Positions 1-64,000 of a stretch of 64,000 nucleotides of DNA are shown here, piece by piece. The stretch's first letter is position 1; each line of letters starts with the position of its first letter. The position numbers and the translations under genes are program-made. The stretch covers positions 93,914 through 157,913 of the forward strand of contig JBDRPD010000003.1 in NCBI GenBank assembly GCA_043827405.1, written 5' to 3'. Below the pieces are notes generated by a model. The model was not told where the DNA came from, did no database searches, and was given only the letters and a program-made list of their open reading frames with translations. Origin of the DNA: Elusimicrobiota bacterium. GTDB lineage: Bacteria; Elusimicrobiota; Elusimicrobia; UBA1565.

Positions 1-597
1 CGGACGGTCGTCGCCGCCCCAGGCCGCGCGCTCGGCCTCGACAACGCGCGCCAGCGCGCGCGCGGTGCGGTCCACCGCGGGGTAAATGTCGCGCAGGCGG
101 CGCAGGGTCGCTTTGGCGGGGGCGTCATCGAGAATGGAGGCGAAGCGGTCGCGCGCTTCGGAGGCCCATTGCGGGTAGGGGCCGTTGAGGAAATTCTCGG
201 CCTGCCGCCGCTCGCGCAGCAAGCTTTCAGCGGCGTCGCTGCGCAGGGCCTTGTCGATGGACTGCAGCATGTCCAGCGCCAGTCCGGTTCCGGCGCGCAG
301 GGTGGACAGTTCGTCTTCGGCGACATCGGGCACATCCTGCTCGGCCGCCGCTTCCGGCGGCTTCGGCGGTCCCGTCAGGAACTCGACATGGCGTACACCC
401 TGCCCTTTCTGCAGCAGCATCTGTTCCACCGAGTACTGGATCGCCCGCAGGTCTTCCTCGGTGGTGTTGGAAAGCGGTTTATGCAGCAGCTCGACCACGC
501 CGAAGTCGGCGTCAAAGAAATAGACCTCGATCGCCGCGCCCGAGGCTTCGATATAAGGACGCATGCGTTTGATGATATCGTCGGCGGTTTCTTTCAT
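1..597 (-). CDS. Hypothetical protein running off the window edge; N-terminus resembles a NifU C-terminal-like domain without CxxC
   Basis: Manual translation from ATG at 597: MKETADDIIKRMRPYIEASGAAIEVYFFDADFGVVELL..., open to position 1; not in the ORF track because no stop lies in the window. Confidence 0.6.
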   Translation of the reverse strand, partial: MKETADDIIKRMRPYIEASGAAIEVYFFDADFGVVELLHKPLSNTTEEDLRAIQYSVEQMLLQKGQGVRHVEFLTGPPKPPEAAAEQDVPDVAEDELSTLRAGTGLALDMLQSIDKALRSDAAESLLRERRQAENFLNGPYPQWASEARDRFASILDDAPAKATLRRLRDIYPAVDRTARALARVVEAERAAWGGDDRP

Positions 598-725
598 GAC
601 TCGGCGCACAACGGGGGTCCGGAGTACGGAAGGTCAGCTGAATCTAGTGTATGCGGTATTCGCGGCGCGCGCAAGGCCCACCGGGGGTGACCAATGACGG
701 GTGGCGGGAAATCGCGGGCCGAGCT

Positions 726-1619
726 ATGATATCGGGCATGGTTATCGATTTCGCGGCCGTTTGCGACGTCGGCCCGGTGCGCAGCGAGAATCAGGATCGC
801 TACGTGGTCTCGGATTTTGCGATTACGTTTACCGCTACCCAAAGCAGCAAGCTCCGTATCGGCGAGCAATCCGACGAAGTGCTCCTGGCCGTGGCCGACG
901 GCATGGGCGGAGTCGCCGGCGGCGCGCAGGCCGCGGAGGTCGCGCTCGAGACGATCGCGGCGGACTATATCGAATATGCCGATACCCGCAGCACCCAGGA
1001 CGCGCTGTCGGGCGCGATCGAGGCGGCGCATCACGCCGTCCGCGACCGCGCTGATGAACAAGGCCTGACGGGCATGGGGACTACCGCCACGGTCGTTCTG
1101 CTGCGGGGCGACATGCTGTATCTGGCGCATGTTGGGGACTCGCGCGCCTACTTGTACCGCGGCCGCGAGCTGGTTCGGCTGACGACCGATCACGGCTATT
1201 GGTCGAAGCTGCGCGGCTACGATGGAGACGACGTCCGGAACCTGGCGGGAGGCAATGTCCTGGCGCAGTGCGTCGGCGGCATCGCCGAAAGCGTCCTGGT
1301 GGAGGTGTCCCAGGTCGAGCTTTGCCGCGGCGACCGGCTGCTGCTGTGCTCGGACGGCCTGCACGGCGTAGTCGACCAGGACGATATTCGCCGTCGTATG
1401 GCGGGCGGGGGTCCGTCGTGGACGGCCGGCGCGCTGCACATGGCGGCGCTCGCCGCCGCGACCCAGGACAACGTGACCGCCGTGGTCGCCCACCTGATCG
1501 ATGAGGAGCTGCCGGAAGCCGCGGAGGGGGAGACGATCCGCCTCGAGCCCGTGGTCGAGGTGGTCTACGATAAAAAGACGCACAACTTGGTCCGCCGGAT
1601 CGTCTCGGGCGTGGACTAA
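726..1619 (+). CDS. PP2C/PPM-family Ser/Thr protein phosphatase (PrpC/Stp1-like)
   Basis: Motifs DVGPVRSENQD, AVADGMGG, GMGTT, AHVGDSRAY, LLLCSDGL, DNVT; start at 726 or 738. Confidence 0.93.
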   Translation: MISGMVIDFAAVCDVGPVRSENQDRYVVSDFAITFTATQSSKLRIGEQSDEVLLAVADGMGGVAGGAQAAEVALETIAADYIEYADTRSTQDALSGAIEAAHHAVRDRADEQGLTGMGTTATVVLLRGDMLYLAHVGDSRAYLYRGRELVRLTTDHGYWSKLRGYDGDDVRNLAGGNVLAQCVGGIAESVLVEVSQVELCRGDRLLLCSDGLHGVVDQDDIRRRMAGGGPSWTAGALHMAALAAATQDNVTAVVAHLIDEELPEAAEGETIRLEPVVEVVYDKKTHNLVRRIVSGVD

Positions 1620-1632
1620 AGCCGGTGCGGCG

Positions 1633-1656
1633 GCAACTGTTGCCGGCAACAGTTGC
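1633..1656. repeat. Perfect 24-bp palindrome (possible terminator or operator)
   Basis: GCAACTGTTGCCGGCAACAGTTGC equals its own reverse complement; lies just after the phosphatase stop. Confidence 0.6.
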
Positions 1657-1709
1657 TAAAAAACCGCTCCGCGCGCATATTTCCCGCGAAGGTTTGATAA
1701 GATAGGTCC

Positions 1710-2573
1710 GTGAGCGAGGACAAGCCCGCCGGAATCTGGGTCCGCTACGTGGCGCATTGCATTGATGTCGCCGTTTTCGCGCTGGTCTGCGCCGCCGCCT
1801 TCTTCTTTCTCGGCCTGCTCCAATACCTGTTCGGTTTCGGCGACGCGCTGGCGGGCTTCCTGTTTCTCGCCGTCTGCGCCCTTCTATGGGGCATCAACTG
1901 GATCTACTATTTCCTCTGGCACTGGAACGGCGGGCAGACCCTCGGCAAGCGCTGGCTCGGGCTCATGGTCGTGGGCGATGCGCATCCTTTGCTCGACTTT
2001 CGCCAGGCCAACCGGCGCTGGCTCGCCTATCATCTAACCTATTTGACCCTGGGTATCGGCTTCATCGCCGCCGCCTTCCGTGACGGCAAGCGCGCCCTGC
2101 ACGACGGTTTCGCCGGCACCCGGGTGATCCATGTCGACCCCCGCCGGATTTGGCTCGAGATTCTCGCCGTGCTTCTGCTGGGCCTGCTGCCGCTGCTGAT
2201 GCCGCTGATGATCGTCAATACGGCGTGGTCGACTTATAAGTACTACTTCACGGTGCAGCCCGATCTCGTCGAGATCGCGGCGCGCAACTCGCTGGGGGCG
2301 CTGCGGGAGTCCGTCTACCGCTACCGGCTGGATACCGGGGCCTTTCCCCCGCAGCTCGACGCCCAAACCTTTCAGGGCAAGGACGGCTATGTGGAAGTTA
2401 TCCCGCCGTTGGACCTTTCACATCATGGGCACGCGGTCGACAACAGTGTAGTGCGCGGGCCGCGGGTGATTGAAGACAGCGGCCGCTGGGTTTACGATCC
2501 CGAAAGAGGGCAGGTCTTTATCGACTGCTCTCATACCGACATAAACGGCGCCACCATTTACAACGGCTGGTAG
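1710..2573 (+). CDS. RDD-family membrane protein fused to a C-terminal pilin/pseudopilin-like globular domain
   Basis: WVRYVAHCID, GQTLGKRWLGLMVV and KRALHDGFAGTRV (RDD); C-terminal SLGALRESVYRYRLDTGAFP...DSGRWVYD...VFIDCSHTD resembles GspG-like heads. Confidence 0.8.
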   Translation: MSEDKPAGIWVRYVAHCIDVAVFALVCAAAFFFLGLLQYLFGFGDALAGFLFLAVCALLWGINWIYYFLWHWNGGQTLGKRWLGLMVVGDAHPLLDFRQANRRWLAYHLTYLTLGIGFIAAAFRDGKRALHDGFAGTRVIHVDPRRIWLEILAVLLLGLLPLLMPLMIVNTAWSTYKYYFTVQPDLVEIAARNSLGALRESVYRYRLDTGAFPPQLDAQTFQGKDGYVEVIPPLDLSHHGHAVDNSVVRGPRVIEDSGRWVYDPERGQVFIDCSHTDINGATIYNGW

Positions 2574-2582
2574 GCGTTCCCC

Positions 2583-3125
2583 TCAGGTCTTCAGCTGGAA
2601 GGTCTTTTTCGCGTGCGCGAAATCGGCGCGGTATTTCTCGAACACCTTGCTGTTGGCGCGATATTCGAGCACGAAGTAGGCGGCGGGCGCGTCGATGACG
2701 ACCCCCTCGGCGCGCATGGGGATGCTGAGGTCTTCGATCTGGTATTGGTACTCGGTTACATAGACGCGCGCCTCGAAGCCCGCGAACTTCGCCGGTTCGA
2801 CGCCCGGGAGCTTGGTCGTGAACAGGGCCCGCTCCAAATCGGAGCGGTCTGCGCCTTTCTTTACCCGGGTTAGCGAGATATAGGCGCCGAGGATGACGCC
2901 CTCGTGCTGGGGGAGGCTCTCGGCGATAAAGCGCGTGAAGGCGGGGCCGTTGGGCGCGCCGCCCAGGCCGTTCCAGCGGGCGCCGAACTGCCGCCAATCC
3001 TTCGGCACTTCGAGGCTCAGGTTCTCCTCCGCAACGCGGTAGCCCGCGTACTCCGAGCCGGCGGGCTTGGCGCAGCCGCTGAAGAGGAAAGTGCCGAGCA
3101 GCGCCGGCAGGATCAGCCTTCGCAT
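2583..3125 (-). CDS. Putative lipoprotein
   Basis: MRRLILPALLGTFLFSGC lipobox. Confidence 0.7.
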   Translation of the reverse strand: MRRLILPALLGTFLFSGCAKPAGSEYAGYRVAEENLSLEVPKDWRQFGARWNGLGGAPNGPAFTRFIAESLPQHEGVILGAYISLTRVKKGADRSDLERALFTTKLPGVEPAKFAGFEARVYVTEYQYQIEDLSIPMRAEGVVIDAPAAYFVLEYRANSKVFEKYRADFAHAKKTFQLKT

Positions 3126-3138
3126 GGTCAAAGGATAC

Positions 3139-4041
3139 CTATTTCTTCATCGTCCCGAGCCTTATTCCCAGCTGTTCGAGCCGGTCTTTGGCTTCTAGCC
3201 GCGCGAGCTGCCTGGGCGGGAGCGCGCCGGCGCCGTTGCGCGCCCCCCACAAGCCGCCCGCCATGGCGCCGATGGTGTCGGTATCGCCGCCGAGCGAAAT
3301 GACAAACTCCATCATGGCGGCGAAGTCGTCGTGATGCCGGCAGAAGGCGTAGACGGCGGTGACCGCTGATTCGTGGGCCCGGACCGAACTGCCGAGCTCT
3401 CCGCGGACCGCCGCCGGCTCCGGCGCTCCGTCAAGAAGTTCGCCGGCGCGCGCCAGCCGGCGGCGATACTCCTCGTGTCCGGCCCGGGTGAGAAGTTCGG
3501 CGATAAAGTTCCGGGCGCTGAACGGTTCGCACAGGGCGAGCGCCGTCGCCCGCGCGATGAGGACCCCGCCCTCGACGCCGAGCGGGTGGGTATGGGTGAT
3601 GGCGGCGGCCTCGGCGGCCGCGCGCTCCAGGGCCGCCGCGTCGCGGCGATAAAATAGTCCGAGCGGGGCCGCCCGCATGGCCGCGCCGTTGCCGAAAGAT
3701 CCGTCGGGGAAGACATTTTTATTGGCGTTCCGCCAGTCGGCTCCGCCGCGGATCAGCTTGAGCATCTTGGCCGCGCCCGGTCCGTAGCCGCGCGACCATT
3801 CCATGGCCGCGGCCCAGCTCGCGGCCAGGCGGTCGGCGTCGAGTCCGGCGTTCTCGAGCAGCGATTCGGCCAACACCATGGCCATCTGGGTGTCGTCGGT
3901 CCAGCGCAGGTCCTCGCCGGAGACGGCCACGATCGCCTTCCAGGCGGCGCGCTCCATGAGGCTTCCTTCGTAGGGGGCGCCCAAGGCGTCCCCGAGCGCC
4001 AGGCCGAGCATAGCGCCGGCGCAGCGTCGCGGGATATCCAT
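3139..4041 (-). CDS. ADP-ribosylglycohydrolase (DraG/ARH family)
   Basis: GLALGDALG, WTDDTQM, GNGAAMRAAP, GGDTDTIGAMAG motifs. Confidence 0.93.
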   Translation of the reverse strand: MDIPRRCAGAMLGLALGDALGAPYEGSLMERAAWKAIVAVSGEDLRWTDDTQMAMVLAESLLENAGLDADRLAASWAAAMEWSRGYGPGAAKMLKLIRGGADWRNANKNVFPDGSFGNGAAMRAAPLGLFYRRDAAALERAAAEAAAITHTHPLGVEGGVLIARATALALCEPFSARNFIAELLTRAGHEEYRRRLARAGELLDGAPEPAAVRGELGSSVRAHESAVTAVYAFCRHHDDFAAMMEFVISLGGDTDTIGAMAGGLWGARNGAGALPPRQLARLEAKDRLEQLGIRLGTMKK

Positions 4042-4053
4042 GCGGGTGGAGTG

Positions 4054-4380
4054 CTACTTAAGGATGGCCAGCCAGTCTTTGAACAGCTCGGCCGACATGC
4101 GCGCGCCGGCCTGTTCCTGGTTCTCGCGTTCCTCGGCCGTGAAGTTGTTCATGAGGAAGCTTTCCCACTGGGTGCTCACGTCGTCGGCGATCTTGAAGGC
4201 TTTCTGGGTGAGCGGATCGGCCTTCTCGCGCTGCTTGCCCTCGGCGTGCTCCCACCAGAAACGGTAGCACCAATGGACGATCGCCTCATGTGAGTGCTTC
4301 GACTTCGCCTTGGCCCCTTCCGTGAGGACCTTCTTGAAGTTTTTTACGTTGAGCGGCAGTTTAATCTCGTCGTCCGGCAT
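4054..4380 (-). CDS. Hypothetical protein
   Basis: Plausible codon usage, co-oriented with the ARH gene; ATG at 4380. Confidence 0.6.
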   Translation of the reverse strand: MPDDEIKLPLNVKNFKKVLTEGAKAKSKHSHEAIVHWCYRFWWEHAEGKQREKADPLTQKAFKIADDVSTQWESFLMNNFTAEERENQEQAGARMSAELFKDWLAILK

Positions 4381-4497
4381 GGGCGTGAAACGATTCCTCC
4401 CGGGATTTGTCAGCATTGGTGTATAAATTTGCGAGCAATAATTCAACTACCTTGCCGCAAATCCGTCGTTTGAGTACAGTATTACTAGTGACGGCAG

Positions 4498-5619
4498 ATG
4501 AGTGTTGAGATCCATTATTACGACGACGCCCCGGCCTGGAAGATCCTGGCTTCCGACCCCGCCCGCTTCAAAGGCGTCAATTATGATTTGGAGATCAAGC
4601 TCTTCCGCCTGCCCGAAGGGGGGTTGGTCGGCGTCTGGCTGCGCCTGTACGATGTCCCGGACCAGCCGTTCTTTCTGCACCGGGTGCTTGATCCATCCGA
4701 CGCGACGATCGGGGCTTATCTGGACGCGCTCGGCAAGACCGGCAAGCTGATGCTTATCTTTGAAAGCCCGGGCGAGCAGGAAGGATTTGTCGTCGAGCTG
4801 CCGGTCGATTCCCGCGGTCTCCGCGAGGTCCTCGCGGGCGCGCGCTCGCACAACGAGGCGTTGGGCGAGACGGCGCACGGCGAAAATGCCGTAGCGGAAT
4901 TCCTGAAGATCTTCAGCCCCGCGCTGAAGGAGGAGAAGAGCGTGGCGGCGGCCTGGGAGAGGGTGCGTCAAGAGCGGCCCTATGTCCCGCCGGCGCCGCC
5001 GCCGGAGGCTCCGGCGGTAAGCACTTGGGGGGGAATCGTGAAGCTGCTCCTGGGGGCCGTCCTCTGCATCGGGGGGAACTTCTTCTTCCGATCGCTGACG
5101 CCGCTGGCGGACAACGCGGCCCTCGAGAATAAGGTCGTTCGTCCCGGCTATGCGGTCAAGATTTACCTCGGCAAGAGCCTGCGCTCGATCGGCGGCCGCT
5201 GGAGCGGCGAGGCGCCGGTGTTTACGGTCGAGGAGGGAGAGCAGAGCTTCATCGATTCGGTGAAGACGCATTCCGACAGCTGGGAAGGGCGGCTGACCGA
5301 GATGCATGAGCGCAAAAGCGACCCGCCCGCGTTCAGACCCTATATCGAGGTGCGCCTTAAGGACACCCCGGACCTCTCCGGCAAAACTCTCAACGGTACC
5401 GCCTCTTTGCGCGGAGTCTATCCGGTATTCTCCGGCGTCGTCTACAAGGAGATGTCGGGCACCTGGAGTAAAAAAGTTTCGTTTACCGTATTCACTTTTC
5501 CGCAGTTCCTTCTCGCGCGAGCGGCGCCGGTGCTGCTGACGGCGGGGATATTCCTGGTGGTGCTGACCTTGCTGGCGGTTTACGGCCGGCTGAAGGAAGA
5601 GTCTAATCCAGACGAATGA
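4498..5619 (+). CDS. Hypothetical membrane protein
   Basis: 373-aa ORF with two hydrophobic segments and a Pro-rich linker. Confidence 0.65.
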   Translation: MSVEIHYYDDAPAWKILASDPARFKGVNYDLEIKLFRLPEGGLVGVWLRLYDVPDQPFFLHRVLDPSDATIGAYLDALGKTGKLMLIFESPGEQEGFVVELPVDSRGLREVLAGARSHNEALGETAHGENAVAEFLKIFSPALKEEKSVAAAWERVRQERPYVPPAPPPEAPAVSTWGGIVKLLLGAVLCIGGNFFFRSLTPLADNAALENKVVRPGYAVKIYLGKSLRSIGGRWSGEAPVFTVEEGEQSFIDSVKTHSDSWEGRLTEMHERKSDPPAFRPYIEVRLKDTPDLSGKTLNGTASLRGVYPVFSGVVYKEMSGTWSKKVSFTVFTFPQFLLARAAPVLLTAGIFLVVLTLLAVYGRLKEESNPDE

Positions 5620-6523
5620 GGGCTTTTTCCCGGTAGGGAGTCGGCGTCGTCGACAGGCTGATCTTCCGGCCGACCAAGGCGGGCGAGGGGATCTTGCCGA
5701 TACGGCCGTCCTGCGCGTCCTCGTGATTGGCGATATCCAGGTCGGCTAGAATCTTGAGCCGGATCACCGCGACCTTGGTCACTTCGGGCGGCACTTCGAA
5801 AAAGGGCGTGAATTCCTCCTCGTCTCCGATGCGGTACTGGATCAGACCGCGCCAGGGTCCGGGCACAATCTCAATCTCGCTGACGCCGCGGACAGCGGCG
5901 TCGGCCAGCAGCGCATCGACGAAATCCACGATCGGCATGTCGGCTTGGTCTTCGCTGCCTTCTTCCTCCTCCCGGCACTTGACGTTGTCGTCCAGCCGTG
6001 TCGACAGTTCGGCCTCAAAGCCCTGGATGGCGTTGCAGTCCTCGAAAGTTACCTGGAAGTGAAAGGTCTTTTTCTCGGCGAGATCGGCGTGCCGCAGCAG
6101 CTCCTCGATATCGGGGTCTCCCAGCGCGGGCCTAAGGCTGTCGGCGAGCTGCTTAAGCTCGCGGAGCAGGGGACGGTAGTCCGTGAGGGAATCCTCGAGC
6201 CATACAAAGTCCTCGAGGTCCCAATAGTCGATGGTCTTGAGGGCTACGTCCTTGCCGGCGCAGTACTCGTACTGGCACAGCCGCACCAGGGCGCGCATGA
6301 TGCGATCGATGTGGAGATAGGCGGTCTTGAGGTCCGCAAGTTGATCGCTTTCCGCTTTTGCGGCCGCGAGTTTATACCAGTCATCGTAGGGCCCGGCCAA
6401 AAAAAGCTGACCCTGCTCGGCCTCGAAGCCGCCGTTGGTGATGTCCCGGTTGACGTAGGCCATCAGCGTCTTCACGTTGCCGAGAATAAATTCCAGGCCG
6501 GCCTGCAGCTTGGCGTTGGACAT
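5603..6523 (-). CDS. Hypothetical protein ending in a GspE/PilB N2-like domain with no ATPase domain
   Basis: PIVDFVDALLADAAVRGVSEIEIVP...IQYRIG...RLKILADLDIANHEDAQDGRI...STTPTPYREKALIRL matches the PilB/GspE segment preceding the ATPase; no Walker A. Confidence 0.7.
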   Translation of the reverse strand: MSNAKLQAGLEFILGNVKTLMAYVNRDITNGGFEAEQGQLFLAGPYDDWYKLAAAKAESDQLADLKTAYLHIDRIMRALVRLCQYEYCAGKDVALKTIDYWDLEDFVWLEDSLTDYRPLLRELKQLADSLRPALGDPDIEELLRHADLAEKKTFHFQVTFEDCNAIQGFEAELSTRLDDNVKCREEEEGSEDQADMPIVDFVDALLADAAVRGVSEIEIVPGPWRGLIQYRIGDEEEFTPFFEVPPEVTKVAVIRLKILADLDIANHEDAQDGRIGKIPSPALVGRKISLSTTPTPYREKALIRLD

Positions 6524-6564
6524 GTCCGCTAAGTTTAAGTGGAAAACGCGGTCTTTTCAAGTTT

Positions 6565-6645
6565 AGATAAGGTGCCAGGCAGGTTATCTAAAGCTAGTAC
6601 TAACTCAGCCTGATCTCTTCAGATAACCTGCCTGGCACCTTATCT
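6565..6645. repeat. REP doublet (REPIN-like): perfect 25-bp inverted repeat with a 31-bp spacer
   Basis: AGATAAGGTGCCAGGCAGGTTATCT (6565-6589) and its exact reverse complement (6621-6645); the same motif flanks the Y1 transposase. Confidence 0.88.
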
Positions 6646-6669
6646 GGGCAAATTGGTAGAATAGCGCCG

Positions 6670-7623
6670 ATGTTGGCCATTCCTGCCGTCGACGAATCCC
6701 TGGAACGCGTACGCGAAGGGTTGGAGCGCCGAGTCGTCACCCTCGGGGGACGCGTCGGCGATCATTTGGCCGAATATATCGGCCGCCCGGGCAAGATGCT
6801 GCGCGCGCGTTATACTTTGCTGCTGGGCGCCGCGCTGGGCGCGGACCAGGGCTTGTGCGAGAAAGTCGCCCGCGCCGTGGAACTGGTGCACAACGCCTCG
6901 CTGCTGCACGATGACTGCATCGACGAGGCCCTGCTGCGCCGCGGAGTGCCGACCCCTAACGCCCGCTTCGGCGACCGCACCGGCATCCTGCTGGGCGACC
7001 TGGCCTTCACCGAGGGGATGGCGGAGGCGGCCGCGGTCTCTCCCCAGGCGGTGGCCGAACTGGTGCGGGCCGTGCGTGAGATGACGGTGGGCGAGCTTCA
7101 GGAGGAGTACCTCTGCGGCAGCCTCAACGTCTCGCTGGAAGGCTACTACGGCGTCGCCGTGCGCAAGACCGCGGCGCTTTTTGACTGGGCGGGGCGCGCC
7201 CTGTCGGGTTGCTCGCCGCTTGAACATGACCGGGAGAACCCGGCCAAGCTCGGCCGCTCGGCCGGCATCCTGCTGCAGATCATCGACGACATTCATGACT
7301 ACACCCTGGATGAGGATACCGCGGGCAAGGATCCCGGCCAGGATTTCGCCAACGGCCGGCTGACTTTACCGGCGATCCTGGCCTTGGACGACGAGGAGAC
7401 GCGTCCGCGCTTTCTGGAACTGTGGCAGAGCCGGGCGCGCGACCCGGAGGCCTTCGACAAGGCGCTCGCGCTGCTGCAGGAACGCGGCCATCTCGAAGCG
7501 GCGCGCGGCATCGCGCGCGAGATCATGGAGGGCATGATCCCCATGGCGGAAGCGCTGCCCGAGCGCGAGGCGGCCGGCCGGATGAAGGAATTTTTGCAGC
7601 TGCTGTTCGCGCGGGAGTTCTGA
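6670..7623 (+). CDS. Polyprenyl diphosphate synthase (trans-IPPS, probably long chain)
   Basis: GKMLR, FARM HNASLLHDDCID..LRRG, KTAALF, SARM QIIDDIHD, GKD.GQDF.NG..TLP; small residue upstream of the FARM suggests a long product. Confidence 0.93.
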   Translation: MLAIPAVDESLERVREGLERRVVTLGGRVGDHLAEYIGRPGKMLRARYTLLLGAALGADQGLCEKVARAVELVHNASLLHDDCIDEALLRRGVPTPNARFGDRTGILLGDLAFTEGMAEAAAVSPQAVAELVRAVREMTVGELQEEYLCGSLNVSLEGYYGVAVRKTAALFDWAGRALSGCSPLEHDRENPAKLGRSAGILLQIIDDIHDYTLDEDTAGKDPGQDFANGRLTLPAILALDDEETRPRFLELWQSRARDPEAFDKALALLQERGHLEAARGIAREIMEGMIPMAEALPEREAAGRMKEFLQLLFAREF

Positions 7624-8075
7624 TGGGGTCCCGCTACCAGAAGTTGGTGCGCAATGCCTGGAAGTCGGGCCAGTACAAGGCGGAGACCGGCGGCGCCGAA
7701 GACGGCGGCGGCGGCGACGCCGCGAACCTGCGGACCCTGCTGCGCTCGAGAATGGAGTGGATCGTGGAGCGTGAGGCGTACGAATTCAAGGGGGCCGAGC
7801 TTCAGCCCAAGGAGAAACCTGCGATGAAATTGGCGCAATATGTGAAGTACCGCGAAGAGAAGTTCGGCGGCGTGCTCTTTGAGACCCGTTCGGAGAAGGT
7901 GTTCACTTTGAGCCCGACCGGTTCGGCGATCGTCAAGGAGATCGTGGCCGGCGGCACCAGCGAGGAGATCGCCTCGCGCCTGAAGGATAAGTACCAGGAT
8001 AAAAACAGCGCGATCGAGAAAGAGGTCGCCGAATTTATCGGCTCGCTGAAGGAAAAAGGCCTGGTCACCGAGTAA
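7623..8075 (+). CDS. PqqD/MftB-like RiPP recognition element, possibly with a 67-aa N-terminal extension
   Basis: From ATG 7824 (AAGGAG RBS): VKYREEKFGGVLFETRSEKVFTLSPTGSAIVKEI..G.TSEEIASRL..KY...IEKEVAEFIGSLKEKGLV, a PqqD-type pattern; in-frame upstream ATG at 7623 overlaps the previous stop (TGATG). Confidence 0.88.
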   Translation: MGSRYQKLVRNAWKSGQYKAETGGAEDGGGGDAANLRTLLRSRMEWIVEREAYEFKGAELQPKEKPAMKLAQYVKYREEKFGGVLFETRSEKVFTLSPTGSAIVKEIVAGGTSEEIASRLKDKYQDKNSAIEKEVAEFIGSLKEKGLVTE

Positions 8076-9059
8076 GTGGAAACGGCCAAGAAAGCCCTGC
8101 CCTCGGAGAGCCCGGCCGATACCGGCACGGGGGATCTCGGCGCGCCCCTCTATGTCGCCTGGCAGATAACCAATGAGTGCAACTTGGCCTGCCTGCACTG
8201 CATCGAGGAGAGCGGCCCGGGCAAGGCATTCAAGGACGAGCTGCCGAAAGACAAGGTCTTCGCTGTGCTCAAGGAGCTGCTCGACGCCGAGGTTCCGTAC
8301 CTGGCGTTTTCGGGCGGCGAGCCGATGATGCATCCGCACTTTTTCGAGATGGTCGAGTTCGTTACCCGGGGCGGCTCCGAGCTGAAGGTCGAGACCAATG
8401 CGCATCTGCTTGACCGCGACGCCTGCCGGCGTCTGGCCGGCTGCGGCATCCGCGCCGCCCAGGTCAGCATGGACGGCGCTTCCGCCGAGACCTATCAGCG
8501 CCTGCGCGCTCGCGGCAGCTTCGACAAGATGCTGGAGGGCGTGCGCGGCCTCAAGGACGCGGGTGTTCCTATCGAAATCAACTACTCGCCGACCAAGTTC
8601 AACGCCGGAGAGATTTCCCGCGCCGTCGACCTCGCCTACGAGCTCGGGGCCGAGAGCTTCTTTACCGGGCGCACCATGTACACCGGCAATGCCGTGCGCG
8701 CCTGGGACCATATCGCTCCTTCCGCCGAGCAGTATGAACGCTTCTTCGCGGATCTGCGCGCGGCTTGCGACAAGTACGAGGGGAAGCTGCGCGTTCACTA
8801 CCACGAGATGGGACTCGTTGAGGAGCTGCGCTACCGCATCAAGCATCCGGCGGCCCTCTTCATTGTTCTGCCCAACGGCTTGGTCAAGCTTATCAACGCC
8901 CTGCCCTTCGTCTGCGGCGACCTGCGCGAGGACTCGGTGCTCGAGGTGTGGCGGAACTTCCAAACCGCCTGGAAAAATCCCCAGGTCGCGGAGTTCGTCG
9001 AGTCTCTGGCGGCCGAACCCAAGCTGACCTCGGAGCTGCATAAATGGGTGCGATTGTAA
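8076..9059 (+). CDS. Radical SAM enzyme 1, MftC/PqqE-like
   Basis: APLYVAWQITNECNLACLHC, FSGGEP, ETNA, QVSMDGA; GTG start abuts the RRE stop. Confidence 0.93.
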   Translation: METAKKALPSESPADTGTGDLGAPLYVAWQITNECNLACLHCIEESGPGKAFKDELPKDKVFAVLKELLDAEVPYLAFSGGEPMMHPHFFEMVEFVTRGGSELKVETNAHLLDRDACRRLAGCGIRAAQVSMDGASAETYQRLRARGSFDKMLEGVRGLKDAGVPIEINYSPTKFNAGEISRAVDLAYELGAESFFTGRTMYTGNAVRAWDHIAPSAEQYERFFADLRAACDKYEGKLRVHYHEMGLVEELRYRIKHPAALFIVLPNGLVKLINALPFVCGDLREDSVLEVWRNFQTAWKNPQVAEFVESLAAEPKLTSELHKWVRL

Positions 9060-9988
9060 AAGATCCGCCGCATTATCAGCGTCCCGCAGGCGCCTGGGGC
9101 GCTTGGGCCCTGCTGTGGAAGATATTCAGCGTGGTGCGCTACCGGTTCTTTCTCTATGCCGGGCTGCTGCCGTACTTGCTGGGCGCGGCCTGGGCTTATG
9201 TCGTGGGCGGCGCCTTTAACCCCCCGGTGTTCTGGATCGGGTTCTGCGGCATATTCCTCTCCGTTGTCGGGGTCGAGGCCTTCAACGAGTACTTCGACTC
9301 GCGTCTGGGGACCGACCGGGTATTCAACCCGGAGGACGAGGATCCGATTCCCGCCTGGGTGCTGGGGCTCGGCATCGCCGCCTTCGCCGCGGCGGCGGCG
9401 ACGGGCATCTATCTCGCCAAGGCCGGCGGCTGGCCGGTCATCCTGTACATGTGCCTGGGCGGCTGCGCCGCGGTGTTTTATGTCGGCCCGCCGATCCGCT
9501 GGGTGTATCGCGGGCTGGGCGAGACCATGATCGCCCTGTCCTATGGGCCGTGGATGGTGCTGGGCAGCCTGCACCTGCAGACGCACGCTTTCTCCTGGGG
9601 AGCGCTCCTGGCGTCCCTGGTTCCCGGGCTGCTGATCATGAGCCTGGCGGTGGTTAACGCGATCCCCGATTTCCATCAGGACCGTTTGGTCGGCAAACGC
9701 AATATCGTCGTGCGCGTCGGCCGCTATAACGGCGTCCTCGTCTATCTCGGCTGCTCGCTTCTGGGGCTGGGTATCCCGGTCTTCGGCGCGGTGCTCGGCG
9801 TCTTCAGCAAGTGGACCTTGCTGACCCTGCTCGCCCTGCCCTTGTGGTGGTCCAGCCGCCGCGCGGCCCTGGCGCACTACGATACGCCGCGCGATTTCGT
9901 GCCGGCGGTGCGCGCGATCGTGCTGTGCTATCTGACGGCAACGAGCTTGTTTATCGTCTCGCTGTTTCTGAGCCTGATTAAATGGTGA
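9044..9988 (+). CDS. UbiA-superfamily (MenA-like) membrane prenyltransferase
   Basis: Multiple TM helices; FNEYFDSRLGTD, YRGLGE and NAIPDFHQDRLVGKRN motifs. Confidence 0.92.
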   Translation: MGAIVKDPPHYQRPAGAWGAWALLWKIFSVVRYRFFLYAGLLPYLLGAAWAYVVGGAFNPPVFWIGFCGIFLSVVGVEAFNEYFDSRLGTDRVFNPEDEDPIPAWVLGLGIAAFAAAAATGIYLAKAGGWPVILYMCLGGCAAVFYVGPPIRWVYRGLGETMIALSYGPWMVLGSLHLQTHAFSWGALLASLVPGLLIMSLAVVNAIPDFHQDRLVGKRNIVVRVGRYNGVLVYLGCSLLGLGIPVFGAVLGVFSKWTLLTLLALPLWWSSRRAALAHYDTPRDFVPAVRAIVLCYLTATSLFIVSLFLSLIKW

Positions 9989-10968
9989 GCACGGCGCACA
10001 TCGACAGCCTGCGGGCGCCGCTTATGGTTTCCTGGCAGCTGACCCGCGGCTGCAACCTCGCCTGCCTGCACTGCTGCACCGAATCCGCGCCGGGTAAGGT
10101 CCTGGAGGGCGAGCTGAACCGGGCCGAGGCCCTGCGCTTCGCCGCCCGGCTCATCGAGGCGGATGTCCCCTATGTCATGCTCTGCGGCGGCGAGCCGTTC
10201 ACCGTGGAGTGGTTTCTCGATGTCGCCAGCCGGCTCGGGAAAAGCGGCGTGCAGCTGAAGATCGAGACCAATGCCCAGCATCTGGAAGGGTTCGCGCTCG
10301 ATGTCCTCGCCCGCCTGCCGGTGCGCTCGATCCAGGTCTCCTTGGACGGCGCGTCGCAGACGGCCTACGGCGCCCAGCGGGCCGGCGGCGATCTCGAGAA
10401 GGCGCTCGACTCCTGCCGGCGCATCCGCGCGGCCGGCCTGCCGCTGGAGATCACCTTCGCTCCCACCGTCTATAATATCCACGAAGGAGAAGCGGTCCTG
10501 CGCCGGGCGGTAGAGCTGGGAGCCTTCCGCTTCAATACCGGCCGCCTGATGCGCATCGGCACCGCCGCCAAGTTCTGGGACAAGCTCGATCCGCCGGAGC
10601 GTCATTGGCATGAGTTCCTGGAAATCCTCGAACAAGCGGAACGGGAGTTTTCAGGAGAGATCGAACTTTGCTATCGTCCCTTTACGATCCAGGAAGGTTT
10701 GCGTGAAGGCTTGTCGGCGCCGCCGGCGACCCTCCTGGTTCTGCCGCACGGCAAGGTCAAGGTGGCGGCTTCGTTGCCTTATATTTGTGCGGACGTGCGT
10801 CGGCAGTCGATCGCGGAATGCTGGGACGCCTACCGGGCGGCTTGGCGGCGTCCAGAGGTGCATAAGGCGATCGAAGCGGTGCTGAAGGATCCGGGCTTCC
10901 TCGAAGAAGCCAACTGCTGGCGGCCGTTGGACGAAGAAGAGCAGTCCGTACCGATTTCCCGCACCTGA
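9982..10968 (+). CDS. Radical SAM enzyme 2, paralog of enzyme 1
   Basis: APLMVSWQLTRGCNLACLHCC, CGGEP, IETNA, QVSLDGA. Confidence 0.93.
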   Translation: MVSTAHIDSLRAPLMVSWQLTRGCNLACLHCCTESAPGKVLEGELNRAEALRFAARLIEADVPYVMLCGGEPFTVEWFLDVASRLGKSGVQLKIETNAQHLEGFALDVLARLPVRSIQVSLDGASQTAYGAQRAGGDLEKALDSCRRIRAAGLPLEITFAPTVYNIHEGEAVLRRAVELGAFRFNTGRLMRIGTAAKFWDKLDPPERHWHEFLEILEQAEREFSGEIELCYRPFTIQEGLREGLSAPPATLLVLPHGKVKVAASLPYICADVRRQSIAECWDAYRAAWRRPEVHKAIEAVLKDPGFLEEANCWRPLDEEEQSVPISRT

Positions 10969-11034
10969 GGGTGCGGAACAGATCTGCCGCCGGTCCATGG
11001 GCCGGTAGTGGAACTCCGTGATCATGGAGATCGT

Positions 11035-11145
11035 ATGAACGAGAAGAACATCGCGATTAAGGTTGAGAAGCTCGAGTGGGAGACGCCCTGTCTTGAGGAA
11101 GTATCCCAGCGGGTGATGGCTCAGCCCTACATTCGCTTCACGTGA
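11035..11145 (+). CDS. Putative RiPP precursor peptide, 36 aa: MNEKNIAIKVEKLEWETPCLEEVSQRVMAQPYIRFT
   Basis: Manual translation; GGAGA RBS at 11026-11030; TGA overlaps the GTG start of radical SAM 3 (GTGA); WxxPxL resembles RRE-binding leader motifs. Confidence 0.82.
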   Translation: MNEKNIAIKVEKLEWETPCLEEVSQRVMAQPYIRFT

Positions 11146-12125
11146 GCAATCAGAGGGGGGCATCGGTAGGCGACTACCGCGCCCCCCTCTTTCTCGCGTG
11201 GCAGCTGACCAACCGCTGCCAAGCGCACTGCCTCACCTGCTGCGAGGAGTCCGGGCCGGAGAATGCCTGGAAAGACGAGCTCGCGGAGGATGAGGCTGTT
11301 TCTTTCGCCTGCCGCATCGTCGAATCCGGCATCCAGTACGCGGCTTTCGGCGGCGGCGAACCATTGGCCGTTCCCCACTTCTGGAAGATCGCCCGCATTC
11401 TGGCCTCGGGCGGCGTCGAGCTCAAGCTCGAGACCAACGGCCTGCCCATTGACGACGAGAAGGCCGACATCCTGCAGGCGCTCAAGGTCTTGTGCGTGCA
11501 GATTTCCGTCGACGGAGCGAGCAAGGAAACTTTCGAGAAGGTGCGTCCCGGCGGCGACTACGACGGCGTCATCGCCGCGATCAAGCGGCTGGTCGCGCGC
11601 GGCCTGCATCCCGAATACGTCTTCGTGCCCAACCGGCTCAATGTCCATGAGGCGGCCGCGGCCTACGATCATGCCGTCGACCTCGGCTGCCGCACCTTCG
11701 TCACCGGGCCGATGATGCGCCTCGGCCGCGCGGCGGCGGGCTGGGACGAACTGTCTTTAAACGATGAGCAGTGGAAGGCCGCGGAGGAAGCCCTGCGTGA
11801 GCGCGAGGCCGCGCACCGGAAAGCGGTCAAGCTTTCGATTTATCCCTGGGACATTCGCACCGAGCTGGAGAAGCGCCTGCTCGAGCCGCAGGCCCTGCTT
11901 CTGGTCGTGCCCAACGGCAAGGTCAAGCTGCTCAACGCCCTGCCCTTCGCCCCCGCCGATGTCCGCCAACACAATATCGAGGAAGCCTGGAGACTCTACA
12001 AGGAAGCCTGGAAGTCCGACGAAGTCGAGCACTTCATCAAGGCCTGCCGCACCCGCCCGGAGCTTCTGCTCCACGCCAACGAAACCTGGCCCATGGGGCA
12101 ATGGGCCGCACTTAATCCCGCCTAA
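11142..12125 (+). CDS. Radical SAM enzyme 3, paralog of enzymes 1 and 2
   Basis: APLFLAWQLTNRCQAHCLTCC, FGGGEP, LETNG, QISVDGA. Confidence 0.93.
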   Translation: MSNQRGASVGDYRAPLFLAWQLTNRCQAHCLTCCEESGPENAWKDELAEDEAVSFACRIVESGIQYAAFGGGEPLAVPHFWKIARILASGGVELKLETNGLPIDDEKADILQALKVLCVQISVDGASKETFEKVRPGGDYDGVIAAIKRLVARGLHPEYVFVPNRLNVHEAAAAYDHAVDLGCRTFVTGPMMRLGRAAAGWDELSLNDEQWKAAEEALREREAAHRKAVKLSIYPWDIRTELEKRLLEPQALLLVVPNGKVKLLNALPFAPADVRQHNIEEAWRLYKEAWKSDEVEHFIKACRTRPELLLHANETWPMGQWAALNPA

Positions 12126-12137
12126 TCCCCCTCAGTA

Positions 12138-13136
12138 AAGGTGCCAGGCATGTTATCCAAAGGAACTTTTTTTCCTGCGGGTCGTACTCGGAGATGTACG
12201 TCCTTGGTTTATATGCCTCGAATCCCCAGACCTGATAGTGCGAGAGCCTTTGTGCATGTCGTCGCTCGCGGCAATAACAAGGCGCGAATATTCCTTGATG
12301 TAATTGATAATTCGGAGTTCGTCAGGTTGCTCTCCTTGGGGATTTCACGTTATGGGGCGGAGCTGCATGCTTATTGCTTGATGCCGAACCATATCCATTT
12401 ACTGCTTCGCGATGCTTTAGGCCGGCTGTCGGATATGATGGAGTGGACTCTGGGGAATTATGCCAGAAAGTTTAATAAGCGCCATGGAAGAGTCGGACAT
12501 GTTTTCCAAGGCAGGTACCGTGCAAAATTGATTATCCGGACAACCCACTTCTATGTGGCAGGTCGCTATATCCACATGAACCCTGTCCGAGGAGGGTTGT
12601 GTGAACGACCGGAAGATTACCCCTGGAGCAGTATGAGGGCATATCTTGGATTGGAAGAGGCCGGCTTGTTGTCGAGAGAGTCATTGTGGGCGCCGTACTC
12701 AGATTTGGGTTTGGGGTCTGTATCCGCGATGTATGAGTTTACGACGCGCACTCCGTATGCTTCAGATCATGCCGCGTCAGCAGTGCCCGATGGAGTGGCC
12801 GGTAATGCGCTACGTGCCGCCGTGGTAGCTCGGCCTCCAGGTGAGATGCGGGTGATCGAAGAAGTCGCGAACCTCTTCGACGCAAGTGCCGGCGCGTTGT
12901 TGGAGCGCAGCAGAAGACGCCGCTTGAGGATCGCTCGATCAGTCGCGATGCTGGCAGTTAGGGATAAGATCGGAATGCCGCTCGCCGATATCGCACGAAT
13001 TTTCGGTATGAAATCCCAAAACGGCGTCTCGCTTGCGATTAACCGGCTGCGTAAACGAGCATGTGCCGATCGTTGTCTGGTGAATAGGCTGACAGATTTA
13101 GGTTTGACCACGATTGGATAACCTGCCTGGCACCTT
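12138..13136. mobile_element. RAYT-type element: Y1 transposase gene flanked by inverted REP-like repeats
   Basis: AAGGTGCCAGGCATGTTATCCAA (12138-12160) and TTGGATAACCTGCCTGGCACCTT (13114-13136) are inverted with 22/23 identity; interior visibly lower GC. Confidence 0.85.
12213..13121 (+). CDS. REP-associated tyrosine transposase (Y1/HUH) with C-terminal DnaA_C-like HTH
   Basis: MPRIPR, HVVARGNN, YCLMPNHIHLL (HUH), GHVFQGRY, YIHMNPV, YPWSS; C-terminal ARSVAM...PLADIARIFG. Confidence 0.9.
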   Translation: MPRIPRPDSARAFVHVVARGNNKARIFLDVIDNSEFVRLLSLGISRYGAELHAYCLMPNHIHLLLRDALGRLSDMMEWTLGNYARKFNKRHGRVGHVFQGRYRAKLIIRTTHFYVAGRYIHMNPVRGGLCERPEDYPWSSMRAYLGLEEAGLLSRESLWAPYSDLGLGSVSAMYEFTTRTPYASDHAASAVPDGVAGNALRAAVVARPPGEMRVIEEVANLFDASAGALLERSRRRRLRIARSVAMLAVRDKIGMPLADIARIFGMKSQNGVSLAINRLRKRACADRCLVNRLTDLGLTTIG

Positions 13137-13154
13137 ATCCCTTATCTACCTTAT

Positions 13155-13781
13155 CTATTGGGAAAAGCGGCGGTCGGCGTTCTCGAATACCTTCAGCACC
13201 CGGTCCTCGGTGTTGCCGCGCAGCAGGCGCAGCGGCACCAGGTAGTAGAAGAGCCAGTGCGAGCGCGCTTCTGCTGTTAATTCGATATCGAGGTGTTCGG
13301 GGCTGTCAGTTCGTTTAGATAACATGCCTGGCACCTTATCTGAAGGATGGAAGGTCAGCTCGCAGCGGACGTCCTGGACCAGGCGCGTCGGCGTTTCGAG
13401 CTTGGCGATCAGACGCGGCGGCTTCTCATCGAGGCGGTCCTCGACCAGCAGCGTCAGCGAGTGGGACCCCTTGAAGTAGCGGCTGAAGCTGTAGTCGAAG
13501 CGGAAGCGCCGGTGCGCCGCCTCATAGCGCAGGCCGTCGATGGATATCATGTACGCCTTCTCGCGGCCGGCGCGCGGTTCGTTGATGTCGCGCAGCGCCC
13601 ACTTCTCGTAATCCGCGAAGCCGCGCAGCACCGGCAGGGCGCGAATAAAATTAACGCTGATGGGCCCCGCGCCGGTTAGGTGAAATCGTCCATCGCTCTT
13701 TGTCAGGCGGGCGGAAGCGGCTTCGAGGGGCGCGCAGAGTAGGAGAAGCAGCCCCGCCGCCGTTAGTGGCAGGCGGCGCAT
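13155..13781 (-). CDS. Secreted hypothetical protein (possible START/SRPBCC-like fold) containing an in-frame REP copy
   Basis: Signal peptide MRRLPLTAAGLLLLLCAPLEA; ATG overlaps the end of the cytochrome gene. Confidence 0.65.
   Translation of the reverse strand: MRRLPLTAAGLLLLLCAPLEAASARLTKSDGRFHLTGAGPISVNFIRALPVLRGFADYEKWALRDINEPRAGREKAYMISIDGLRYEAAHRRFRFDYSFSRYFKGSHSLTLLVEDRLDEKPPRLIAKLETPTRLVQDVRCELTFHPSDKVPGMLSKRTDSPEHLDIELTAEARSHWLFYYLVPLRLLRGNTEDRVLKVFENADRRFSQ
13317..13341. repeat. REP copy inside a coding sequence
   Basis: AGATAACATGCCTGGCACCTTATCT, 24/25 identical to 6621-6645; encodes DKVPGMLS on the minus strand. Confidence 0.85.
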
Positions 13782-14407
13782 TTTAAGGTGCCGGTCGGCT
13801 TCTTCCAGTGCGCGGGCGCCGGATCGCGGCGGTGGCAGTCCATGCACCAGCCCATGGACATGCGGCTGACCTTCTGTACGCGATCCATGGTCTGCACCGG
13901 ACCATGGCATTCCTGGCACAGGATATTGTTGCCGATATGGCTCTGGTGGCTGTATCTTACGTAGCCGGGAAGCCGATGCACCCGGATCCATTCCACTTCA
14001 TCGCTCGTTACCTTCAGCGCTTCGCGGTCATGGCATTGCAGGCAGTGATTCAGTTTCGGATAGCCTGTCTTCTCGCCTTTGCCGGCTTCGCGGTGGCAGC
14101 TCCAGCAGGCCAGACCCAGGTCACCCGCATGCTTCTTGTGTGAAAAAGCAACCGGCTGCTCCGGCGCGAAGCCGAAGTTCAGCCCCACGCCGCCGAAAGC
14201 CCAAAAGGCCGCCAGCAAGCCGGGAAGCATGACCGCGCCCGCGCCGCCGGGCTGTCCCTTGCGCAGCAGCCAGATCGCGACCGCCAGAATGATAAGCAGA
14301 AAAAGCAGGCCGAGGATGGATATGCTCTCGCCGGTATCCGGCAGGGGCAAGGTGCTGAGATCGATGCTTAGCGCCGCCTCGTTGTAAATCTCGGAGATGT
14401 TTTTCAT
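13763..14407 (-). CDS. Membrane-anchored pentaheme cytochrome c (ActA/QrcA-like)
   Basis: Five CxxCH motifs (CWSCH, CLQCH, CQECH, CMDCH, CAACH); PEQPVAFSHKKHAG, WIRVHRLP.YV.YSH, MGWCMDCHR. Confidence 0.9.
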   Translation of the reverse strand: MKNISEIYNEAALSIDLSTLPLPDTGESISILGLLFLLIILAVAIWLLRKGQPGGAGAVMLPGLLAAFWAFGGVGLNFGFAPEQPVAFSHKKHAGDLGLACWSCHREAGKGEKTGYPKLNHCLQCHDREALKVTSDEVEWIRVHRLPGYVRYSHQSHIGNNILCQECHGPVQTMDRVQKVSRMSMGWCMDCHRRDPAPAHWKKPTGTLKCAACH

Positions 14408-14536
14408 TAACCGAGCATATTATGCAAAATGCGGCCGCCGGGCAGGCAAAGGGCCCAATTTCGCCTGCATCCAATGGCGCTATTCGGGGATACCAAAAGC
14501 CCCCTGTGCTGATTTCTTATACCGCCATACTTTAGT

Positions 14537-17500
14537 ATGCGGATAGCGAACAGGCTCTTGGCCGCGTTTATCGCTTGCTCTTTAGCGGCGCAGCCCGCGC
14601 TGGCTCAAGTCAAGGTTGTCGGCGTAAAGGCTGTTGCTCCGAATGTCTCCGCAGCCGCCGGTGCCGCAGGGGTTAAGGCGCTCGCACCGCTGAGTTTTAC
14701 CCCGACATCTCTGCAGCTGAACTCCGCGGTTCTGCCCAGCGTCGAAAATCTTCAGCTCCAGCCGTCAAGTCAGCTCAAGCAGCTCTCGCAGCCCGCTGCC
14801 GTCGTCGGGCCCTCCGCATCGGCGGTCAAAGAGACCGCGCCGGCCAAGACCGTTTTTCAGAAGAAGCTTAATGCCATCGGCAAAGCGGTCGAAGACGCCG
14901 GCCGCGGCGCGGAGAATAAATCCGCCGAAGGCGGCAAGCTCGCCGCGGACAAGCAGTTCCATGCTCTGGGTATCAGCGCCGGCGAAGAGGACTTCGCCCA
15001 GCTCTTCGAGGAGAGCCTCTCGGCTTGGGAAAAGGGCGCGCTCAAGCCCGCCGCCGGCGGCAGTACCGCCAAAGAGCTCCTGGCCGAAGATACGCCGCAT
15101 TTTACCGGCGAGCAGCTGCAGCATATCCGGCAAGCCAGCCGCGCCATGGAAGCCGCGGTGACCAAGGCGGCCGCGCAGCTTTTGCCGGGAGCCGGTATCC
15201 GGGCGGTGTCGCGCGGTTCGAGCGCGCGCCTCACGCAGGACGACACGCGGGTGGACTACGACATCATGGCGGCGCTGCCCGCCGACTGGTCCGCCGACAA
15301 GGTTCACAGCTTTATGCAGGAGCGCCGCAAGGACTTGAGCGCCGCCTTGGAGAGCGCGATCCGCGAGGAGGCCGCGGCGCTGTTTCCCGGGCAGGATATC
15401 GAGGTGGAGGCCGGCTCTTATGTCCAGCTGTCCGATCCGGTGACGCATTCTCCCGATAAGGGCGTCTATATGCTGCCGGTTAAAGTGCTCAGCGCCGAGG
15501 GGAAGGTCCTGCTCGACGCCGACGTAACCTTTACCAATCTGGCGAAGTACACCAACGACTATCCCGGCTACTTCGCGGCGCAGCTGGAGCAGGTGGCGCA
15601 GCTGGGCGGCCAGGGGGCGGTCGATGAGGTGCTCGGTTCCATCCGCCTGGCCAAGCGGATGTTCAAGGAAGTCGTGGGCGCCTACAAGGTCTGGCGCGGC
15701 GGCCCCAGCGGCGTCGGCGTCGAGCAAATGATCATGCAGTCGGGCCGCGTCGAGAGCGCCGACAAGGGACAGACCGTGCTCGAGCCCGGCGACTTCGACA
15801 AGTTCATGGATCGCATCAACGATATCGCTTTCGACCAGGACGGCCGCTACCGCGGCCTCAAACAGGCGGCGCGATTGTGGAGCGTCTTCAACCCTTTCCG
15901 CGAGCCGGTCAATTTTCTGACCCACCTCAGCGACAAGGCCTGGCGGCGCCTGGCCGACGCGGCGCGCAATTACCGCATGGCCAAGGTCGCGGGCCGCCCC
16001 GTTTCCTTCAAAGAGCTGGGCTACCGCCGGCCGGATCCGCAGGCGGCGTTGGCCGCTTCCAAGCCGGCCGAATTGCCGGTGCGCGAGACAACGACTTTAG
16101 CCTTCGGCTTCACGTCCGCGCAGGAGAAGATCAATATGCAGCGGGCGGTGCGCGAGGCGGTGCGCGCGCTGCCCGAATCCAAAGAGAAGATCGCGGCGGC
16201 GACGCTGACCGGCGGCCGGGCCAACAAGACCAATTCCTACCAGCTGTCGCTGGTGGTCGAGGGCGGCGCCGGCATGGAGATCACCCAGCTGCTGCGCGAC
16301 CAGCTGAGCTTCAGCGACCGCTCAGTCGAATACGAGGGAGAGGCCGCGGTGCGGAAGAACCGCGATCTGCTCGTCTTCTTCCGCGCCCAGGGCAAGTCGT
16401 ACCAGCCAAAAACTCTCGACCTGGTGCAGAAGGCCGCCAAGCGGCTGGCCCGGCACTTCAAGAGCAGGGGGAGCGTCACGGTCGGCCAGCGCCCCGGTCC
16501 GGGCGGGGAGTTTATGGCGGTGGTTAAGCTCGAGCCGAACGCCGAGGCGGCGGCGGTCGGCAAAGAGATTCAGGAGTTCTTCCGCACGGCGGGCGGCGGC
16601 ATGCGCCTGACCGGGGTTTCGTTGCCGGCCGGTGTTCCCACCTCCCAGGCCCGGGCTCCCAAGGAAGACGCCGGCGAGGAGAGCGCCGGCAAGGGGAGCG
16701 CCGGCAGAGAGAGCGCCGGCGGGGTCACGCTTGAGATGCTGGAAAAGTTTACCACCCACGGCCCCAAGCCTTCCCGGCGCGGCGACGCCTATCTTTACGC
16801 CCAGGGCGCCAAGGTCCTGCCGGCGGGTTTCGAAGCCGCCTGGGCGAACCGGCCGGAGGCCGGGTCCGGCGGCGGCGACACAATACAGCGCAGCCTGCTG
16901 CTGCGGCGGGGCGGCAAGACTTACGTCCTCGTGCCCACCATCCGGAGCGACGGCGAGCCGGGAATGAAGCCCGCCAATGTCTCTCCCGAATTGGCCGCGG
17001 GAATTATCACCGATACTCTGGTTGAGGCCGAGCTAAGGGACGGCCAAGTCGTTTCGGTTAAGCCGATCGGCTCTTATGCCATGGACATGATGATCGGGCG
17101 GGCGAGAAAGAATAACGGCCGGTGGATGCTCGATGCCTTGCTGCGCGACGGCAAGAATCCCAAGACGCTTTACGGCCGCATGCCGCTGGCCGGCGCTGAG
17201 AACCTTAAGGAAGGCGAGATCGTGCAGGCCTTCATCAAGCCCGACGGCCGCGGCTACTCCGCCGAGGCCATGCTCGACCTCGGAGCGGAGCTCACTCCCG
17301 AGATCGTCGCCCGCGAGATCGCTCTGCGCCATGGCGCGCGCGGCTACTTCGAGAAAGCCGTGATCGAGCAGGCCGAGAAGGCGGGGGCGAGCGGGAAAGC
17401 GCCGCCCAAGTTCCGGGATTTGCGCGAGTTCGCTTTCGTCACCGTCGACCCCATCGGCGCCGGCGATCTAGACGACGCCTTCTATGTCGAGAAGCATGCC

Positions 17501-18835
17501 GACGGCGGCTATACCTGGTACCTGGCGACCGCCGACGTCGACCAGTTCGTGCCGCCGGGAACGCCGGCCTTCCGCACCGCCGCCCGCATCGGCAATACCT
17601 TCTACTCCATCGACAAGGACGGGGTGCCGGAATATCCCATGAATCATCCCGTGGTCTCGAAGTATGCGGCCAGCCTGCTGGCCGGCAAGGACAGCCTGGC
17701 GATGATTACCCGCATGCGCTTCGGTCCGAACGGCGAGTTCCTCAAGGACGAGTCCGAAGTCTTCCTCGGCGAGGTGCGGGTGCAGGGACGCTACACCTAT
17801 GAGCAGGTCGTGGATTTATGGCAGGACCGCGCCGGTCACGGTATCGAGCATGTCGAGCAGATCACCCTGGCCCGCGAGCTGGCCTCCAAGCTCGACGCCA
17901 GCGACGCTCAGCGCGGCAAGCTGGCCTTGCGCTTCCAGCAGGTCGCGCACAGCCCGCAGGCGGACGGCACCTGGCGGAGCGCGGTCGTGGAGGAGGACCC
18001 GCACCTAACCGAGTCGCACAAGCTCATCGAGGAGCTCAAGGTCTACGGCAACCGCGCCATCGCCAAACTTCTTGAACGCATCACCGCGGAATACGGCGTC
18101 CCGCATATCAGCCGCGTCCATCCGCAGCAGGAGGAGGCGATCAACCGCAAGCTGCGCAAGAATATCCAGAAGCTTGGACTGCGCTGGGAGAAGGACGAAA
18201 ACCTGTGGGACTTCCTGCGCGGCCTGCAGGAGCGCGCGGACCTGACCGACGAGGGGCGCGAGGTCGCGCAGATGCTTGCTTTGATGACGCGGCGCACCGC
18301 GCAGTACGAGATCAAGGATGCTGACGGCCATGAGGGGCTGGCGCTGGAGGCCGGCATGTACGACCACCCCTCGACGCCCATCCGGCGCTTCGCCGATATG
18401 TATAACCGGGCGATTCTGGAAGCCTACCTTGAGGGCCGCGACCCGCGCGAGCACTACGCCGCGGTGCAGAAGGACCTGACCGATATGGGCTTTCGCGGGC
18501 TGGAAGAGTATATGCTCCACCTCAACGGCCGCGAGGCGGCGTCCAAGCTGATGGACCGCGAGGTCGACGAGTTTATGTCGATCTACGAGCTGGCCAAGCC
18601 CGAGCACCAGGGCAAAACCTACCGCGCCTATGTGAAGATCTTCCGCGACGGCCGCAACCCGCTGGCGGTGCTGCAGCTGCGCGACCTGCCGGTCAGCATC
18701 ACGCTGAAAGGCGACGAGGTCGGCGACTGGAAGCTGCTCGACGAGCTGGAGCTGACCATCCACGGCGCCGATCCTGAGCGCGCCAAGGTCGACGCCTCGG
18801 TGCGCAAGCTCGGCCGCCTGCCGGCGCTTAAGTAG
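14537..18835 (+). CDS. Large signal-peptide protein: class I nucleotidyltransferase-like domain plus RNB (RNase II/R) domain and S1-like tail
   Basis: RNB motifs FVTVDPIGAGDLDDAF, ATADVDQFV, SHKLIEE, GHEGLAL..YDHPSTPIRRFAD; N-terminal RGSSARLT....VDYDI resembles the pol-beta motif. Confidence 0.82.
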   Translation: MRIANRLLAAFIACSLAAQPALAQVKVVGVKAVAPNVSAAAGAAGVKALAPLSFTPTSLQLNSAVLPSVENLQLQPSSQLKQLSQPAAVVGPSASAVKETAPAKTVFQKKLNAIGKAVEDAGRGAENKSAEGGKLAADKQFHALGISAGEEDFAQLFEESLSAWEKGALKPAAGGSTAKELLAEDTPHFTGEQLQHIRQASRAMEAAVTKAAAQLLPGAGIRAVSRGSSARLTQDDTRVDYDIMAALPADWSADKVHSFMQERRKDLSAALESAIREEAAALFPGQDIEVEAGSYVQLSDPVTHSPDKGVYMLPVKVLSAEGKVLLDADVTFTNLAKYTNDYPGYFAAQLEQVAQLGGQGAVDEVLGSIRLAKRMFKEVVGAYKVWRGGPSGVGVEQMIMQSGRVESADKGQTVLEPGDFDKFMDRINDIAFDQDGRYRGLKQAARLWSVFNPFREPVNFLTHLSDKAWRRLADAARNYRMAKVAGRPVSFKELGYRRPDPQAALAASKPAELPVRETTTLAFGFTSAQEKINMQRAVREAVRALPESKEKIAAATLTGGRANKTNSYQLSLVVEGGAGMEITQLLRDQLSFSDRSVEYEGEAAVRKNRDLLVFFRAQGKSYQPKTLDLVQKAAKRLARHFKSRGSVTVGQRPGPGGEFMAVVKLEPNAEAAAVGKEIQEFFRTAGGGMRLTGVSLPAGVPTSQARAPKEDAGEESAGKGSAGRESAGGVTLEMLEKFTTHGPKPSRRGDAYLYAQGAKVLPAGFEAAWANRPEAGSGGGDTIQRSLLLRRGGKTYVLVPTIRSDGEPGMKPANVSPELAAGIITDTLVEAELRDGQVVSVKPIGSYAMDMMIGRARKNNGRWMLDALLRDGKNPKTLYGRMPLAGAENLKEGEIVQAFIKPDGRGYSAEAMLDLGAELTPEIVAREIALRHGARGYFEKAVIEQAEKAGASGKAPPKFRDLREFAFVTVDPIGAGDLDDAFYVEKHADGGYTWYLATADVDQFVPPGTPAFRTAARIGNTFYSIDKDGVPEYPMNHPVVSKYAASLLAGKDSLAMITRMRFGPNGEFLKDESEVFLGEVRVQGRYTYEQVVDLWQDRAGHGIEHVEQITLARELASKLDASDAQRGKLALRFQQVAHSPQADGTWRSAVVEEDPHLTESHKLIEELKVYGNRAIAKLLERITAEYGVPHISRVHPQQEEAINRKLRKNIQKLGLRWEKDENLWDFLRGLQERADLTDEGREVAQMLALMTRRTAQYEIKDADGHEGLALEAGMYDHPSTPIRRFADMYNRAILEAYLEGRDPREHYAAVQKDLTDMGFRGLEEYMLHLNGREAASKLMDREVDEFMSIYELAKPEHQGKTYRAYVKIFRDGRNPLAVLQLRDLPVSITLKGDEVGDWKLLDELELTIHGADPERAKVDASVRKLGRLPALK

Positions 18836-19098
18836 CGGGTTCCTATCTGTCCCAATTCATGCTGGGCCCAATTACCTCGCCGCTCTAGTCTGTTCGGCTC
18901 TAGGACGCTGCGGAGGCCCGGTGCTGCCATGATCGTACGCTATGAATAACATTATCGTCGTTATCGCGATGGCCGGCTCCTTGAATATCTGAGCCGGGAG
19001 CCCGACGTCTTCGCCGTGCGCGCGGCATATTAACCGCGGGCCAAAGTTTGTACAATCCTCGCACGCATCCGCCGTATTTCCCTGTTTGAGGAGAAGAT

Positions 19099-19905
19099 AT
19101 GAAAACGATCCTGTCCCCTATTGCCGTTCTGCTGGCCGCCGCTCTATGCATCCCCGCGGGGGCCGCCGAGAAACTCACCGCACGCCAGATCATGCAGAAG
19201 CAGAAGGATCTGCATAAGACGACGAGCGAGATCGAGTTCCAGAAGATGATGCTCATCGACCGCAAGGGGGACAAGGAGCTGCGCGAACTGCGCCGCTACA
19301 ACCTCGAGACCGGCAAGGACCTCTATAAATATCTCCTCGTCTTCCTCTCGCCCAAGGATATCCGGGGGACCTCGCTTTTGACCTGGCAGAAGGAGGGCGG
19401 CGAGGACGACCAGTGGATCTACATGCCGGCCTTGGGGCGCAAGCTCAAGCGCATGGCCAAGGGCAGCAAGAAGGGCTACTTCATGGGCACCGACTTCACC
19501 TACGCCGACCTGTCGCCGGAGCCGCTTGACGACAATACCTACAAGCTTATCGGCGAAGAGAAGCTCGAGGGCCAGGAGGTCTGGATCATCGAGTCAACGC
19601 CCGTCCCGGCGAAGCTGCAGGCAAGCGCCTATTCCAAAAAAGTGCTGCGCGTGCGCAAGGACATCTTCTTTACCGTCCAGATCGAGTTCTACAACCCGCG
19701 CGGCAAGCATATCAAGACCCAGACCATGTCCGGCATCAAGCAGATCCAGGGCACGATCCACCGCGCCGACAAGGCCCTGATGGACCATCTCCAGCGCGAG
19801 CACAAGACGGTCATGATGGTCACCGAGCGCGAGCTCAACGCCAAGGTCGATCCGGAGATCTTCAGCGAGCGCTCGGTGCTCAAGGAAGAGACGCTCGGAA
19901 ACTAG
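19099..19905 (+). CDS. Outer-membrane lipoprotein-sorting (LolA-like) periplasmic protein
   Basis: Signal peptide; FLSPKDIRGTSLL, DDQWIYMPAL, FMGTDFTYADL. Confidence 0.88.
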   Translation: MKTILSPIAVLLAAALCIPAGAAEKLTARQIMQKQKDLHKTTSEIEFQKMMLIDRKGDKELRELRRYNLETGKDLYKYLLVFLSPKDIRGTSLLTWQKEGGEDDQWIYMPALGRKLKRMAKGSKKGYFMGTDFTYADLSPEPLDDNTYKLIGEEKLEGQEVWIIESTPVPAKLQASAYSKKVLRVRKDIFFTVQIEFYNPRGKHIKTQTMSGIKQIQGTIHRADKALMDHLQREHKTVMMVTERELNAKVDPEIFSERSVLKEETLGN

Positions 19906-19943
19906 TCCAGGGCGACCGTCGAGCCGGTTAAAGGAGCGCGAGC

Positions 19944-22673
19944 ATGAAGAAAATCATCAGCTTTGTTATGCGGCAGCCGAAGTCCGTCTTTATCGGCCTG
20001 CTCGCCGTCTCCTTGGCCGCGGCTACCCAGCTGCCCAAGCTGACGATCAACGTCGGCGCCGACGGACTGATGGTGTCGGACGACCCGAACCGGGCCTTCT
20101 ATGAGGAGACCCAGAGCAATTTCGGCTCCGACAATATCACGGTGATCTTCGTTGAGGACAAGGACCTCTTCACCCCCGAGAAGCTCGCGGCCGTGCAGTC
20201 GGTCGCCGGCGCGCTCGAGGACGTCGAGGGCGTCATCAAGGTCGACAGCCTGTTCACGCTCAAGAACTTCAAGCATTCGGAGGGCGGGCTGGAATCGACG
20301 CCGTTCTTCGAGGAGGTGCCCGATTCCGAGGAGGCGATCGAGGAGTTGCGGCTCGACGCCCTGCGCAACCCGCTGATCGCCCGCAATGTCATCTCGGCCG
20401 ACGGCACCGCGATGGCGATCAACGTCTATGTCCGCAACGACGCGGGAGTGAAGGACTTCGACGCCAAGCTCTCCGGCGACATCGAGCAGGCGATCGCGCC
20501 GCTCCGGGAGCAGGTGGGCAAGGTGTTTCAGATGGGCATGCCGTTCACCCGCGACGAGCTCAGCGGGGCCATCATCAACGACCAGAAGCTGATCACGCCG
20601 CTGGCGGTCGGCGCCTTGATCGTCGCCTTGGCCCTGGGGCTGGGGACGTTCAACGGAGCCATCGTGCCGATGCTGACCGCGGGCCTGAGCATCCTGTGGA
20701 CGCTGGGCTTTATGGGGCTGGTGGGCCTGCCGATCAACATGCTGACCGGGATCGTGCCGGCGCTGATCATCGTCATCGGCTCGACCGAGGATATCCACCT
20801 GCTCAGCGAATACGCGGAAGGCGTCGCCGAGGGGCTCGACCGGCCCAACGCCATCATGTACATGGCCGGCAAGCTCGGCCTGGCCATCTTCCTGACCTTC
20901 ATCACCACCTATCTCGGCTTCTTCTCGGTCGCGCTCAATAAAATCCTGATCCTCAAGCAGTTCGGCGCCGTGGCTTCCAGCGGCCTGCTGTTCAACTTCA
21001 TGATCACTATCACCGTGGTCCCGCTCTACCTGGGGGTCTTTGGCAAGAGCGGCACCGAAAAGAAGGAGGTCGAGAAGGAAGGCGAAAAGAAGGAGGAGGG
21101 CGGATCGGTCTTCGCCAAGAGCGCCGACATCCTGCTCGAGATTATCCGCCGCAACCGGACCGGGGTGCTGGTCGGGGCCGCCGTGATCAGCGTGGTGATC
21201 GGCGCCGGGGCCTTCAAGGTGAGGGTCAATAACAACTCGCTCGGATACTTCAAGGAAGACTCCCAGGTGCGGGTGCGCGCCAATACGCTCGCGGAACGCC
21301 TCACCGGCATGCAGTCGTTCTATGTCGTCCTCAAGACCGAGAACGGGGAGGCCTTCAAGGATCCGCAGCTCCTGGCGGAGATCAAGAAGGTGCAGGACTT
21401 CATCAAGCAGATGAAGCTCTTCGACGCCAGCTTCTCTTTGGTCGACCTGCTGTCCTTGATCAACCGCGAGATGAACAGCGGCGGGGAAGAGCACTCCCGC
21501 ATTCCGGCCTCGACCGAGCTGATCAACCAGTATCTCGCGGTCTTCTTGAGCAGCGACGATACGGGGCAGTACGTGACTGCGGACTACTCCACGGCCAATA
21601 TCCTGGTGCGCCACCATCTGTCCGCCTCCTACGATCTGACCGCGGCGCTCAAGCGGCTCAAGGAGTTCACCGACACGCTGGACAAGCGGATCGAGGTCCG
21701 CGTTACCGGCGAGGAGATTCTCACCAACACCGCCGCCGACTCGATGGCCTCCGGCCAGGCCAAATCCCTGTCGAGCCTGATTCTGATCATCTTTGTGATG
21801 ATCTCGATCGTGTTTCTCAACGCCAAGGCGGGACTGCTGTCGCTGATCCCGAACGTGATCCCCATCTGTGTCCTGTTCGGCCTGATGGGCTATCTCAATA
21901 TCCCGCTGGACGTCGGGACGGCCATGATCGCGGTCATCGCCATCGGCATCGCCATGGACGACACCGTGCACTTCATGGTGCGCTACAACAAGGAAGTGCG
22001 GGCGACGGCCGACGAGAAGACCGCCCTGGAGAATACCGTGCGGGCCGAGGTCACGCCGGTGATCTCGACCTCGATCGCGCTGGCACTGGGCTTCGGCGTC
22101 CTCATGGCCTCGAGCTTTGTGCCGATCATATACTTCGGGGCGCTGACGGCGCTGATGATGGTGGTCGCCCTGCTCTCGGATCTGCTGGTCACGCCGATGC
22201 TGCTGACCACGGTGCGCTTCGTCACGCTGTGGGACATGGTGGCCTGCCAGGTCGGCAAGAAGGTCATCAGCAAGTGCCCGTTGTTCAAGGACATGCGCAC
22301 CTGGCAGATCAAGCAGATCATCCTGATGTCCAAGGTCCGCGAGGTCCCGAGCGGCGAGACCTTCATCAAGCAGGGCGCCATGGGCCATGAGATGTTCGTC
22401 GTCCTCGAGGGGCACGCCAAGGCCGAGAAGGTCGCCGCGGACGGCAAGCGCCGCCTGCTGGGCGCCGTCGGCGAAGGCGACGTTATCGGCGAGATCGCCT
22501 TGGTCTCCAAGGAGGAGCGCATGGCCGATGTCGTCGCCGAGTCGGATATGCGGCTGCTGGTGCTCGAGTGGAAGGCGCTCGAGCAGTTGGGCCGCTACCT
22601 GCCGATGATCTCGACGCGGCTGTTCCTCAATATCTCGCGCATCATCGGCAAGCGCTTGGCGGCGGCGAAATGA
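19944..22673 (+). CDS. MMPL/RND-family transporter with C-terminal cyclic-nucleotide-binding domain
   Basis: Two RND repeats (IGSTEDIHL, GIAMDDTVHF); C-terminal FIKQGAMGHEMFVVLEG...GDVIGEIAL...RMADVVA. Confidence 0.9.
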   Translation: MKKIISFVMRQPKSVFIGLLAVSLAAATQLPKLTINVGADGLMVSDDPNRAFYEETQSNFGSDNITVIFVEDKDLFTPEKLAAVQSVAGALEDVEGVIKVDSLFTLKNFKHSEGGLESTPFFEEVPDSEEAIEELRLDALRNPLIARNVISADGTAMAINVYVRNDAGVKDFDAKLSGDIEQAIAPLREQVGKVFQMGMPFTRDELSGAIINDQKLITPLAVGALIVALALGLGTFNGAIVPMLTAGLSILWTLGFMGLVGLPINMLTGIVPALIIVIGSTEDIHLLSEYAEGVAEGLDRPNAIMYMAGKLGLAIFLTFITTYLGFFSVALNKILILKQFGAVASSGLLFNFMITITVVPLYLGVFGKSGTEKKEVEKEGEKKEEGGSVFAKSADILLEIIRRNRTGVLVGAAVISVVIGAGAFKVRVNNNSLGYFKEDSQVRVRANTLAERLTGMQSFYVVLKTENGEAFKDPQLLAEIKKVQDFIKQMKLFDASFSLVDLLSLINREMNSGGEEHSRIPASTELINQYLAVFLSSDDTGQYVTADYSTANILVRHHLSASYDLTAALKRLKEFTDTLDKRIEVRVTGEEILTNTAADSMASGQAKSLSSLILIIFVMISIVFLNAKAGLLSLIPNVIPICVLFGLMGYLNIPLDVGTAMIAVIAIGIAMDDTVHFMVRYNKEVRATADEKTALENTVRAEVTPVISTSIALALGFGVLMASSFVPIIYFGALTALMMVVALLSDLLVTPMLLTTVRFVTLWDMVACQVGKKVISKCPLFKDMRTWQIKQIILMSKVREVPSGETFIKQGAMGHEMFVVLEGHAKAEKVAADGKRRLLGAVGEGDVIGEIALVSKEERMADVVAESDMRLLVLEWKALEQLGRYLPMISTRLFLNISRIIGKRLAAAK

Positions 22674-24103
22674 CGGCGGCGCGGCTGCTTCTGGCAGCGG
22701 CACTCCTGGCGGCTGCGGCGCCCGGCGCCCGGGCGCAGGACGACGTCGACGACATCTTTGCCGAAATGGCGGCCGGCACGCAGCAGCAGGCCGAGAAGCC
22801 CGCCGGCGGCCTGTGGGCCAGGATGCGCAAAGGCTTCGAAGCCACGGCCCGGCTGCGCACGCAGAGCTTCCTCTACGACAACCGGGGCGACGACCGCGAT
22901 TCCACCCACAACTTCTTCGAGACCGGGGTCGATTGGAAGTACAAGTTCAGCGGCGCCGGCAACATCTTTTTCACCCAGGGCTGGATCGCGGGCGGCAACG
23001 CCCCCGACACCTACGGCCAGATCGTCAACTCGCCGCGGGACCTCAAGCGGACGCGCAACATCATCGAGCTCGCGGAGCTTTACTACACGCGCGAGCTTCC
23101 GGGGGTCGACGTCACGGTGGGCAAGCGAATCGTGGAGATGGGCCTCGGCAACCTCTACTCGCCCTCCGACCGGCTGACGCCGCAGGACCTCAACGACCCG
23201 ACCGACGGCAAGAAGCTGGGGCTGTGGCAGGCCGGCGCCGACGCCTGGATCAAAGGCGTTCTGCTGGGCGTGAAGGTGCTGCCGATGTTCCAGCCCAGCA
23301 AGTTTCCCAGCCGGCAGACCCGCTGGGCCGGTCCCGAAAGCGGCGGCTCCGGCGGCGCCGTGGACTTCAACTACTTTTCGAACTCCGGGGTGACGATCGA
23401 GGACCGCTACCCGCGCGCCGTCACCTGGCGCAATACCGGCGTCAGCGGCAAGACCAAGACCACGTTTCGCGGCTGGGATGTCTTCGCGGCCGGCTACTAT
23501 GGGCCCTCGCCGCACAGCGTGCTTACGCGCCGCTCGTATACCGCGCTTGAGCTGCTGCTTGACCCGGCTCTCGCCAGCCGCTACCGCAAGGTTAACGAGC
23601 CGGTGGTCCATATCAGCGGCGGCTTCGCGACCACCTACAAGAAGCTCGAGGTCCACGGCGAGACGCTGTCGCAGACCAGCCCCGAGAGATACGACGACGA
23701 CTTCGTCAATACCGTCTTCGGCTTCTCCTTTCCGTTCGACGAGTTCGGCGAGGACTTCCCGTTGGAGAAGATCACCGTCCACGGCGATTTCGCGTGGGAG
23801 AACCTGACGGCGCCGGCCGGGCACCCGGAGTCGATCCAGAGCTCGCGCGCCGGGCGGGCGGCGCAGGAGACCTGGATGGGCTTGCTCGAGTTCCAGTTTT
23901 CGGACGACCTGAAGCTTGGAACCGGCGTCACCTATGAGAACAACGACGCCGGCCATACCGAAATCTTCGGCGGCGAGTACCGTATCATGTCGGGGCTGGT
24001 GTTCAAGGCGGCGCTCGAGCTGTTCAACGGGCCGTCCTCCAGCAACCTCGGCCGCTGGGACGCCGCCGACCGCATCACCACGACGCTGGAATATTCCTTC
24101 TAG
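22670..24103 (+). CDS. Putative outer-membrane beta-barrel protein
   Basis: Signal peptide, ATGA overlap with the transporter, ELYYT..DVTVGKRIV, C-terminal LEYSF beta-signal. Confidence 0.8.
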   Translation: MTAARLLLAAALLAAAAPGARAQDDVDDIFAEMAAGTQQQAEKPAGGLWARMRKGFEATARLRTQSFLYDNRGDDRDSTHNFFETGVDWKYKFSGAGNIFFTQGWIAGGNAPDTYGQIVNSPRDLKRTRNIIELAELYYTRELPGVDVTVGKRIVEMGLGNLYSPSDRLTPQDLNDPTDGKKLGLWQAGADAWIKGVLLGVKVLPMFQPSKFPSRQTRWAGPESGGSGGAVDFNYFSNSGVTIEDRYPRAVTWRNTGVSGKTKTTFRGWDVFAAGYYGPSPHSVLTRRSYTALELLLDPALASRYRKVNEPVVHISGGFATTYKKLEVHGETLSQTSPERYDDDFVNTVFGFSFPFDEFGEDFPLEKITVHGDFAWENLTAPAGHPESIQSSRAGRAAQETWMGLLEFQFSDDLKLGTGVTYENNDAGHTEIFGGEYRIMSGLVFKAALELFNGPSSSNLGRWDAADRITTTLEYSF

Positions 24104-24131
24104 GACGCGCCGCCGCCCGCGCGATTTTGCC

Positions 24132-24659
24132 ATGAAGCCCGCCGCCGCGAAACCCAGGAGCGTTTCCATGCTGATTCCGACAATTATTTTCTTTATCCTT
24201 GCGGTCGTGCTGCTCTATTACGGGCATGCCCGCGGCCAAGGCGAGCATATCGTCGGACTCAAGGCCGCGGCGCAGCTGCTGTGGCAGATTATCCCGCTGC
24301 TGCTATGCGCCTTCATCGTCGCCGGCATGGTGCAGACCATGCTGCCGCACGACAAGGTCGCGCACTGGGTCGGGCAGGACTCCGGGCTGCGCGGCATCAT
24401 GATCGGCGCCTGCGCCGGTGCGCTGACGCCGGGCGGACCCTTCGTCAGCATGCCGCTGGCCGCCGGCTTCTATCATTCGGGGGCCAGCGCGGGAACGGTC
24501 GTCGCCTATTTGACCGGGTGGTCGGTATGGGGGCTGACGCGCATCCCGCTCGAGGTCGCCATCCTGGGCTGGCGCCTGGCCTTGATCCGCATGGCGAGCT
24601 GCCTGCTGCTGCCGCCGCTGGCCGGCGGCATCGCCTACGTGCTGTTCCGGCGCTTTTAG
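24132..24659 (+). CDS. Permease (DUF318/ArsP-like)
   Basis: GALTPGGPFVSMPLAAG, hydrophobic; start at 24132 or 24168. Confidence 0.8.
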   Translation: MKPAAAKPRSVSMLIPTIIFFILAVVLLYYGHARGQGEHIVGLKAAAQLLWQIIPLLLCAFIVAGMVQTMLPHDKVAHWVGQDSGLRGIMIGACAGALTPGGPFVSMPLAAGFYHSGASAGTVVAYLTGWSVWGLTRIPLEVAILGWRLALIRMASCLLLPPLAGGIAYVLFRRF

Positions 24660-24752
24660 GGGTGTGCGGACGGCGCCGCGGCCGCCTAAAATCGGCGCCG
24701 ATCGGCCGCGGCGGATTTGCCCGATAAGCTCTATCGTTGATATGCTCAGGGT

Positions 24753-25391
24753 ATGGGATTGCTGGCGATCATTGCGGGCAGCGCGGCCGCCTTCGGCGTC
24801 TTCATGTACGTCATCCCCGCTCTCCGGCGCCGGGTGCGCGCCAACGACTTCGAGAAGTCGCTCGTCCGCGTCAGCTTCAACCGGGAGGAGCCGACCGCAG
24901 AGCTGCTTAATTCCTTTCACGGCCTCGATCTCTTCGCGGCCGGCGACGCTAAAAAGATTCTGCACCTCGCTCGGGGCGAGCGCCGGGGCGTCCAGATGCT
25001 GCTGTTTGATCTCGATTTCTGGCAATCCAGTCTCCATCGCGGCGCCCGCCACTCCATCGTCACCGTGGCGGCGTTCCAGACCGAGTTCGCCGGCCTGCCC
25101 ATGATCCACGCCCGGCCGCGCAACTACGTCTTCGACCAATGGGACTCGGAATTCCTGGACTTCCCGGAGGACGAGGACTTCGAGAAAGCCTACCTGGTCA
25201 GCAGCGAGCAGGGCGCGATCCGCGAGTTCTTCAACCGCCGGGTGCGGGCGCACCTGCGCCGGTCGTCGACCCTTGTGCTGCAGGCTCGCGGCGAATGGGT
25301 CATTCTGTTTCGCAACGACGTCACCATCCCGCCCAATAAAGTGGCGCATTTTCTGGACCAGGCCGCGCTGATCTTCAGCGCCGTCGCTTGA
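24753..25391 (+). CDS. Hypothetical membrane-anchored protein
   Basis: N-terminal TM, DFPEDEDFEKAYLV; stop overlaps the next ATG. Confidence 0.7.
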   Translation: MGLLAIIAGSAAAFGVFMYVIPALRRRVRANDFEKSLVRVSFNREEPTAELLNSFHGLDLFAAGDAKKILHLARGERRGVQMLLFDLDFWQSSLHRGARHSIVTVAAFQTEFAGLPMIHARPRNYVFDQWDSEFLDFPEDEDFEKAYLVSSEQGAIREFFNRRVRAHLRRSSTLVLQARGEWVILFRNDVTIPPNKVAHFLDQAALIFSAVA

Positions 25392-25873
25392 TGGAGAATC
25401 TCTTCGGCGCGCAGGCCGCCAACGTCATCCAGTTCCTCAAGTACGCCGTCGCCGGCGGCGTGGCCACGGTCACGCACATCTTCTTCTTCCACCTATGCGC
25501 CTGGAAGGTGCTGCCCGCCCTGCAGGATAAGGATTGGGCGGTCAGGTTTTTCCAGCTGCCGCCGGCCGCTCTTACCGACTCGGTGCGCGCGCGCAATTCC
25601 ATGATCGACAACTTTCTGGCCTTCATGGTCGCCAACATGGTCGCCTACCTCATCAACGCCTATTGGGTATTCGAGGCGGGCCGGCATCATTTTCTGGTTG
25701 AGCTCGCCCTGTTCTATGCCGTATCCGGCATCGCCATGGTTATCGGCACCGGGATGATGGGCTTCCTGATCAAGCGTTTCGGCATGCTTACGACCTATGC
25801 CTTCTGCGCCAATATCGTATCCGCTCTTTTGATAAACTACGCGGCAAGGAAGTTCTTTATTTTCAAAGGGTAG
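25391..25873 (+). CDS. GtrA-family membrane protein
   Basis: QFLKYAVAGG, NAYWVF, NYAARKFFIF. Confidence 0.85.
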   Translation: MENLFGAQAANVIQFLKYAVAGGVATVTHIFFFHLCAWKVLPALQDKDWAVRFFQLPPAALTDSVRARNSMIDNFLAFMVANMVAYLINAYWVFEAGRHHFLVELALFYAVSGIAMVIGTGMMGFLIKRFGMLTTYAFCANIVSALLINYAARKFFIFKG

Positions 25874-25887
25874 CGCCGGGGGGCGTT

Positions 25888-27435
25888 ATGATGAATAATC
25901 GACTTTTTTCAATAGTTTTCCTGACGGGAATATTGGGGCTGGCGCCGGGTCTGCGGGACGCGGCGGCGCAGGCCAAGCGCCCGCATGTCGACGACTATAT
26001 CGAGGCCGCCCTGGTCAAAGACGGCGGTTTCGACGAGGCCGAACGCGGCAAGCTGATGGCGGCTCTGCGCAAGAGCTTCGCCGGCTATGCCACGCAGATC
26101 GTCAAGCCGGAGAAGCCCGACGCGGCCAAGGTCGCCCTGCGCATGATCGTCGAGGGCCATTTTGACGGGGCTTCCTATGAACGCATGGCCGATGTCGCCT
26201 TCGCCGCCTTCCAGGCCGTCAACCGCGGCGCTCCCGCCGACGTGGCCGAGGGGATCGGCCTCTACGGCTACCGCAAGAAGCTCCCGGCGGACAAGATCAG
26301 CGACTGGTGCAACGGCTACCACCATATGGTGCAGCGCGGCGTCGAGCCGGTGGTCGCCGCCGACCTGGTGCGCAATGCCATGGAGAACGACTGGGAAGCG
26401 CCGCTGTTTAACGCTTTCAAATGGGCCTTGGCCGAAAGCGCCAAGCTGAAGTTCGACGGCAAGGACTATGCCGCCTATCTGTTCGGGCATTACCTGAAAG
26501 GCGGGCGCAATCCCGGCGAACTGACGCGGGAAGCCCGCATCTACTTCGGCAAGCTCCAGAAAACCGGCGGCAAGCCGGACCTCCCGCCGTATGAGGGAAT
26601 CTTCAGCCGCAAGCCGCCGCCCTCCATCCTTTACGACGTGCTCAACAAGCGCATCAACGCCCAGGTCGACGCGCCGGAGACCGCACCGGAGCCGGCCGCG
26701 GTGGAGCCTGAGCCGGCCGCGGCCCCCGAGGCCAAAGAAGAGGTGAAGACGGAGGCCAAGACCGAGAACGAGCCCGACCCGATGGGCGAGCTCAAGAAAT
26801 GGCTGCTGGCCAAGCTCGAACGCTGGCCGGTGATTGAGGAGAAGGTTAAGCCCTATCTCGAGGAGCCGGCCAAGGAGCAGCCGGAAGAGGGAGCGGGCGC
26901 GGCCCAGGTCGCGGGAGAAGAGACCGCCGAACCGGCGGCCGAAGAGCCGGCCGCGCCGGCGGCTGAGGAGAAAAAGGCCGAACCCGCGGCCGTCGTCAAA
27001 ACATTCAAGCCCAAAACCCAGCAGCAGGCCAAGCTCGAGGATGTCGGCCTGATCATGAACATGCTGTGGCCGAACCTCGAGAAGTCGGTCAAGTCCTATC
27101 TCGGTACGCCCTATGTATGGGGCGGTACGACCCGTAAGGGCATCGACTGCTCGGCCTTGATGCAGAACAGCTATCTCGACAATCGCATCGGCATCCCGCG
27201 CGTGAGCAAGCAGCAGTGGATGGTGGGCGATCCCATCCCCAAGGCCAAGCTCCAGGAGGGGGACCTGGTTTTCTTCAATACCTTGGGCGTCGGGGTGTCG
27301 CATGTGGGCATGGTGGTCTCCGCCAAGCCGACCAAGGTCATTCACGCTTCCTCGTCGCGCGGCGTGGTGATCGATCCGCTCGATACGCGCTACTTCGCGC
27401 CCCGCTATCTGGGCGCGCGCCGGGTGATCAACTAG
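25888..27435 (+). CDS. Secreted NlpC/P60 (C40) peptidase with large N-terminal region
   Basis: YLGTPYVWGG...GIDCSAL, GDLVFF, SHVGM, IHASSSRGV; Glu/Pro/Ala-rich linker. Confidence 0.9.
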   Translation: MMNNRLFSIVFLTGILGLAPGLRDAAAQAKRPHVDDYIEAALVKDGGFDEAERGKLMAALRKSFAGYATQIVKPEKPDAAKVALRMIVEGHFDGASYERMADVAFAAFQAVNRGAPADVAEGIGLYGYRKKLPADKISDWCNGYHHMVQRGVEPVVAADLVRNAMENDWEAPLFNAFKWALAESAKLKFDGKDYAAYLFGHYLKGGRNPGELTREARIYFGKLQKTGGKPDLPPYEGIFSRKPPPSILYDVLNKRINAQVDAPETAPEPAAVEPEPAAAPEAKEEVKTEAKTENEPDPMGELKKWLLAKLERWPVIEEKVKPYLEEPAKEQPEEGAGAAQVAGEETAEPAAEEPAAPAAEEKKAEPAAVVKTFKPKTQQQAKLEDVGLIMNMLWPNLEKSVKSYLGTPYVWGGTTRKGIDCSALMQNSYLDNRIGIPRVSKQQWMVGDPIPKAKLQEGDLVFFNTLGVGVSHVGMVVSAKPTKVIHASSSRGVVIDPLDTRYFAPRYLGARRVIN

Positions 27436-27439
27436 CGCG

Positions 27440-27955
27440 ATGCCGGCGATCAAGCCGCCCGAACTGGATATCCCGGCGCACTGCGAGCCGATTGATCCGT
27501 TCGCCGGCTTTACCGCCGCCCGCAGCTTCATCTCGCGCAACGCCGACGACGACCGCCTCTCCATCCGCTACTTCCGCGATCGCCGCGACGGCGCCATGAC
27601 GTCCTGGGCCTGGTTCGGTCCCGGGGCCGAAGGCGCGCCCGGCCGCATCCACGGCGGCAGCGTGTCGGCCATCCTCGATGAGGCCCTGGGCGCCGCGGTG
27701 TGGACCGCCGGCATTCCGGTGGTGACCGTGAAGCTTACGGTCAAGTACCGCCGGCCGCTCAATGTGGGGACGCTGTGCACCATCGCGCCCGTGATCGTCC
27801 GCCAGAGCGGCAAGCGCGTGCGCGTCATCGGGACGCTTAATGAGGAAGGCAACGGCGTTATCGCCGAGGCCGAGGCGGTCTACTACCGGCTGTCGGATGC
27901 GGAAATTCCCCAGGAGGCGGTCCGGATCATGCGCGAGCGGCGGGGAGAGGCTTAG
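27440..27955 (+). CDS. PaaI-family hotdog thioesterase
   Basis: EGAPGRIHGGSVSAILDEALG, TVKLTVKYRRP. Confidence 0.88.
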   Translation: MPAIKPPELDIPAHCEPIDPFAGFTAARSFISRNADDDRLSIRYFRDRRDGAMTSWAWFGPGAEGAPGRIHGGSVSAILDEALGAAVWTAGIPVVTVKLTVKYRRPLNVGTLCTIAPVIVRQSGKRVRVIGTLNEEGNGVIAEAEAVYYRLSDAEIPQEAVRIMRERRGEA

Positions 27956-28878
27956 GCGGCGGGAAGGCCGAGCTTCTTCATTACTTCCAGGCGGAAGTCG
28001 ATGATCACGCGCACGTAGAACTCGTAGTGGTTGTAGGCCCAGATGGCTTTCCAGATGCTCGATCCCCGCGCGAAGTCGGTATCCCCGGGCCGGTAGCCGT
28101 TCCTTATCAGGTAGTTGGCGATCGAGCCCAGAACGTCGGACCATTCGTCATGGCGGCGCACCCCGTCGCCGTCGTAGTCGACGGCGTAGTGATTGAAGCT
28201 TGAGGGGATGAACTGGCCGAAGCCGAAGGCTCCCGCATAGGAACCCATGATCGACTGCGGCTCGACCTTGTCGCGCCAGCAGTACATCAGGTACTCGGCC
28301 AATTCGCGCGCCGCCCATGCCGAACGCCGCGGCACCTTATGCGCCGTCGTATAGAGGGCGTTGAAGACGGTGTATTTTCCCGTATAGCTGCCGAAGTAGG
28401 TCTCCACTCCCGGAAAGGCGACGAGCAGGAACTCATCGACGTCGTAATGCGCGGCGACGTTTTTAATAAGGTCCTTGTTTTCGCGGTAGAACTTTTCGCC
28501 TTTCTCGATGCGGTGCGGCTTGATGAAGATGCCGCGGTAGTCTTCATAGGTTCGCTCGGGCCGCGGCACTTCGGGGCGCTGCGGCGGGTCCCAGCGGCGG
28601 ACCACTTCGGGAATGATCATGACCTGCGGATCGGCGAAGGCGCCGCGGATGAAATCAATGGGGACGCCCGAGCCTTCAAGATGCTTGAGGACCGCGGTAT
28701 AGACCGGGTCGACCGAGCGGTTGTGCAGCCGCGATGTTCGCTTTATGTCGAGGAAATCGCGGCGGATTTCGCGCAGGTCGTTGTGGAAGACGGAGCTGCC
28801 GAAGGCGCCGCCGGCGCGGACGGGAGCGGCCGCCAAGGCGGCCAGCGCGATCGCGGCCGGTATTTTATTCCACCCCAT
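27952..28878 (-). CDS. Lytic murein transglycosylase, MltB-like
   Basis: GVETYFG, GSYAGAFGFGQFIPSS, YAVDYDGDG, SIANYL, YNH. Confidence 0.9.
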   Translation of the reverse strand: MGWNKIPAAIALAALAAAPVRAGGAFGSSVFHNDLREIRRDFLDIKRTSRLHNRSVDPVYTAVLKHLEGSGVPIDFIRGAFADPQVMIIPEVVRRWDPPQRPEVPRPERTYEDYRGIFIKPHRIEKGEKFYRENKDLIKNVAAHYDVDEFLLVAFPGVETYFGSYTGKYTVFNALYTTAHKVPRRSAWAARELAEYLMYCWRDKVEPQSIMGSYAGAFGFGQFIPSSFNHYAVDYDGDGVRRHDEWSDVLGSIANYLIRNGYRPGDTDFARGSSIWKAIWAYNHYEFYVRVIIDFRLEVMKKLGLPAA

Positions 28879-28991
28879 GCGCGCGTATTATATCCCGTTG
28901 TGCCCAAATGTAATATGGGCCCTTTGGGGAAGGTCCATCCCGGGTCCTCTGCCTCATAACATCCAGGGGCGATGGGCCTATAATAAATCCA

Positions 28992-31223
28992 GTGGTTAAG
29001 AGTCTCGCGGTCCTCATCGCGCTGAACCTGGCGGCCTCTCCGTCGGCGGCATCCCCGGTCTTCACTCCGCTCAATATCGAGGGCGCGGCGGTAACAGGCT
29101 GGACGCCGGCGGCTCCCGACGATGATCCCAACGAGAATGTCCCGGGAGCGCCCGAGCGGGCCGGCTTCTGGGACCGCATGCAGGACAAGGCCTTCGACCA
29201 GATCTGCAAAAACATCAAGCTCAAGCAGGGGCAGAAGCTCGACCTCCCGGGCGCCGGCGCCGCCGGCGTAAGCGTCCAGCGCTACATGCAGCGCACCGCG
29301 GCCGGGACCTTCGCCCTGGTCGACCGCGCCGAAATCTCGCTCGACGCCGGCTATGGGCAGAGCATATTCGACTCGCCCAATGGCCCGGTGTCGATCAGCG
29401 TCGGCGCTTCGATCCGCGGCGAATCGGTCGTGGTGCGGCCGCTGGGCACCAAGAAGTCCTGCGACGAGCTCGGCCGCCTGGCGAACCTCTTCGATATCAA
29501 GACCGCCGTCCCGCTCTCGCCCGAGCGCATCTCCCGGATGGAGATCGGCGAGATCTGGAAGCTGCCGCTCACTTTGCATATCGGCGCGGGGATCGGCACC
29601 GGCCTGCGCTTCGATGAGGTCCCGGTCGCGATATCGCTGGGCCGCGGCAAGTCGACGCGCGCCTCGGTCACCCTTTACCGCATGGCCGAGGATCAGCTGC
29701 GCTTCCGCCTGCGCGTCGACAAGATGGACATCCGCGATAAGGGCGGCGACATCGTCTACTCGGTCCCCGGGGCCCTGCTCGGCTTTCCCGAGACCGAGAC
29801 CGTCGTCCTTGAGCAGCTGGTGCGCCTGGTCAACCGGCAAATCGCCAAGACCATATCGCGCTACCTGACCGCCCGCGTCGGCCTGCACTTCGGCAAGCGC
29901 CAGGGGCGGCAGCTGATGATCGAGTTCGTTCTCGACCCCAATGACGCCGAGTCCATGGCGGCCCTGCGCCAGCTTATGCGCGGCGACCTCAACGCCCTGT
30001 CGGTGCTCCAGGAACTGCTGCGCCGCGCCAGCCGGGTCTTTGATAAGGACCAGGACGCCCGCCAGGAGGCGGGGGAGCTGCGCGACCGCCATGCCGGCGA
30101 GCTCGGCAAAGACGCGAGCTTCGTCGGCGCCGACGACTATACCCGCGACAGCTCGCGCTTCGGCTTCAAGATCCCGATCCTCGTCGACTACGACCGAATC
30201 AACGGGCGCGAGCGCGACCGCATCGTTATCGTCGATGAGAAAGGCGGGCAGTTCGACGTGCATAAGGCCGATAAGCGCAATGAGACGGGGCTTATCGACG
30301 TGCCGTTTTTGGGCGAGCTGCATAAGCACAACAAGCAGCGCACCGCCCAGGTCATCACCTACCGTGACGCCGCGGGCAAGGTCTCGGAGCCGGTCGCCGT
30401 CTTCGTGCGCCAGGAGGGCTTCCTGCGCTCGAACTCGACGACGGCCCGCAATATGGTGGTCGAGGCCGATGCGATCATGCGCCTGGCCGGGACGCGCGGC
30501 GAGGGGGAAAACGCGGAAACCTCGCTGCCGGTCGACGAACTGTTTCCCCAGGAAGAGCTCTACCTGCCCGAGCGCGGCGGCGGTCCGCGCAGCGGCGACC
30601 ATGGGGGCCCGCAGGCCAAGAGCTATCATCGCGGCATCAGCGCCTTTACTCTGGTTTTCAGCCAAAAGGCGATCAAGGACATCCTGGCCGCCTCGGTCGA
30701 GACGGTCTATAAATCCTTTATCCGTACTTTGCAGGATTGGGAGCGGCGGCTCATCGCCAAGGTTATGCCGGTCGCCGCGCTGCGCGCCGACGGCGCCCTC
30801 GACTATAAGACGCACGACGCCCTTAAGGCCCTCGGCCATTGGAGCTGGCATGACGAGGAAGCGCGCGACGACATGAACACTCTCTCCAGCCTCGCCCACA
30901 AGGCGGCGATGATCTGCCGCGATCTGGCGGCGGTGCGCCAGGCCAAGACCGCCGAGGAGCGGGCCGAGAAGTTTCTGGCGGTGCTGGCCGGCGACGGGAA
31001 AAGCAAGCTCGCCTACGAGGCCATCCTCAAGGTCCTCGTCCAAATGGTGGACCCCGCCGACATGGCCGGCGAGTTCTTCATCAACGTCGAGAAGAAGCGG
31101 AAGGACGAAAAAGACGTCGCGACCCGTCTGGTCCTAAACGACAAGCTCGACAACGGCGGCATCATCGCCGGCGCCAGCCGCAACCGCGCCCGCTTCGCCG
31201 AGCCCTCGGTTCTTACCGACTAA
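28992..31223 (+). CDS. Large secreted hypothetical protein
   Basis: 743-aa ORF with signal-like N-terminus and strong GC3 bias. Confidence 0.75.
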   Translation: MVKSLAVLIALNLAASPSAASPVFTPLNIEGAAVTGWTPAAPDDDPNENVPGAPERAGFWDRMQDKAFDQICKNIKLKQGQKLDLPGAGAAGVSVQRYMQRTAAGTFALVDRAEISLDAGYGQSIFDSPNGPVSISVGASIRGESVVVRPLGTKKSCDELGRLANLFDIKTAVPLSPERISRMEIGEIWKLPLTLHIGAGIGTGLRFDEVPVAISLGRGKSTRASVTLYRMAEDQLRFRLRVDKMDIRDKGGDIVYSVPGALLGFPETETVVLEQLVRLVNRQIAKTISRYLTARVGLHFGKRQGRQLMIEFVLDPNDAESMAALRQLMRGDLNALSVLQELLRRASRVFDKDQDARQEAGELRDRHAGELGKDASFVGADDYTRDSSRFGFKIPILVDYDRINGRERDRIVIVDEKGGQFDVHKADKRNETGLIDVPFLGELHKHNKQRTAQVITYRDAAGKVSEPVAVFVRQEGFLRSNSTTARNMVVEADAIMRLAGTRGEGENAETSLPVDELFPQEELYLPERGGGPRSGDHGGPQAKSYHRGISAFTLVFSQKAIKDILAASVETVYKSFIRTLQDWERRLIAKVMPVAALRADGALDYKTHDALKALGHWSWHDEEARDDMNTLSSLAHKAAMICRDLAAVRQAKTAEERAEKFLAVLAGDGKSKLAYEAILKVLVQMVDPADMAGEFFINVEKKRKDEKDVATRLVLNDKLDNGGIIAGASRNRARFAEPSVLTD

Positions 31224-31786
31224 GGCATGAGCAAAACGATGCGCAGCCGCTGCGCCTGGGCGGAAGGCGTGGGCGATTTCTACGTGCAGTATCACGACGC
31301 CGAATGGGGCGTGCCGGTGCACCGCGACCGCAAGCACTTCGAGTTCCTGATCCTGGAAGGCGCCCAGGCGGGACTGAGCTGGGCCACCATCCTCAAGCGC
31401 CGGGAAGGCTACCGCAAGGCTTTCGCGGACTTCGACCCGGTCAAGGTCGCGCGCTATACTCCCCAGAAGCTGGCCAAGCTGCTGCTGGATCCCGGCATTA
31501 TCCGCAACCGTTTGAAGGTGCATGCCGCGGTGACCAATGCCAGGGCTTTCCTCGCGGTGCAAAAGGAGTTCGGCTCTTTCAATAAGTACGTTTGGCGCTT
31601 CGTCGGCGGCGAGCCGCTCGTTAACCGCCGCCGCACCATGAAGGATATCCCCGCCGTCAGCCGCCAGTCCGACGCCCTCAGCGCGGATTTGCAGAAGCGG
31701 GGCTTCAAGTTCGTGGGCAGCACCATTATCTACGCCCATATGCAGGCGACGGGCATGGTCAACGACCACGTGATGAGCTGCTTCCG

Positions 31787-32278
<492 letters not shown>

Positions 32279-32282
32279 GGCG

Positions 32283-32933
32283 TCAGTGGACGGTCGTTTC
32301 GTCCCAGCCTTCCAGGTTTTCGGGCGGAGGGGAGGACCAGGCCAGCGCCGTGATGATCACAATAAACAGCGGCGCCGTCACCGCGGTAAACCACGGCGGG
32401 ATCAGCTCGCCGACCGCCAGCCGCGCCATGAACTCCTCCATCGACTGCGGGTCGGCGGGATGGATGAAGAGCTTGCACAGCCAGACGCCGGTGATGAAGT
32501 AGAACAGCAGCAGGTAGTCCCGGCGCAGGCGGGCGCATACCGCCGCCCGCCAGCGGAGCAGCAGCCGCGGCTTGCGCAGGTCGGCCGCCAGCTCCTCGCG
32601 CCAGCTCTGATCGTCGTGCTGCTCGACCGGGTGGAGCTGCTGGGCGAAGTAATTGGTCTCCATGAGACGCAGGCGCCAGCGGCTGTGGTGCAGGTGCCGG
32701 TAGCGCTGGGCTTCGAGCAGCAGCGAGATGGCGATTACGTTGAGGCCGAGCAGCAGGATGAAATGCGGCACGCCGGGCGCGCCGAGGCAGAAGGTCGTCA
32801 AACCCATGGTGATCAGGATGGCCCAGTTGCAGGTGATGTCGAGCCGCTGGCGCCAGACGGTCATGCGGTTCATCTCCCCGCGGTAGAGATGCGCCATCAT
32901 GGTATGGGTCGAGGGATCGTCGGATATTTTCAT
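32283..32933 (-). CDS. DUF2270-family membrane protein
   Basis: HLYRGEMNRMTVWRQRLDITCNWA, EAQRYR. Confidence 0.85.
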   Translation of the reverse strand: MKISDDPSTHTMMAHLYRGEMNRMTVWRQRLDITCNWAILITMGLTTFCLGAPGVPHFILLLGLNVIAISLLLEAQRYRHLHHSRWRLRLMETNYFAQQLHPVEQHDDQSWREELAADLRKPRLLLRWRAAVCARLRRDYLLLFYFITGVWLCKLFIHPADPQSMEEFMARLAVGELIPPWFTAVTAPLFIVIITALAWSSPPPENLEGWDETTVH

Positions 32934-32963
32934 GGCTGACTAGAGTAGCAAATGCCGGGCGGC

Positions 32964-33926
32964 TTAGTAGGTGTAGGTGCCGTTGCAGACGATGTCGTAG
33001 GAGCTGCCGACCAGCACCGCCGGAATCTTGGAAAAGCCGGTCGGGTCGCGCGGCTCGAGCCGGCCGTTGACCTTGAGGATCGAGGGGGGAAAAGAGATCT
33101 CCATCAGCTCGGTCAGCTGATGCGGCGGGAGCTTGGAGAACTCGACATTGAGCATATCGTCGGGTCCGCCGAACTTGGGGGCGAGAGCGATGGCCGCCGG
33201 CTTGCGGTCGATCTTCACCCAGGACATCACGCCCAGCACGCCGATCCACTGTTCCATGTACTTTTCCGGATCGGCCTTGAGCTCCGCGATGGTGACGTTC
33301 TCAAATACGGTGCGCTTGCCCTCGAGCTCGGCGAAACGTTCGCCGCAGCGCTCGCCGCTGGCGGTCACGGCGCGAGCCGCGAAGACGGCGAGCGCTTGGT
33401 CGGGTTTGCGCGTCACCCATTCGATGCGGTCGGCTTCGATACGATGGCGGTGAACGGAACGCCGCAGGCTCTTGTTCTCCTGAAAAGTTCCGCGGGCGAT
33501 GAAGACATGCACCTGCAGGGGGTCTTTTTTTGTCCGCTCCTCGCCGGCTGCATTGATGTCGCGTACCAGCGCCCGCTCTTCCTGCGCCGGCTGCGGCAGG
33601 CGGACTTGGACATAGGCGCCGAGGCCCCAGCCGTTGGCCAGGGCGAATGTCAGGCCGTCGGCGGAGAGGGCCTCGTTGAGGTCGCGCGCTATTCCCATGG
33701 TCGCCACGCGCATTCCCAGGTACTCGGCCGGGTCGGCATGCAGCTTTACCAGCGGGACAAAGACATATTCCTTATCCTCCTGGAGAATTTGCCGCCGGCG
33801 GTGCAGGATTTCGACGAACTCCTCCAAAGTCGGGATATGCCGGCGCAGAAACCAGAAGTCCGAACGCTCGACCGCCCGGGCGGGAGCGGGCAGCAAGCAG
33901 GCGGTGATGAGCAATAGGCGGAGCAT
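32964..33926 (-). CDS. Secreted hypothetical protein with an internal repeat (possible tandem OB folds)
   Basis: Signal peptide; LHADPAEYLGMRV and LKADPEKYMEQWI repeats. Confidence 0.65.
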   Translation of the reverse strand: MLRLLLITACLLPAPARAVERSDFWFLRRHIPTLEEFVEILHRRRQILQEDKEYVFVPLVKLHADPAEYLGMRVATMGIARDLNEALSADGLTFALANGWGLGAYVQVRLPQPAQEERALVRDINAAGEERTKKDPLQVHVFIARGTFQENKSLRRSVHRHRIEADRIEWVTRKPDQALAVFAARAVTASGERCGERFAELEGKRTVFENVTIAELKADPEKYMEQWIGVLGVMSWVKIDRKPAAIALAPKFGGPDDMLNVEFSKLPPHQLTELMEISFPPSILKVNGRLEPRDPTGFSKIPAVLVGSSYDIVCNGTYTY

Positions 33927-33964
33927 GCTGGTAAAAACCGTTGAGAGAGGATAACATAGAGGGG

Positions 33965-34549
33965 ATGAGATCAGCCCTGCTTCTGGCCGGCCTGTTGGCA
34001 GCCTCCCCGGCGGCGGCCGAAAAGCCCGAATGCGTGCGCAATATCGAATGGGCGCTCAGCCAATTGCGCGCCGGCAAAGAGGTGCGGCGCGACTGGACGT
34101 TCAGCGAACGGGAAGCCAACGAGGCCCTGACCTATCTCATCCGCCGGCAGTCCAAGTTCAAGGTGAGTTCGGCGCGATTGCGCTTGACCGGCCCGCGCGA
34201 GTTCGCGGTATCCGCTAATGCCGAGGTCGGAGACTATCTATTGGGCAAGCTGGATGCCGATGCCGAGGGCCTTTTCGGCGCCGCTCTGCGCCGCCTGCTC
34301 AGGGATCAGAACAGCATCGAGGTGAAAGGCTACTTCTTCGGCGTTAAAGGCATGGGCTACTACAAGACGCGCCATGCGGCCATCAACGGCCATGGCGTTC
34401 CCGATAGCTGGATCCGCAAGCTCACCCGGCTGGTGGGCCGGCATCAGCGGCCGCCGGTGGACTTCAATCAGCTCTTCCTTCTGCCTCCGGGCATCGAAAA
34501 GATCCAAATTGCTCAGGGGACGGTCAAAGTCCGCCTGCGCAAGCCGTAA
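33965..34549 (+). CDS. Secreted hypothetical protein
   Basis: Signal peptide MRSALLLAGLLAASPAAA. Confidence 0.65.
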   Translation: MRSALLLAGLLAASPAAAEKPECVRNIEWALSQLRAGKEVRRDWTFSEREANEALTYLIRRQSKFKVSSARLRLTGPREFAVSANAEVGDYLLGKLDADAEGLFGAALRRLLRDQNSIEVKGYFFGVKGMGYYKTRHAAINGHGVPDSWIRKLTRLVGRHQRPPVDFNQLFLLPPGIEKIQIAQGTVKVRLRKP

Positions 34550-34662
34550 TTCCATTTCACATCGGCAGGAAATTCTGCAGGGTCTCTTCTGGAGCCAAAG
34601 GATGCTCCGCAGGTAACCCGAGGTCTCATGCGGCGATATCGCTCCTGTGATATTCTCTGGTT

Positions 34663-35943
34663 ATGAATACCAAAGCGATTCTAACGGCCTTGCTCCTCCT
34701 GGCCTCGACGGGCGCACAGACCGCGGGGGCCAGAGTCATTACCGGCGCCGTAAAGGGGAACGTCAATGCGGTCCCGGCCGCGGCCGGCGGCTCCGCCTTA
34801 AGCGGCTTTCATTCCGGCCTCAATTCCCCGGTCCTGGGCGCGGAGATCAGTCTTTTGCCGGCTTTGCCCTCACTGACCGTTCCGCAAGCGAAAACCGGCG
34901 CGCAATTCACCGGCCGGATCCTGCGGGCCGCCCCGGTCCTTACGCTCAAGGCCTCGCATCTTCCCGCGGCGGTGCGGACGCCGGCCATTAAGTCCGGGAC
35001 CTTGCTGCGGAAATTCGGCGAGGTCCAGGGCCGCATGGCCAAGAAGCTGCCCAAGGCCGTCTCCCGGGGCGGGATGGAGAGCATCGCGGCGACCGGCGCC
35101 AAGCTGTTTGACGGCGCTCTGGTCAGGAAAGGGGAGGCCGTCGCTGTCGCCGCTCATACCGGCGAGATTGCCGAAAGCGGACTCGACCCCGCATACGAGC
35201 GCCACGAACGGGTTCTAAAGCAGCTCTCCAGGCATCGCTGGGGCGTCTTCGGCCGCCGCGCCGAGAAGAAAACGGCCTTCTTCTCTTTAATGGGCGCCGC
35301 CGCCGCGGCTTATACCTTGGCCTGGCGCTATCTTCATGAGGGCGTCGCCGGCGGCCTGGTCGAGCAGGCCATGGGCATGTTCGGCCGCTACTTCGTCAAC
35401 GACTTTCTGACCCCGATCGGCGTTACGGCTATCGGCTATCTCATCGCCGTGGGCTGGGCCTTCGCGCGCTACCGCAGGATGCACCCGGACGAGCGCTCCG
35501 GCCGCCTGGTGCGCACCGCCATGCTCGAGCTGCCGGTTATCGCCGCCGGCCTGGGAATGCTGCATGAGATTATGCAGTCGCCGCTCTTCCAGTCCGTATT
35601 CGGCTTCGCGATGCCCGGCTCCTTCCATCCCGGCGATATCATCGCCTACTTCCTGGGCGGCATCGCGGCGATGTTTATGGGGCGGCTTTTGTGGAAGCCC
35701 TTCGGGAGCCGGGCCAGCAAACGCCGCAATGCGGTCAAGCCCTTCGTCACCGGCCTCAAGCTCCTTGTCCCGTCGGTGCTGATGCTGTGGGGATTTCGCC
35801 TGTTCTACCTTTCGGACCCGGTCTATGCCCTGGCTTTCCTCACCGCGGCGGCGGTATCGGCGCCGCTCCTGCTCTGGGATATCGTCCAAACCATGCACCA
35901 GGCGACGAAAAAAATCAAGGAGCGCTGGCTGATAGGCTACTAA
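34663..35943 (+). CDS. Hypothetical protein: signal peptide, Ala/Pro-rich leader, multi-TM C-terminal domain
   Basis: 426-aa ORF; HEIMQ...GSFHPGDIIAY resembles VanZ-like membrane domains. Confidence 0.65.
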   Translation: MNTKAILTALLLLASTGAQTAGARVITGAVKGNVNAVPAAAGGSALSGFHSGLNSPVLGAEISLLPALPSLTVPQAKTGAQFTGRILRAAPVLTLKASHLPAAVRTPAIKSGTLLRKFGEVQGRMAKKLPKAVSRGGMESIAATGAKLFDGALVRKGEAVAVAAHTGEIAESGLDPAYERHERVLKQLSRHRWGVFGRRAEKKTAFFSLMGAAAAAYTLAWRYLHEGVAGGLVEQAMGMFGRYFVNDFLTPIGVTAIGYLIAVGWAFARYRRMHPDERSGRLVRTAMLELPVIAAGLGMLHEIMQSPLFQSVFGFAMPGSFHPGDIIAYFLGGIAAMFMGRLLWKPFGSRASKRRNAVKPFVTGLKLLVPSVLMLWGFRLFYLSDPVYALAFLTAAAVSAPLLLWDIVQTMHQATKKIKERWLIGY

Positions 35944-35983
35944 GGGCGCTCGTACTTTCATAAACTACGACGAGGCGGCAGCC

Positions 35984-37753
35984 ATGAAGCTTGTTATCGT
36001 CGAGTCACCCAACAAGATCCGCAAGATCCGGGGCTATCTGGGCCCGGACTATAATATCGCCGCGTCCTTCGGCCATGTCCGCGACCTGCCGGCCAAGGGC
36101 GACCTGGCGGTGGCCTTCGAGGACGGCCGGATTATCCCGACCTATGTCATGCTCGAGCGCTCGTCCAACTGCATTCGGGAGCTCAAGGAATTGGCCAAGA
36201 AGGCCGACGAGATCCTGCTGGCGATGGACCCGGACCGCGAGGGCGAGGCGATCGCCTGGCATGTCAGCGCGCTTCTCGGCGAGCACAAGTACAGCCGCGT
36301 CGTTTTCCATTCCATAACCAAGAAAGAGGTCCAGGAGGCGGTCGCCAAGCCGCGGCCCCTGGCGCAGCATCTGGTCGACGCCCAGCAGGCGCGGCGCGTG
36401 CTCGACCGCGTGGTGGGCTGGCTGGTGAGCCCGACCTTGCGCAGCGTGGGCAAGGAAGCGCGCAGCGCCGGCCGCGTGCAGTCGGTGGCCCTGCGCCTGG
36501 TGGCCCGCCGCGAGCAGGAGATCAACCGGCATAATAACGTCGAGTACTACTCGCTGAGCGCCAAGCTGGAGAAGCCCGGCTCGCCGCCGTCATTTACCGC
36601 CGAGCTTGTCGCCTGGAAGGGCGAGCCCCTGGCCCATCGCCTGCGGGATCAGGAACTGGCCGACCAGACCGTCGCCTGGCTGAAAAATCAGGAGTGGAAG
36701 GTGCTCTCCTGCCAGCGCAAGGACGCCAACCGCAACGCGCCCCCGCCGTTTACCACGGCCACCGTCCAGCAGGCGGCCTCGGTCAAGCTGGCCATGAACC
36801 CGGATCAGACCATGAAGCTTCTGCAGGGGCTCTTTGAAGAAGGAAAGATCACCTATCATCGCACGGATTCCTCGGCCCTGGCGCCGGAAGCGGTGGAGAT
36901 GGCGCGCCGGATCATCGCCAAGAAGTTTCCGCCCGACTATCTGCCCGAGAAGGGCATCGTCCACGCCTCCAAGGCCGCCAACGCCCAGGAGGCGCATGAG
37001 GCGATCCGGCCGACCGATCCCGAGACCGGCCCCGGCGCCGCCGGGGACGCCTCGGGCAAGCTTTATAAGCTGATCTGGCAGCGCTTCGTCGCCTGCCAGA
37101 TGGCGCCGGGCCGCGACCAGATCACCACCATCGACGTCGCCGTGGCGCCCGCTGAGTGGGAGCATGCCGAGAAGGGCAAGGTCCCGCGCGGGGTGTTTCA
37201 GGCCAAGGGCAAGGTGGTGCTCTTTGACGGCTGGCGCAAGCTGGTGGGCGGGGACGCCACCCAGGAGAAGAAGAAAAAGGACGATGAGGAAGAGGCGGAC
37301 GTCGAGTTGCCGATGCTCGAGGTCGGCGACGAGCTCAAGCTCCTTGCGGCGGCGGCCAAGAAGAAGAAGACCAAGCCCCCGGCGCGCTATACCCAGGCCT
37401 CGCTGATCAAGAAGCTGGAGACCGACGGCATCGGCCGTCCCTCGACCTATGCCAATATCATGAAAACGATCATGGCGCGGGGCTATGTGAAGGATGTCAA
37501 AAGGAAGCTGCACTGCACCCCGCTGGGGATGGATGTGACGCGCTTTTTGGTGGTACATTATTCAGGGAACTTCATCGAGCTCGACTATACGGCGCGGCTG
37601 GAAGAGGAGCTGGATAGGATTTCGCGCGGCGAGGCGCAGTGGGAGCAGGTGGTGACCGAGGCGAGCTTCGCGGTGCTCAAGCTGGCCAAGCAGGCGGGGT
37701 TGTGGCGCAATCCCTTGAAGCCGAGGGCGAAGCCGGAAGAGGCGGCGAAATAA
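35984..37753 (+). CDS. topA: Type IA DNA topoisomerase without C-terminal Zn ribbons
   Basis: LVIVESPNK, GHVRDLP, DPDREGEAI, SAGRVQS, ITYHRTDS, QEAHEAIRPT, GIGRPSTY. Confidence 0.93.
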   Translation: MKLVIVESPNKIRKIRGYLGPDYNIAASFGHVRDLPAKGDLAVAFEDGRIIPTYVMLERSSNCIRELKELAKKADEILLAMDPDREGEAIAWHVSALLGEHKYSRVVFHSITKKEVQEAVAKPRPLAQHLVDAQQARRVLDRVVGWLVSPTLRSVGKEARSAGRVQSVALRLVARREQEINRHNNVEYYSLSAKLEKPGSPPSFTAELVAWKGEPLAHRLRDQELADQTVAWLKNQEWKVLSCQRKDANRNAPPPFTTATVQQAASVKLAMNPDQTMKLLQGLFEEGKITYHRTDSSALAPEAVEMARRIIAKKFPPDYLPEKGIVHASKAANAQEAHEAIRPTDPETGPGAAGDASGKLYKLIWQRFVACQMAPGRDQITTIDVAVAPAEWEHAEKGKVPRGVFQAKGKVVLFDGWRKLVGGDATQEKKKKDDEEEADVELPMLEVGDELKLLAAAAKKKKTKPPARYTQASLIKKLETDGIGRPSTYANIMKTIMARGYVKDVKRKLHCTPLGMDVTRFLVVHYSGNFIELDYTARLEEELDRISRGEAQWEQVVTEASFAVLKLAKQAGLWRNPLKPRAKPEEAAK

Positions 37754-37754
37754 A

Positions 37755-38144
37755 ATGACGATGACCCTTTACATTACCGCGTGCTCGAAAGAGAAGAAGC
37801 GCGATCGCGGCGATCTCCCGGCGCTCGAGCGCTACGACTGCGAGCGCATCCGCAGGGTGCATGCGGACGCGGCCAAACAGGGCGCCGCTTTCCGCGTCTT
37901 GTCGGGGAAGTTCCTGCTGCTCGAAGCCGACGCGCCCATCCCCTATTACGACAAGTACCTGAGCGAAAGGGAGGTCGGCTTCCTGGTGCGGCTTCTCGCC
38001 CGCCAGCTCAATGATCTCAAGGCGGCCAAGGTGGTGTTTTTCCGCGCGCCGCTATCCGACGATCCGGGCCAGCTGCCGTATCAGGATCTGATCGTCGCCG
38101 CCTGCTACCGCGCCGACCTGGCGATCGAAGTCGCGACGGTTTAG
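37755..38144 (+). CDS. DUF6884/YaaA-like small protein
   Basis: ITACSKEK...PALERY...VLSGKF.LL...IPYYD. Confidence 0.65.
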   Translation: MTMTLYITACSKEKKRDRGDLPALERYDCERIRRVHADAAKQGAAFRVLSGKFLLLEADAPIPYYDKYLSEREVGFLVRLLARQLNDLKAAKVVFFRAPLSDDPGQLPYQDLIVAACYRADLAIEVATV

Positions 38145-38668
38145 TTGTAAGGCTTTACGACCGCGGGCTTCTCCAGCTCTACTTCCACCGTCACGTTGGT
38201 GTATTCGCCCAGCGTCTTCTGCGCGGCTTGATAGCCTTGCCGGCGCTGGGCCTTGTAGGCGGCGAAGAGCCGGTCGCGGTTCTCGTCGATTTTGTCTGCG
38301 GCTTCCGCGGAGGCGAAATCCACGCCGAACTTGTGCTTGAGCTCGGCGCAATGCACCCGGGCCATGGCGAACCAGGCGCCGTGCTTATCGGAGTTCTCGG
38401 GGGCGCAGAACCAGGTGAGCCGCGCGGTCTTCTCCACCACCCAGCGCCGCAGGTCCCGCGGTTCCATGGGATCTTCCATCAGCTCGAGCTGGGCCGCGAT
38501 ATAGCTCCCGGCCCAGTTATGCTGGGCCTGCGTGATGACCTCTCGCCGGGAAACAGCGGACATGATCGCGTCGTACTTGTCCGCGTCGGTCCGGGTCTGT
38601 ACGGGGCCGGCGGCCATGGCGGCGGCGGGCAAGAGGGTGAGTAATGCGGCGAGGAGAAAATTTTTCAT
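38141..38668 (-). CDS. Secreted hypothetical protein
   Basis: Signal peptide MKNFLLAALLTLLPAAAMA. Confidence 0.7.
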   Translation of the reverse strand: MKNFLLAALLTLLPAAAMAAGPVQTRTDADKYDAIMSAVSRREVITQAQHNWAGSYIAAQLELMEDPMEPRDLRRWVVEKTARLTWFCAPENSDKHGAWFAMARVHCAELKHKFGVDFASAEAADKIDENRDRLFAAYKAQRRQGYQAAQKTLGEYTNVTVEVELEKPAVVKPYN

Positions 38669-38779
38669 GTCCCGATTATAGCCCGGAGCGTCCGCGCACG
38701 AGATGGGCTGGAAGGGGCCTATTTGCGCGGCAAAGGGCGCAGCTTATGCGGGGACCATGGGCCTACGCGCTTTTGGTGA

Positions 38780-39070
38780 TCACTTTTTAGTGATGGCGAG
38801 GGTGAGACCCAGGACGCTCAATAGACCCCGGAGTCCGCGGAGGCGGGGGTTCCCTTGGATGGAAAGCATCCGGTAGAGGTTTTCGCGATTGAGGCCGCTC
38901 TTTTTTGCGATGCCGGACAGGCCGCCCTGCGCCCGACTTACGTCCCTGACGGCAAGAAGGAATGTCGAGAGGTCCTCCTCGGCCAAGGCGGCATTTAGGT
39001 AGGCCGCCGCTTCTTCCGGATCCCGCAGGGCAGCTTGCAGGCTTCCCGCATAGCTCTTGCTAGCTCGCAT
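38780..39070 (-). CDS. Addiction-module antidote (HI1420-like HTH antitoxin)
   Basis: LRDPEEAAAYLNAAL...RAQGGLSGIAKKSGLNRENLYRMLS..GNP. Confidence 0.9.
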   Translation of the reverse strand: MRASKSYAGSLQAALRDPEEAAAYLNAALAEEDLSTFLLAVRDVSRAQGGLSGIAKKSGLNRENLYRMLSIQGNPRLRGLRGLLSVLGLTLAITKK

Positions 39071-39401
39071 ACGCCCGCCTTTTGAAGTCTGCCCAGCGCG
39101 CTTTCGCATTCCGAATATCTCCTATCTGCGTCTTCTTGGCGCCTCCTCCCAGGAGGAGAACCATGTGCTTGCCGGCGCGGCCGAAATATATCCGGTAGCC
39201 TGGGCCGTATCGTACCTTTAGTTCCGCCACCCCTCCGCTGACCGCACGAAACTCCCCGAGGTTCCCGAGGCGGACTCGGGCCAGCCTCGCTCTGATAGCC
39301 GCCGCTCCTTTTCTGTCGGGCAGAGTTTCCAGCCACTGCTCGAACGGGGCTGTCCCATCCTCCCGCAGGTAGATGCGAACCTGAAGGGAATGCGCACGCA
39401 C
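39060..39401 (-). CDS. Addiction-module killer protein (HI1419-like RelE/ParE toxin)
   Basis: PFEQWL...RLARVRLGNLG...GVAELKVRYGPGYRIYF...LLLGGG.KKTQ..DI. Confidence 0.9.
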   Translation of the reverse strand: MRAHSLQVRIYLREDGTAPFEQWLETLPDRKGAAAIRARLARVRLGNLGEFRAVSGGVAELKVRYGPGYRIYFGRAGKHMVLLLGGGAKKTQIGDIRNAKARWADFKRRAYAS

Positions 39402-39603
39402 TTAGAGCTTCCTCGATAGTGTAGCGTATAAACTACATATTGTCCAGGTATGAATATCGTTCAGCTTTGGGCGTTTATTAATCATCCTCAAGCCCATAAT
39501 TACGATCGAGAGGTCTGATTGGTTCCCGCGGCGGCGTTTTAACTCATGAATGAACAGCCCCAACAGTTTGTATACTTCCTATCCCCCGGTCGCCGGGACC
39601 CTC

Positions 39604-41433
39604 ATGAGACGACAAGACGTTCGGACCTTCGCTATTATTGCGCACGTAGACCACGGCAAGACCACGCTGGTGGACGCGATGTTTCGCTATACCGGCCAGC
39701 ATGCCGATGCCAAGGCCCAGCTGCTCGACACCAATGACCTGGAGCGGGAGCGCGGCATCACCATCCTCAGCAAGTGCACCTCGGTAAGCTACCGGGGCGT
39801 CACCCTCAATATCGTGGACACCCCCGGCCATGCCGACTTCGGCTCCGAGGTGGAACGGATCCTGCGCATGGTCGACGGGGTTTTGCTCCTGGTCGACGCG
39901 GTCGACGGTCCCATGCCCCAGACCAAGTTCGTCACCCAGAAGGCGCTGGAGATCGGCCTGCGGCCGGTCGTCGTCATCAACAAGATGGACCGCGAGCATA
40001 TCGATCCCGACGAAGCGCTCAACAAGATCTTCGATCTCTTCGTGGATCTCGGCGCCACCGACAAGCAGCTCGACTTCCAGGTGATCTACGGATCGGCCAA
40101 GCAGGGCTGGATGGGTACCGAGCCCGCCGTCACCGGTGAATCGCTGGAGCCGCTGTTCAAGACCATTCTGGAGCGCATCCCCGCTCCCTTGGCCGACCCG
40201 GGCAAGCCCCTGCAGATGCAGGTGACCATGCTCGACTATTCCAACTACCTCGGGCGCATCGGGATCGGCCGCATCAGCAACGGCCGCATGCGCAAGGGGG
40301 GGCGTATCGCGCGCGTGCGCCCGGACGGCTCGATCACCGCGGCGACCGTCACCCGGCTGCAGTCCTTCGTCGGGCTGGACCGCGTGGACCGCGACGAGGC
40401 CGTCGCCGGCGACATCGTGGCGGTCTCCGGGCTGGAGGGCATCGAGATCGGCGAGACCATAGCCGACCCCGATTCTCCTTCCGCCCTGCCGGCGCTGACC
40501 ATCGATGAGCCCACCCTGTCCATGGAGTTCCGCGTCAACGACTCGCCTTTCGCCGGCCGCGACGGCCGCTTCATAACCTCCAGGCATTTGCGCGAGCGCC
40601 TGGAAAAGGAGCTGCAGCATAATGTCGGCCTGCGGGTGGAGCAGCTGGCCGGCGAGGGCTCGTGGAAGGTCTCCGGCCGCGGGGAGCTGCACCTGTCCAT
40701 TTTGGTCGAGACCATGCGGCGCGAGGGCTATGAGCTCGCCGTGGGCCGCCCCCAGGTTATCTACAAGCGGATCGACGGCAAGCTCCATGAGCCCTGCGAG
40801 ACTTTGCTCGTCGATATTCAGGAAAACCACCGCGGAGCTATCCTTGACGCTATGGCCCGCCGCGGCGCCAAGATGATAAATATGGCGCCGCACGGCCAGG
40901 GGCGCATCCGCCTGGAATACGAGCTCGCCGCCTGCAACCTGCTGGGATTCAAGAATCAGCTGATGACTCTGACCCGGGGCACCGGCATCATGCATCACCG
41001 GTTCCTGGGCTGGCGCAAGCGGGGCCCGGAGCTGGGCGCCCGCAAGAACGGGTCCATGGTGGTCAAGGAGCCCGGCAAGACCACGGCCTATGCGCTCTGG
41101 GGCCTGCAGGAGCGCGGGGTGATGTTCCTTAACGCCCGGGTTGATGTCTATGAAGGCCAGATCTGCGGCGAGCATAACCGGGAGAACGACCCGGTGGTCA
41201 ATCCCTGCAAGCTCAAGCATATGTCCAATGTGCGCAGCACATCTTCCGATGAGGCGCTGACTCTGGTTCCGCCGCGCCTGATGAGCCTTGAGCAGGCCAT
41301 CGAGTATGTCTCCGAAGACGAGCTCGTCGAGGTGACCCCGAAGGCCCTGCGTCTGAGAAAGCGCGTGCTGAAGAGCTCCATGCGCCGCCGTACGGAAAAG
41401 AACGCGGCCAAGGCCGCGGAGTTGGAGGACTGA
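39604..41433 (+). CDS. typA: Translational GTPase TypA/BipA
   Basis: [63 protein letters not shown]. Confidence 0.95.
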
Positions 41434-41440
41434 ATAATCT

Positions 41441-42082
41441 ATGCCTATACCCCCGGACAAGAAGAAGTTCAAGCTCCGCCCCCGGCCGGCCAAGTTCCGC
41501 AAAGACGGCGGCGCCGGGCGTCCGCGTTCGGAGCCGGTAGCGAAAAGAAACCTGTTCATCGGCGGCTTCCCCTTCAGCACCACGGAGGAGGAGCTGCTGA
41601 CGCTGTTCGCGGCCTGCGGCGAGGTGAAGCATATCAAGATTCTGCAGGACAAGAAGACCGGGCGCTCACGAGGCATCGGCTTCGTCGAGATGGCCACCGA
41701 AGCGGGAGCGAAGGCGGCGCTGGCCAGGCTCAACGACGCCCCCATGGGCCAGCGCAAGATGTTCGTCAGCGCCGCGCGGCCTCCCGAAATGCGGCCGGAC
41801 GGCGCCACCGGCAAGCCCAGCGCGGACCGGCGCTCCGGACAGGACCGGCGCAACACGCCTTCCGGCGGCGCGGAGAGAAAGTGGGCGCCGCGTCCCGCTT
41901 TCGGCGCCGCCCCGAAGGACCCCTGGGGCAGGGAATCCGGGGACGGCGGCAAAAAGAAGTGGGAGCGCAAGCCCGGCGGCTTCGGCAAGAAGAAATGGGA
42001 ACGCAAGCCCGGCGGCGCGGGCCCGAAGAAGTGGGAGCGCGGGCCCGGCTCGAAGAAGTGGGGACGCAAGCCGGACCGCTAA
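41441..42082 (+). CDS. RRM RNA-binding protein with basic C-terminal repeats
   Basis: RNP2 NLFIGG, RNP1 SRGIGFVEM; tail of KKWERKPGG-type repeats. Confidence 0.9.
   Translation: MPIPPDKKKFKLRPRPAKFRKDGGAGRPRSEPVAKRNLFIGGFPFSTTEEELLTLFAACGEVKHIKILQDKKTGRSRGIGFVEMATEAGAKAALARLNDAPMGQRKMFVSAARPPEMRPDGATGKPSADRRSGQDRRNTPSGGAERKWAPRPAFGAAPKDPWGRESGDGGKKKWERKPGGFGKKKWERKPGGAGPKKWERGPGSKKWGRKPDR
41953..42072 (+). repeat. Coding tandem repeat, about four copies of K-K-W-(E/G)-R-(K/G)-P-(G/D)
   Basis: AAGAAGTGGGAGCGCAAGCCCGGC and variants. Confidence 0.8.
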
Positions 42083-42094
42083 AGGGGAGGGACT

Positions 42095-42343
42095 ATGTCC
42101 GACGATGAAATGCGCGCGGAGCTGGAACGCCTGAAGCAGGAAAACGAGGCGTTAAAAAAGCAGCAAGGGCGGACGATCCGGCTGCAGGTCGGCAAGAAGG
42201 GCGGGGCGTCCCTTTACGGCCTCGGGCGCTTCCCGGTGACCTTGTACAAGGAACAGTGGATGACCTTGCTCGACTCGGCCGGCATGATCAAGGATTTTAT
42301 TAAAGAGCATGATGCGGAGCTTAAGTCCCGAGGCAGCGACTGA
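42095..42343 (+). CDS. Small conserved hypothetical protein with N-terminal coiled coil
   Basis: GGGAGG RBS; ELERLKQENEALK then KGGASLYGLGRFPVTLYKEQW. Confidence 0.85.
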   Translation: MSDDEMRAELERLKQENEALKKQQGRTIRLQVGKKGGASLYGLGRFPVTLYKEQWMTLLDSAGMIKDFIKEHDAELKSRGSD

Positions 42344-42357
42344 TCCCGCGGTCCGCC

Positions 42358-42768
42358 ATGGGTAAAAGTATATTTATCGGCAGTCTTTCCTACGAGACCA
42401 CCGAGAAGGAGCTGGCCGCATTGTTCGGGACCTGCGGCAGGGTGACCAGCGTCCGGATCCTCAAGGACCGGGCGACCTGCCGCTCGCGGGGCATCGGCTT
42501 CGTCGAGATGTCCAGCGAAGCCGAGGTGAAGGCGGCGATCGAGAAGCTCAACGGCTGCGAGCTGGGCGGGCGCAAGATCTTCACCAGCGTATCGGACCCG
42601 AACGAAAAGCGGCCGCCAAAAATTATCGAAAGACGCTCCGGGAAAGACCGCCGCCGGTCGAAAAGAGCCCCCGCCAGGAAGCCCGAGGTGGATCCGCATA
42701 TCCGGAAGTGGAGCGCCCGGCACGACGGTTCCGGTCCGAAAAAACCGGGACGCAAGCCGGGAAAATAA
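42358..42768 (+). CDS. RRM RNA-binding protein, paralog of 41441-42082
   Basis: SIFIGSL, SRGIGFVEM, AIEKLNG. Confidence 0.9.
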   Translation: MGKSIFIGSLSYETTEKELAALFGTCGRVTSVRILKDRATCRSRGIGFVEMSSEAEVKAAIEKLNGCELGGRKIFTSVSDPNEKRPPKIIERRSGKDRRRSKRAPARKPEVDPHIRKWSARHDGSGPKKPGRKPGK

Positions 42769-42778
42769 GGAGACTGAT

Positions 42779-43423
42779 ATGCTGACAATCTACGGAGCCG
42801 ATCTTTCCACGCCGGTCACTATCGTGCGCTTCACGGCCAATGCCCTCGGCCTGGAGTACAAGTACGAGGTCCTCAATATGCGCGGCGGCGAGCATAAGCA
42901 GCCGGAGCATATGCGGCGCCATCCGGCCGGCAAGGTGCCGGCCATCGACGACGACGGCTTCACGCTTTTTGAAAGCGGCGCGATTATGCGCTACCTGGCC
43001 GACAAGGCGGACTCGCCGCTCTATCCCAGGGACCCCCGGCGGCGCGCGTTCGTCGATCAATGGCTGGACTTCGCCGGCTATCATGTGCGCAATGCCGTCG
43101 GCCGGCTGCTCTTTAACCGGGTCTTCGCTCCGGCCATGAAGCTGCCGGTAGACGAGCAGTCGCTCAAGGACGGCAGCAAGTTTCTCGACCAATTCCTTCC
43201 TGTCGTCGAGACGCAGCTGGGCAAAAACAAGTACTTCGCGGGCGAGGAATTCTCGCTGGCCGATATCGCCCTGCTGGGGGCGCTCGATCCCGCCGAGGTG
43301 TGCGGGGTCGACCTCGCGCCTTATCCCAGTATCGTCAAGTGGCGCGACGAGCTCAGGAGCCGGGACTTCTACACCATCTGCTACAAGAACTACGGCGAGG
43401 CGCTGGCGGCGGCGCGGTCCTAG
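42779..43423 (+). CDS. Glutathione S-transferase family protein
   Basis: HPAGKVPAIDD..FTLFESGAIMRYL, FSLADI. Confidence 0.93.
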   Translation: MLTIYGADLSTPVTIVRFTANALGLEYKYEVLNMRGGEHKQPEHMRRHPAGKVPAIDDDGFTLFESGAIMRYLADKADSPLYPRDPRRRAFVDQWLDFAGYHVRNAVGRLLFNRVFAPAMKLPVDEQSLKDGSKFLDQFLPVVETQLGKNKYFAGEEFSLADIALLGALDPAEVCGVDLAPYPSIVKWRDELRSRDFYTICYKNYGEALAAARS

Positions 43424-43444
43424 CCGCGCCGCGGGCGCCCCGGC

Positions 43445-44170
43445 TCAGGGCCGGGGCTTGTCGCGCAGGCCGAGGCGGCCGATAAGGGGCAGCTTGAGCG
43501 CCGGCCGCATGAAGTCGAAGCCGAAGGTCAGGCCGAGCACGCTCACCTCAACGCCTTCCGCCATGCCGACGCTCAGCGCCAGCACGCCGTACAGCGAGGC
43601 CTGCACCCCGGTTCCGGACTCGGTGCGGCCGACCAGGTCGCCGGAGCCGAGCCAGTCGCGGCCGACGGCATGCGGCGGCAGCTCGACTCTGAGCTCCGGC
43701 ACGCGGCGCAGGATAAACGAGGTGAAGGTATTGCTGTTGGGTCCCGGCCATACCCGGTAGCGGTGCGGGTAGGGATAGTCGGCGGCGGCTTGCGCGATCT
43801 TCGGGATGGCCGCCGCGGCCGCGGGTCCGGTGAGCTCGGCCACCAGCAGCGGGCGGCGGCCGAACCACAGCCGGTCGGGCACGTCTTCCTTGACGTCGCG
43901 CGCGTCCTTGCCGCGGCGCACCCGCCATCCGGTGACGTGGTAGGTGGTGTAGGCGGCGGCGTCCTTGGGCTTGACCGCGATCCAGGTATGCACGGCGAAT
44001 ACGCCGCGCCACTTGATGGCGCGGGCGGCGTAGACGTGGACCACGGCCGCGCTTTGGTCGTCGGGCTTGGGCGCGATATGGGCGCTCTCGCGGCTGGCGG
44101 TGCGCCAGTCGGTGGCGCAGCCGAGGGTCGCGAGAAGCAGGGCGGCGAGGGGGAGCTGCCTTATGGCCAT
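43445..44170 (-). CDS. DUF3750-family lipoprotein
   Basis: WRGVFAVHTWIAVK, YRVWPGPNSNTF, LPPHAVGRD; lipobox LGC. Confidence 0.88.
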   Translation of the reverse strand: MAIRQLPLAALLLATLGCATDWRTASRESAHIAPKPDDQSAAVVHVYAARAIKWRGVFAVHTWIAVKPKDAAAYTTYHVTGWRVRRGKDARDVKEDVPDRLWFGRRPLLVAELTGPAAAAAIPKIAQAAADYPYPHRYRVWPGPNSNTFTSFILRRVPELRVELPPHAVGRDWLGSGDLVGRTESGTGVQASLYGVLALSVGMAEGVEVSVLGLTFGFDFMRPALKLPLIGRLGLRDKPRP

Positions 44171-44322
44171 GGGGGGGATTTTCGCATATTCGTACGAATA
44201 GGGCAGACCCGCCCGACGGAGCGGATCTGCCCGATAACGATGCACGGCTTTACGGTTTTACGTGGCGGCCGCGGCGGCGCTTGGGGATCTCCTCCCACTA
44301 TTTGGTCTATTTGATCAATTCT

Positions 44323-44400
44323 AAATCTATTCCATACTATTTCAAATTAATAAATAACACTATTTTTTATATTGACAAAATCTATTCCATACTCTATTCT
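44323..44400 (+). promoter_or_regulatory. Sigma70 promoter with a 16-bp direct-repeat operator upstream of the yjjJ-like gene
   Basis: TTGACA (44372-44377)-N17-TATTCT (44395-44400); AAATCTATTCCATACT at 44323-44338 and 44378-44393. Confidence 0.7.
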
Positions 44401-44405
44401 ATATT

Positions 44406-45779
44406 ATGCCATCAGGACCACGTATCGACTATGAAAAATTGGCGGAGAGGTTCCGTCAGTACCTCCTAAGGGGGGTGACGAATGCCGCTGATGCATGCCG
44501 CTTTTTGCAGATCAGCCAGCCCACATTCTCCAGGGTTCTCTCACGCCATACGCGCGATGTTTTGACTGTCGGCCGGGCGAGTAAAACGCAATATGCATTG
44601 CGGCGGGAAATTCCCGGCGTGGGCCATGGTATTGTCATCCATAAGATCAATGAAGCGGGGGAGACATCAAAGCTGGGCTGCCTCCATGGGGTTGAGCCGG
44701 CTGATGGATTTTTTTTCGCAGCGGAAAAGCCGGAGAAATTCCCCAGCGGTTTTTTCGCGGATCTTCCCTATTTCCTGAACGATTTGCGGCCGGCGGGTTT
44801 CTTGGGGAGGCTGATTCCTCCCAGACACCCGGATCTTCAGGTCCCGAAGGATGTCACGCGGTGGTCGGCGAATCACTGCCTGCAGTATCTCACGCGATAC
44901 GGCTCGGACTTGATAGGGGACCTGATCCTTGGCGAGGGCGCATTCAGGAATTATCTCAAGAGCAAGTCCGCGCGGAAATTTGTTGATCCCCATGATCGAC
45001 AACGGCAGTATCCAAGGATGGCTGCTGAGGTCTTGGAATACGGCGATCCGGGATCCTCCGCCGGGGGGGAGCAGCCCAAGTTTCCCGCGGTGGTCGGAAA
45101 GTCGCAAACCCCGGCTTTGGTGAAATTCTCCCCTAAAGTCGATACCGAAGTCGGCCGCAGGATCGCGGATCTGCTTGTTTGTGAAGACCTAAGCTCGCAC
45201 GTGTTGGCGGGGGCCGGCCGCAAGGCCGCGCGCACGGAGATTGTTTCCGGGAACAATCAGGTCTTTCTTGAAGTACGGAGGTTCGACCGGGTGGGGCGCA
45301 ACGGCAGGCGGGGGCTGATATCGCTGGAGGCTCTTGACGCGGAGTTCGCGGGCAAAGGCACCGGTTGGGTCGAGCGGTCCCGGCGACTTCTCGAAGAGGG
45401 AGTCATCGGCCTTGAGGATTTCGCTGAAGTTCGTTGGCGTGAGCTGTACGGCCGTTTGATCGGGAATTCGGATATGCACGCGGCGAATATTTCATTTTTC
45501 ATGGAGTGGCCCAAGGTCGCCGGGGCGGCGCCGATTTATGACATGCTGCCGATGCTGTACATCCCCATGAATGATCAAATCGTCGCCAGGGAATTCACCC
45601 CTCCTTTGCCCAGCCCCGGCGATGCCGATATTTGGCCGGCGGTGTGGGGGGCGGCGAGAGAGTTCTGGCGCGCCGCCGGTGATGACGATCGAATCTCGCA
45701 GGAATTCCGTCTAATCGCCCGAGATAATCTAAAGAAGCTGGATGCCCAGGAAGAGCTGGGTGCCCTTCTTCCGAAGTAG
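44406..45779 (+). CDS. yjjJ: HipA-family kinase toxin with N-terminal HTH, YjjJ/HipH-like
   Basis: ISQPTFSR, DLRPAGFLGR, GSSAGGEQPKF, LVKFS, FDRVG, IGNSDMHAAN, PIYDMLPM. Confidence 0.88.
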   Translation: MPSGPRIDYEKLAERFRQYLLRGVTNAADACRFLQISQPTFSRVLSRHTRDVLTVGRASKTQYALRREIPGVGHGIVIHKINEAGETSKLGCLHGVEPADGFFFAAEKPEKFPSGFFADLPYFLNDLRPAGFLGRLIPPRHPDLQVPKDVTRWSANHCLQYLTRYGSDLIGDLILGEGAFRNYLKSKSARKFVDPHDRQRQYPRMAAEVLEYGDPGSSAGGEQPKFPAVVGKSQTPALVKFSPKVDTEVGRRIADLLVCEDLSSHVLAGAGRKAARTEIVSGNNQVFLEVRRFDRVGRNGRRGLISLEALDAEFAGKGTGWVERSRRLLEEGVIGLEDFAEVRWRELYGRLIGNSDMHAANISFFMEWPKVAGAAPIYDMLPMLYIPMNDQIVAREFTPPLPSPGDADIWPAVWGAAREFWRAAGDDDRISQEFRLIARDNLKKLDAQEELGALLPK

Positions 45780-45804
45780 ATTACCCCTCGACTTCGCCGG
45801 GCGG

Positions 45805-46725
45805 CTATTTGAGCTTGAGCTCGCGCTGTTTCTGCGCGGGATCGATCATGCGGATGAGCTGGCGCGCCGAGCGGGACAGGAATCTGCCTTTTTTGGTGAC
45901 GATGCCGTAGCGCCCTCTCAGGTAGGGGTGATCGGTATGGCGGATGATGAGCTTGCGGCGGTCGCGGGGCTCGATGCACATTTCGGGCACCAGGGCGATC
46001 ATCCCGAGCCCGCACTCGACGTAGAGCTTTACCAGATCCCAGCCGCCGACGGTCATTCCCAAGGTGCAGTCGAGGCCCTCGCGGCCGAAGGCGGCGTCAA
46101 GCGCCCGCCAGCCGCGGGTGGTCTTGCCGGGGGCGATGAACGGATAGGGCGCCAGCGCTTCCAGGTTGATCTGTTTGGCGCGGCCGATAGGGTGATTTTT
46201 CGGCGCGATGATGACATGCTCGTAGTCATGCGTGGGGCGGAACTTGAGGTCTTGGGGCAGGTCGTCTTCCACCGAGCGCAGCGCGAAATCGAGCTCGCCG
46301 CTGCGCAGGCCCTTGAGCGTGTCCTCCCACAGCTCGACGCGCAGCGTGATCGCGACGGCGGGGTTGTCCTTTTTGAAGTCGCGAATAAGCTCCGGGAGCA
46401 GGTACTTGGCGGCGGTTTGGCCGGCGCCGAGGGCGACGGGCTCGACGACGGCGCTGCCGGCTTCCTCACGCAGGCGCTTGGGGATCTCCTCCCACTTCTC
46501 GCGCAGCGACAGCAGCTCCCTGCCGAGGAGCTGGCCGTAGGGCGTCAGCTTCTTGCGCCGGCCGGCGGTTTCAAATAGGGGGACATCATCGCCGAGGCTG
46601 TCCTGCAGCTGCCTCATAACGCGGCTCACCGTCGGCTGCGAGGTATTGAGCGCGCGCGCCGTGTCGGTGAAGCTGCCGCCGCATTCCAGGAGCTTTATGA
46701 AGCAGGAGATTTGCTCGAAGGTCAT
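45805..46725 (-). CDS. LysR-family transcriptional regulator
   Basis: GSFTDTARALNTSQPTVSR..QLQD.LG..LFE...LTPYG; substrate-binding domain. Confidence 0.93.
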   Translation of the reverse strand: MTFEQISCFIKLLECGGSFTDTARALNTSQPTVSRVMRQLQDSLGDDVPLFETAGRRKKLTPYGQLLGRELLSLREKWEEIPKRLREEAGSAVVEPVALGAGQTAAKYLLPELIRDFKKDNPAVAITLRVELWEDTLKGLRSGELDFALRSVEDDLPQDLKFRPTHDYEHVIIAPKNHPIGRAKQINLEALAPYPFIAPGKTTRGWRALDAAFGREGLDCTLGMTVGGWDLVKLYVECGLGMIALVPEMCIEPRDRRKLIIRHTDHPYLRGRYGIVTKKGRFLSRSARQLIRMIDPAQKQRELKLK

Positions 46726-46879
46726 AGCGATAGTAAAATCAACGTTTTTTAATTATCCGGAATATGAATTGAATATATAAAAAATTGATATTGGATATGA
46801 ATAGGTAGATCGTGCTATTTTGTCAGCTCGCTTCCCGGCCGCCGGGCCGGAAATCAATTTTCCGACGGGAGTATGCCGC

Positions 46880-48283
46880 ATGAAAGACGATCTGCTGCGT
46901 TTGCCGCCCCAGTCCCTGGAGTCCGAGAAAGCCTTGCTGGGCTCGGTTTTGATAGAGAAGGACGCGCTCGTTAATACGCGCGAGCGCGTGAGCGCCCCGG
47001 ACTTTTACGCGGACGCGCACCGGGCGATATTCCAGGTGATCGAGAAGCTATCGGATGACGACGGCGCGGTCGATATCGTCACCGTCGGCGCCGAGCTCAA
47101 GCGCCGCAAGAAGCTCGGCGAGGTCGGCGGCATGCAGTACCTAAAAGAGCTCGTCAACTCGGTCTCCACCGCCGCCCACGCCGCCGACTACGCGAAGACG
47201 GTGCGGGCCAAGGCGGTCCTGCGCGAGCTCATCCGGGCCGGGACCAAGCTGGTGCGGGAGAGCTACGACGAGAAGGATTCAGAGGAGCTCCTCGAGCGCA
47301 CGCAGGGGGAGCTGCAGGCCATATCCACCCGTCAGGGGCGCGACGACTACTATGCCGCCAGCGAGCTCGCCGACGAGGTCGTCGAGCAGGTGCAGGCCCT
47401 GCGCAAGAACCGGGGCGCCATCCGGGGCGTGGCTACGGGATTCGTCGATTTCGACCGCAAGACCGCCGGCCTGCAGAAGGGGGATCTTATTCTCCTCGCC
47501 GCCCGTCCGAGCGTGGGCAAGACCGCGATGATGCTCAATATCTGCGCCCATGTCGCGCTGCAGACGGGCAAAGCCGTCGCCATCTACAGTCTGGAGATGG
47601 ACCGGCACAGCCTGATGACCCGGCTTATCGCGAGCGAGGCCCTGTGCGACCTGCACGAGATGCGCAACGGCTTCTTTCGCCGCGAGAAATGGTCCGACAT
47701 CACCACCGCCGCCGCCCGGCTGCAGAGGTCCGACCTGTACTTCGTCGACAGCCCCAGCATGCGGGTGGCCGATATCCGCGCCAGCGTGCGGCACCTCGTG
47801 TCGAACCTGCGCAAGGAGAACAAGGAGCTGGCCCTGGTGGTCATCGACTACCTGCAGCTGATCCGCGGCTCCTCCAGGCGCATGGAGAACCGGCAGCAGG
47901 AGGTCTCGGAGATCTCGCGCAGCCTCAAGGCGATCGCGCGGGAGCAGAATCTTCCGCTGGTGGCGCTCTCGCAGCTCTCGCGCAGAACCGAAGAGAAAGG
48001 GCGCACCGACGCCCGGCCGCAGCTCTCCGATCTGCGCGAGTCCGGCGCGCTCGAGCAGGACGCCGACCTCGTCGCCTTCATTTTCCGCGAGGGGCTCTAT
48101 CAGCCGAAGATCAGCCATCTCGAAAACAAGGCCGAGCTCATTATCGGCAAGCAGCGCAACGGCCCCATCGGCACCGTCGAGCTCTCCTACCGCGGCCGCT
48201 TCGCGCGCTTCGACAATAAGGCCGCCGGCGACGAAGAGCCGCCTGAGGAGTCCGCTGAGGAGCCGCCGGAGTCGATGCTGTAA
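46880..48283 (+). CDS. dnaB: Replicative DNA helicase
   Basis: PPQSLESE.ALLG, AARPSVGKT, SLEM, IDYLQL, LSQLSR, SDLRESGALEQDAD, KQRNGP. Confidence 0.96.
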   Translation: MKDDLLRLPPQSLESEKALLGSVLIEKDALVNTRERVSAPDFYADAHRAIFQVIEKLSDDDGAVDIVTVGAELKRRKKLGEVGGMQYLKELVNSVSTAAHAADYAKTVRAKAVLRELIRAGTKLVRESYDEKDSEELLERTQGELQAISTRQGRDDYYAASELADEVVEQVQALRKNRGAIRGVATGFVDFDRKTAGLQKGDLILLAARPSVGKTAMMLNICAHVALQTGKAVAIYSLEMDRHSLMTRLIASEALCDLHEMRNGFFRREKWSDITTAAARLQRSDLYFVDSPSMRVADIRASVRHLVSNLRKENKELALVVIDYLQLIRGSSRRMENRQQEVSEISRSLKAIAREQNLPLVALSQLSRRTEEKGRTDARPQLSDLRESGALEQDADLVAFIFREGLYQPKISHLENKAELIIGKQRNGPIGTVELSYRGRFARFDNKAAGDEEPPEESAEEPPESML

Positions 48284-48336
48284 GGGGGGGCGAACCACCC
48301 CGGACAGCTATTTGCCCGGTTGCGCGGGGGTTTCCG

Positions 48337-48345
48337 TGCTATACT
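48337..48345 (+). promoter_or_regulatory. Extended -10 promoter upstream of the long csp 5' UTR
   Basis: TGcTATACT about 120 nt upstream of the csp ATG. Confidence 0.5.
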
Positions 48346-48464
48346 GAAAGGGCGTAAGTTAAAGTTAAACGATTTCCCTCTTTCTGAAGAAGTTCCTTCC
48401 CTAAGCGTGTGAGTCGAAACTTAAATCCAATGACTTGCACGACGTAAATAAGAGATTAATTATT

Positions 48465-48680
48465 ATGAAGGGAACAGTTCAGTGGTTCAACGATCAGAAG
48501 GGATTCGGCTTCATCACCCCGGAGGACGGTTCTAAGGATCTTTTCGTCCATCATTCGTCCATCATGGCCGACGGCTTCAAGACCCTGGCCGAGAATCAGG
48601 CGGTCGAGTTCGACGTGGAGCAGTCCGATAAGGGCCCCCGCGCCGGAAACGTTAAGACCTTGGCGGAGAGCCAGTCGTAA
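48465..48680 (+). CDS. Cold-shock protein (CspA family)
   Basis: [40 protein letters not shown]. Confidence 0.96.
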
Positions 48681-48702
48681 TCAGCTGAATTCAGACCAAT
48701 AG

Positions 48703-48735
48703 AAGAGCCCGCGCCTAACGGTGCGGGCTCTTTTT
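48703..48735 (+). terminator. Rho-independent terminator
   Basis: AAGAGCCCGCGCC-TAAC-GGTGCGGGCTCTT hairpin ending in a T tract. Confidence 0.88.
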
Positions 48736-49008
48736 ATTGGGGCCCGGCCATGCCCGAAGAGGCGGCCGGGACCGTGGTCTGCATGGCGACCGGGATCATG
48801 AACCGGATCGCGCAGCCGCCGCCTTCCCGCTGCTGCGACACCGGCGCGGCCCGTCATTAGGTGAAACCATTCGCAGTCGAGACGCACTCATATATGTGAA
48901 CGGATGGCTGCTTTTCCCGGTGCTGTCGGTGCTCGCCTGGAGGCCGCGTTTTCTGTTTTTTCGCCGGCTTGAACGAAATATCACGCGCCTGGAGGGATGA
49001 TGGCGGGC

Positions 49009-49917
49009 ATGAGAATCGGCTATCCCTGCATCAACCGGGGAATCGGCTGCACCGCCGGCTCTACCTTCAGGCTCAAGTCCTATTGCGCGGCGCGGCTTAT
49101 GGATACCGTGGCCCGCAACCTCGCCTGTCTGGAAAGCATCCTGCGCTGGAACGCCCAGCAGGGGTTGAATTTCTTTCGCATCAGCTCCGACCTGGTGCCT
49201 TTCGCCTCGCATGCGGTGTGCCGGGCGGATTGGCCGCGGCGTTTCAAGGGCGAGTTCGCCCAACTGGGCCGCTTGATCAAACGCCATGGTATGCGCATCT
49301 CCATGCACCCGGATCAGTTCGTATTGATTAATGCCCTTGATGAGGATATCTTCCGCCGCAGTGTCGCCGAGCTGGAGTATCACGCCGAGGTTTTGGATTT
49401 GCTGGGCCTCGGCCGGAGCGCCAAGTTCCAGATCCATGTGGGCGGGGTCTACGGCGATAAGCCCGCCGCCATGCGCCGGTTCGTCGCGCGCTTTGCCAAG
49501 CTCCCGGCGGCGGTGCGGCGGCGGCTGGTGATTGAAAACGACGACCGGCTGTACTCGCTGGCCGACTGCCTGGAGCTGCACCGCGCCGCCGGGGTGCCGG
49601 TGCTTTTCGACAGCTTCCATCACTCCTTGCTCAATAACGGCGAGCCCGTCGCCGCGGCCATGGACGCCGCGGCCGCCACCTGGGGCAAGCGGGACGGCCC
49701 CCTGATGGTGGATTACTCCTCGCAAAAAAAGGGTCACCGGAGGGGCAGCCACGCCGAGTCCATCGACCTGCGTGATTTCCGCAAGTTCCTGCGGCTGGCG
49801 GGGGGGCGCGGCTGCGATATTATGCTGGAGATCAAGGACAAGGAAGCCAGCGCGCTCAAGGCGCTGGGATTGCTCCGCGGCGCTGCGCCCTTGCTTCAGG
49901 CCCCTCGGGCGGCCTAA
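49009..49917 (+). CDS. uvsE: UV-damage endonuclease
   Basis: MRIGYPCIN, FFRISSDLVPFASH, RISMHPDQF, IHVGG.YGDK, LVIENDD, IMLEIKDKE. Confidence 0.93.
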   Translation: MRIGYPCINRGIGCTAGSTFRLKSYCAARLMDTVARNLACLESILRWNAQQGLNFFRISSDLVPFASHAVCRADWPRRFKGEFAQLGRLIKRHGMRISMHPDQFVLINALDEDIFRRSVAELEYHAEVLDLLGLGRSAKFQIHVGGVYGDKPAAMRRFVARFAKLPAAVRRRLVIENDDRLYSLADCLELHRAAGVPVLFDSFHHSLLNNGEPVAAAMDAAAATWGKRDGPLMVDYSSQKKGHRRGSHAESIDLRDFRKFLRLAGGRGCDIMLEIKDKEASALKALGLLRGAAPLLQAPRAA

Positions 49918-50384
49918 GGTGTTTGGAATTTTTTGCGGATCTCTTCCATGCGCCGCCGGTTGGCGCCGAAATCGGAGTAGCCGATGCGCGACGCCGAGCG
50001 CAAGCGGATGGTCTTGTCGCCGTCGTTGAAGTGGAATTCGGCATCGTCGACAAAGCGCCACAGCAAAGAAACGAACTCGGCGAGAATCACGTCCCCTTCC
50101 GCGGCGAGGATCCGCGAGCGCTTCATCCCTTTGAGCACGCCCAGCAAGCGGGTCCGGGCGGCATCGACGCTTCCGGTGTAGGGGATGGGTTCTATGCGAT
50201 GCTCCGGGTCGGTCGCTTCCGTTGAGACGCAGTTGGGGGAAGAAGGACAGGGAGCGAGCATGGCGCCTCCTTGGGAATGGTCGGGTCTGGTTCCGGAACA
50301 GCCGATTATTAATAGCGAGGCGGCGAGCGCCAAAAAAAGACGGGGCGGGACCGGGGGGGAATATTCGCGGGTATTGGGCATCAC
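49914..50384 (-). CDS. DUF1499-family protein
   Basis: LAPCPSSPNCVST, FVDDAEF, RSASRIGYSDFGANRRR; start uncertain. Confidence 0.88.
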   Translation of the reverse strand: MMPNTREYSPPVPPRLFLALAASLLIIGCSGTRPDHSQGGAMLAPCPSSPNCVSTEATDPEHRIEPIPYTGSVDAARTRLLGVLKGMKRSRILAAEGDVILAEFVSLLWRFVDDAEFHFNDGDKTIRLRSASRIGYSDFGANRRRMEEIRKKFQTP

Positions 50385-50558
50385 TCAACCATATCAAAAT
50401 GGCGCGCTTATGAGTCGCGGGAGAGGTCTGAGGTCCGACGGACCCTCCCAAATTCCTTATAGATGACGCGCCGCGGCACCGGGAACTCCTGAGCGCCTAT
50501 CGCCAGGAGGGAGGGCAAGAAGGCGGCTGAGGCTTTCCCCGCAGGGTATCGACTATTC

Positions 50559-50614
50559 TAAACATGGCATTACTATGGTCAGACTAAAATAAACATGCTA
50601 TTATTATAGTCAGA
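50559..50614 (+). repeat. Imperfect 25-bp direct repeat directly upstream of the AAA ATPase
   Basis: TAAACATGGCATTACTATGGTCAGA (50559-50583) vs TAAACATGCTATTATTATAGTCAGA (50590-50614), 21/25. Confidence 0.75.
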
Positions 50615-51825
50615 TGCTGGAAAGAGCGCTCTACAGTACGGCGTTTTCCGAGTCTTGGGGACGGCAGATGCGGTTTATTACCGGTCCCAGGCAGTCGGGC
50701 AAGACGACCGTGTCAAAGCTCAAGCTTGAGCAATCCAAGCCGCCGGGCGTCTACTACCTATGGGACCTGCGGTCGGTTCGGAAGCGCTACAAGGAAAACG
50801 AGCTCTTCTTCACGCAGGACGCCGCCGGGTCGAAAGGCAAGATTTGGGTGTGCTTTGATGAGCTTCACAAGATGCCCAAATGGAAGAACATCCTAAAGGG
50901 TATTTTCGACCAGACCGAGGAAGGTTATCGATTCATCGTTACCGGATCGGCGAAGCTTGATCTATTTCGAAAGGCCGGCGACAGCCTTTCCGGCAGATAT
51001 TTCACGTTCCATCTCTTTCCTTTGTGCCTCGGTGAGCTGCGGGACGCGAAGCGCTTGGGCAAGGCCGTTCCCGGTACGGCTGCCGGCTTCATCGAACAGG
51101 CCTTGGATCGCTCAGCCGCGGGCAAAGGAATTCTCCCGGACCTGCTGGCCTACGGGGGCTTTCCTGAGCCGTTTCTCCGGCAGTCGGAGAGCTTTCTGCG
51201 AAAATGGGCCGAGGGCTATCTGGACCGGGTCATCAACGAGGATATCGGCGCCCTGACGCGGATCATCGATAGGGAATACATCTTCGATCTCTACAATCTT
51301 CTGCCGGAGATGGTCGGCAGTCCGATTTCGCAGCGTTCGTTGGCATCGCATCTGGAGCTTAGCGCCCCCACGGTCAAGAACCATCTGCGGCGCTTGGGAG
51401 ACTTTTTTCTCGCTTTCCGGGTCAGCCCCTACGGGAAGAACATCAAGCGGGCGATCCTCAAGGCCCCCAAGATCTACGTCTATGATTGGACGAGGATCCG
51501 CGGCGAGGCCGCGCGCTTTGAGAACTTCCTCGCCTGCGAGCTCAACGCGCTGACGCATCTTTGGGCGGACGCTTCCGGCGAGAAATTCTCCCTATTTTAC
51601 GTGCGCGACAAAGAGAAAAGGGAGACCGACTTCCTGGTCTTGAAAAACGACAAGCCCTGGTGTCTGTTCGAGGCGAAGCTCTCCGACGGCCCCGTCGCGG
51701 GACATCATCTCAATAACGCCCGAGCCCTCGGCGGCATCCCGGTGGTCCAAGTCTGCCGGGCGGACGGTGTCGCCATGCGGCAGAAGGAAGACGTCTTCCG
51801 CATCTCCGCGTCCCGGCTGTTCTGA
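50614..51825 (+). CDS. AAA_14 ATPase with DUF4143 / PD-(D/E)xK C-terminal domain
   Basis: GPRQSGKTT, FDELHK, VTGSA, SLSGR, GGFPE, KIYVYD, ETDFL..FEAKL. Confidence 0.9.
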   Translation: MLERALYSTAFSESWGRQMRFITGPRQSGKTTVSKLKLEQSKPPGVYYLWDLRSVRKRYKENELFFTQDAAGSKGKIWVCFDELHKMPKWKNILKGIFDQTEEGYRFIVTGSAKLDLFRKAGDSLSGRYFTFHLFPLCLGELRDAKRLGKAVPGTAAGFIEQALDRSAAGKGILPDLLAYGGFPEPFLRQSESFLRKWAEGYLDRVINEDIGALTRIIDREYIFDLYNLLPEMVGSPISQRSLASHLELSAPTVKNHLRRLGDFFLAFRVSPYGKNIKRAILKAPKIYVYDWTRIRGEAARFENFLACELNALTHLWADASGEKFSLFYVRDKEKRETDFLVLKNDKPWCLFEAKLSDGPVAGHHLNNARALGGIPVVQVCRADGVAMRQKEDVFRISASRLF

Positions 51826-51910
51826 TTCCCACGGACAGTAGTTGCCCGACGAGAAAACGGATTTTGGATAATGGTCCGGATGTGATTCTGGGCGTTAGGG
51901 GTGGCTGCCC

Positions 51911-51954
51911 GCTGGTCCGATACTTGTCCGGTGCTTGTCCGGCACATGTCCGGT
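51911..51954. repeat. Four degenerate copies of the 11-mer RCTTGTCCGGT, intergenic
   Basis: GCTGGTCCGAT ACTTGTCCGGT GCTTGTCCGGC ACATGTCCGGT. Confidence 0.8.
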
Positions 51955-51986
51955 CCCGTGTTCCTAGAGACTGGTCGACCAGTTGT

Positions 51987-52391
51987 TCAATTGTAGAGTG
52001 TACGGCCTCTCCATTCAGGCAGATCAGCAGCGCAGACCTCCTTCCTGTTTCGGACCCAGGCAAACATGATGCCGGTGACACCTTTCCACATGTAGGTACT
52101 CAGGTGTAGGTGCTGTCTTTTCCCCCGAGAATCCCGGTACTTAAGGTCGAAGCTCTGGATGTTCTTAATTGCCAGCACCAGACAGTCTTGAAAGATGTCA
52201 TCACCGAATCGCTTGATCTGCCTGGAGCCGAGGGTCGTTTGGATTCGGAAGAGGATGAATCCGATGACGTGGCGGAGCAGCTTTTCCTGCGCGGCGGTTT
52301 CGCCTCGCTGGGCCCGGGCAATAAGACGGCGTTCTCTTTGGAGAGGCAGCTTCTTGTGCCGTGAGCCGATTTCCTGGTAAGACGAGAGCAA
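51987..52391 (-). CDS. Short sigma70-like protein (regions 1.2-2 only)
   Basis: LPLQRERRLIARAQRGETAAQEKL...DDIFQD....IKNIQSFD....LSTYMWK; no region 4. Confidence 0.6.
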   Translation of the reverse strand: MLSSYQEIGSRHKKLPLQRERRLIARAQRGETAAQEKLLRHVIGFILFRIQTTLGSRQIKRFGDDIFQDCLVLAIKNIQSFDLKYRDSRGKRQHLHLSTYMWKGVTGIMFAWVRNRKEVCAADLPEWRGRTLYN

Positions 52392-52393
52392 AC

Positions 52394-53827
52394 CTAAGGT
52401 TTCTTCAGGAGGGCTAGCCCTGACTTCGTGGAAACATAACGTTGTTTCGGGCTCCGCGGCGAGGCCGGATTGGTCATGGCGAGGAGTCCCTTCTCTAGCA
52501 GGGGGCGCAGATGAGTGGCCGTGAAGGTCTCGCGATGGCGCAAGCCCATGTACGTCATGATCTGGCGGATGGTTTTGGGGCTCCGGCAGTATGCTAGTAG
52601 TTTCTCGCCATTAGCAGCTTGTCCGGTACTTGTCCGGTACTTGTCCGGTACTTGTCCGGTGCTTGTCCGGTGCTTGTCCGGTGCTTGTCCGGTCGACTTT
52701 TTGAAAGTAACCCGAAAGCCCTGCTCTTGCTCAAAGAGGGGCTCTGGATGACCGGCTTTGGCGCACTCATCCAGGATCATCCGGGTCCCGCCCCCCCACT
52801 GCTCGATCATCCCAGCGTAGTAGAAGACCTCGGCTATCTGCTTGTTGCGGGGCACGGAGGGGTGCGCTTTCTTGAGGGCCTGGACGGAGAGACCGGATGG
52901 GAGGCCGCCGTCGTTCCATACCATGAGCTCATGGTCATAGATTCGGACTTCCGTGTCCCGGGTGCTCACATAGTTCCTATGGCAGATGGCGTTGGTGACG
53001 GCTTCACGCAATGCCTTTAGGGGATACTCCCAGATGACTTCGCGCTGCGGCCGGCCGGTGATCACATAGCGAGTGTCCAGCTTTTCACGGAAATAGCCCG
53101 TCGCCCCTTCCACCTGGTCAAAGATGGTCCCGTCGATTCTGCGGTCATCCACGATGAGAGTTTCGTCTCTGAAGCGGCCGATCTTGAGCATGGCCTGGCT
53201 GTAGAAGCTTTGCGGCTCCTTTCCAAAGAGCAGGATCGCGGCCCGCGTGGGATTTCCTCTGTGCGTGAGTTTGAGTTTCTGTAGAAGCTCCTTCGGGGAG
53301 GTCCCCGCTGGAACGGGGCGTCGCTTTTCTCTGTTGGCCATCTTGATGAAGGCCTTGACCCTGGACATGGAGATGTCGGATAGGCGGGCGCGGGGTTCCG
53401 GCAGCGCGTCCCAGGTAACGCCAATACGGGATAAGGCGGCCTCGGCGATCTCTTCCACGCTCATTTGGCGGGTGGTAGATCCCGAGCGCTTATAGGCCCT
53501 CCCCTGATAGAGGACTGGCCTAACCTTGCTCTCCTGTACTTGAATGACGATAATGGCTCGCCCCTTCGTCGAGAGCGCTTTAATCGACGGGTGGAGACCC
53601 GTTCCTTGGGCTATCTGATTGGCGCAGTCCTTGAGGGCAGCCTTCGCGGCCCGGACTCCAGTCAACTTGCCGGAATCATCGACGCCCAGCAGAACGGTTC
53701 CGCCTTCGGTGTTCGCGAAAGCGCAGATCGTCTCGATAGCCGCCCTGCCGAAAGACTGTTTAAACTCGACGGTCTCGGATTCGCCTTTGCGGATCAGGCG
53801 GGAAATGTTGGCCATGTTCATCGCCAT
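52394..53827 (-). CDS. AlbA_2 (Schlafen-like) + HATPase_c_4 + C-terminal wHTH protein
   Basis: GESETVEFKQS, ICAFAN.EGG, ALREAVTNAICHRNY, RNKQIAEVF, IEQWGGG, SPRSPKQRY. Confidence 0.9.
   Translation of the reverse strand: MAMNMANISRLIRKGESETVEFKQSFGRAAIETICAFANTEGGTVLLGVDDSGKLTGVRAAKAALKDCANQIAQGTGLHPSIKALSTKGRAIIVIQVQESKVRPVLYQGRAYKRSGSTTRQMSVEEIAEAALSRIGVTWDALPEPRARLSDISMSRVKAFIKMANREKRRPVPAGTSPKELLQKLKLTHRGNPTRAAILLFGKEPQSFYSQAMLKIGRFRDETLIVDDRRIDGTIFDQVEGATGYFREKLDTRYVITGRPQREVIWEYPLKALREAVTNAICHRNYVSTRDTEVRIYDHELMVWNDGGLPSGLSVQALKKAHPSVPRNKQIAEVFYYAGMIEQWGGGTRMILDECAKAGHPEPLFEQEQGFRVTFKKSTGQAPDKHRTSTGQVPDKYRTSTGQAANGEKLLAYCRSPKTIRQIMTYMGLRHRETFTATHLRPLLEKGLLAMTNPASPRSPKQRYVSTKSGLALLKKP
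52617..52693. repeat. Tandem repeat, 7 x 11 bp (RCTTGTCCGGT), inside the CDS
   Basis: Counted directly from the sequence. Confidence 0.95.
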
Positions 53828-53830
53828 GTC

Positions 53831-56167
53831 TCACACCATACTACTATCTTCTTTCTGTGTCTGGAATCCGAGAGTTTTGTAGATCTTCAGGCGCCGGCCG
53901 TGCATTCTCTTAAGAACCGGTATTTCGATATCGGCGTAATCGTAGACCTCCGCGCCGGTCTTGCCGGGCAACTCCCGCATGATTCGTCCGACGTATTGGA
54001 TGATCTTGCCTTTAAAGGCCACGGGAAAGGCGAGAAATAACGTATCCAGGCGCGGGCAATCGAAACCCTCTCCTAGATATTGTCCGGTGGCCGTGATAAG
54101 GAGTTCCTTGTCCGGCGGCGCCTCCTGTATGGATTTCAGGATCGCAGTGCGTTCCTTCTTCCCCATGCCTCCGCTCAAGACGAAAGGAGTCTTTCCCTTT
54201 TGAGAAAGCCTTTCCGCCAGCATGAGGCAATGCTCTTTCCAATGGCTGAGAAGCAGACATCGCCGACCCCGGGCAAGGGCTTCTAGGACATCCTCAACGA
54301 TCAGTTCAATGCGTTTCTCGTCATGAACGAGGGCACGGAAGATTTCCTGGATAGGTGTTTCCTCACCCGGAGGCCGGGAGAACTTAGTCGGTCGCGTATA
54401 GAGGGTCAAATCCAATCCGGACTTGGCCTCATCCATCCGGAACCGAACGGGGCCGCACTCCATGGAGATAATGTCCTGGAGCTTGTCGCGCCGATATGGG
54501 GTGGCGGTCAAGCCCAGGACATAGCGGACATTGGCCTCGCGCAGGCAGGCCTCAAACGTGGCGGCCGGGATGTGGTGGCATTCATCCACGATAATGAGGC
54601 CGTAGCGGGAGAAGAAATCGGGCAAGTCATCATGGCGAGCAAGGCTCTGGAGCATGGCGAGGTCCACGATCCCGGTCTGCCGGTCGCGGCCGCCCCCGAA
54701 TTGGCCGATCTTGGCTGAGGGTAGATCGAGCAGGGTCATGAGCTGCTTGCGCCATTGTTCCAGGATGGGTTTGCGGTGGGAAAGGATCAAAGTCGGGACA
54801 TTCCGCTTGGCCGCTGCGTAGCACCCCATGACGGTCTTGCCGGCGCCCGGAGGCGCTACCAAGACGCCGATATCGTGAGACAGAACCGCCCTGGCTGCCT
54901 GTTCCTGAGCCCCCCTCAGGGAGCCATTAAATCGGATCGTCAATTTCTCGGGCTTAGGGCGTTGATCGGAGAAGACAAGTTCGCTGCCTGCTTCTTGGGC
55001 TATTTCCCGGATTCGCTCGTATGTGCCCCGAGGTAGATGATAATGGCTGAAATCCTCCCGGTAGCATTTGATGAATCTGGGTGTGCGATAGGTCGAGTAG
55101 CGTAGTTTCTCCAGCTTGTAGAACTCCGGATTGTGCATGGAGGCCAGGTGCTTGAACTTGGAGGACATCCAAGGAGGGATGCCGGACTTCTCGATGCTGA
55201 CCGTGGCTCCGAGTCCGCAGCGGATCTTCGCAGGGGCGGGATGCTTGGTTCTGACAGTCTTCGCAACCCTTCGTGAGGCCCGGGGACCGATCTCAACGGG
55301 AGGAATCGTTTCTAGAAGCGCCTCCAGTTGGGACGGCGTTAGACGATTGATGCCGCTCAAGAAAGCCCACTGGTCGGGCCAGGGCCGCATGTCCGGAGTT
55401 GAGTGATCGAGGAATTCGGTGTTCCCGAGGACGCGGGACTTCTTTTGGAGCGGGGCCGCGATGAGGTTCCCGAAACCTCCTCTTGGGAGGAAGTCCTGGT
55501 TCGGGAAGAAGCGGTCATAGCTGCCGAGGTCCATGTCTCCGCGCGCATCCATGGTTTGGCGAAGAATCCTCATCCCAAGCTGCCTTGCGGAAGTTGCGGA
55601 GACAGGCGACGAGAAAAATATCCACACATGGCCGCCGTTGCCGGATCGGGAGCGCTCCAGATATGCGGGGACACCATGCTGCTGGCAAACCTCCAAATAG
55701 GCCGCAGCGTCCAGTTGCCAACCCTCTTTATCGAAATCGCCGGCCAGGAACCAGCAGGCGCTATCTTTGAGGAGGGGGAAGACGCCGATGATCTTCTGCC
55801 CGGTCAAGTGTTCAGAAATCACGTTGTCGGTAAGCGGGAGGTACTTTTTCGGCTGCCCCTTGCGAGTCGCCCAAGGATCCTCACAAGCGGGTGCGTAGCC
55901 TTTCTTGCCGGTGCGTTCATTTGACCAGTGGACTGCGTAAACATCATCCCTTCCCTGGAAAAGGGTCCGGAAGAGCGCGATCTTCTCCTGCACGGGGGAG
56001 CTGTTCTGTACGTCCGGCAGTGCGGGCGCCTGGAGTGGCAACTCCCCAGGCTTTGTGACGTAGGCGGCGGGAGGCTCAGCTACGGCTAATCCCAACTGTT
56101 GTTTTAGATTGGAGTTTTCTTCACGCAACCGCTCGATCTCCTGGATCGCTTTATTGAGATCGTCCAT
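53831..56167 (-). CDS. AEP primase-like (TOTE-type) domain fused to SF2 DEAD/DEAH (ResIII-like) helicase
   Basis: LFQGRDDVYA, FLAGDFD, ERSRSGNGGHVW, DRFFPNQD, GNLIAAPLQ; APPGAGKT, DECHH, GLTATP, EGFDCP, QYVGRI. Confidence 0.88.
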   Translation of the reverse strand: MDDLNKAIQEIERLREENSNLKQQLGLAVAEPPAAYVTKPGELPLQAPALPDVQNSSPVQEKIALFRTLFQGRDDVYAVHWSNERTGKKGYAPACEDPWATRKGQPKKYLPLTDNVISEHLTGQKIIGVFPLLKDSACWFLAGDFDKEGWQLDAAAYLEVCQQHGVPAYLERSRSGNGGHVWIFFSSPVSATSARQLGMRILRQTMDARGDMDLGSYDRFFPNQDFLPRGGFGNLIAAPLQKKSRVLGNTEFLDHSTPDMRPWPDQWAFLSGINRLTPSQLEALLETIPPVEIGPRASRRVAKTVRTKHPAPAKIRCGLGATVSIEKSGIPPWMSSKFKHLASMHNPEFYKLEKLRYSTYRTPRFIKCYREDFSHYHLPRGTYERIREIAQEAGSELVFSDQRPKPEKLTIRFNGSLRGAQEQAARAVLSHDIGVLVAPPGAGKTVMGCYAAAKRNVPTLILSHRKPILEQWRKQLMTLLDLPSAKIGQFGGGRDRQTGIVDLAMLQSLARHDDLPDFFSRYGLIIVDECHHIPAATFEACLREANVRYVLGLTATPYRRDKLQDIISMECGPVRFRMDEAKSGLDLTLYTRPTKFSRPPGEETPIQEIFRALVHDEKRIELIVEDVLEALARGRRCLLLSHWKEHCLMLAERLSQKGKTPFVLSGGMGKKERTAILKSIQEAPPDKELLITATGQYLGEGFDCPRLDTLFLAFPVAFKGKIIQYVGRIMRELPGKTGAEVYDYADIEIPVLKRMHGRRLKIYKTLGFQTQKEDSSMV

Positions 56168-56357
56168 TTGGCGTCCGCGTGTATCTCTTCCCAATAGCTT
56201 TCTTGGCTTCCTTGCAGAGAAAAAACCAGGCCGATCGGCCGCCGAGCTTCCGCCAGGGCTTGATCTTCCCCTGTTCAATCCAGACGTAAAGGGTCTGCCG
56301 GGTTATCCCGAGCAGCTGACAGGTTTCTTGCGTGGTGAGCAGATCGGTGGGCTTCAT
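56151..56357 (-). CDS. Excisionase-like HTH_17 protein
   Basis: LLTTQETCQLLGITRQTLYVWIEQGKI. Confidence 0.85.
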   Translation of the reverse strand: MKPTDLLTTQETCQLLGITRQTLYVWIEQGKIKPWRKLGGRSAWFFLCKEAKKAIGKRYTRTPNGRSQ

Positions 56358-56773
56358 TTAATCCATTGAATCAAATTCTTACAGGTGAGTCGAATTTTCG
56401 GTGAGGCTATCTTATTTCGCCTCATGCCGGAGTTCTGTTCAGCGGATAACACCGAGAGGGACAATCAGGTACCATCAGGCACCTTCCGGTCGTGGTGGAT
56501 TCCGGTGGAAGCGAAAAGCATCGAAAAGTGCAGGATAATTCCGAAGACAGTCGTGGCTGTCGAATATCACGAAAGACGCGCTGGAGGGCGTTTCCTGGCG
56601 CTACTTTCCAGAGTGGACAGTAGATATTGGTGCGTCTCTCGACGAGGAATATTGGAGAGTTCCATGATCCACATCCCACGGACAGTGCGCTCCCGTCGAG
56701 AAACCGGACCGGCTGCTAACGGTTTGGCTACCACCTTCTGAAAGCCCCGCGATCAGCGCCGGAGGTGACCATC

Positions 56774-58876
56774 ATGGCCTCCGCTAAACTGCGCAAAGCC
56801 ACATACGATAACCTCCCGAAGTATCTCAAGCCGGTCTTTAGCGATCTCAATGAGTTCGTCAGCGAGCGCCTGGGCTCGAATTTGGGAGAGGATCAGAAGG
56901 CCATGACCAAGTGCGGGGTTGATCACCTTAAGAGGGCACTTTTCGAGGCCAACACCGCGATCACGAAGTTCGTGCGTGAAAATAAGATCGAGCCCTACAT
57001 CACCAAGCTCGAGCACCGCGTCTCGCCCGGCTACTTGGAGCATCTCAAGATCATCTGGCGACGGGCTCTCCGACATCTGTGTAAGAGGAAGCTTCTGGAC
57101 TTGGACATGGACGGCTGCTTGATAGATTCGTTGGAGCAAAGACCGAATGATCCGGATAACCTCCAAGAGGGATACCCCGAGGCTTGGAAGGGCGTCTATC
57201 CAAAGTCCATCATGCCGAGGCATACGGCAAGGGCGATCAGACTCAACGAGCAGGTGGCCTGGGGTGTGCGGCGGGAGTACTGGGACCTCATGAAGCTCGT
57301 GCAGGAGGTCGAGACTGACGCGACGAGGGTGGCTTATTGGGAGGTGGTGCGCATGTTCGCGACCGATCTCAACCTCAAGACTCTCTCGGAACTAGGGAGT
57401 CTGGATGGGGCAAGGCGGCTAATGGACTACTTCCAGAAACGTGAGTATGGCGGGCACTCAGCGATCATCCGGAGGATTCGGACGATCTTTCGGATTCTGG
57501 CTGATGCCAAGAAGATCGAGAAAGACCCGTTCAAGCTAAAAGAGGATAAGGGCCATGGCTATCAGTTCGTGATATTGTTCGCGCGGCTTCCTGCCAAGTC
57601 CAAACGGACCGCCTTCTTTCGTCACATGGGCAAGCGGCACACCATGATAGACGGCACTCCTACTGAGTGCCGTCTCCGGGACGAAGACATCAAGAAGGTC
57701 GCAGTGTATGGCAACCCCGCGCTCAGGGGGTGGCAGCGCCGGCCGCAGGATGAGCTTGAGGCCGCGTTCATGGAGGCTCAGGATAATCTCATCGCAAGAA
57801 CGGTGCTTTTCTTCCCAGCGAGACCGATGGAGTTCTGGGCCATGAACTGGCGTGAGTGGGGGCTAATTGAGGGCGATGAGCGCAAGGAATTCCGCATACT
57901 CATGAATAATGCCCGGCCCCACCATCGAAAGCGACGCCCGGACCGAGTGGTGCCAGCCACATACATCACGGAGTTGGAGCAACTCTGGAAGCTGCGCCGC
58001 GCACTCTTCGGCAGGATAGGGGATATCGACCTCAAGGAGGATCGGTCGGTTGGGACGCTGCGCCCTGGTGTGCCCATGTGGGTTCATCCTAAGACGGGCA
58101 AGAGGCTTTCCCGCCTTGTAACTAAGAAAGCCTTTCGCCGTGCCCTACTCCGAATGGGGGTAAACGAGGGGAGGGCTAAGAAGGCGACTCTCTACTGGGC
58201 CCGCAAAGGGAATGTGACCTTCTGCCGAAACCGTTCAGGGGGGAAGGGCGACAAATTCCAGGCTTTGCAGGGCGGACACTCAGAGGAGATCATGAAGAAG
58301 CACTACGATGGGTCGGAGCAGTTGGCCATCGCCGAGCACTACAAAGAGAACGCGTGGACGGCCCATGGGGTGGTCCCAGTTAGTGCTCCTGGGCATGATG
58401 CTCGTCCGGGGGCACCAGCAGCTGCTTGTGGTATGGCTCCGATTGGCGCCAAGGATATGAACGAGTTAGGCGTCCACCTGTTGTCAGTTCTGAAGGAAGG
58501 GGGATTCGCTGAGCCCAAGAATCTCCAGAACATGGAGCTTGAGCAGTGTCTCAACCTCGCTTCTCTCAAGGCTGGGCTGCTCTATACATACCCCGAGGCG
58601 TCGCAGAGACTTGGGGTGGAGCTCCGGACGCTCGAGCGGTGGGTCGACCAGGGACACGTCCAAGTGATCAGGATCGATGGCCACCGGTACCTGACCAGAG
58701 CGCAGGTTGATGAGGTGGCTCGGGGGCTCAGCCCCGAGGAAGCTGGTGGGGTCATTAAGCGCTCCGCCCGGCAGGTGAGGAACTTGGTGCGGGACGGTAA
58801 GATCGTGGCGATCACGATGGGGAAGAAGATCGTTATCGCGCCGGCGGAGTTGCGTGCCTACATGAGTACGCTGTGA
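56774..58876 (+). CDS. Divergent tyrosine recombinase with two C-terminal HTH_17 domains
   Basis: GGAGG RBS; PARPMEF..MNW (box I Arg), TLYWARK (HxxR-like), GGHSEEIMKKHY (box II His/Tyr); YTYPEASQRLGV and LSPEEAGGVI..SARQVRNLVRDGKI. Confidence 0.72.
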   Translation: MASAKLRKATYDNLPKYLKPVFSDLNEFVSERLGSNLGEDQKAMTKCGVDHLKRALFEANTAITKFVRENKIEPYITKLEHRVSPGYLEHLKIIWRRALRHLCKRKLLDLDMDGCLIDSLEQRPNDPDNLQEGYPEAWKGVYPKSIMPRHTARAIRLNEQVAWGVRREYWDLMKLVQEVETDATRVAYWEVVRMFATDLNLKTLSELGSLDGARRLMDYFQKREYGGHSAIIRRIRTIFRILADAKKIEKDPFKLKEDKGHGYQFVILFARLPAKSKRTAFFRHMGKRHTMIDGTPTECRLRDEDIKKVAVYGNPALRGWQRRPQDELEAAFMEAQDNLIARTVLFFPARPMEFWAMNWREWGLIEGDERKEFRILMNNARPHHRKRRPDRVVPATYITELEQLWKLRRALFGRIGDIDLKEDRSVGTLRPGVPMWVHPKTGKRLSRLVTKKAFRRALLRMGVNEGRAKKATLYWARKGNVTFCRNRSGGKGDKFQALQGGHSEEIMKKHYDGSEQLAIAEHYKENAWTAHGVVPVSAPGHDARPGAPAAACGMAPIGAKDMNELGVHLLSVLKEGGFAEPKNLQNMELEQCLNLASLKAGLLYTYPEASQRLGVELRTLERWVDQGHVQVIRIDGHRYLTRAQVDEVARGLSPEEAGGVIKRSARQVRNLVRDGKIVAITMGKKIVIAPAELRAYMSTL

Positions 58877-58944
58877 GCGCGCTCGCCGGAGCGAGAGCGG
58901 CAGGTGGCGATATTCGCCACCTGCCGCCAGGTCGCGCCCGTCGT

Positions 58945-59232
58945 TTACGTCGCGCCCGCGTTGCAGCGGTACGGGCACATCCACCAATCTCGCGACAGCT
59001 TGCCGCCAGGCTGGATGTCGGGGCTGAACTTTACTCCGCAGTTCTCACACTCCAAGAGCAGGCGCTTCTCGTCGAGCAGGAACATCCCCGCCCAGCGAAT
59101 GGAGTTGTAACTGCGATCGTGAGGTCGTCTGTATTGACGATTCCGGTCACGCTGCTGGATGATAACGTCGCCCTCCCCGCTGTATATGCAGATGTCGCAA
59201 TCTCCAAGGCGGGGCTTTATTTTGTAGCGCAT
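58945..59232 (-). CDS. Small Cys-rich putative zinc-ribbon protein
   Basis: GGAGG RBS before ATG 59232; CDIC, CENC and CPYRC motifs. Confidence 0.55.
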   Translation of the reverse strand: MRYKIKPRLGDCDICIYSGEGDVIIQQRDRNRQYRRPHDRSYNSIRWAGMFLLDEKRLLLECENCGVKFSPDIQPGGKLSRDWWMCPYRCNAGAT

Positions 59233-59769
59233 ATCATACCTCCGGCAATGGGGTTTTGGGCGCATGGGGCGGATGCCATTTGCGGAAATTTTCGAACGAC
59301 ATTTGGGGAAATGCCGATGTCGCTCCGTGTGGCTCCTCGAGGGGGGATGTTGTTTGACGTTACCTGGGAGAATCGTTGATGGGGATATCTTACGATTGGC
59401 CAGGTTTAAAATTACCTCGACAATAGCAGGATTAAGTAGCGGCTGGGGTACATATTGCGACATTTGCGGAAGTATTGGAGCGACATTAGCGGAAGTTGTG
59501 CTGCCAGTTTTCTAGTAGGAATGCCCAGATGAAATGAAGTTAGTGCGGGATTTGTCGGCGTGCATCTCGGCAAGAAGGAGCCCTTTCGATATTGGGTGGA
59601 GCAAATCCGGAATTTTAGAGAGTAGAGATTGAAGCTAGACTCACCCTTTTGAGGGGACGTCACAAGGAATTCAGGTGCTTTATGGGGGGCTCAGTTCGTC
59701 GCCGACACAGTCAGATGTGAAGGGGGCAGCCCCGGCATGACCTCAGCATTTTGGGTATAATACTGGGAA

Positions 59770-61077
59770 ATGAAGGATTTTCTCCCATACGCGAAGCAGC
59801 TCGAAGGGTTTCTTCTTCGTGGCAATGAGTACAAGACGAGCCAAATTCTGCGCCAAGATATTGCGGCGGCCTTAGATGGTCAGCCGCGCCAGGAAATCCG
59901 CCGGAGAATCCCTCTCAAACTCCTTCGGGAGACTGGGACATTCTTTACCAGCAAGAGCCTGGCGTGCAAGCTTCTTAACGCGACATCTACCCCCCTTACC
60001 CAAAGCAGTGTCGTTGCAGACCCGGCCTGTGGAGTAGGCGATTTACTGCTTGCCCATTCTCGGCAACTTCCAGTCAAGAATAGTCTACGGGAGACCCTCT
60101 CTCACTGGAATCAACGTCTAGTTGGGAGAGATATCCATCCTGAACTCGCTCGAGTAGCCCGGCTGCGTATCGCATTGGAGTCTATCCGCAGAGGCGTTAA
60201 GAACCATGACGTTCTTCCGTCAGAGCTTTGTTCTCTGCTTTCTAATATCCGTGCTGGGGATGGCCTTAGAAGTCCCCGCCTGTTTTCTTTTGGGACCCAT
60301 GTTCTCCTCAATCCTCCTTTTAGCTCTCGGGAAGCCTCCGACTCATGCTCCTGGGCCTCTGGAGGAGTGAGCATGGCGGCGGTGTTCATAGACCACTGCC
60401 TCTCACATGCCAAGGACGGGTGTGCGGTCACGGCAATCCTGCCTGATGTTCTCCGCAGTGGCGTTCGTTACGAGAAGTGGCGAAAGCGGATTGAGTCGAT
60501 GGCCCAAGTAAAGAAGGTGCGGGCGGTTGGACAATTTGACCGCTGGACGGACGTTGATGTCTTCCTTCTCGACACAATAGTCAAACAGGAAGGTAAAACA
60601 GGCCCTCATGTTTCGTGGAAGGGTGTTTCGACACACGTGGGGAAGACTATTGGAGAGGTTTTTTCTGTTTCTGTCGGGCCGGTTGTCCCCTTCAGGCATC
60701 CTAAGCAGGGGCCCTTGCGTCCCTATATCCGTTCTGGCGAATTGCCGGCATGGAAAGTCATCGCTTCCGCACCCAGAAATCGTCGGTTTGCAGGTGCCAC
60801 TGTCCAACCGCCCTTCGTTGCCGTTCGTAGAACCTCTCGGCCGGGAGATCAATTCCGTGCAATAGGTACCATTATTCGGGGGGAGGGCAACGTTGCAGTA
60901 GAGAATCACCTGCTTGTCCTCCAACCCAAGGACAAGACTTTACAACGCTGCAAAGACTTGCTGAGCTGCCTGCGAGACTCCAGGACAACTCAGTGGCTAG
61001 ATAAACGGATCCGATGTCGTCACTTAACAGTGGGGGCCCTATCGGATATCCCTTGGTGGGGTGATGAGCATGAGTGA
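59770..61077 (+). CDS. N6-adenine DNA methyltransferase
   Basis: GTFFTS, motif I ADPACGVG.LL, motif IV LNPPF; TATAAT just upstream. Confidence 0.88.
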   Translation: MKDFLPYAKQLEGFLLRGNEYKTSQILRQDIAAALDGQPRQEIRRRIPLKLLRETGTFFTSKSLACKLLNATSTPLTQSSVVADPACGVGDLLLAHSRQLPVKNSLRETLSHWNQRLVGRDIHPELARVARLRIALESIRRGVKNHDVLPSELCSLLSNIRAGDGLRSPRLFSFGTHVLLNPPFSSREASDSCSWASGGVSMAAVFIDHCLSHAKDGCAVTAILPDVLRSGVRYEKWRKRIESMAQVKKVRAVGQFDRWTDVDVFLLDTIVKQEGKTGPHVSWKGVSTHVGKTIGEVFSVSVGPVVPFRHPKQGPLRPYIRSGELPAWKVIASAPRNRRFAGATVQPPFVAVRRTSRPGDQFRAIGTIIRGEGNVAVENHLLVLQPKDKTLQRCKDLLSCLRDSRTTQWLDKRIRCRHLTVGALSDIPWWGDEHE

Positions 61078-63136
61078 AGCACATCTTCGCTTTTCTGCCA
61101 GCATACTTAAGCGGCTTGGAGAGGAGCTAAACCCCCATGTAGACCAAGGGATTCTCGAGCTGGCCAAGAACGCGTACGACGCAGATGCCAAGGTGTGTGC
61201 AATCCGGCTCATAAAAACAAACCAGCCCGGGGGGGCGGTCTCCATTGAAGATGATGGCGTTGGGATGAGTCAGCAGGAAGTTCAGGGCGGGTGGCTCGTG
61301 TTGGGTCACTCTGAAAAGTCGGCAGACCGACCGACCGAAAAACTTGGCCGCATCCCAGTTGGCAACAAGGGCTTGGGGAGATTGGCAGCCCTACGCCTTG
61401 GGAAGTCTGTTGAATTAACCACCAGGCCGGAGAAAGAGCCTCGTAAAAAGTATTCCGTCAGTATCGACTGGTCGCGATTCGATAATTGCCAGGCCGTTGA
61501 GGACGTGGAGCTTGATATCAAGGAGAGTCGCCGAAAGAAAGTTTCAAGGCATGGCACGTCAATTATTATCAAGAAGCTTGACTCAAAGATATCCCGCATG
61601 GACGTGAAGAGACTGGCGCGGGGGCTTCTTCTCCTTGCCGCACCCTTCAGGGAGGTGAAGCGCGGGTTTCGTCCGGTTCTAAAAGCCCCCGAGTTTCGTG
61701 ACCTCGAAAAACTAGTTAAGCGGCGTTACTTCGATGATGCGGAACTCCGCTTGACGGCTGAAGTTGACTCGGCGGGGCGGGCGACCGCCAGAGTTGTCGA
61801 CTGGAAGGGAAAAGCCCTCTTTACGGCCGCACATGACGACCTCTGCATCCATCCGACGAAGAAGAATTATGGGTGCCCCCCCGCAAAGTTCAGCTTTTGG
61901 GTGTTTATTTTAGACAAGCAGAAGTTTCTTACCCGGAAGTCCTCTCTGAAAGAAGTTCAGGAGTGGTTGGCTGAGTTTGGTGGGGTCCATCTATATATCA
62001 AGGAAATCCGAGTTTCCCCGTATGGTAACCCCGGCAATGATTGGCTGGAAATCAACCTCAGCCGCGTTCGCAGTCCCGAGCTTCGTCCCAGTACAAATAC
62101 CTCGATTGGGCGCATACTGATTTCTGATGACAAGGGGCAGCTTAGGCAGAAGACTGACCGAACTGGAATCTATGAAGGGGGCGGTTTCGATGAGCTGAAG
62201 CGGTTCGCTATTGATGCGCTCAATTGGATGGCTCGCAGGCGTGTCGAAGAAAGAGACAGGCTCCGCACTCGGGAAAGGACGGGGGCTGCCCAGCGGGTCC
62301 ACAAGTCTAAGGGTGACATCGTTAAGGCCATCGAAAAGCTGCCGAGAGTGTCAAAGCAGCGACTCAAAAAGCGTTTTGAGCAATATGAGTTCGCCCGAAA
62401 GCGTGAAGTCCAATCCCTTCGTAAAGAGGTTCAGCTTTATAGGACAATGAGTACCGCAGGAATTACATCTGCCGTTTTTGCTCATGAATCCAAACAGCCT
62501 ATCAAGCTCATTATCCGCAACGCAGGGCAAGTTGAGAAGAAGGGAAAGAAGCATTTGAAGGGTCGATATGCCTCCGTCCTAGAGGCTCCAGTGCTGAGAA
62601 TTGTGCGGCAGGCAAATACTCTGGGCGCCTTCAGTAATATGACTTTAAGCCTGGTCGACCACGATAAGCGTCGTTCTGGTCGCGTTGATATTCACGAGGC
62701 CATTAGGAGTGGAGCCGCGTTGTTTGACTCATTGGCTCGGGATAGAATCGTCGACATCCAACTTGAGCTCGATACTGGCAGCCCCTATCTGCGCGGGAGC
62801 CAGGCCGCCATCGAGTCAATTGTCACCAATCTAATTGCAAACAGCTTTAGGGCGCTTGAGAAAATATTAAAGCCTCCCCGGAAGATTCTGATTCGAACTT
62901 TTCTGCAATCGCAGTCCATAACCATTAAGGCCATGGATAATGGTCCCGGAATCCACGGCGTCAGCTTGAAGGAGATTTGGCTCCCAGGTGTGTCTACTTA
63001 TGCAACGGCGACTGGGCTCGGGCTCGCCATTGTGCGCGACACAGTCACTGATTTGGGGGGCTCTGCGGCAGTAATCAAGGCAGGGGAGTTCGGTGGGGCA
63101 GAATTTACGGTCGAGCTCCCAGTCATTCGGAGTTGA
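61070..63136 (+). CDS. GHKL (MORC/HATPase_c_3-like) ATPase fused to a histidine kinase
   Basis: ELAKNAYDADA, DDGVGM, GNKGLGRLA, GTSI; then FAHE, NLIANS, DNGPG, TGLGLAIV. Confidence 0.88.
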   Translation: MSEAHLRFSASILKRLGEELNPHVDQGILELAKNAYDADAKVCAIRLIKTNQPGGAVSIEDDGVGMSQQEVQGGWLVLGHSEKSADRPTEKLGRIPVGNKGLGRLAALRLGKSVELTTRPEKEPRKKYSVSIDWSRFDNCQAVEDVELDIKESRRKKVSRHGTSIIIKKLDSKISRMDVKRLARGLLLLAAPFREVKRGFRPVLKAPEFRDLEKLVKRRYFDDAELRLTAEVDSAGRATARVVDWKGKALFTAAHDDLCIHPTKKNYGCPPAKFSFWVFILDKQKFLTRKSSLKEVQEWLAEFGGVHLYIKEIRVSPYGNPGNDWLEINLSRVRSPELRPSTNTSIGRILISDDKGQLRQKTDRTGIYEGGGFDELKRFAIDALNWMARRRVEERDRLRTRERTGAAQRVHKSKGDIVKAIEKLPRVSKQRLKKRFEQYEFARKREVQSLRKEVQLYRTMSTAGITSAVFAHESKQPIKLIIRNAGQVEKKGKKHLKGRYASVLEAPVLRIVRQANTLGAFSNMTLSLVDHDKRRSGRVDIHEAIRSGAALFDSLARDRIVDIQLELDTGSPYLRGSQAAIESIVTNLIANSFRALEKILKPPRKILIRTFLQSQSITIKAMDNGPGIHGVSLKEIWLPGVSTYATATGLGLAIVRDTVTDLGGSAAVIKAGEFGGAEFTVELPVIRS

Positions 63137-63151
63137 GCACGAGGTGAAGCG

Positions 63152-63814
63152 ATGACACCGGTCAGTACAGTCGCCATTGTTGATGATAACAAGGATATGC
63201 GGGAAACTATGGCGGCGGAACTCGAAGATGTTAACCTCAGGCCCGCCCTCCTCGAAGGGCCATTTCAGACAGTCACTGCACTGCTAAAAGAGATCCGAGG
63301 GAGGAGGCTGGAAGCCGCTGTCTGTGACTATCATCTCAGTCCGCGCGGTTTTGCTGGGTTTTCCGGGGCACAGGCGGTCGCCGAGCTATACCAGCAGAAA
63401 ATCCCCAGTGTTCTCGTCACGGCCTATGGAAAGGTCGATGTTATCGACATCCGGTCTTTTCGGGACCGTCTTCCCATCCTTATCCACTCTGACGAGGTGG
63501 AGCCCGAAATGGTCGTTGAGGGCTTCAAGGTTTGCCAGCTAGAGTTCGACAACAAGTTCACCGAAGCACGTAAGCCATGGCGAACACTGGTACGAGTTGA
63601 AGAGGTTGATGATAGGCGGTCCAACCCTCCTATTGTGAAGGTCACAGTTCCCAACTGGAATGCCAAGACCGTGGTGGGATTCCAGCTTTCCATGGTCCCA
63701 AAGTCCCATCGAGATAAGATCAAAGCAGGAACCCGGTTCTATGCCGAAATAAACCTCGGCGCGACCGACCAATCAGACCTGTACCTCAAGTCGTTTGAGT
63801 TCCCAGGCGGTTAA
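63152..63814 (+). CDS. Response-regulator receiver protein with an uncharacterised C-terminal domain
   Basis: VAIVDDN, VCDYHL, VLVTAY. Confidence 0.8.
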   Translation: MTPVSTVAIVDDNKDMRETMAAELEDVNLRPALLEGPFQTVTALLKEIRGRRLEAAVCDYHLSPRGFAGFSGAQAVAELYQQKIPSVLVTAYGKVDVIDIRSFRDRLPILIHSDEVEPEMVVEGFKVCQLEFDNKFTEARKPWRTLVRVEEVDDRRSNPPIVKVTVPNWNAKTVVGFQLSMVPKSHRDKIKAGTRFYAEINLGATDQSDLYLKSFEFPGG

Positions 63815-63820
63815 CTCCCA

Positions 63821-64000
63821 GTGAAGCCACCGTATGCTGCTATTCTCGATGTGGGACATGGGAACTGCGCCGTCATCGTAGATTCCGGCGGAGTTGTTGT
63901 AATCGATGCTGGTCCGGGCTCGGGCCTCCTGGAATTCTTGACCAGAGAAGGTATCACGCATATTAACACCGTCATCATCTCACATGCGGATACTGACCAT
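63821..64000 (+). CDS. ComEC/Rec2-like metallo-beta-lactamase-fold hydrolase (partial)
   Basis: Manual translation from GTG 63821: MKPPYAAILDVGHGNCAVIVDSGGVVVIDAG...ISHADTDH, open to the window end. Confidence 0.82.
   Translation, partial: MKPPYAAILDVGHGNCAVIVDSGGVVVIDAGPGSGLLEFLTREGITHINTVIISHADTDH

Follow-up and report, generated by a model that had tools for sequence, protein, structure and literature searches.

What might be made by an operon that encodes, side by side, a short peptide, a PqqD-like protein, three radical SAM (rSAM) enzymes, a polyprenyl diphosphate synthase, and a membrane prenyltransferase? This question is raised by seven genes, all on the + strand, at positions 6670 to 12125 of the window (the whole 64,000-nucleotide stretch of Elusimicrobiota DNA that was analyzed). 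A sequence-only reading of this DNA had proposed a RiPP-type pathway for a polyprenylated, peptide-derived product. The genes are as follows:

6670..7623, +, trans-polyprenyl diphosphate synthase (IPPS), 317 aa, probably long-chain (PF00348, 150.5 bits)
7623..8075, +, PqqD-like peptide-binding protein (RRE), 150 aa (PF05402, 45.4 bits)
8076..9059, +, radical SAM enzyme 1 (rSAM1), 327 aa (PF04055, 79.2 bits)
9044..9988, +, MenA-like UbiA-family membrane prenyltransferase, 314 aa (PF01040, 67.2 bits)
9982..10968, +, radical SAM enzyme 2 (rSAM2), accessory paralogue, 328 aa (PF04055, 64.9 bits)
11035..11145, +, precursor peptide, 36 aa (variable leader, docking-like stretch, and invariant tail VMAQPYIRFT)
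11142..12125, +, radical SAM enzyme 3 (rSAM3), accessory paralogue, 327 aa (PF04055, 69.7 bits)

The successive gaps between these genes are −1, 0, −16, −7, +66, and −4 bases, and the open reading frames, the families, and the gaps, including the one of 66 bp, were all as the sequence-only reading had described them. The UbiA gene is interleaved among the rSAM genes with overlapping reading frames, a GGAG sequence is located 7 to 10 bases upstream of the peptide ATG, and rSAM3 begins with a GTG codon, with a 4-base overlap with the peptide stop codon. When the operon proteins were compared with NCBIfam models, none exceeded a cut-off. Searches of the operon genes with NCBIfam and Pfam profiles agreed with the earlier statement that the operon contains no pqqB/C, mftD/E/F, protease, or transporter, and neither a leader peptidase nor an immunity gene was found in it. 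The next gene after the operon encodes an IS200/RAYT-like transposase, and REP-like repeats together with this RAYT-like gene bracket the operon in the window.

The Gene Order Recurs in Other Phyla

Related loci were collected with UbiA as the anchor, and in all 60 that had enough flanking sequence (37 labelled as Elusimicrobia, 18 proteobacterial, and 5 without a lineage label) the core order PqqD-rSAM-UbiA-rSAM-peptide-rSAM was kept. Because the six-gene order recurs in 60 of 60 loci, the arrangement is far from what chance would give, and the co-occurrence elsewhere of the prenyl and rSAM/RRE genes, for which a synteny check had been suggested, is established. Carriers of the six-gene core belong to the Elusimicrobiota and to the Alpha-, Beta-, and Gammaproteobacteria.

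When the peptide tail served as the anchor of an independent search, 80 loci were obtained in two layouts: the arrangement seen here (type A) and a minimal one (type B) that consists of the peptide, PqqD, one rSAM, and UbiA. A UbiA gene was present in 24 of the 26 testable peptide-anchored loci, across the two gene orders, and it was at the expected position in 19/20 testable type A loci and 5/5 testable type B loci. Two peptide copies (loci L125 and L161) had no cassette genes nearby. Both sets of loci thus show a conserved linkage between a RiPP-type module and a MenA-like prenyltransferase. No peptidase, transporter, or oxygenase belongs to the cassette.

A dedicated IPPS is not a fixed member of the cassette, as this gene adjoins the core in 41 of the 44 Elusimicrobia-labelled loci with room for it and in none of 19 proteobacterial loci. 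In the phylum sample, the cassette was found in 29 genomes, all within two families (f1 and f3). The literature searched contained no description of the cassette and no characterized family matched it, in line with the earlier remark that no described pathway with this gene set was known. The best reading is that the operon in the window is the type A form of a widespread, unnamed cassette.

An Invariant Peptide Tail and Its Putative Binding Protein

The last ten residues of the peptide were identical in 74/74 cassette copies, and these were encoded by 47 distinct 30-nt strings that vary synonymously at third positions. This diversity of DNA strings behind identical residues indicates strong purifying selection on the protein sequence of the tail. 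Upstream of it there is a conserved docking-like stretch, W-x-x-P-x-L-E-[ED]-V-S. The locus combines what is expected of a RiPP-type gene set: a short ORF on which purifying selection acts, an RRE of the PqqD type, and a radical SAM gene next to them.

Among 1.84 billion proteins, 99 representative peptide clusters were found, and 92 of the 99 end in P[YFC]IRF[TS]; these 92, a set selected by that very pattern, all retain Pro, Ile, Arg, Phe, and Thr/Ser. At position 32, Tyr is replaced by Phe in 4 of the 92 representatives and by Cys in 1, and therefore a tyrosine hydroxyl is not universally needed. Judged from peptide sequences alone, these variants argue against a simple tyrosine-derived quinone, and the specific chemistry proposed earlier, in which a modified Tyr32 or Phe35 would receive the isoprenoid chain, is not supported. 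The precursor peptide matched no NCBIfam or PDB peptide family, and none of 31 peptides tested matched the PqqA model at E ≤ 10. The residue four positions before Tyr32 is Met in 88/92 representatives and Glu in 0/92.

In the PqqD-like protein, the PF05402 domain is limited to residues 85 to 149 of the 151-aa translation read from 7620; the ORF from the ATG at 7623 encodes 150 aa, with an N-terminal extension of about 65 aa before the PqqD domain. This extension is semi-conserved among the aligned Elusimicrobia-type ORFs, and the proteobacterial ORFs are shorter (mostly 83 to 109 aa, up to 185 aa). The NCBIfam models for PqqD, lasso-PqqD, and MftB all remained below their cut-offs (26.6 bits against 46 for TIGR03859; 18.1 bits against 33 for the MftB model TIGR03967).

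Radical SAM Proteins Related to Peptide Maturases

The CX3CX2C motif is intact in all sequences compared (75/75 for rSAM1, 75/75 for rSAM2, and 62/62 for rSAM3). In rSAM1 this motif is C35-x3-C39-x2-C42, and the only other conserved cysteines are C117 and C280; rSAM2 has four beyond the SAM cluster (C32, C145, C230, and C269), and rSAM3, which lacks the Cys of the ALPFxC motif, has two. The SPASM auxiliary-cluster motif comprises seven cysteines. A SPASM maturase with such a seven-Cys auxiliary set was rejected, given these 2, 4, and 2 additional conserved cysteines and the lack of a match to PF13186 at E ≤ 0.01 in any of the three proteins.

MftC was the first or second best NCBIfam match for each of the three rSAMs, with 118.7, 86, and 96.1 bits on TIGR03962 (cut-off 265), and the PqqE model TIGR02109 gave 81, 49.8, and 48.6 bits (cut-off 381). 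The best Foldseek matches of the rSAM1 AF2 model (pLDDT 92.6) were SkfB, PqqE, BlsE, and SuiB. In the tree, rSAM1 clustered with the single rSAM of type B (89/79 support), and rSAM2 (100/100) and rSAM3 (100/99) formed clades of their own; by this sequence comparison, rSAM1 is the nearest of the three paralogues to the rSAM of the minimal layout.

The rSAMs might instead act on the isoprenoid or another lipid (cyclization, methylation, or coupling), with the peptide as a scaffold, small subunit, or regulator. This would suit the lack of SPASM cysteine sets and the presence of the lipid-modifying rSAM GDGT-MAS at Foldseek rank 18 for rSAM1 (TMq 0.55), but the best structure and sequence matches are the peptide maturases SkfB, PqqE, SuiB, and MftC, and a PqqD-type peptide-binding protein is fixed in the cassette along with an invariant peptide tail; we consider lipid-acting rSAMs very unlikely.

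A MenA-like Prenyltransferase

The UbiA protein scored 67.2 bits on PF01040 against a cut-off of 34.2 and has the two Asp-rich motifs that we take to define the UbiA superfamily; N81, D85, D91, D209, and D213 do not vary among 19 sequences, and in a set of 80 their conservation is 95% or more. Its identity between phyla is 60 to 74%, which is unusually high. The best NCBIfam matches were exclusively MenA models, all below cut-off (100.4 bits against 264 for the best one, NF004751; 63.8 against 102.15 for TIGR00751, which a true MenA of the same phylum passes with 110.6 bits), and the sole PDB sequence match was UBIAD1 (E 1e-6). In the tree, the cassette UbiAs formed a clade with true MenA at 100/99 support (with a single MenA reference, the branch order inside the clade being unsettled), separate from UbiA-4HB, MqnP-like, CyoE, and ChlG proteins, with ChlG (chlorophyll synthase, UbiA superfamily) as the next clade at a weak 88/72. 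The scores, together with a genome in which no DHNA/futalosine pathway was found, argue that this protein is not the ordinary MenA of the host acting on DHNA.

As for the isoprenoid donor, the best NCBIfam matches of the IPPS were solanesyl-, nonaprenyl-, heptaprenyl-, and octaprenyl-PP synthases (C35 to C45), all below cut-off. Both of its Asp-rich stretches (LLHDDC.D and DDihDy) are kept across 47 aligned sequences, and the genome has only two PF00348 genes, one of them being that of the operon.

A prenylated peptide might itself take no part in redox chemistry. Instead, it might be tethered to the membrane by its polyprenyl chain, retain its C-terminal residues, and act on respiratory complexes, for example as an assembly factor, a ligand, or a regulator, with UbiA alkylating either a heteroatom (Thr hydroxyl, Arg guanidine, or C-terminal carboxylate) or a cross-linked ring. 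The identical ten-residue tail, the residues kept in the 92 pattern-selected representatives, the Tyr-to-Phe variants (which suit a structural rather than a quinone role), and the lack of a peptidase in the cassette would all agree with such a molecule, as would the hydroxyl and carboxylate alkylators of the UbiA superfamily, given the weakly supported position of ChlG. Against it, the known members of the MenA clade prenylate aromatic carbons, and no partner protein was identified; moreover, MftA-type peptides are also highly conserved, yet merely two of their residues end in the product. A membrane-tethered peptide of this kind is unlikely.

Quinone Genes and Respiratory Neighbors

Whether the host has a separate men or mqn pathway had been posed as a check, and none was found: in its 98%-complete genome neither MenB nor MenG/UbiE exceeded its cut-off, MqnA/D and MqnC were not found, and the UbiA family was represented by just three genes. 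In five proteobacterial carriers, MenB over cut-off and MqnA/D were each found in 0/5. The absence of these genes is not discriminating because it is common also in relatives without the cassette; in the sister family f5, which lacks the cassette, CydA is present in 13 of 22 genomes, and a single one of these 13 has MqnA/D. Of the 301 genomes in the phylum sample, 147 contain NuoH-like genes. MqnA/D was found in 21 genomes, all outside families f1 and f3, and this distribution, complementary to that of the cassette, is confounded by lineage.

In the proteobacterial loci that were mapped, quinone-linked respiratory genes lie within 8 kb of the cassette in 10 of 17. These neighbors include NapC/NirT with MtrB and MtrC/OmcA-like genes, FrdA/SdhA with an FeS subunit, FdhE with a Mo-oxidoreductase, and a NiFe hydrogenase. 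In one type B locus (L155), a six-gene Nqr/Rnf-type set ending in an NqrF-like subunit stands immediately before the cassette; in another locus (L090), two NuoM/N-like genes precede the peptide, and in a third (L152), RnfC/D-like genes are downstream. The genes flanking the Elusimicrobia loci, including the window, are housekeeping or unknown.

It may be that the cassette performs two linked, chemically separate jobs, with UbiA prenylating a free small aromatic compound and the peptide module producing a separate peptide-derived cofactor, or with a head-group precursor other than the peptide itself. The best family matches of UbiA, all DHNA prenyltransferases, its clade with true MenA, and UBIAD1 as the sole structural relative by sequence favor this division; however, UbiA is interleaved with the rSAM genes in overlapping frames and accompanies the peptide in nearly all testable loci of two gene orders, no DHNA/futalosine pathway was found in the host genome or the five proteobacterial carriers, and the cassette has no other head-group genes. 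We regard separate jobs as unlikely.

It is highly improbable that the cassette makes a conventional secondary-metabolite RiPP, for instance a lipidated peptide with antimicrobial activity or a signal like prenylated ComX. Prenylated RiPPs exist (cyanobactins and ComX), and the operon is bracketed by REP-like repeats and a RAYT-like gene, but the core peptides of natural products generally vary widely, whereas this one is identical across phyla; the operon lacks a transporter, leader peptidase, and immunity gene, its synthase is probably a long-chain one, and respiratory genes make up the genomic context.

Discussion

The gene set points to a molecule, so far undescribed, that would be derived from a peptide, anchored in the membrane, and probably used in respiration. 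The reading that we favor, at somewhat less than even confidence, is that the cassette product is a polyprenylated peptide derivative that resides in the membrane and cooperates with respiratory complexes, possibly as an electron carrier. We infer its chemical steps and its function, reading peptide prenylation and a redox role from the gene neighborhood.

In the proposed pathway, the PqqD-like protein would, by analogy with its family, bind the docking-like leader stretch, and rSAM1 would abstract a hydrogen in the invariant tail, giving a cross-link or similar change near aromatic residue 32, with further changes by rSAM2 and rSAM3 in the type A form. UbiA would then prenylate the modified tail, or a head group excised from it, with a long isoprenoid that is supplied by the operon's own synthase here and presumably through a gene elsewhere in the genome in Proteobacteria. 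The leader would be removed by housekeeping peptidases, and the membrane-seated product would serve respiratory enzymes of the quinone type as their cofactor or carrier. A more specific version, possible though doubtful, is a ribosomal-peptide route to a respiratory lipid carrier, in which an rSAM-built, polyprenylated head group would replace a low-potential quinone and serve Nqr/Nuo, fumarate reductase, CymA/Mtr, hydrogenase, and formate dehydrogenase in hosts without a men/futalosine pathway. If true, this could explain how low-potential respiratory enzymes are supplied in some anaerobes and in ubiquinone-only Proteobacteria, and the UbiA/MenA family would gain a new reaction type. With a minimal form of four genes and an invariant ten-residue tail, the proposal lends itself to direct tests through heterologous expression and mass spectrometry.

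The cassette resembles the core of the PQQ system in its short ribosomal peptide with a C-terminal core and a conserved aromatic residue near the C terminus, and in the pairing of a PqqD-family protein (PF05402) with a PqqE-related rSAM (PDB 6c8v, Foldseek rank 2). The PqqA motif is given as E-X3-Y in PMC12423496, whereas in the cassette peptide the Glu of that motif is missing, with Met in its place. The cassette also differs in its rSAMs without SPASM cysteines, in scores below the PqqD and PqqE cut-offs, and in a membrane prenyltransferase that is fixed; PqqB and PqqC had no match among the seven operon genes and their immediate neighbors.

The likeness to mycofactocin lies in a peptide-derived redox cofactor made with a PqqD-type chaperone and rSAM chemistry from a precursor with a strongly conserved tail. 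MftC decarboxylates the C-terminal Val-Tyr of MftA, whereas the cassette peptide ends in IRFT; the rSAMs reach 86 to 119 bits on the MftC model (cut-off 265), MftD, MftE, and MftF are absent from the operon, and tailoring would be by a UbiA prenyltransferase instead of a glycosyltransferase.

Menaquinone tailing by MenA/UBIAD1 shares the superfamily clade (by the tree with its single MenA reference), the Asp-rich motifs, and an adjacent trans-IPPS of probable long-chain type, but the cassette UbiA is always embedded among peptide-maturation genes. Prenylated RiPPs (cyanobactins and ComX/ComQ) are comparable in that an isoprenoid would be attached to a ribosomal peptide. Their prenyltransferases are soluble, of the ABBA or ComQ type, and act with C5 to C15 donors on variable peptides, whereas the cassette has an integral-membrane UbiA, a synthase of probable long-chain type, and an invariant peptide. 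To our knowledge, the only peptide-derived redox cofactors are PQQ and mycofactocin, both of which are soluble; the cassette product, if our reading is true, would be a third, isoprenoid-tailed one that joins ribosomal peptide chemistry to membrane bioenergetics.

Organization of the operon

Seven co-oriented genes were found at 6670-12125, as ORFs and Pfam matches, in agreement with the families that a sequence-only reading had named for them. These genes and the elements beside them are as follows.

6569-6589 (+) and 6621-6641 (-): 21-base REP-like motif
6670-7623 (+): trans-polyprenyl-PP synthase, 317 aa (PF00348)
7623-8075 (+): PqqD-like protein, 150 aa (PF05402, domain confined to the C-terminal ~65 residues)
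8076-9059 (+): radical SAM enzyme rSAM1, 327 aa (PF04055)
9044-9988 (+): UbiA-family prenyltransferase, 314 aa (PF01040; NCBIfam matches at E ≤ 0.01: nine models of MenA and a generic prenyltransferase model)
9982-10968 (+): radical SAM enzyme rSAM2, 328 aa (PF04055)
11035-11145 (+): peptide, 36 aa (no family match)
11142-12125 (+): radical SAM enzyme rSAM3, 327 aa (PF04055)
12138-12158 (+), 13116-13136 (-) and 13317-13337 (-): 21-base REP-like motif
12141-13121: IS200/RAYT-like transposase, the next gene after the operon, also with a DnaA C-terminal HTH domain

The junctions between successive operon genes measure -1, 0, -16, -7, +66 and -4 bases, which bears out the tight packing described from the sequence, and GGAG stands upstream of the peptide ATG. 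None of the seven genes reached the curated cut-off of an NCBIfam model (June 2026), and no pqqB/C, mftD-F, peptidase or transporter gene was found among them, as the sequence-only reading had also stated. Promoter and terminator scans of 6300-13400 gave sites no more numerous than in shuffled sequence, and two metatranscriptome runs yielded no contigs and one 33-base partial contig. The five REP-like motifs (≤2 mismatches; 0 expected) include inverted pairs, one just 5′ of the operon and one bracketing the RAYT-like gene at 12141-13121. Therefore, the operon is flanked by REP/RAYT elements.

Farther along the + strand, 14537-18835 encodes a 1,432-aa protein of which the sole Pfam match is RNB (RNase II/R; residues 960-1299), the first ~950 residues being without a match. 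At 19099-22673 (+) a LolA-like protein precedes a 909-aa transporter of the MMPL/sterol-sensing type, which has a cyclic-nucleotide-binding domain fused at its C-terminus.

Conservation of the cassette

Of 8,000 candidates scored against the UbiA protein, more than 2,364 are related to it at E ≤ 1e-10, and the 119 best after the window's own are 62-82% identical to it, their named sources all being Elusimicrobia except one (Burkholderiales). When species-representative genomes were scanned with a 19-sequence UbiA profile, 250 genomes matched, and the best 80 loci were analysed; by title, 52 were from Elusimicrobia/Elusimicrobiota, 5 had no named taxon, and 23 were from Alpha-, Beta- and Gammaproteobacteria, including Steroidobacteraceae, Casimicrobiaceae, Burkholderiales, Acidiphilium, Acidocella and Rhodopila. 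A tblastn search with the window's proteins showed that the cassette genes co-occur elsewhere, their order being PqqD, rSAM, UbiA, rSAM, peptide, rSAM in all 60 of the 60 loci whose flanks are long enough. The prenyl-PP synthase, proposed to be dedicated to the pathway, lies directly upstream in 41 of the 44 Elusimicrobia-labelled loci with room for it and in all 4 such loci without a named taxon, but it adjoins the cassette in none of 19 proteobacterial loci and is not a fixed part of it. No additional gene family was common to more than 19 of the UbiA-anchored loci, for which flank maps are rough, the ORFs of GC-rich loci having been called with a GC3 filter. The rSAM genes of L143, L139, L068, L073 and L160, five of the related loci, appeared as several shifted tblastn pieces that could be frameshifts or assembly errors.

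Because a UbiA-anchored set is blind to a peptide without UbiA, a peptide-anchored scan was made of metagenome contigs, using a degenerate DNA pattern that covers the nine C-terminal peptide residues and the stop codon; at least 120 stretches were obtained and 80 loci were examined. Among these 80, the window's gene order (type A) accounted for 60 and a minimal form (type B) for 15, with 5 unclassifiable. The type B order is peptide, PqqD, one rSAM and UbiA, with a prenyl-PP synthase sometimes after these genes (directly in locus L155, two genes on in L152). Among the loci on contigs that reach far enough to test for it, UbiA was found in 19 of the 20 of type A and in all 5 of type B, and was missing from the single unclassified one. 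The type A exception, L090, has two NuoM/N-like genes at the place of rSAM2 and its contig stops 141 bases past the peptide; it is probably another layout cut off by the contig end. Orphan copies of the peptide were seen in L125, with the cassette genes absent nearby, and in L161, which is outside the testable count. Maximum-likelihood analysis placed the one rSAM of type B with rSAM1 (support 89/79), and rSAM2 and rSAM3 in clades of their own. Therefore, the core consists of PqqD, rSAM1 and UbiA, to which type A adds rSAM2 and rSAM3.

The putative precursor peptide

The peptide leaders differ in length and sequence, with a conserved stretch W-x-x-P-x-[LMI]-E-[ED]-V-[ST], and Cys19 of the window peptide is not conserved. 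All 74 complete copies (from the window and 73 loci) end in the same ten residues, VMAQPYIRFT, for which 47 distinct 30-base strings are used that vary at third codon positions. This invariance in spite of third-position variation indicates that the peptide ORF is translated and strongly selected. The distance between the conserved Trp and the C-terminus may resemble that in PqqA. Models of PqqA, MftA and other peptides gave no match at E ≤ 10 for 31 peptides, and the peptide profile gave only chance-level matches against PDB and NCBIfam.

When 1.84 billion representative proteins were searched with the peptide profile, 99 clusters matched at E ≤ 0.001, of which 78 reached E ≤ 1e-10. Almost all of the 99 are 30-78 residues long, with the match at the C-terminus; more divergent relatives may be missed because the profile was built from peptides bearing this tail. 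Ninety-two of the 99 end in P[YFC]IRF[TS], and in this set of representatives, chosen by the tail pattern, Val27 is replaced by Ile in 16, Met28 by Thr, Ile or Val in 4, Gln30 by Arg in 2, and Tyr32 by Phe in 4 and by Cys in 1. The Phe32 variants (P0206, P0209, P0210 and P0212) are single-member clusters with type-B-like leaders.

These natural Tyr-to-Phe variants make a product relying on the tyrosine hydroxyl less likely, and they give more weight to the alternative that the product is a lipid-anchored oligopeptide, which we nevertheless consider rather unlikely. The sequence-only reading had coupled peptide modification to prenylation by giving a radical-SAM-modified Tyr32 or Phe35 a long isoprenoid chain. 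This reading is partly supported: the coupling, the conservation and the lack of a known match hold, whereas the chemistry at Tyr32 or Phe35 and the possible redox role are only candidates, and the version dependent on the Tyr32 hydroxyl has lost ground.

The putative modifying enzymes

The CX3CX2C motif was kept in every aligned sequence of rSAM1 (75), rSAM2 (75) and rSAM3 (62), and none of the three enzymes gave a SPASM match. Conserved Cys residues outside the SAM cluster number two in rSAM1 (C117, C280), four in rSAM2 (C32, C145, C230, C269) and two in rSAM3 (C34, C118). The predicted structure of rSAM1 (pLDDT 92.6) was nearest to SkfB (TM 0.73), then to PqqE, BlsE and SuiB, and the closest solved chains by sequence were SkfB, BlsE and PqqE. 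That the rSAM enzymes act on a lipid, instead of the peptide, is highly improbable.

The Elusimicrobia-type PqqD-like proteins have a semi-conserved N-terminal extension of ~65 residues without a family match (window 7623-7820; for example, L004:6533-6979). The proteobacterial ORFs are mostly 83-109 aa (up to 185), and the extension is seemingly absent from them. The prenyl-PP synthase retains both Asp-rich motifs in alignment, and we take the small residues ahead of the first motif to suggest a long product.

The UbiA protein retains N81, D85, D91, D209 and D213, and its sole PDB relative by profile is UBIAD1 (E 1e-6). In a tree of 38 sequences, the cassette UbiAs of both types cluster with a true MenA of the same phylum (support 100/99; a single MenA reference, the order inside the clade not being settled) and are separate from 4-hydroxybenzoate UbiA, MqnP-like proteins, heme O synthase and chlorophyll synthase. 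The type A UbiAs are monophyletic (100/98) and divide into an Elusimicrobia-type half (7 rows, 1 from a bacterium without a named taxon) and a proteobacterial half (8 rows); the short branches between these halves would fit either strong constraint or inter-phylum transfer. A weaker match to the cassette-type UbiA in a sister family of the phylum sample (G210:C28:25969-26856; 278 bits) has an in-frame TAA and may be a decaying copy.

The tree also bears on tetrapyrrole tailoring by AhbD/NirJ-like rSAMs with a heme-O-synthase-like UbiA, which was rejected because the UbiA sides with MenA and not with CyoE/ChlG, and because the cassette consistently includes PqqD and the peptide. An ordinary MenA was rejected by score and by pathway context: the cassette UbiA is below the MenA cut-offs, and the window's genome, which is 98% complete, contained no MenB over cut-off, MqnA/D, MqnC, or MenG/UbiE over cut-off. 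A prediction of the UbiA-peptide complex, run without controls, gave an uninformative score of 0.01 against a mark of 0.32. The alternative that UbiA acts on a separate small-molecule substrate is judged distinctly unlikely.

Physiological context

The window's genome has two PF00348 genes and three UbiA-family genes: that of the cassette, a HAD-fused UbiA, and a heme-O-synthase-like gene adjoining a cytochrome oxidase subunit II-like gene (the latter recognised by visual inspection of the ORF translation). It also has NuoH and a cytochrome bd quinol oxidase, and together with the absence of men/mqn genes this would fit a cassette that supplies a quinone-like carrier, without discriminating.

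Across a fixed set of 301 genomes from the phylum, a cassette-type UbiA (≥324 bits) was found in 29, all in families f1 and f3; MqnA/D in 21, all in other families; MenB over cut-off in none; CydA in 32, including 13 of 22 in family f5; and a NuoH-like gene in 147, which is too widespread for NuoH to mark quinone use. Of the 13 CydA-positive f5 genomes, only one had MqnA/D and none had the cassette. No separate host men/mqn pathway was found in the window's genome, but such absence is equally common in cassette-free relatives and was rejected as support. The complementarity between the cassette and the futalosine genes tracks lineage and may reflect merely one or two events. Among five proteobacterial carriers, none had MqnA/D or MenB over cut-off (one at 313.8 versus 342.7), and four had a 4-hydroxybenzoate UbiA over cut-off.

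Stronger evidence on the physiological context comes from the neighbouring genes. One representative proteobacterial flank was annotated per BLAST cluster, and quinone-linked respiratory genes lay within 8 kb in 10 of the 17 mapped loci: NapC/NirT with MtrB/PioB and MtrC/OmcA-like cytochromes, FrdA/SdhA with an FeS subunit, FdhE with a molybdopterin oxidoreductase, or NiFe hydrogenase. Four others had only pyruvate:ferredoxin oxidoreductase and one only HypD. In L155 the type B cassette directly follows a six-gene Nqr/Rnf-type set ending in an NqrF-like subunit, in L152 RnfC/D-like genes lie downstream of it, and the NuoM/N-like genes of L090 precede its peptide. L125 (223-6852) and L162 (4750-10218) share a block upstream of the peptide that starts with a NuoF-like FMN/FeS protein fused to a pyridine-nucleotide-disulphide oxidoreductase and continues with CBS-HATPase, PHP, HATPase and Fer2/Fer4 proteins, with a DRTGG-domain gene additionally in L162; in L125 the genes after the orphan peptide are those for TauE and an MBL-fold protein, then a 2-oxoacid dehydrogenase operon. 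The flanks of the Elusimicrobia loci, the window included, hold housekeeping or uncharacterised genes. An ordinary secondary-metabolite RiPP is very improbable.

Discussion

The analysis establishes the genes and their fixed association in two layouts, along with the catalytic motifs in all the enzymes and the protein-level selection on the peptide. From these we infer every reaction and function of a pathway in which the PqqD-like protein would dock the peptide leader, rSAM1 would modify the invariant tail around aromatic residue 32, rSAM2 and rSAM3 would contribute further changes in type A, and the MenA-like enzyme would prenylate either the modified tail or a head group freed from it with a long isoprenoid chain, with the product working in the membrane with respiratory complexes. 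As a whole, this chain is put forward tentatively, as quite possible but falling just short of probable.

No known family or literature match was found, in keeping with the sequence-only reading's statement that no pathway with this gene set had been described. An Atlas search returned generic prenyltransferase clusters only. The full-text literature gave no description of a peptide, PqqD, rSAM and UbiA pathway and no match to the tail string AQPYIRFT; most subscription-journal work lies outside this scope, and a prior description is possible. A review that matched mycofactocin with PQQ (PMC11002830) does not mention UbiA, MenA, PqqD or polyprenyl, and passages of PMC12423496, which matched PqqD with menaquinone, hold nothing relevant.

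The cassette core is homologous in kind to PqqA/D/E and to MftA/B/C, yet it is without the defining features of either set, and its prenyltransferase is MenA-like but is no MenA by score or pathway context. The cassette would belong with the peptide-derived cofactor pathways as a new form.

Follow-up and report, generated by a model that had tools for sequence, protein, structure and literature searches.

The small reading frame directly upstream of the radical SAM 3 gene in this Elusimicrobiota genome is a conserved gene for a peptide of 36 residues, which confirms the initial annotation, and we are highly confident that it founds a new family of precursor peptides. In the window, by which we mean the whole stretch of 64,000 nucleotides that was analysed, the gene belongs to an operon that also encodes a polyprenyl diphosphate synthase, a PqqD-type chaperone, three radical SAM enzymes and a MenA-like prenyltransferase of the UbiA family. 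The gene, its conservation, the set of genes that accompanies it and the distribution of that set are directly established by the comparisons reported below. With moderate confidence, we propose that the product is a radical-SAM-modified, prenylated and peptide-derived molecule of the membrane.

The peptide gene and its operon

The 36 sense codons of the frame that opens at 11035 translate as MNEKNIAIKVEKLEWETPCLEEVSQRVMAQPYIRFT. The position of the frame, its GGAGA ribosome-binding site and the overlap of its stop with the start of radical SAM 3 read as they had been described, the GTG of radical SAM 3 (11142-11144) overlapping the peptide TGA (11143-11145). An alternative GTG start at 11008, which would give a product of 45 residues, was rejected, since the similarity in 30 six-frame-translated loci begins at the methionine of the 36-residue form. 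Scans with Pfam and NCBIfam returned no family for the peptide, in agreement with its earlier description as an unannotated frame, and a search of its own genome found the gene in single copy. It had also been pointed out, correctly, that the peptide has neither the E-x-x-x-Y of PqqA nor the tail of MftA: Met28 stands four residues before Tyr32, and the end reads IRFT. The features of the operon are listed in Table 1; its reading frames abut or overlap, which suggests that the seven genes are translationally coupled.

Table 1. Position and basis of the features of the peptide operon, numbered from the first nucleotide of the window
Feature	Position	Strand	Basis and remarks
Polyprenyl diphosphate synthase	6670..7623	+	PF00348, 150.5 bits
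PqqD-type chaperone (RRE), 150 aa	7623..8075	+	PF05402, 44.4 bits; PqqD domain 7824-8072
Radical SAM 1	8076..9059	+	PF04055, 79.2 bits; counterpart of the minimal-cassette enzyme
MenA-like UbiA-family membrane prenyltransferase	9044..9988	+	PF01040, 67.2 bits
Radical SAM 2	9982..10968	+	PF04055, 64.9 bits; best NCBIfam match MftC, 86 bits (cut-off 265)
Shine-Dalgarno-like GGAGA	11026..11030	+	4 nt 5' of the peptide ATG; direct reading
Precursor peptide gene	11035..11145	+	ATG 11035-11037, 36 codons and TGA 11143-11145; direct sequence reading
Conserved stretch W15-E-T-P18-C-L-E-E-V23, putative RRE-binding part of the leader	11077..11103	+	Conservation
Invariant C-terminal tail R26-VMAQPYIRFT36, putative core	11110..11142	+	Conservation
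Radical SAM 3, 327 aa	11142..12125	+	PF04055, 69.7 bits; best NCBIfam match MftC (TIGR03962), 96.1 bits (cut-off 265)

Judged by their sequences, the enzymes of the operon look active, their catalytic motifs being at least 97% conserved. In the synthase this applies to both DDxxD motifs among the orthologues; its best NCBIfam match is solanesyl-PP synthase (136 bits, under the cut-off), and hepta-, octa- and nonaprenyl synthases are matched as well. The UbiA enzyme finds its best NCBIfam matches in MenA models, all below cut-off (NF004751, 100.4 bits versus 264; TIGR00751, 63.8 versus 102.15), and its N81-x3-D85-x5-D91 and D209-x3-D213, which we take to be the catalytic Asp-rich motifs of the UbiA family, are at least 97% conserved over 67 sequences. 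The same holds for CX3CX2C and GGEP of the radical SAM enzymes (56-70 orthologues per enzyme). The start of the PqqD gene, as inferred from an alignment of 65 orthologous frames, is an ATG that overlaps the stop of the synthase; the protein has a conserved extension of about 67 residues N-terminal to the PqqD domain, and the NCBIfam PqqD models for lasso peptides and PQQ score it under their cut-offs.

Radical SAM 1 carries CX3CX2C in 64/64 sequences together with one further invariant cysteine (64/64), radical SAM 2 has one extra cysteine at 67/70 and none other, and radical SAM 3 has no fully conserved cysteine beyond the motif. Since at most one further cysteine is kept, these enzymes lack the auxiliary clusters of SPASM and twitch proteins. 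The AF2 model of radical SAM 1 (pLDDT 91.3) has its nearest folds in SkfB (6efn, E 5.4e-18, TM 0.72) and PqqE (6c8v, E 7.3e-14), with BlsE, SuiB and CteB also among the nearest, and the only close sequence matches of radical SAM 3 in the PDB are SkfB (2.8e-16) and PqqE (1.6e-7). Pfam and NCBIfam scans of the operon revealed no protease for core release, no transporter and no immunity gene. The initial annotation had recognised the radical SAM partner but under-read the MenA-like prenyltransferase and the polyprenyl synthase as defining partners of the peptide. Further along the window, on the strand opposite to the operon, lies a gene for a QrcA-like multihaem cytochrome (13763-14407).

Conservation of the peptide

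The check originally proposed, a search for similar frames in homologous clusters, recovered the conserved WxxP and the invariant tail: a near-identical peptide (E <= 2.6e-8) is present in 54 of the 61 related genomes, G018, G024, G026, G028 and G029 having none and G049 and G050 giving chance-level matches only. VMAQPYIRFT stands at the end of all 30 related loci retrieved. Over a set of 53 sequences (A1), residues W15, P18, E21, E22 and V23 are invariant, as is the whole tail R26-VMAQPYIRFT36; in a wider set (A2), W15 and P18 are nearly invariant and A-Q-P-x-I-R-F-T is invariant. The conservation has two parts, with a variable N-terminus followed by W15-x-x-P18-x-[LMI]-E-[ED]-V and then by R/Q-V-M-A-Q-P-Y-I-R-F-T, and Met28 is nearly invariant across the relatives. 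Of the WxxPxL motif as first proposed, W15 and P18 stood, but its third conserved position accepts L, M or I and not L alone. The two-part pattern makes a new precursor family with a C-terminal core well supported; the earlier reading of a core near the C-terminus and of a new family is upheld by this pattern and by the lack of a Pfam or NCBIfam family.

Beyond the close relatives, a profile search of 1.84 billion cluster representatives gave 99 matches at E <= 1e-3. Among the 97 matches listed, 65 end in VMAQPYIRFT and 13 in IMAQPYIRFT (78/97 for [VI]MAQPYIRFT), and Tyr32 is replaced by Phe in 4. A collection of 5.8 billion clusters, queried with the 45-residue frame, held 57 relatives, all named "hypothetical protein" at most; the protein atlas returned unnamed clusters only for the peptide, and a PDB profile search with the peptide family chance matches only. 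Relatives also occur in at least 584 metagenome stretches, from groundwater, soil and sediment.

At the DNA level, 68 distinct versions were compared from W15 to the stop. The invariant residues use two to four synonymous codons (four each for A29, P31, R34 and T36), variation over the 22 codons is limited to synonymous positions, Cys19 of the peptide varies, and the stop is TGA in 56 versions and TAA in 12. Upstream of the ATG, a Shine-Dalgarno-like motif, commonly AAGGAGA, is kept in 150 of 151 distinct loci. The DNA and locus sets (the 30 loci, the 68 versions, the at least 584 stretches and the 99 species relatives described below) were found with the peptide as bait, so that part of the tail's invariance in them reflects the way they were collected. 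Bait selection does not account for the synonymous pattern, the retained start and stop codons or the ribosome-binding site, and the profile search of the 1.84 billion representatives is less biased than the bait-based sets.

In regards to transcription, a 266-nt contig from an RNA library covers, with two differences, positions 11109-11374, that is, the 3' end of the peptide gene and the start of radical SAM 3; it could be DNA, and is a weak hint of transcription at most. Of two RNA runs that belong, with the likely source sample, to one study, one (X9) gave no cover of the stretch, and the other (X10) a partial match at 10033-10065 alone, far from the peptide frame. A scan of 6300-12400 gave two promoter-like sites (0.9 expected) and nine terminator-like sites (4.7 expected), and since none of them lies directly beside the peptide gene, there is no sign of a transcription unit of its own.

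The cassette in other genomes and metagenomes

A pattern scan over one genome per species gave 99 relatives, of which 80 loci were kept, nearly all from Elusimicrobia or Elusimicrobiota MAGs; the exceptions are one WOR-3 and one genome labelled Ktedonobacter. The gene order of the window is found in 77 of these 80 loci. Where the contig leaves room for the operon, PqqD, three radical SAM enzymes and UbiA follow in order in 47 of 48 loci, 44 of which also have the synthase. Another 80 loci were kept from the at least 584 metagenome relatives, and 54 of them show the three-enzyme order, which is complete in 9/9 with room; the synthase is absent from all nine of these complete loci.

A second, minimal order, consisting of the peptide, PqqD, one radical SAM enzyme and UbiA, is seen in 23 of the 80 metagenome loci, 21 of them assigned by script and two (L206 and L210) added by hand, an overlapping frame having given them the label "other". 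This minimal cassette is complete in 8/8 loci with at least 2.4 kb downstream, as well as in L206 and L210; it is accompanied by a long-chain synthase in L186 and by a class I methyltransferase in L154. Four loci carry the peptide with no cassette enzymes nearby (L109, L166, L176 and L193, the last three from metagenomes).

In the maximum-likelihood tree the three radical SAM paralogues form separate clades, with support of 100/100, 100/99 (radical SAM 2) and 100/100 (radical SAM 3), and the enzyme of the minimal cassette is sister to radical SAM 1 (98/85). Given this sister relationship, the constant core of the cassette is the peptide, PqqD, radical SAM 1 and UbiA. The peptide keeps its sequence whether its gene stands first in the cassette or directly precedes radical SAM 3, and its tail hardly changes between lineages with enzymes of 41-47% identity. 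The peptide and UbiA are jointly absent from G018, G029, G049 and G050. G024 resembled a fifth such case, but its operon was cut by the assembly, since a radical SAM 1 of 59% identity sits at the end of a contig.

A full-text literature search, with subscription journals outside its scope, found no paper on the cassette or on the tail string. In passages of a preprint on groundwater Elusimicrobia (Méheust et al., 10.1101/765248), radical SAM genes appear only beside nitrogenase paralogues and the cassette is not mentioned.

Putative recognition of the peptide by the PqqD-type protein

The general features of an RRE-dependent RiPP class are present, namely a small frame, divided into a recognition segment and a core segment, that lies beside genes for a PqqD protein and a tailoring enzyme. 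W-x-x-P-x-L is a putative recognition element, on the grounds of the invariance of W15 and P18 and by analogy with known leaders. A complex between the PqqD domain and the peptide, predicted from our own alignments of 35 and 53 sequences, respectively, scored 0.48 (0.48, 0.49 and 0.45 in separate runs) versus 0.01 for the best of three controls; at least 94% of contacts are shared between runs, with a partner pLDDT of at least 54. The mark for this score is reached by 116 of 157 solved complexes and by 2 of 215 mismatched pairs, and at scores of 0.60 or less only by 18 of the 157 and by both passing mismatches, counts that hold only roughly for the PqqD-peptide pair since our own alignments were used. 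Because RRE-leader complexes have already been solved, the pass may reflect likeness rather than binding, and the model weakly suggests that the PqqD domain binds the WxxP stretch of the peptide.

Quinone and respiratory setting

The genome that contains the window is 98% complete. It has three UbiA genes, for a heme O synthase (beside CoxB), a DPPR-synthase-like protein and the operon enzyme, which is the only MenA-like one of the three, and two polyprenyl synthases, an FPP synthase over the cut-off and the operon enzyme, which is the only one of long-chain type. No MqnA/D was found in this genome, nor any MenD or MenG/UbiE over cut-off; NuoH (381 bits) and CoxB are present. The 61 relatives give the same picture, with MqnA/D in 0/61, MenD over cut-off in 0/61 and NuoH in 61/61.

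The phylum was sampled with an even set of 201 genomes of at least 85% completeness. The peptide is present in 10 of them, all in the taxonomic order of the window, and in 0/189 elsewhere; MqnA/D is present in 11, which all belong to other families within the same class, and none of these 11 also has the peptide. MenD over cut-off occurs in 2 of the 201 and NuoH at E <= 1e-70 in 69. Related genomes are not independent, so this complementary pattern of peptide and MqnA/D rests on few evolutionary events. In addition, other parts of the phylum include many genomes that encode NuoH and are missing both the peptide and MqnA/D and, since such operon-free genomes are also without the markers, the absence of known quinone pathways is not specific to the holders of the operon. 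The operon as sole quinone route was rejected: G018, G029, G049 and G050, four genomes of good quality from the order of the window, which have no operon, MenD or MqnA/D, retain NuoH and a heme O synthase. One further genome, G062, combines a minimal cassette with an MqnP-like prenyltransferase.

At other loci, the neighbours of the cassette were identified by Pfam scans of chosen loci. An operon of Rnf/NQR type that ends in an NqrF-like gene lies directly upstream of the cassette in L197, and an NqrF-like gene follows UbiA in L155. Cytochromes of the NapC/NirT quinol-dehydrogenase type are found near the cassette in L186 and L165, the latter locus also having an MtrB-type porin, multihaem cytochromes, a START/Coq10-type lipid-binding protein and a molybdoenzyme with an Fe-S subunit and a cytochrome b. 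Finally, fumarate reductase, fumarase and DcuB genes are near the cassette in L200 and L216.

Proposed function and alternatives

We infer the binding of the peptide by the RRE, the site and kind of its modification, its prenylation and its physiological role. The PqqD-type protein would bind W-x-x-P-x-L-E-E-V and present the R-VMAQPYIRFT tail to radical SAM 1, an enzyme that every form of the cassette shares, radical SAM 2 and 3 adding further steps in this lineage. The modification would be radical C-H chemistry on the tail, probably around Tyr32 or Phe35. The MenA-like UbiA enzyme would then attach a long polyprenyl chain, supplied by the synthase of the operon, to the modified tail or to a piece cleaved from it, giving a peptide-derived molecule anchored in the membrane, whose most likely role would be that of a redox cofactor or electron carrier for respiratory enzymes of the quinone type. 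In favour of this reading, the operon has the sole MenA-like enzyme and the sole long-chain synthase of its genome, where no MqnA/D, and no MenD or MenG over cut-off, was found; the distribution of the peptide in the phylum excludes that of the futalosine pathway; and respiratory genes are its neighbours at other loci.

That the product actually serves as the quinone-like respiratory carrier of the lineage is a more tentative proposal, which we consider possible but less probable than the contrary. On this proposal, and with the same reserve, the radical SAM enzymes might turn the ...MAQPYIRFT tail into a redox-active ring that the MenA-like enzyme prenylates. It is likewise conceivable, if doubtful, that the head group of a respiratory carrier comes here from a ribosomal peptide and not from chorismate, which would be a third route replacing the classical and futalosine menaquinone pathways in this lineage and in those with the minimal cassette. 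The replacement of Tyr32 by Phe in 4 of the 97 listed matches argues against a head group that requires a phenol.

Several observations stand against the proposed product as a whole. The auxiliary-cluster cysteines that are usual in cross-linking RiPP maturases are absent from the radical SAM enzymes of the operon, and we know of no UbiA-family enzyme shown to act on a peptide. Also, the operon has no protease or transporter, the synthase is missing from the nine complete three-enzyme loci of the metagenomes, some copies of the peptide are free of enzymes, and G062 has its MqnP-like gene.

Among the alternatives, the best placed, although unlikely, is an ordinary secondary-metabolite RiPP, that is, a lipidated (prenylated) antibiotic or signal, secreted or membrane-bound, outside core energy metabolism. 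Precursor, RRE and radical SAM enzyme are the standard RiPP layout, the folds nearest to radical SAM 1 are those of RiPP maturases, prenylated peptides such as ComX and the cyanobactins exist, and the closest protein-atlas clusters with a name are leader peptides of the lasso type, a lead only at 0.79. However, the cores of RiPP natural products are usually variable, and here the tail is nearly invariant while the enzymes are 41-47% identical. The single copy of the gene, its housekeeping-like presence in 54 of 61 genomes of the order, the respiratory neighbours at other loci and an operon devoid of transporter, immunity and protease genes all speak against such a metabolite.

It is also unlikely, and we rank it second, that the operon brings together two adjacent modules, in which the synthase and the MenA-like enzyme would tail a non-peptide aromatic head group formed elsewhere and the peptide, PqqD and radical SAM genes would make an unrelated soluble product or cofactor. 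In both architectures, despite their different order, UbiA travels with the peptide, PqqD and radical SAM genes; in the window its gene lies between two radical SAM genes, the frames overlapping; and the peptide and UbiA are lost jointly. Of the enzymes that might provide a naphthoquinone head group, namely MenD, MqnA/D and MenG, none was found. This division of the operon would nevertheless account for MenA models being the best matches of its UbiA, for the MqnP-like gene of G062 and for the peptide copies away from the enzymes, and we know of no UbiA enzyme with a peptide substrate.

A divergent PqqA or MftA, with the operon making PQQ, mycofactocin or a close soluble analogue, is improbable. 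The likeness consists of a PqqD-type partner, radical SAM enzymes akin to PqqE and MftC, a W-x-x-P stretch and a Tyr four residues from the C-terminus, and the Pfam PqqA model picks up 2 of 55 family members, with E-values no better than 0.055. The PF08042 scan of the genome, however, misses the peptide, matching another site at E 2.67; the position four residues before the Tyr is not Glu, the sequence does not end in G-V-Y, the families PqqB/PqqC and MftD/E/F are absent from the operon, and the enzymes score 86-96 against 265 for MftC models and 49-50 against 381 for PqqE models. Membership in PqqA was rejected on the basis of the PF08042 result, the absent E-x-x-x-Y and the lack of PqqB/PqqC. 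The least credible alternative, an untranslated frame whose conserved stretch acts as an RNA or DNA element such as a regulatory leader for radical SAM 3, has in its favour that the frame is shorter than the usual gene-calling length, and fails against the synonymous-only variation over 22 codons with the stop kept as TGA (56) or TAA (12), the Shine-Dalgarno-like motif and ATG kept in 150/151 loci and the sequence kept when the gene moves to the head of the cassette.

To return to the prenylated peptide product, almost all members of one order of respiring Elusimicrobiota have the cassette, and no quinone pathway of a known kind turned up in that order. To our knowledge, few cofactors derive from ribosomal peptides, among them PQQ and mycofactocin, and none is joined to an isoprenoid tail by a UbiA-type enzyme. 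If the product is a membrane electron carrier, it would explain the respiration of such lineages and represent a new biosynthetic route to quinone-type compounds; should it be a lipidated peptide with another function, it would still represent new enzymology, with cluster-poor radical SAM enzymes and a peptide-linked prenylation by UbiA. The peptide gene is overlooked by gene callers, and the cassette could be flagged by a model based on W-x-x-P...MAQPYIRFT.

Comparison with known systems

The core of the PQQ system is similar in having a short ribosomal peptide in which an aromatic residue close to the C-terminus is conserved, in the near-invariance expected of a cofactor precursor, in its separate chaperone of the PqqD family (PF05402) and in the PqqE-like radical SAM fold. 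However, the cassette peptide is without the E-x-x-x-Y, whose Glu and Tyr are the residues cross-linked by PqqE in PqqA, and is missed by the PqqA model; PqqB, PqqC and PqqF are absent, the radical SAM enzymes are without SPASM cysteines, and the MenA-like prenyltransferase and the polyprenyl synthase have no equivalent in PQQ biosynthesis. With mycofactocin the cassette shares a PqqD-like partner, a small peptide with an invariant C-terminal tail, a link to redox metabolism and MftC as the best NCBIfam match of radical SAM 2 and 3, although these scores (86-96 bits versus 265) are far from the cut-off. There is no C-terminal G-V-Y and no MftD/E/F, and the cassette has a prenyltransferase where mycofactocin has a glycosyltransferase.

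For the menaquinone tailing step, the UbiA enzyme is most like MenA, keeps the Asp-rich motifs and is paired with a synthase of long-chain type, and quinone-dependent respiratory genes are near the cassette at several loci. It is nevertheless under the MenA cut-offs, there are no Men or Mqn head-group genes and no MenG, and, unlike MenA, it is located inside a peptide-maturation operon. Among the SkfB and twitch maturases, SkfB (6efn) is the best match among solved structures in both sequence and fold, with the same two-domain layout, but the cassette enzymes have no auxiliary-cluster cysteines and no fused RRE, and the core has no Cys for thioethers. In lasso peptides the Y-x-x-P-x-L motif has a role in the leader, and W-x-x-P-x-[LMI] is shared with the cassette peptide, whose operon is without a lasso cyclase or leader protease in Pfam and NCBIfam scans. 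What is distinctive of the cassette, compared with all of these systems, is a fixed MenA-like UbiA enzyme, often with a long-chain synthase of its own, next to radical SAM enzymes that are without auxiliary-cluster cysteines.

Peptide variants, stray copies and a metatranscriptome match

In four cluster representatives of the peptide-family profile search (P0124, P0138, P0143 and P0148), all of them short forms of 37-43 aa, Tyr32 is replaced by Phe (...MAQPFIRFT), so the phenol is not an absolute requirement. Copies of the peptide also occur as strays in four loci, L166, L176 and L193 of the metagenome scan and L109, where no PqqD, radical SAM 1 or UbiA gene was found near them. The L166 copy is preceded by Rnf/Nqr-type and NuoE/NuoF-like genes and followed by a HemN-like radical SAM gene, and in L193 a polyprenyl synthase gene lies ~850 nt downstream of the peptide. 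In a sediment metatranscriptome library (run X6), one contig of 266 nt aligned with window positions 11109-11374, with two differences; it spans the 3' end of the peptide and runs into the start of radical SAM 3, and it may derive from contaminating DNA.

Features of the window and of other loci (L numbers)
Feature	Position	Strand	Description
PqqD-type N-terminal extension	7623-7823		~67 residues, conserved
326-aa ORF	12141-13121	+	IS200-like/REP-associated Y1 transposase domain and DnaA C-terminal helix-turn-helix domain
Multihaem cytochrome c	13763-14407	-	Best NCBIfam match QrcA
1432-aa protein	14537-18835	+	C-terminal half matches RNase R/RNase II, under cut-offs
MMPL/sterol-sensing-domain transporter	19944-22670	+	Fused C-terminal cyclic-nucleotide-binding domain
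Stray peptide copy	L166:10007-10123
Stray peptide copy	L176:6990-7106
Stray peptide copy	L193:3639-3755
Stray peptide copy	L109
Six-gene membrane complex	L197:3145-8637		RnfC-like Fe-S, RnfD/NqrB, FMN_bind, two Rnf-Nqr, NqrF-like (2Fe-2S, FAD, NAD)

The PqqD-type protein and other genes in the window

The N-terminal extension of the PqqD-type protein, with motifs around A-W-K-S-G and E-M-E-E-I..R-E, is present in the cassette's three-enzyme form, and the PqqD proteins of the minimal form are only ~100 aa long. The Y1 transposase/DnaA-domain ORF lies immediately 3' of radical SAM 3. Further along, the N-terminal ~840 residues of the 1432-aa protein gave no match, and a LolA-like protein is encoded next to the MMPL transporter gene.

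Genomes without the cassette and respiratory-type neighbours

Four genomes of the window's order (G018, G029, G049 and G050), which are 92-99% complete, carry neither the cassette nor MenD or MqnA/D, and retain NuoH and heme O synthase. With the model of QrcA, a menaquinone reductase subunit, the multihaem cytochrome of the window scored 55.9 bits, against a cut-off of 180; its gene lies on the strand opposite to the operon, at a distance of 1.6 kb. In another locus, L197, a six-gene membrane complex, which is a hybrid that combines features of Rnf and NQR, is encoded immediately upstream of the cassette.
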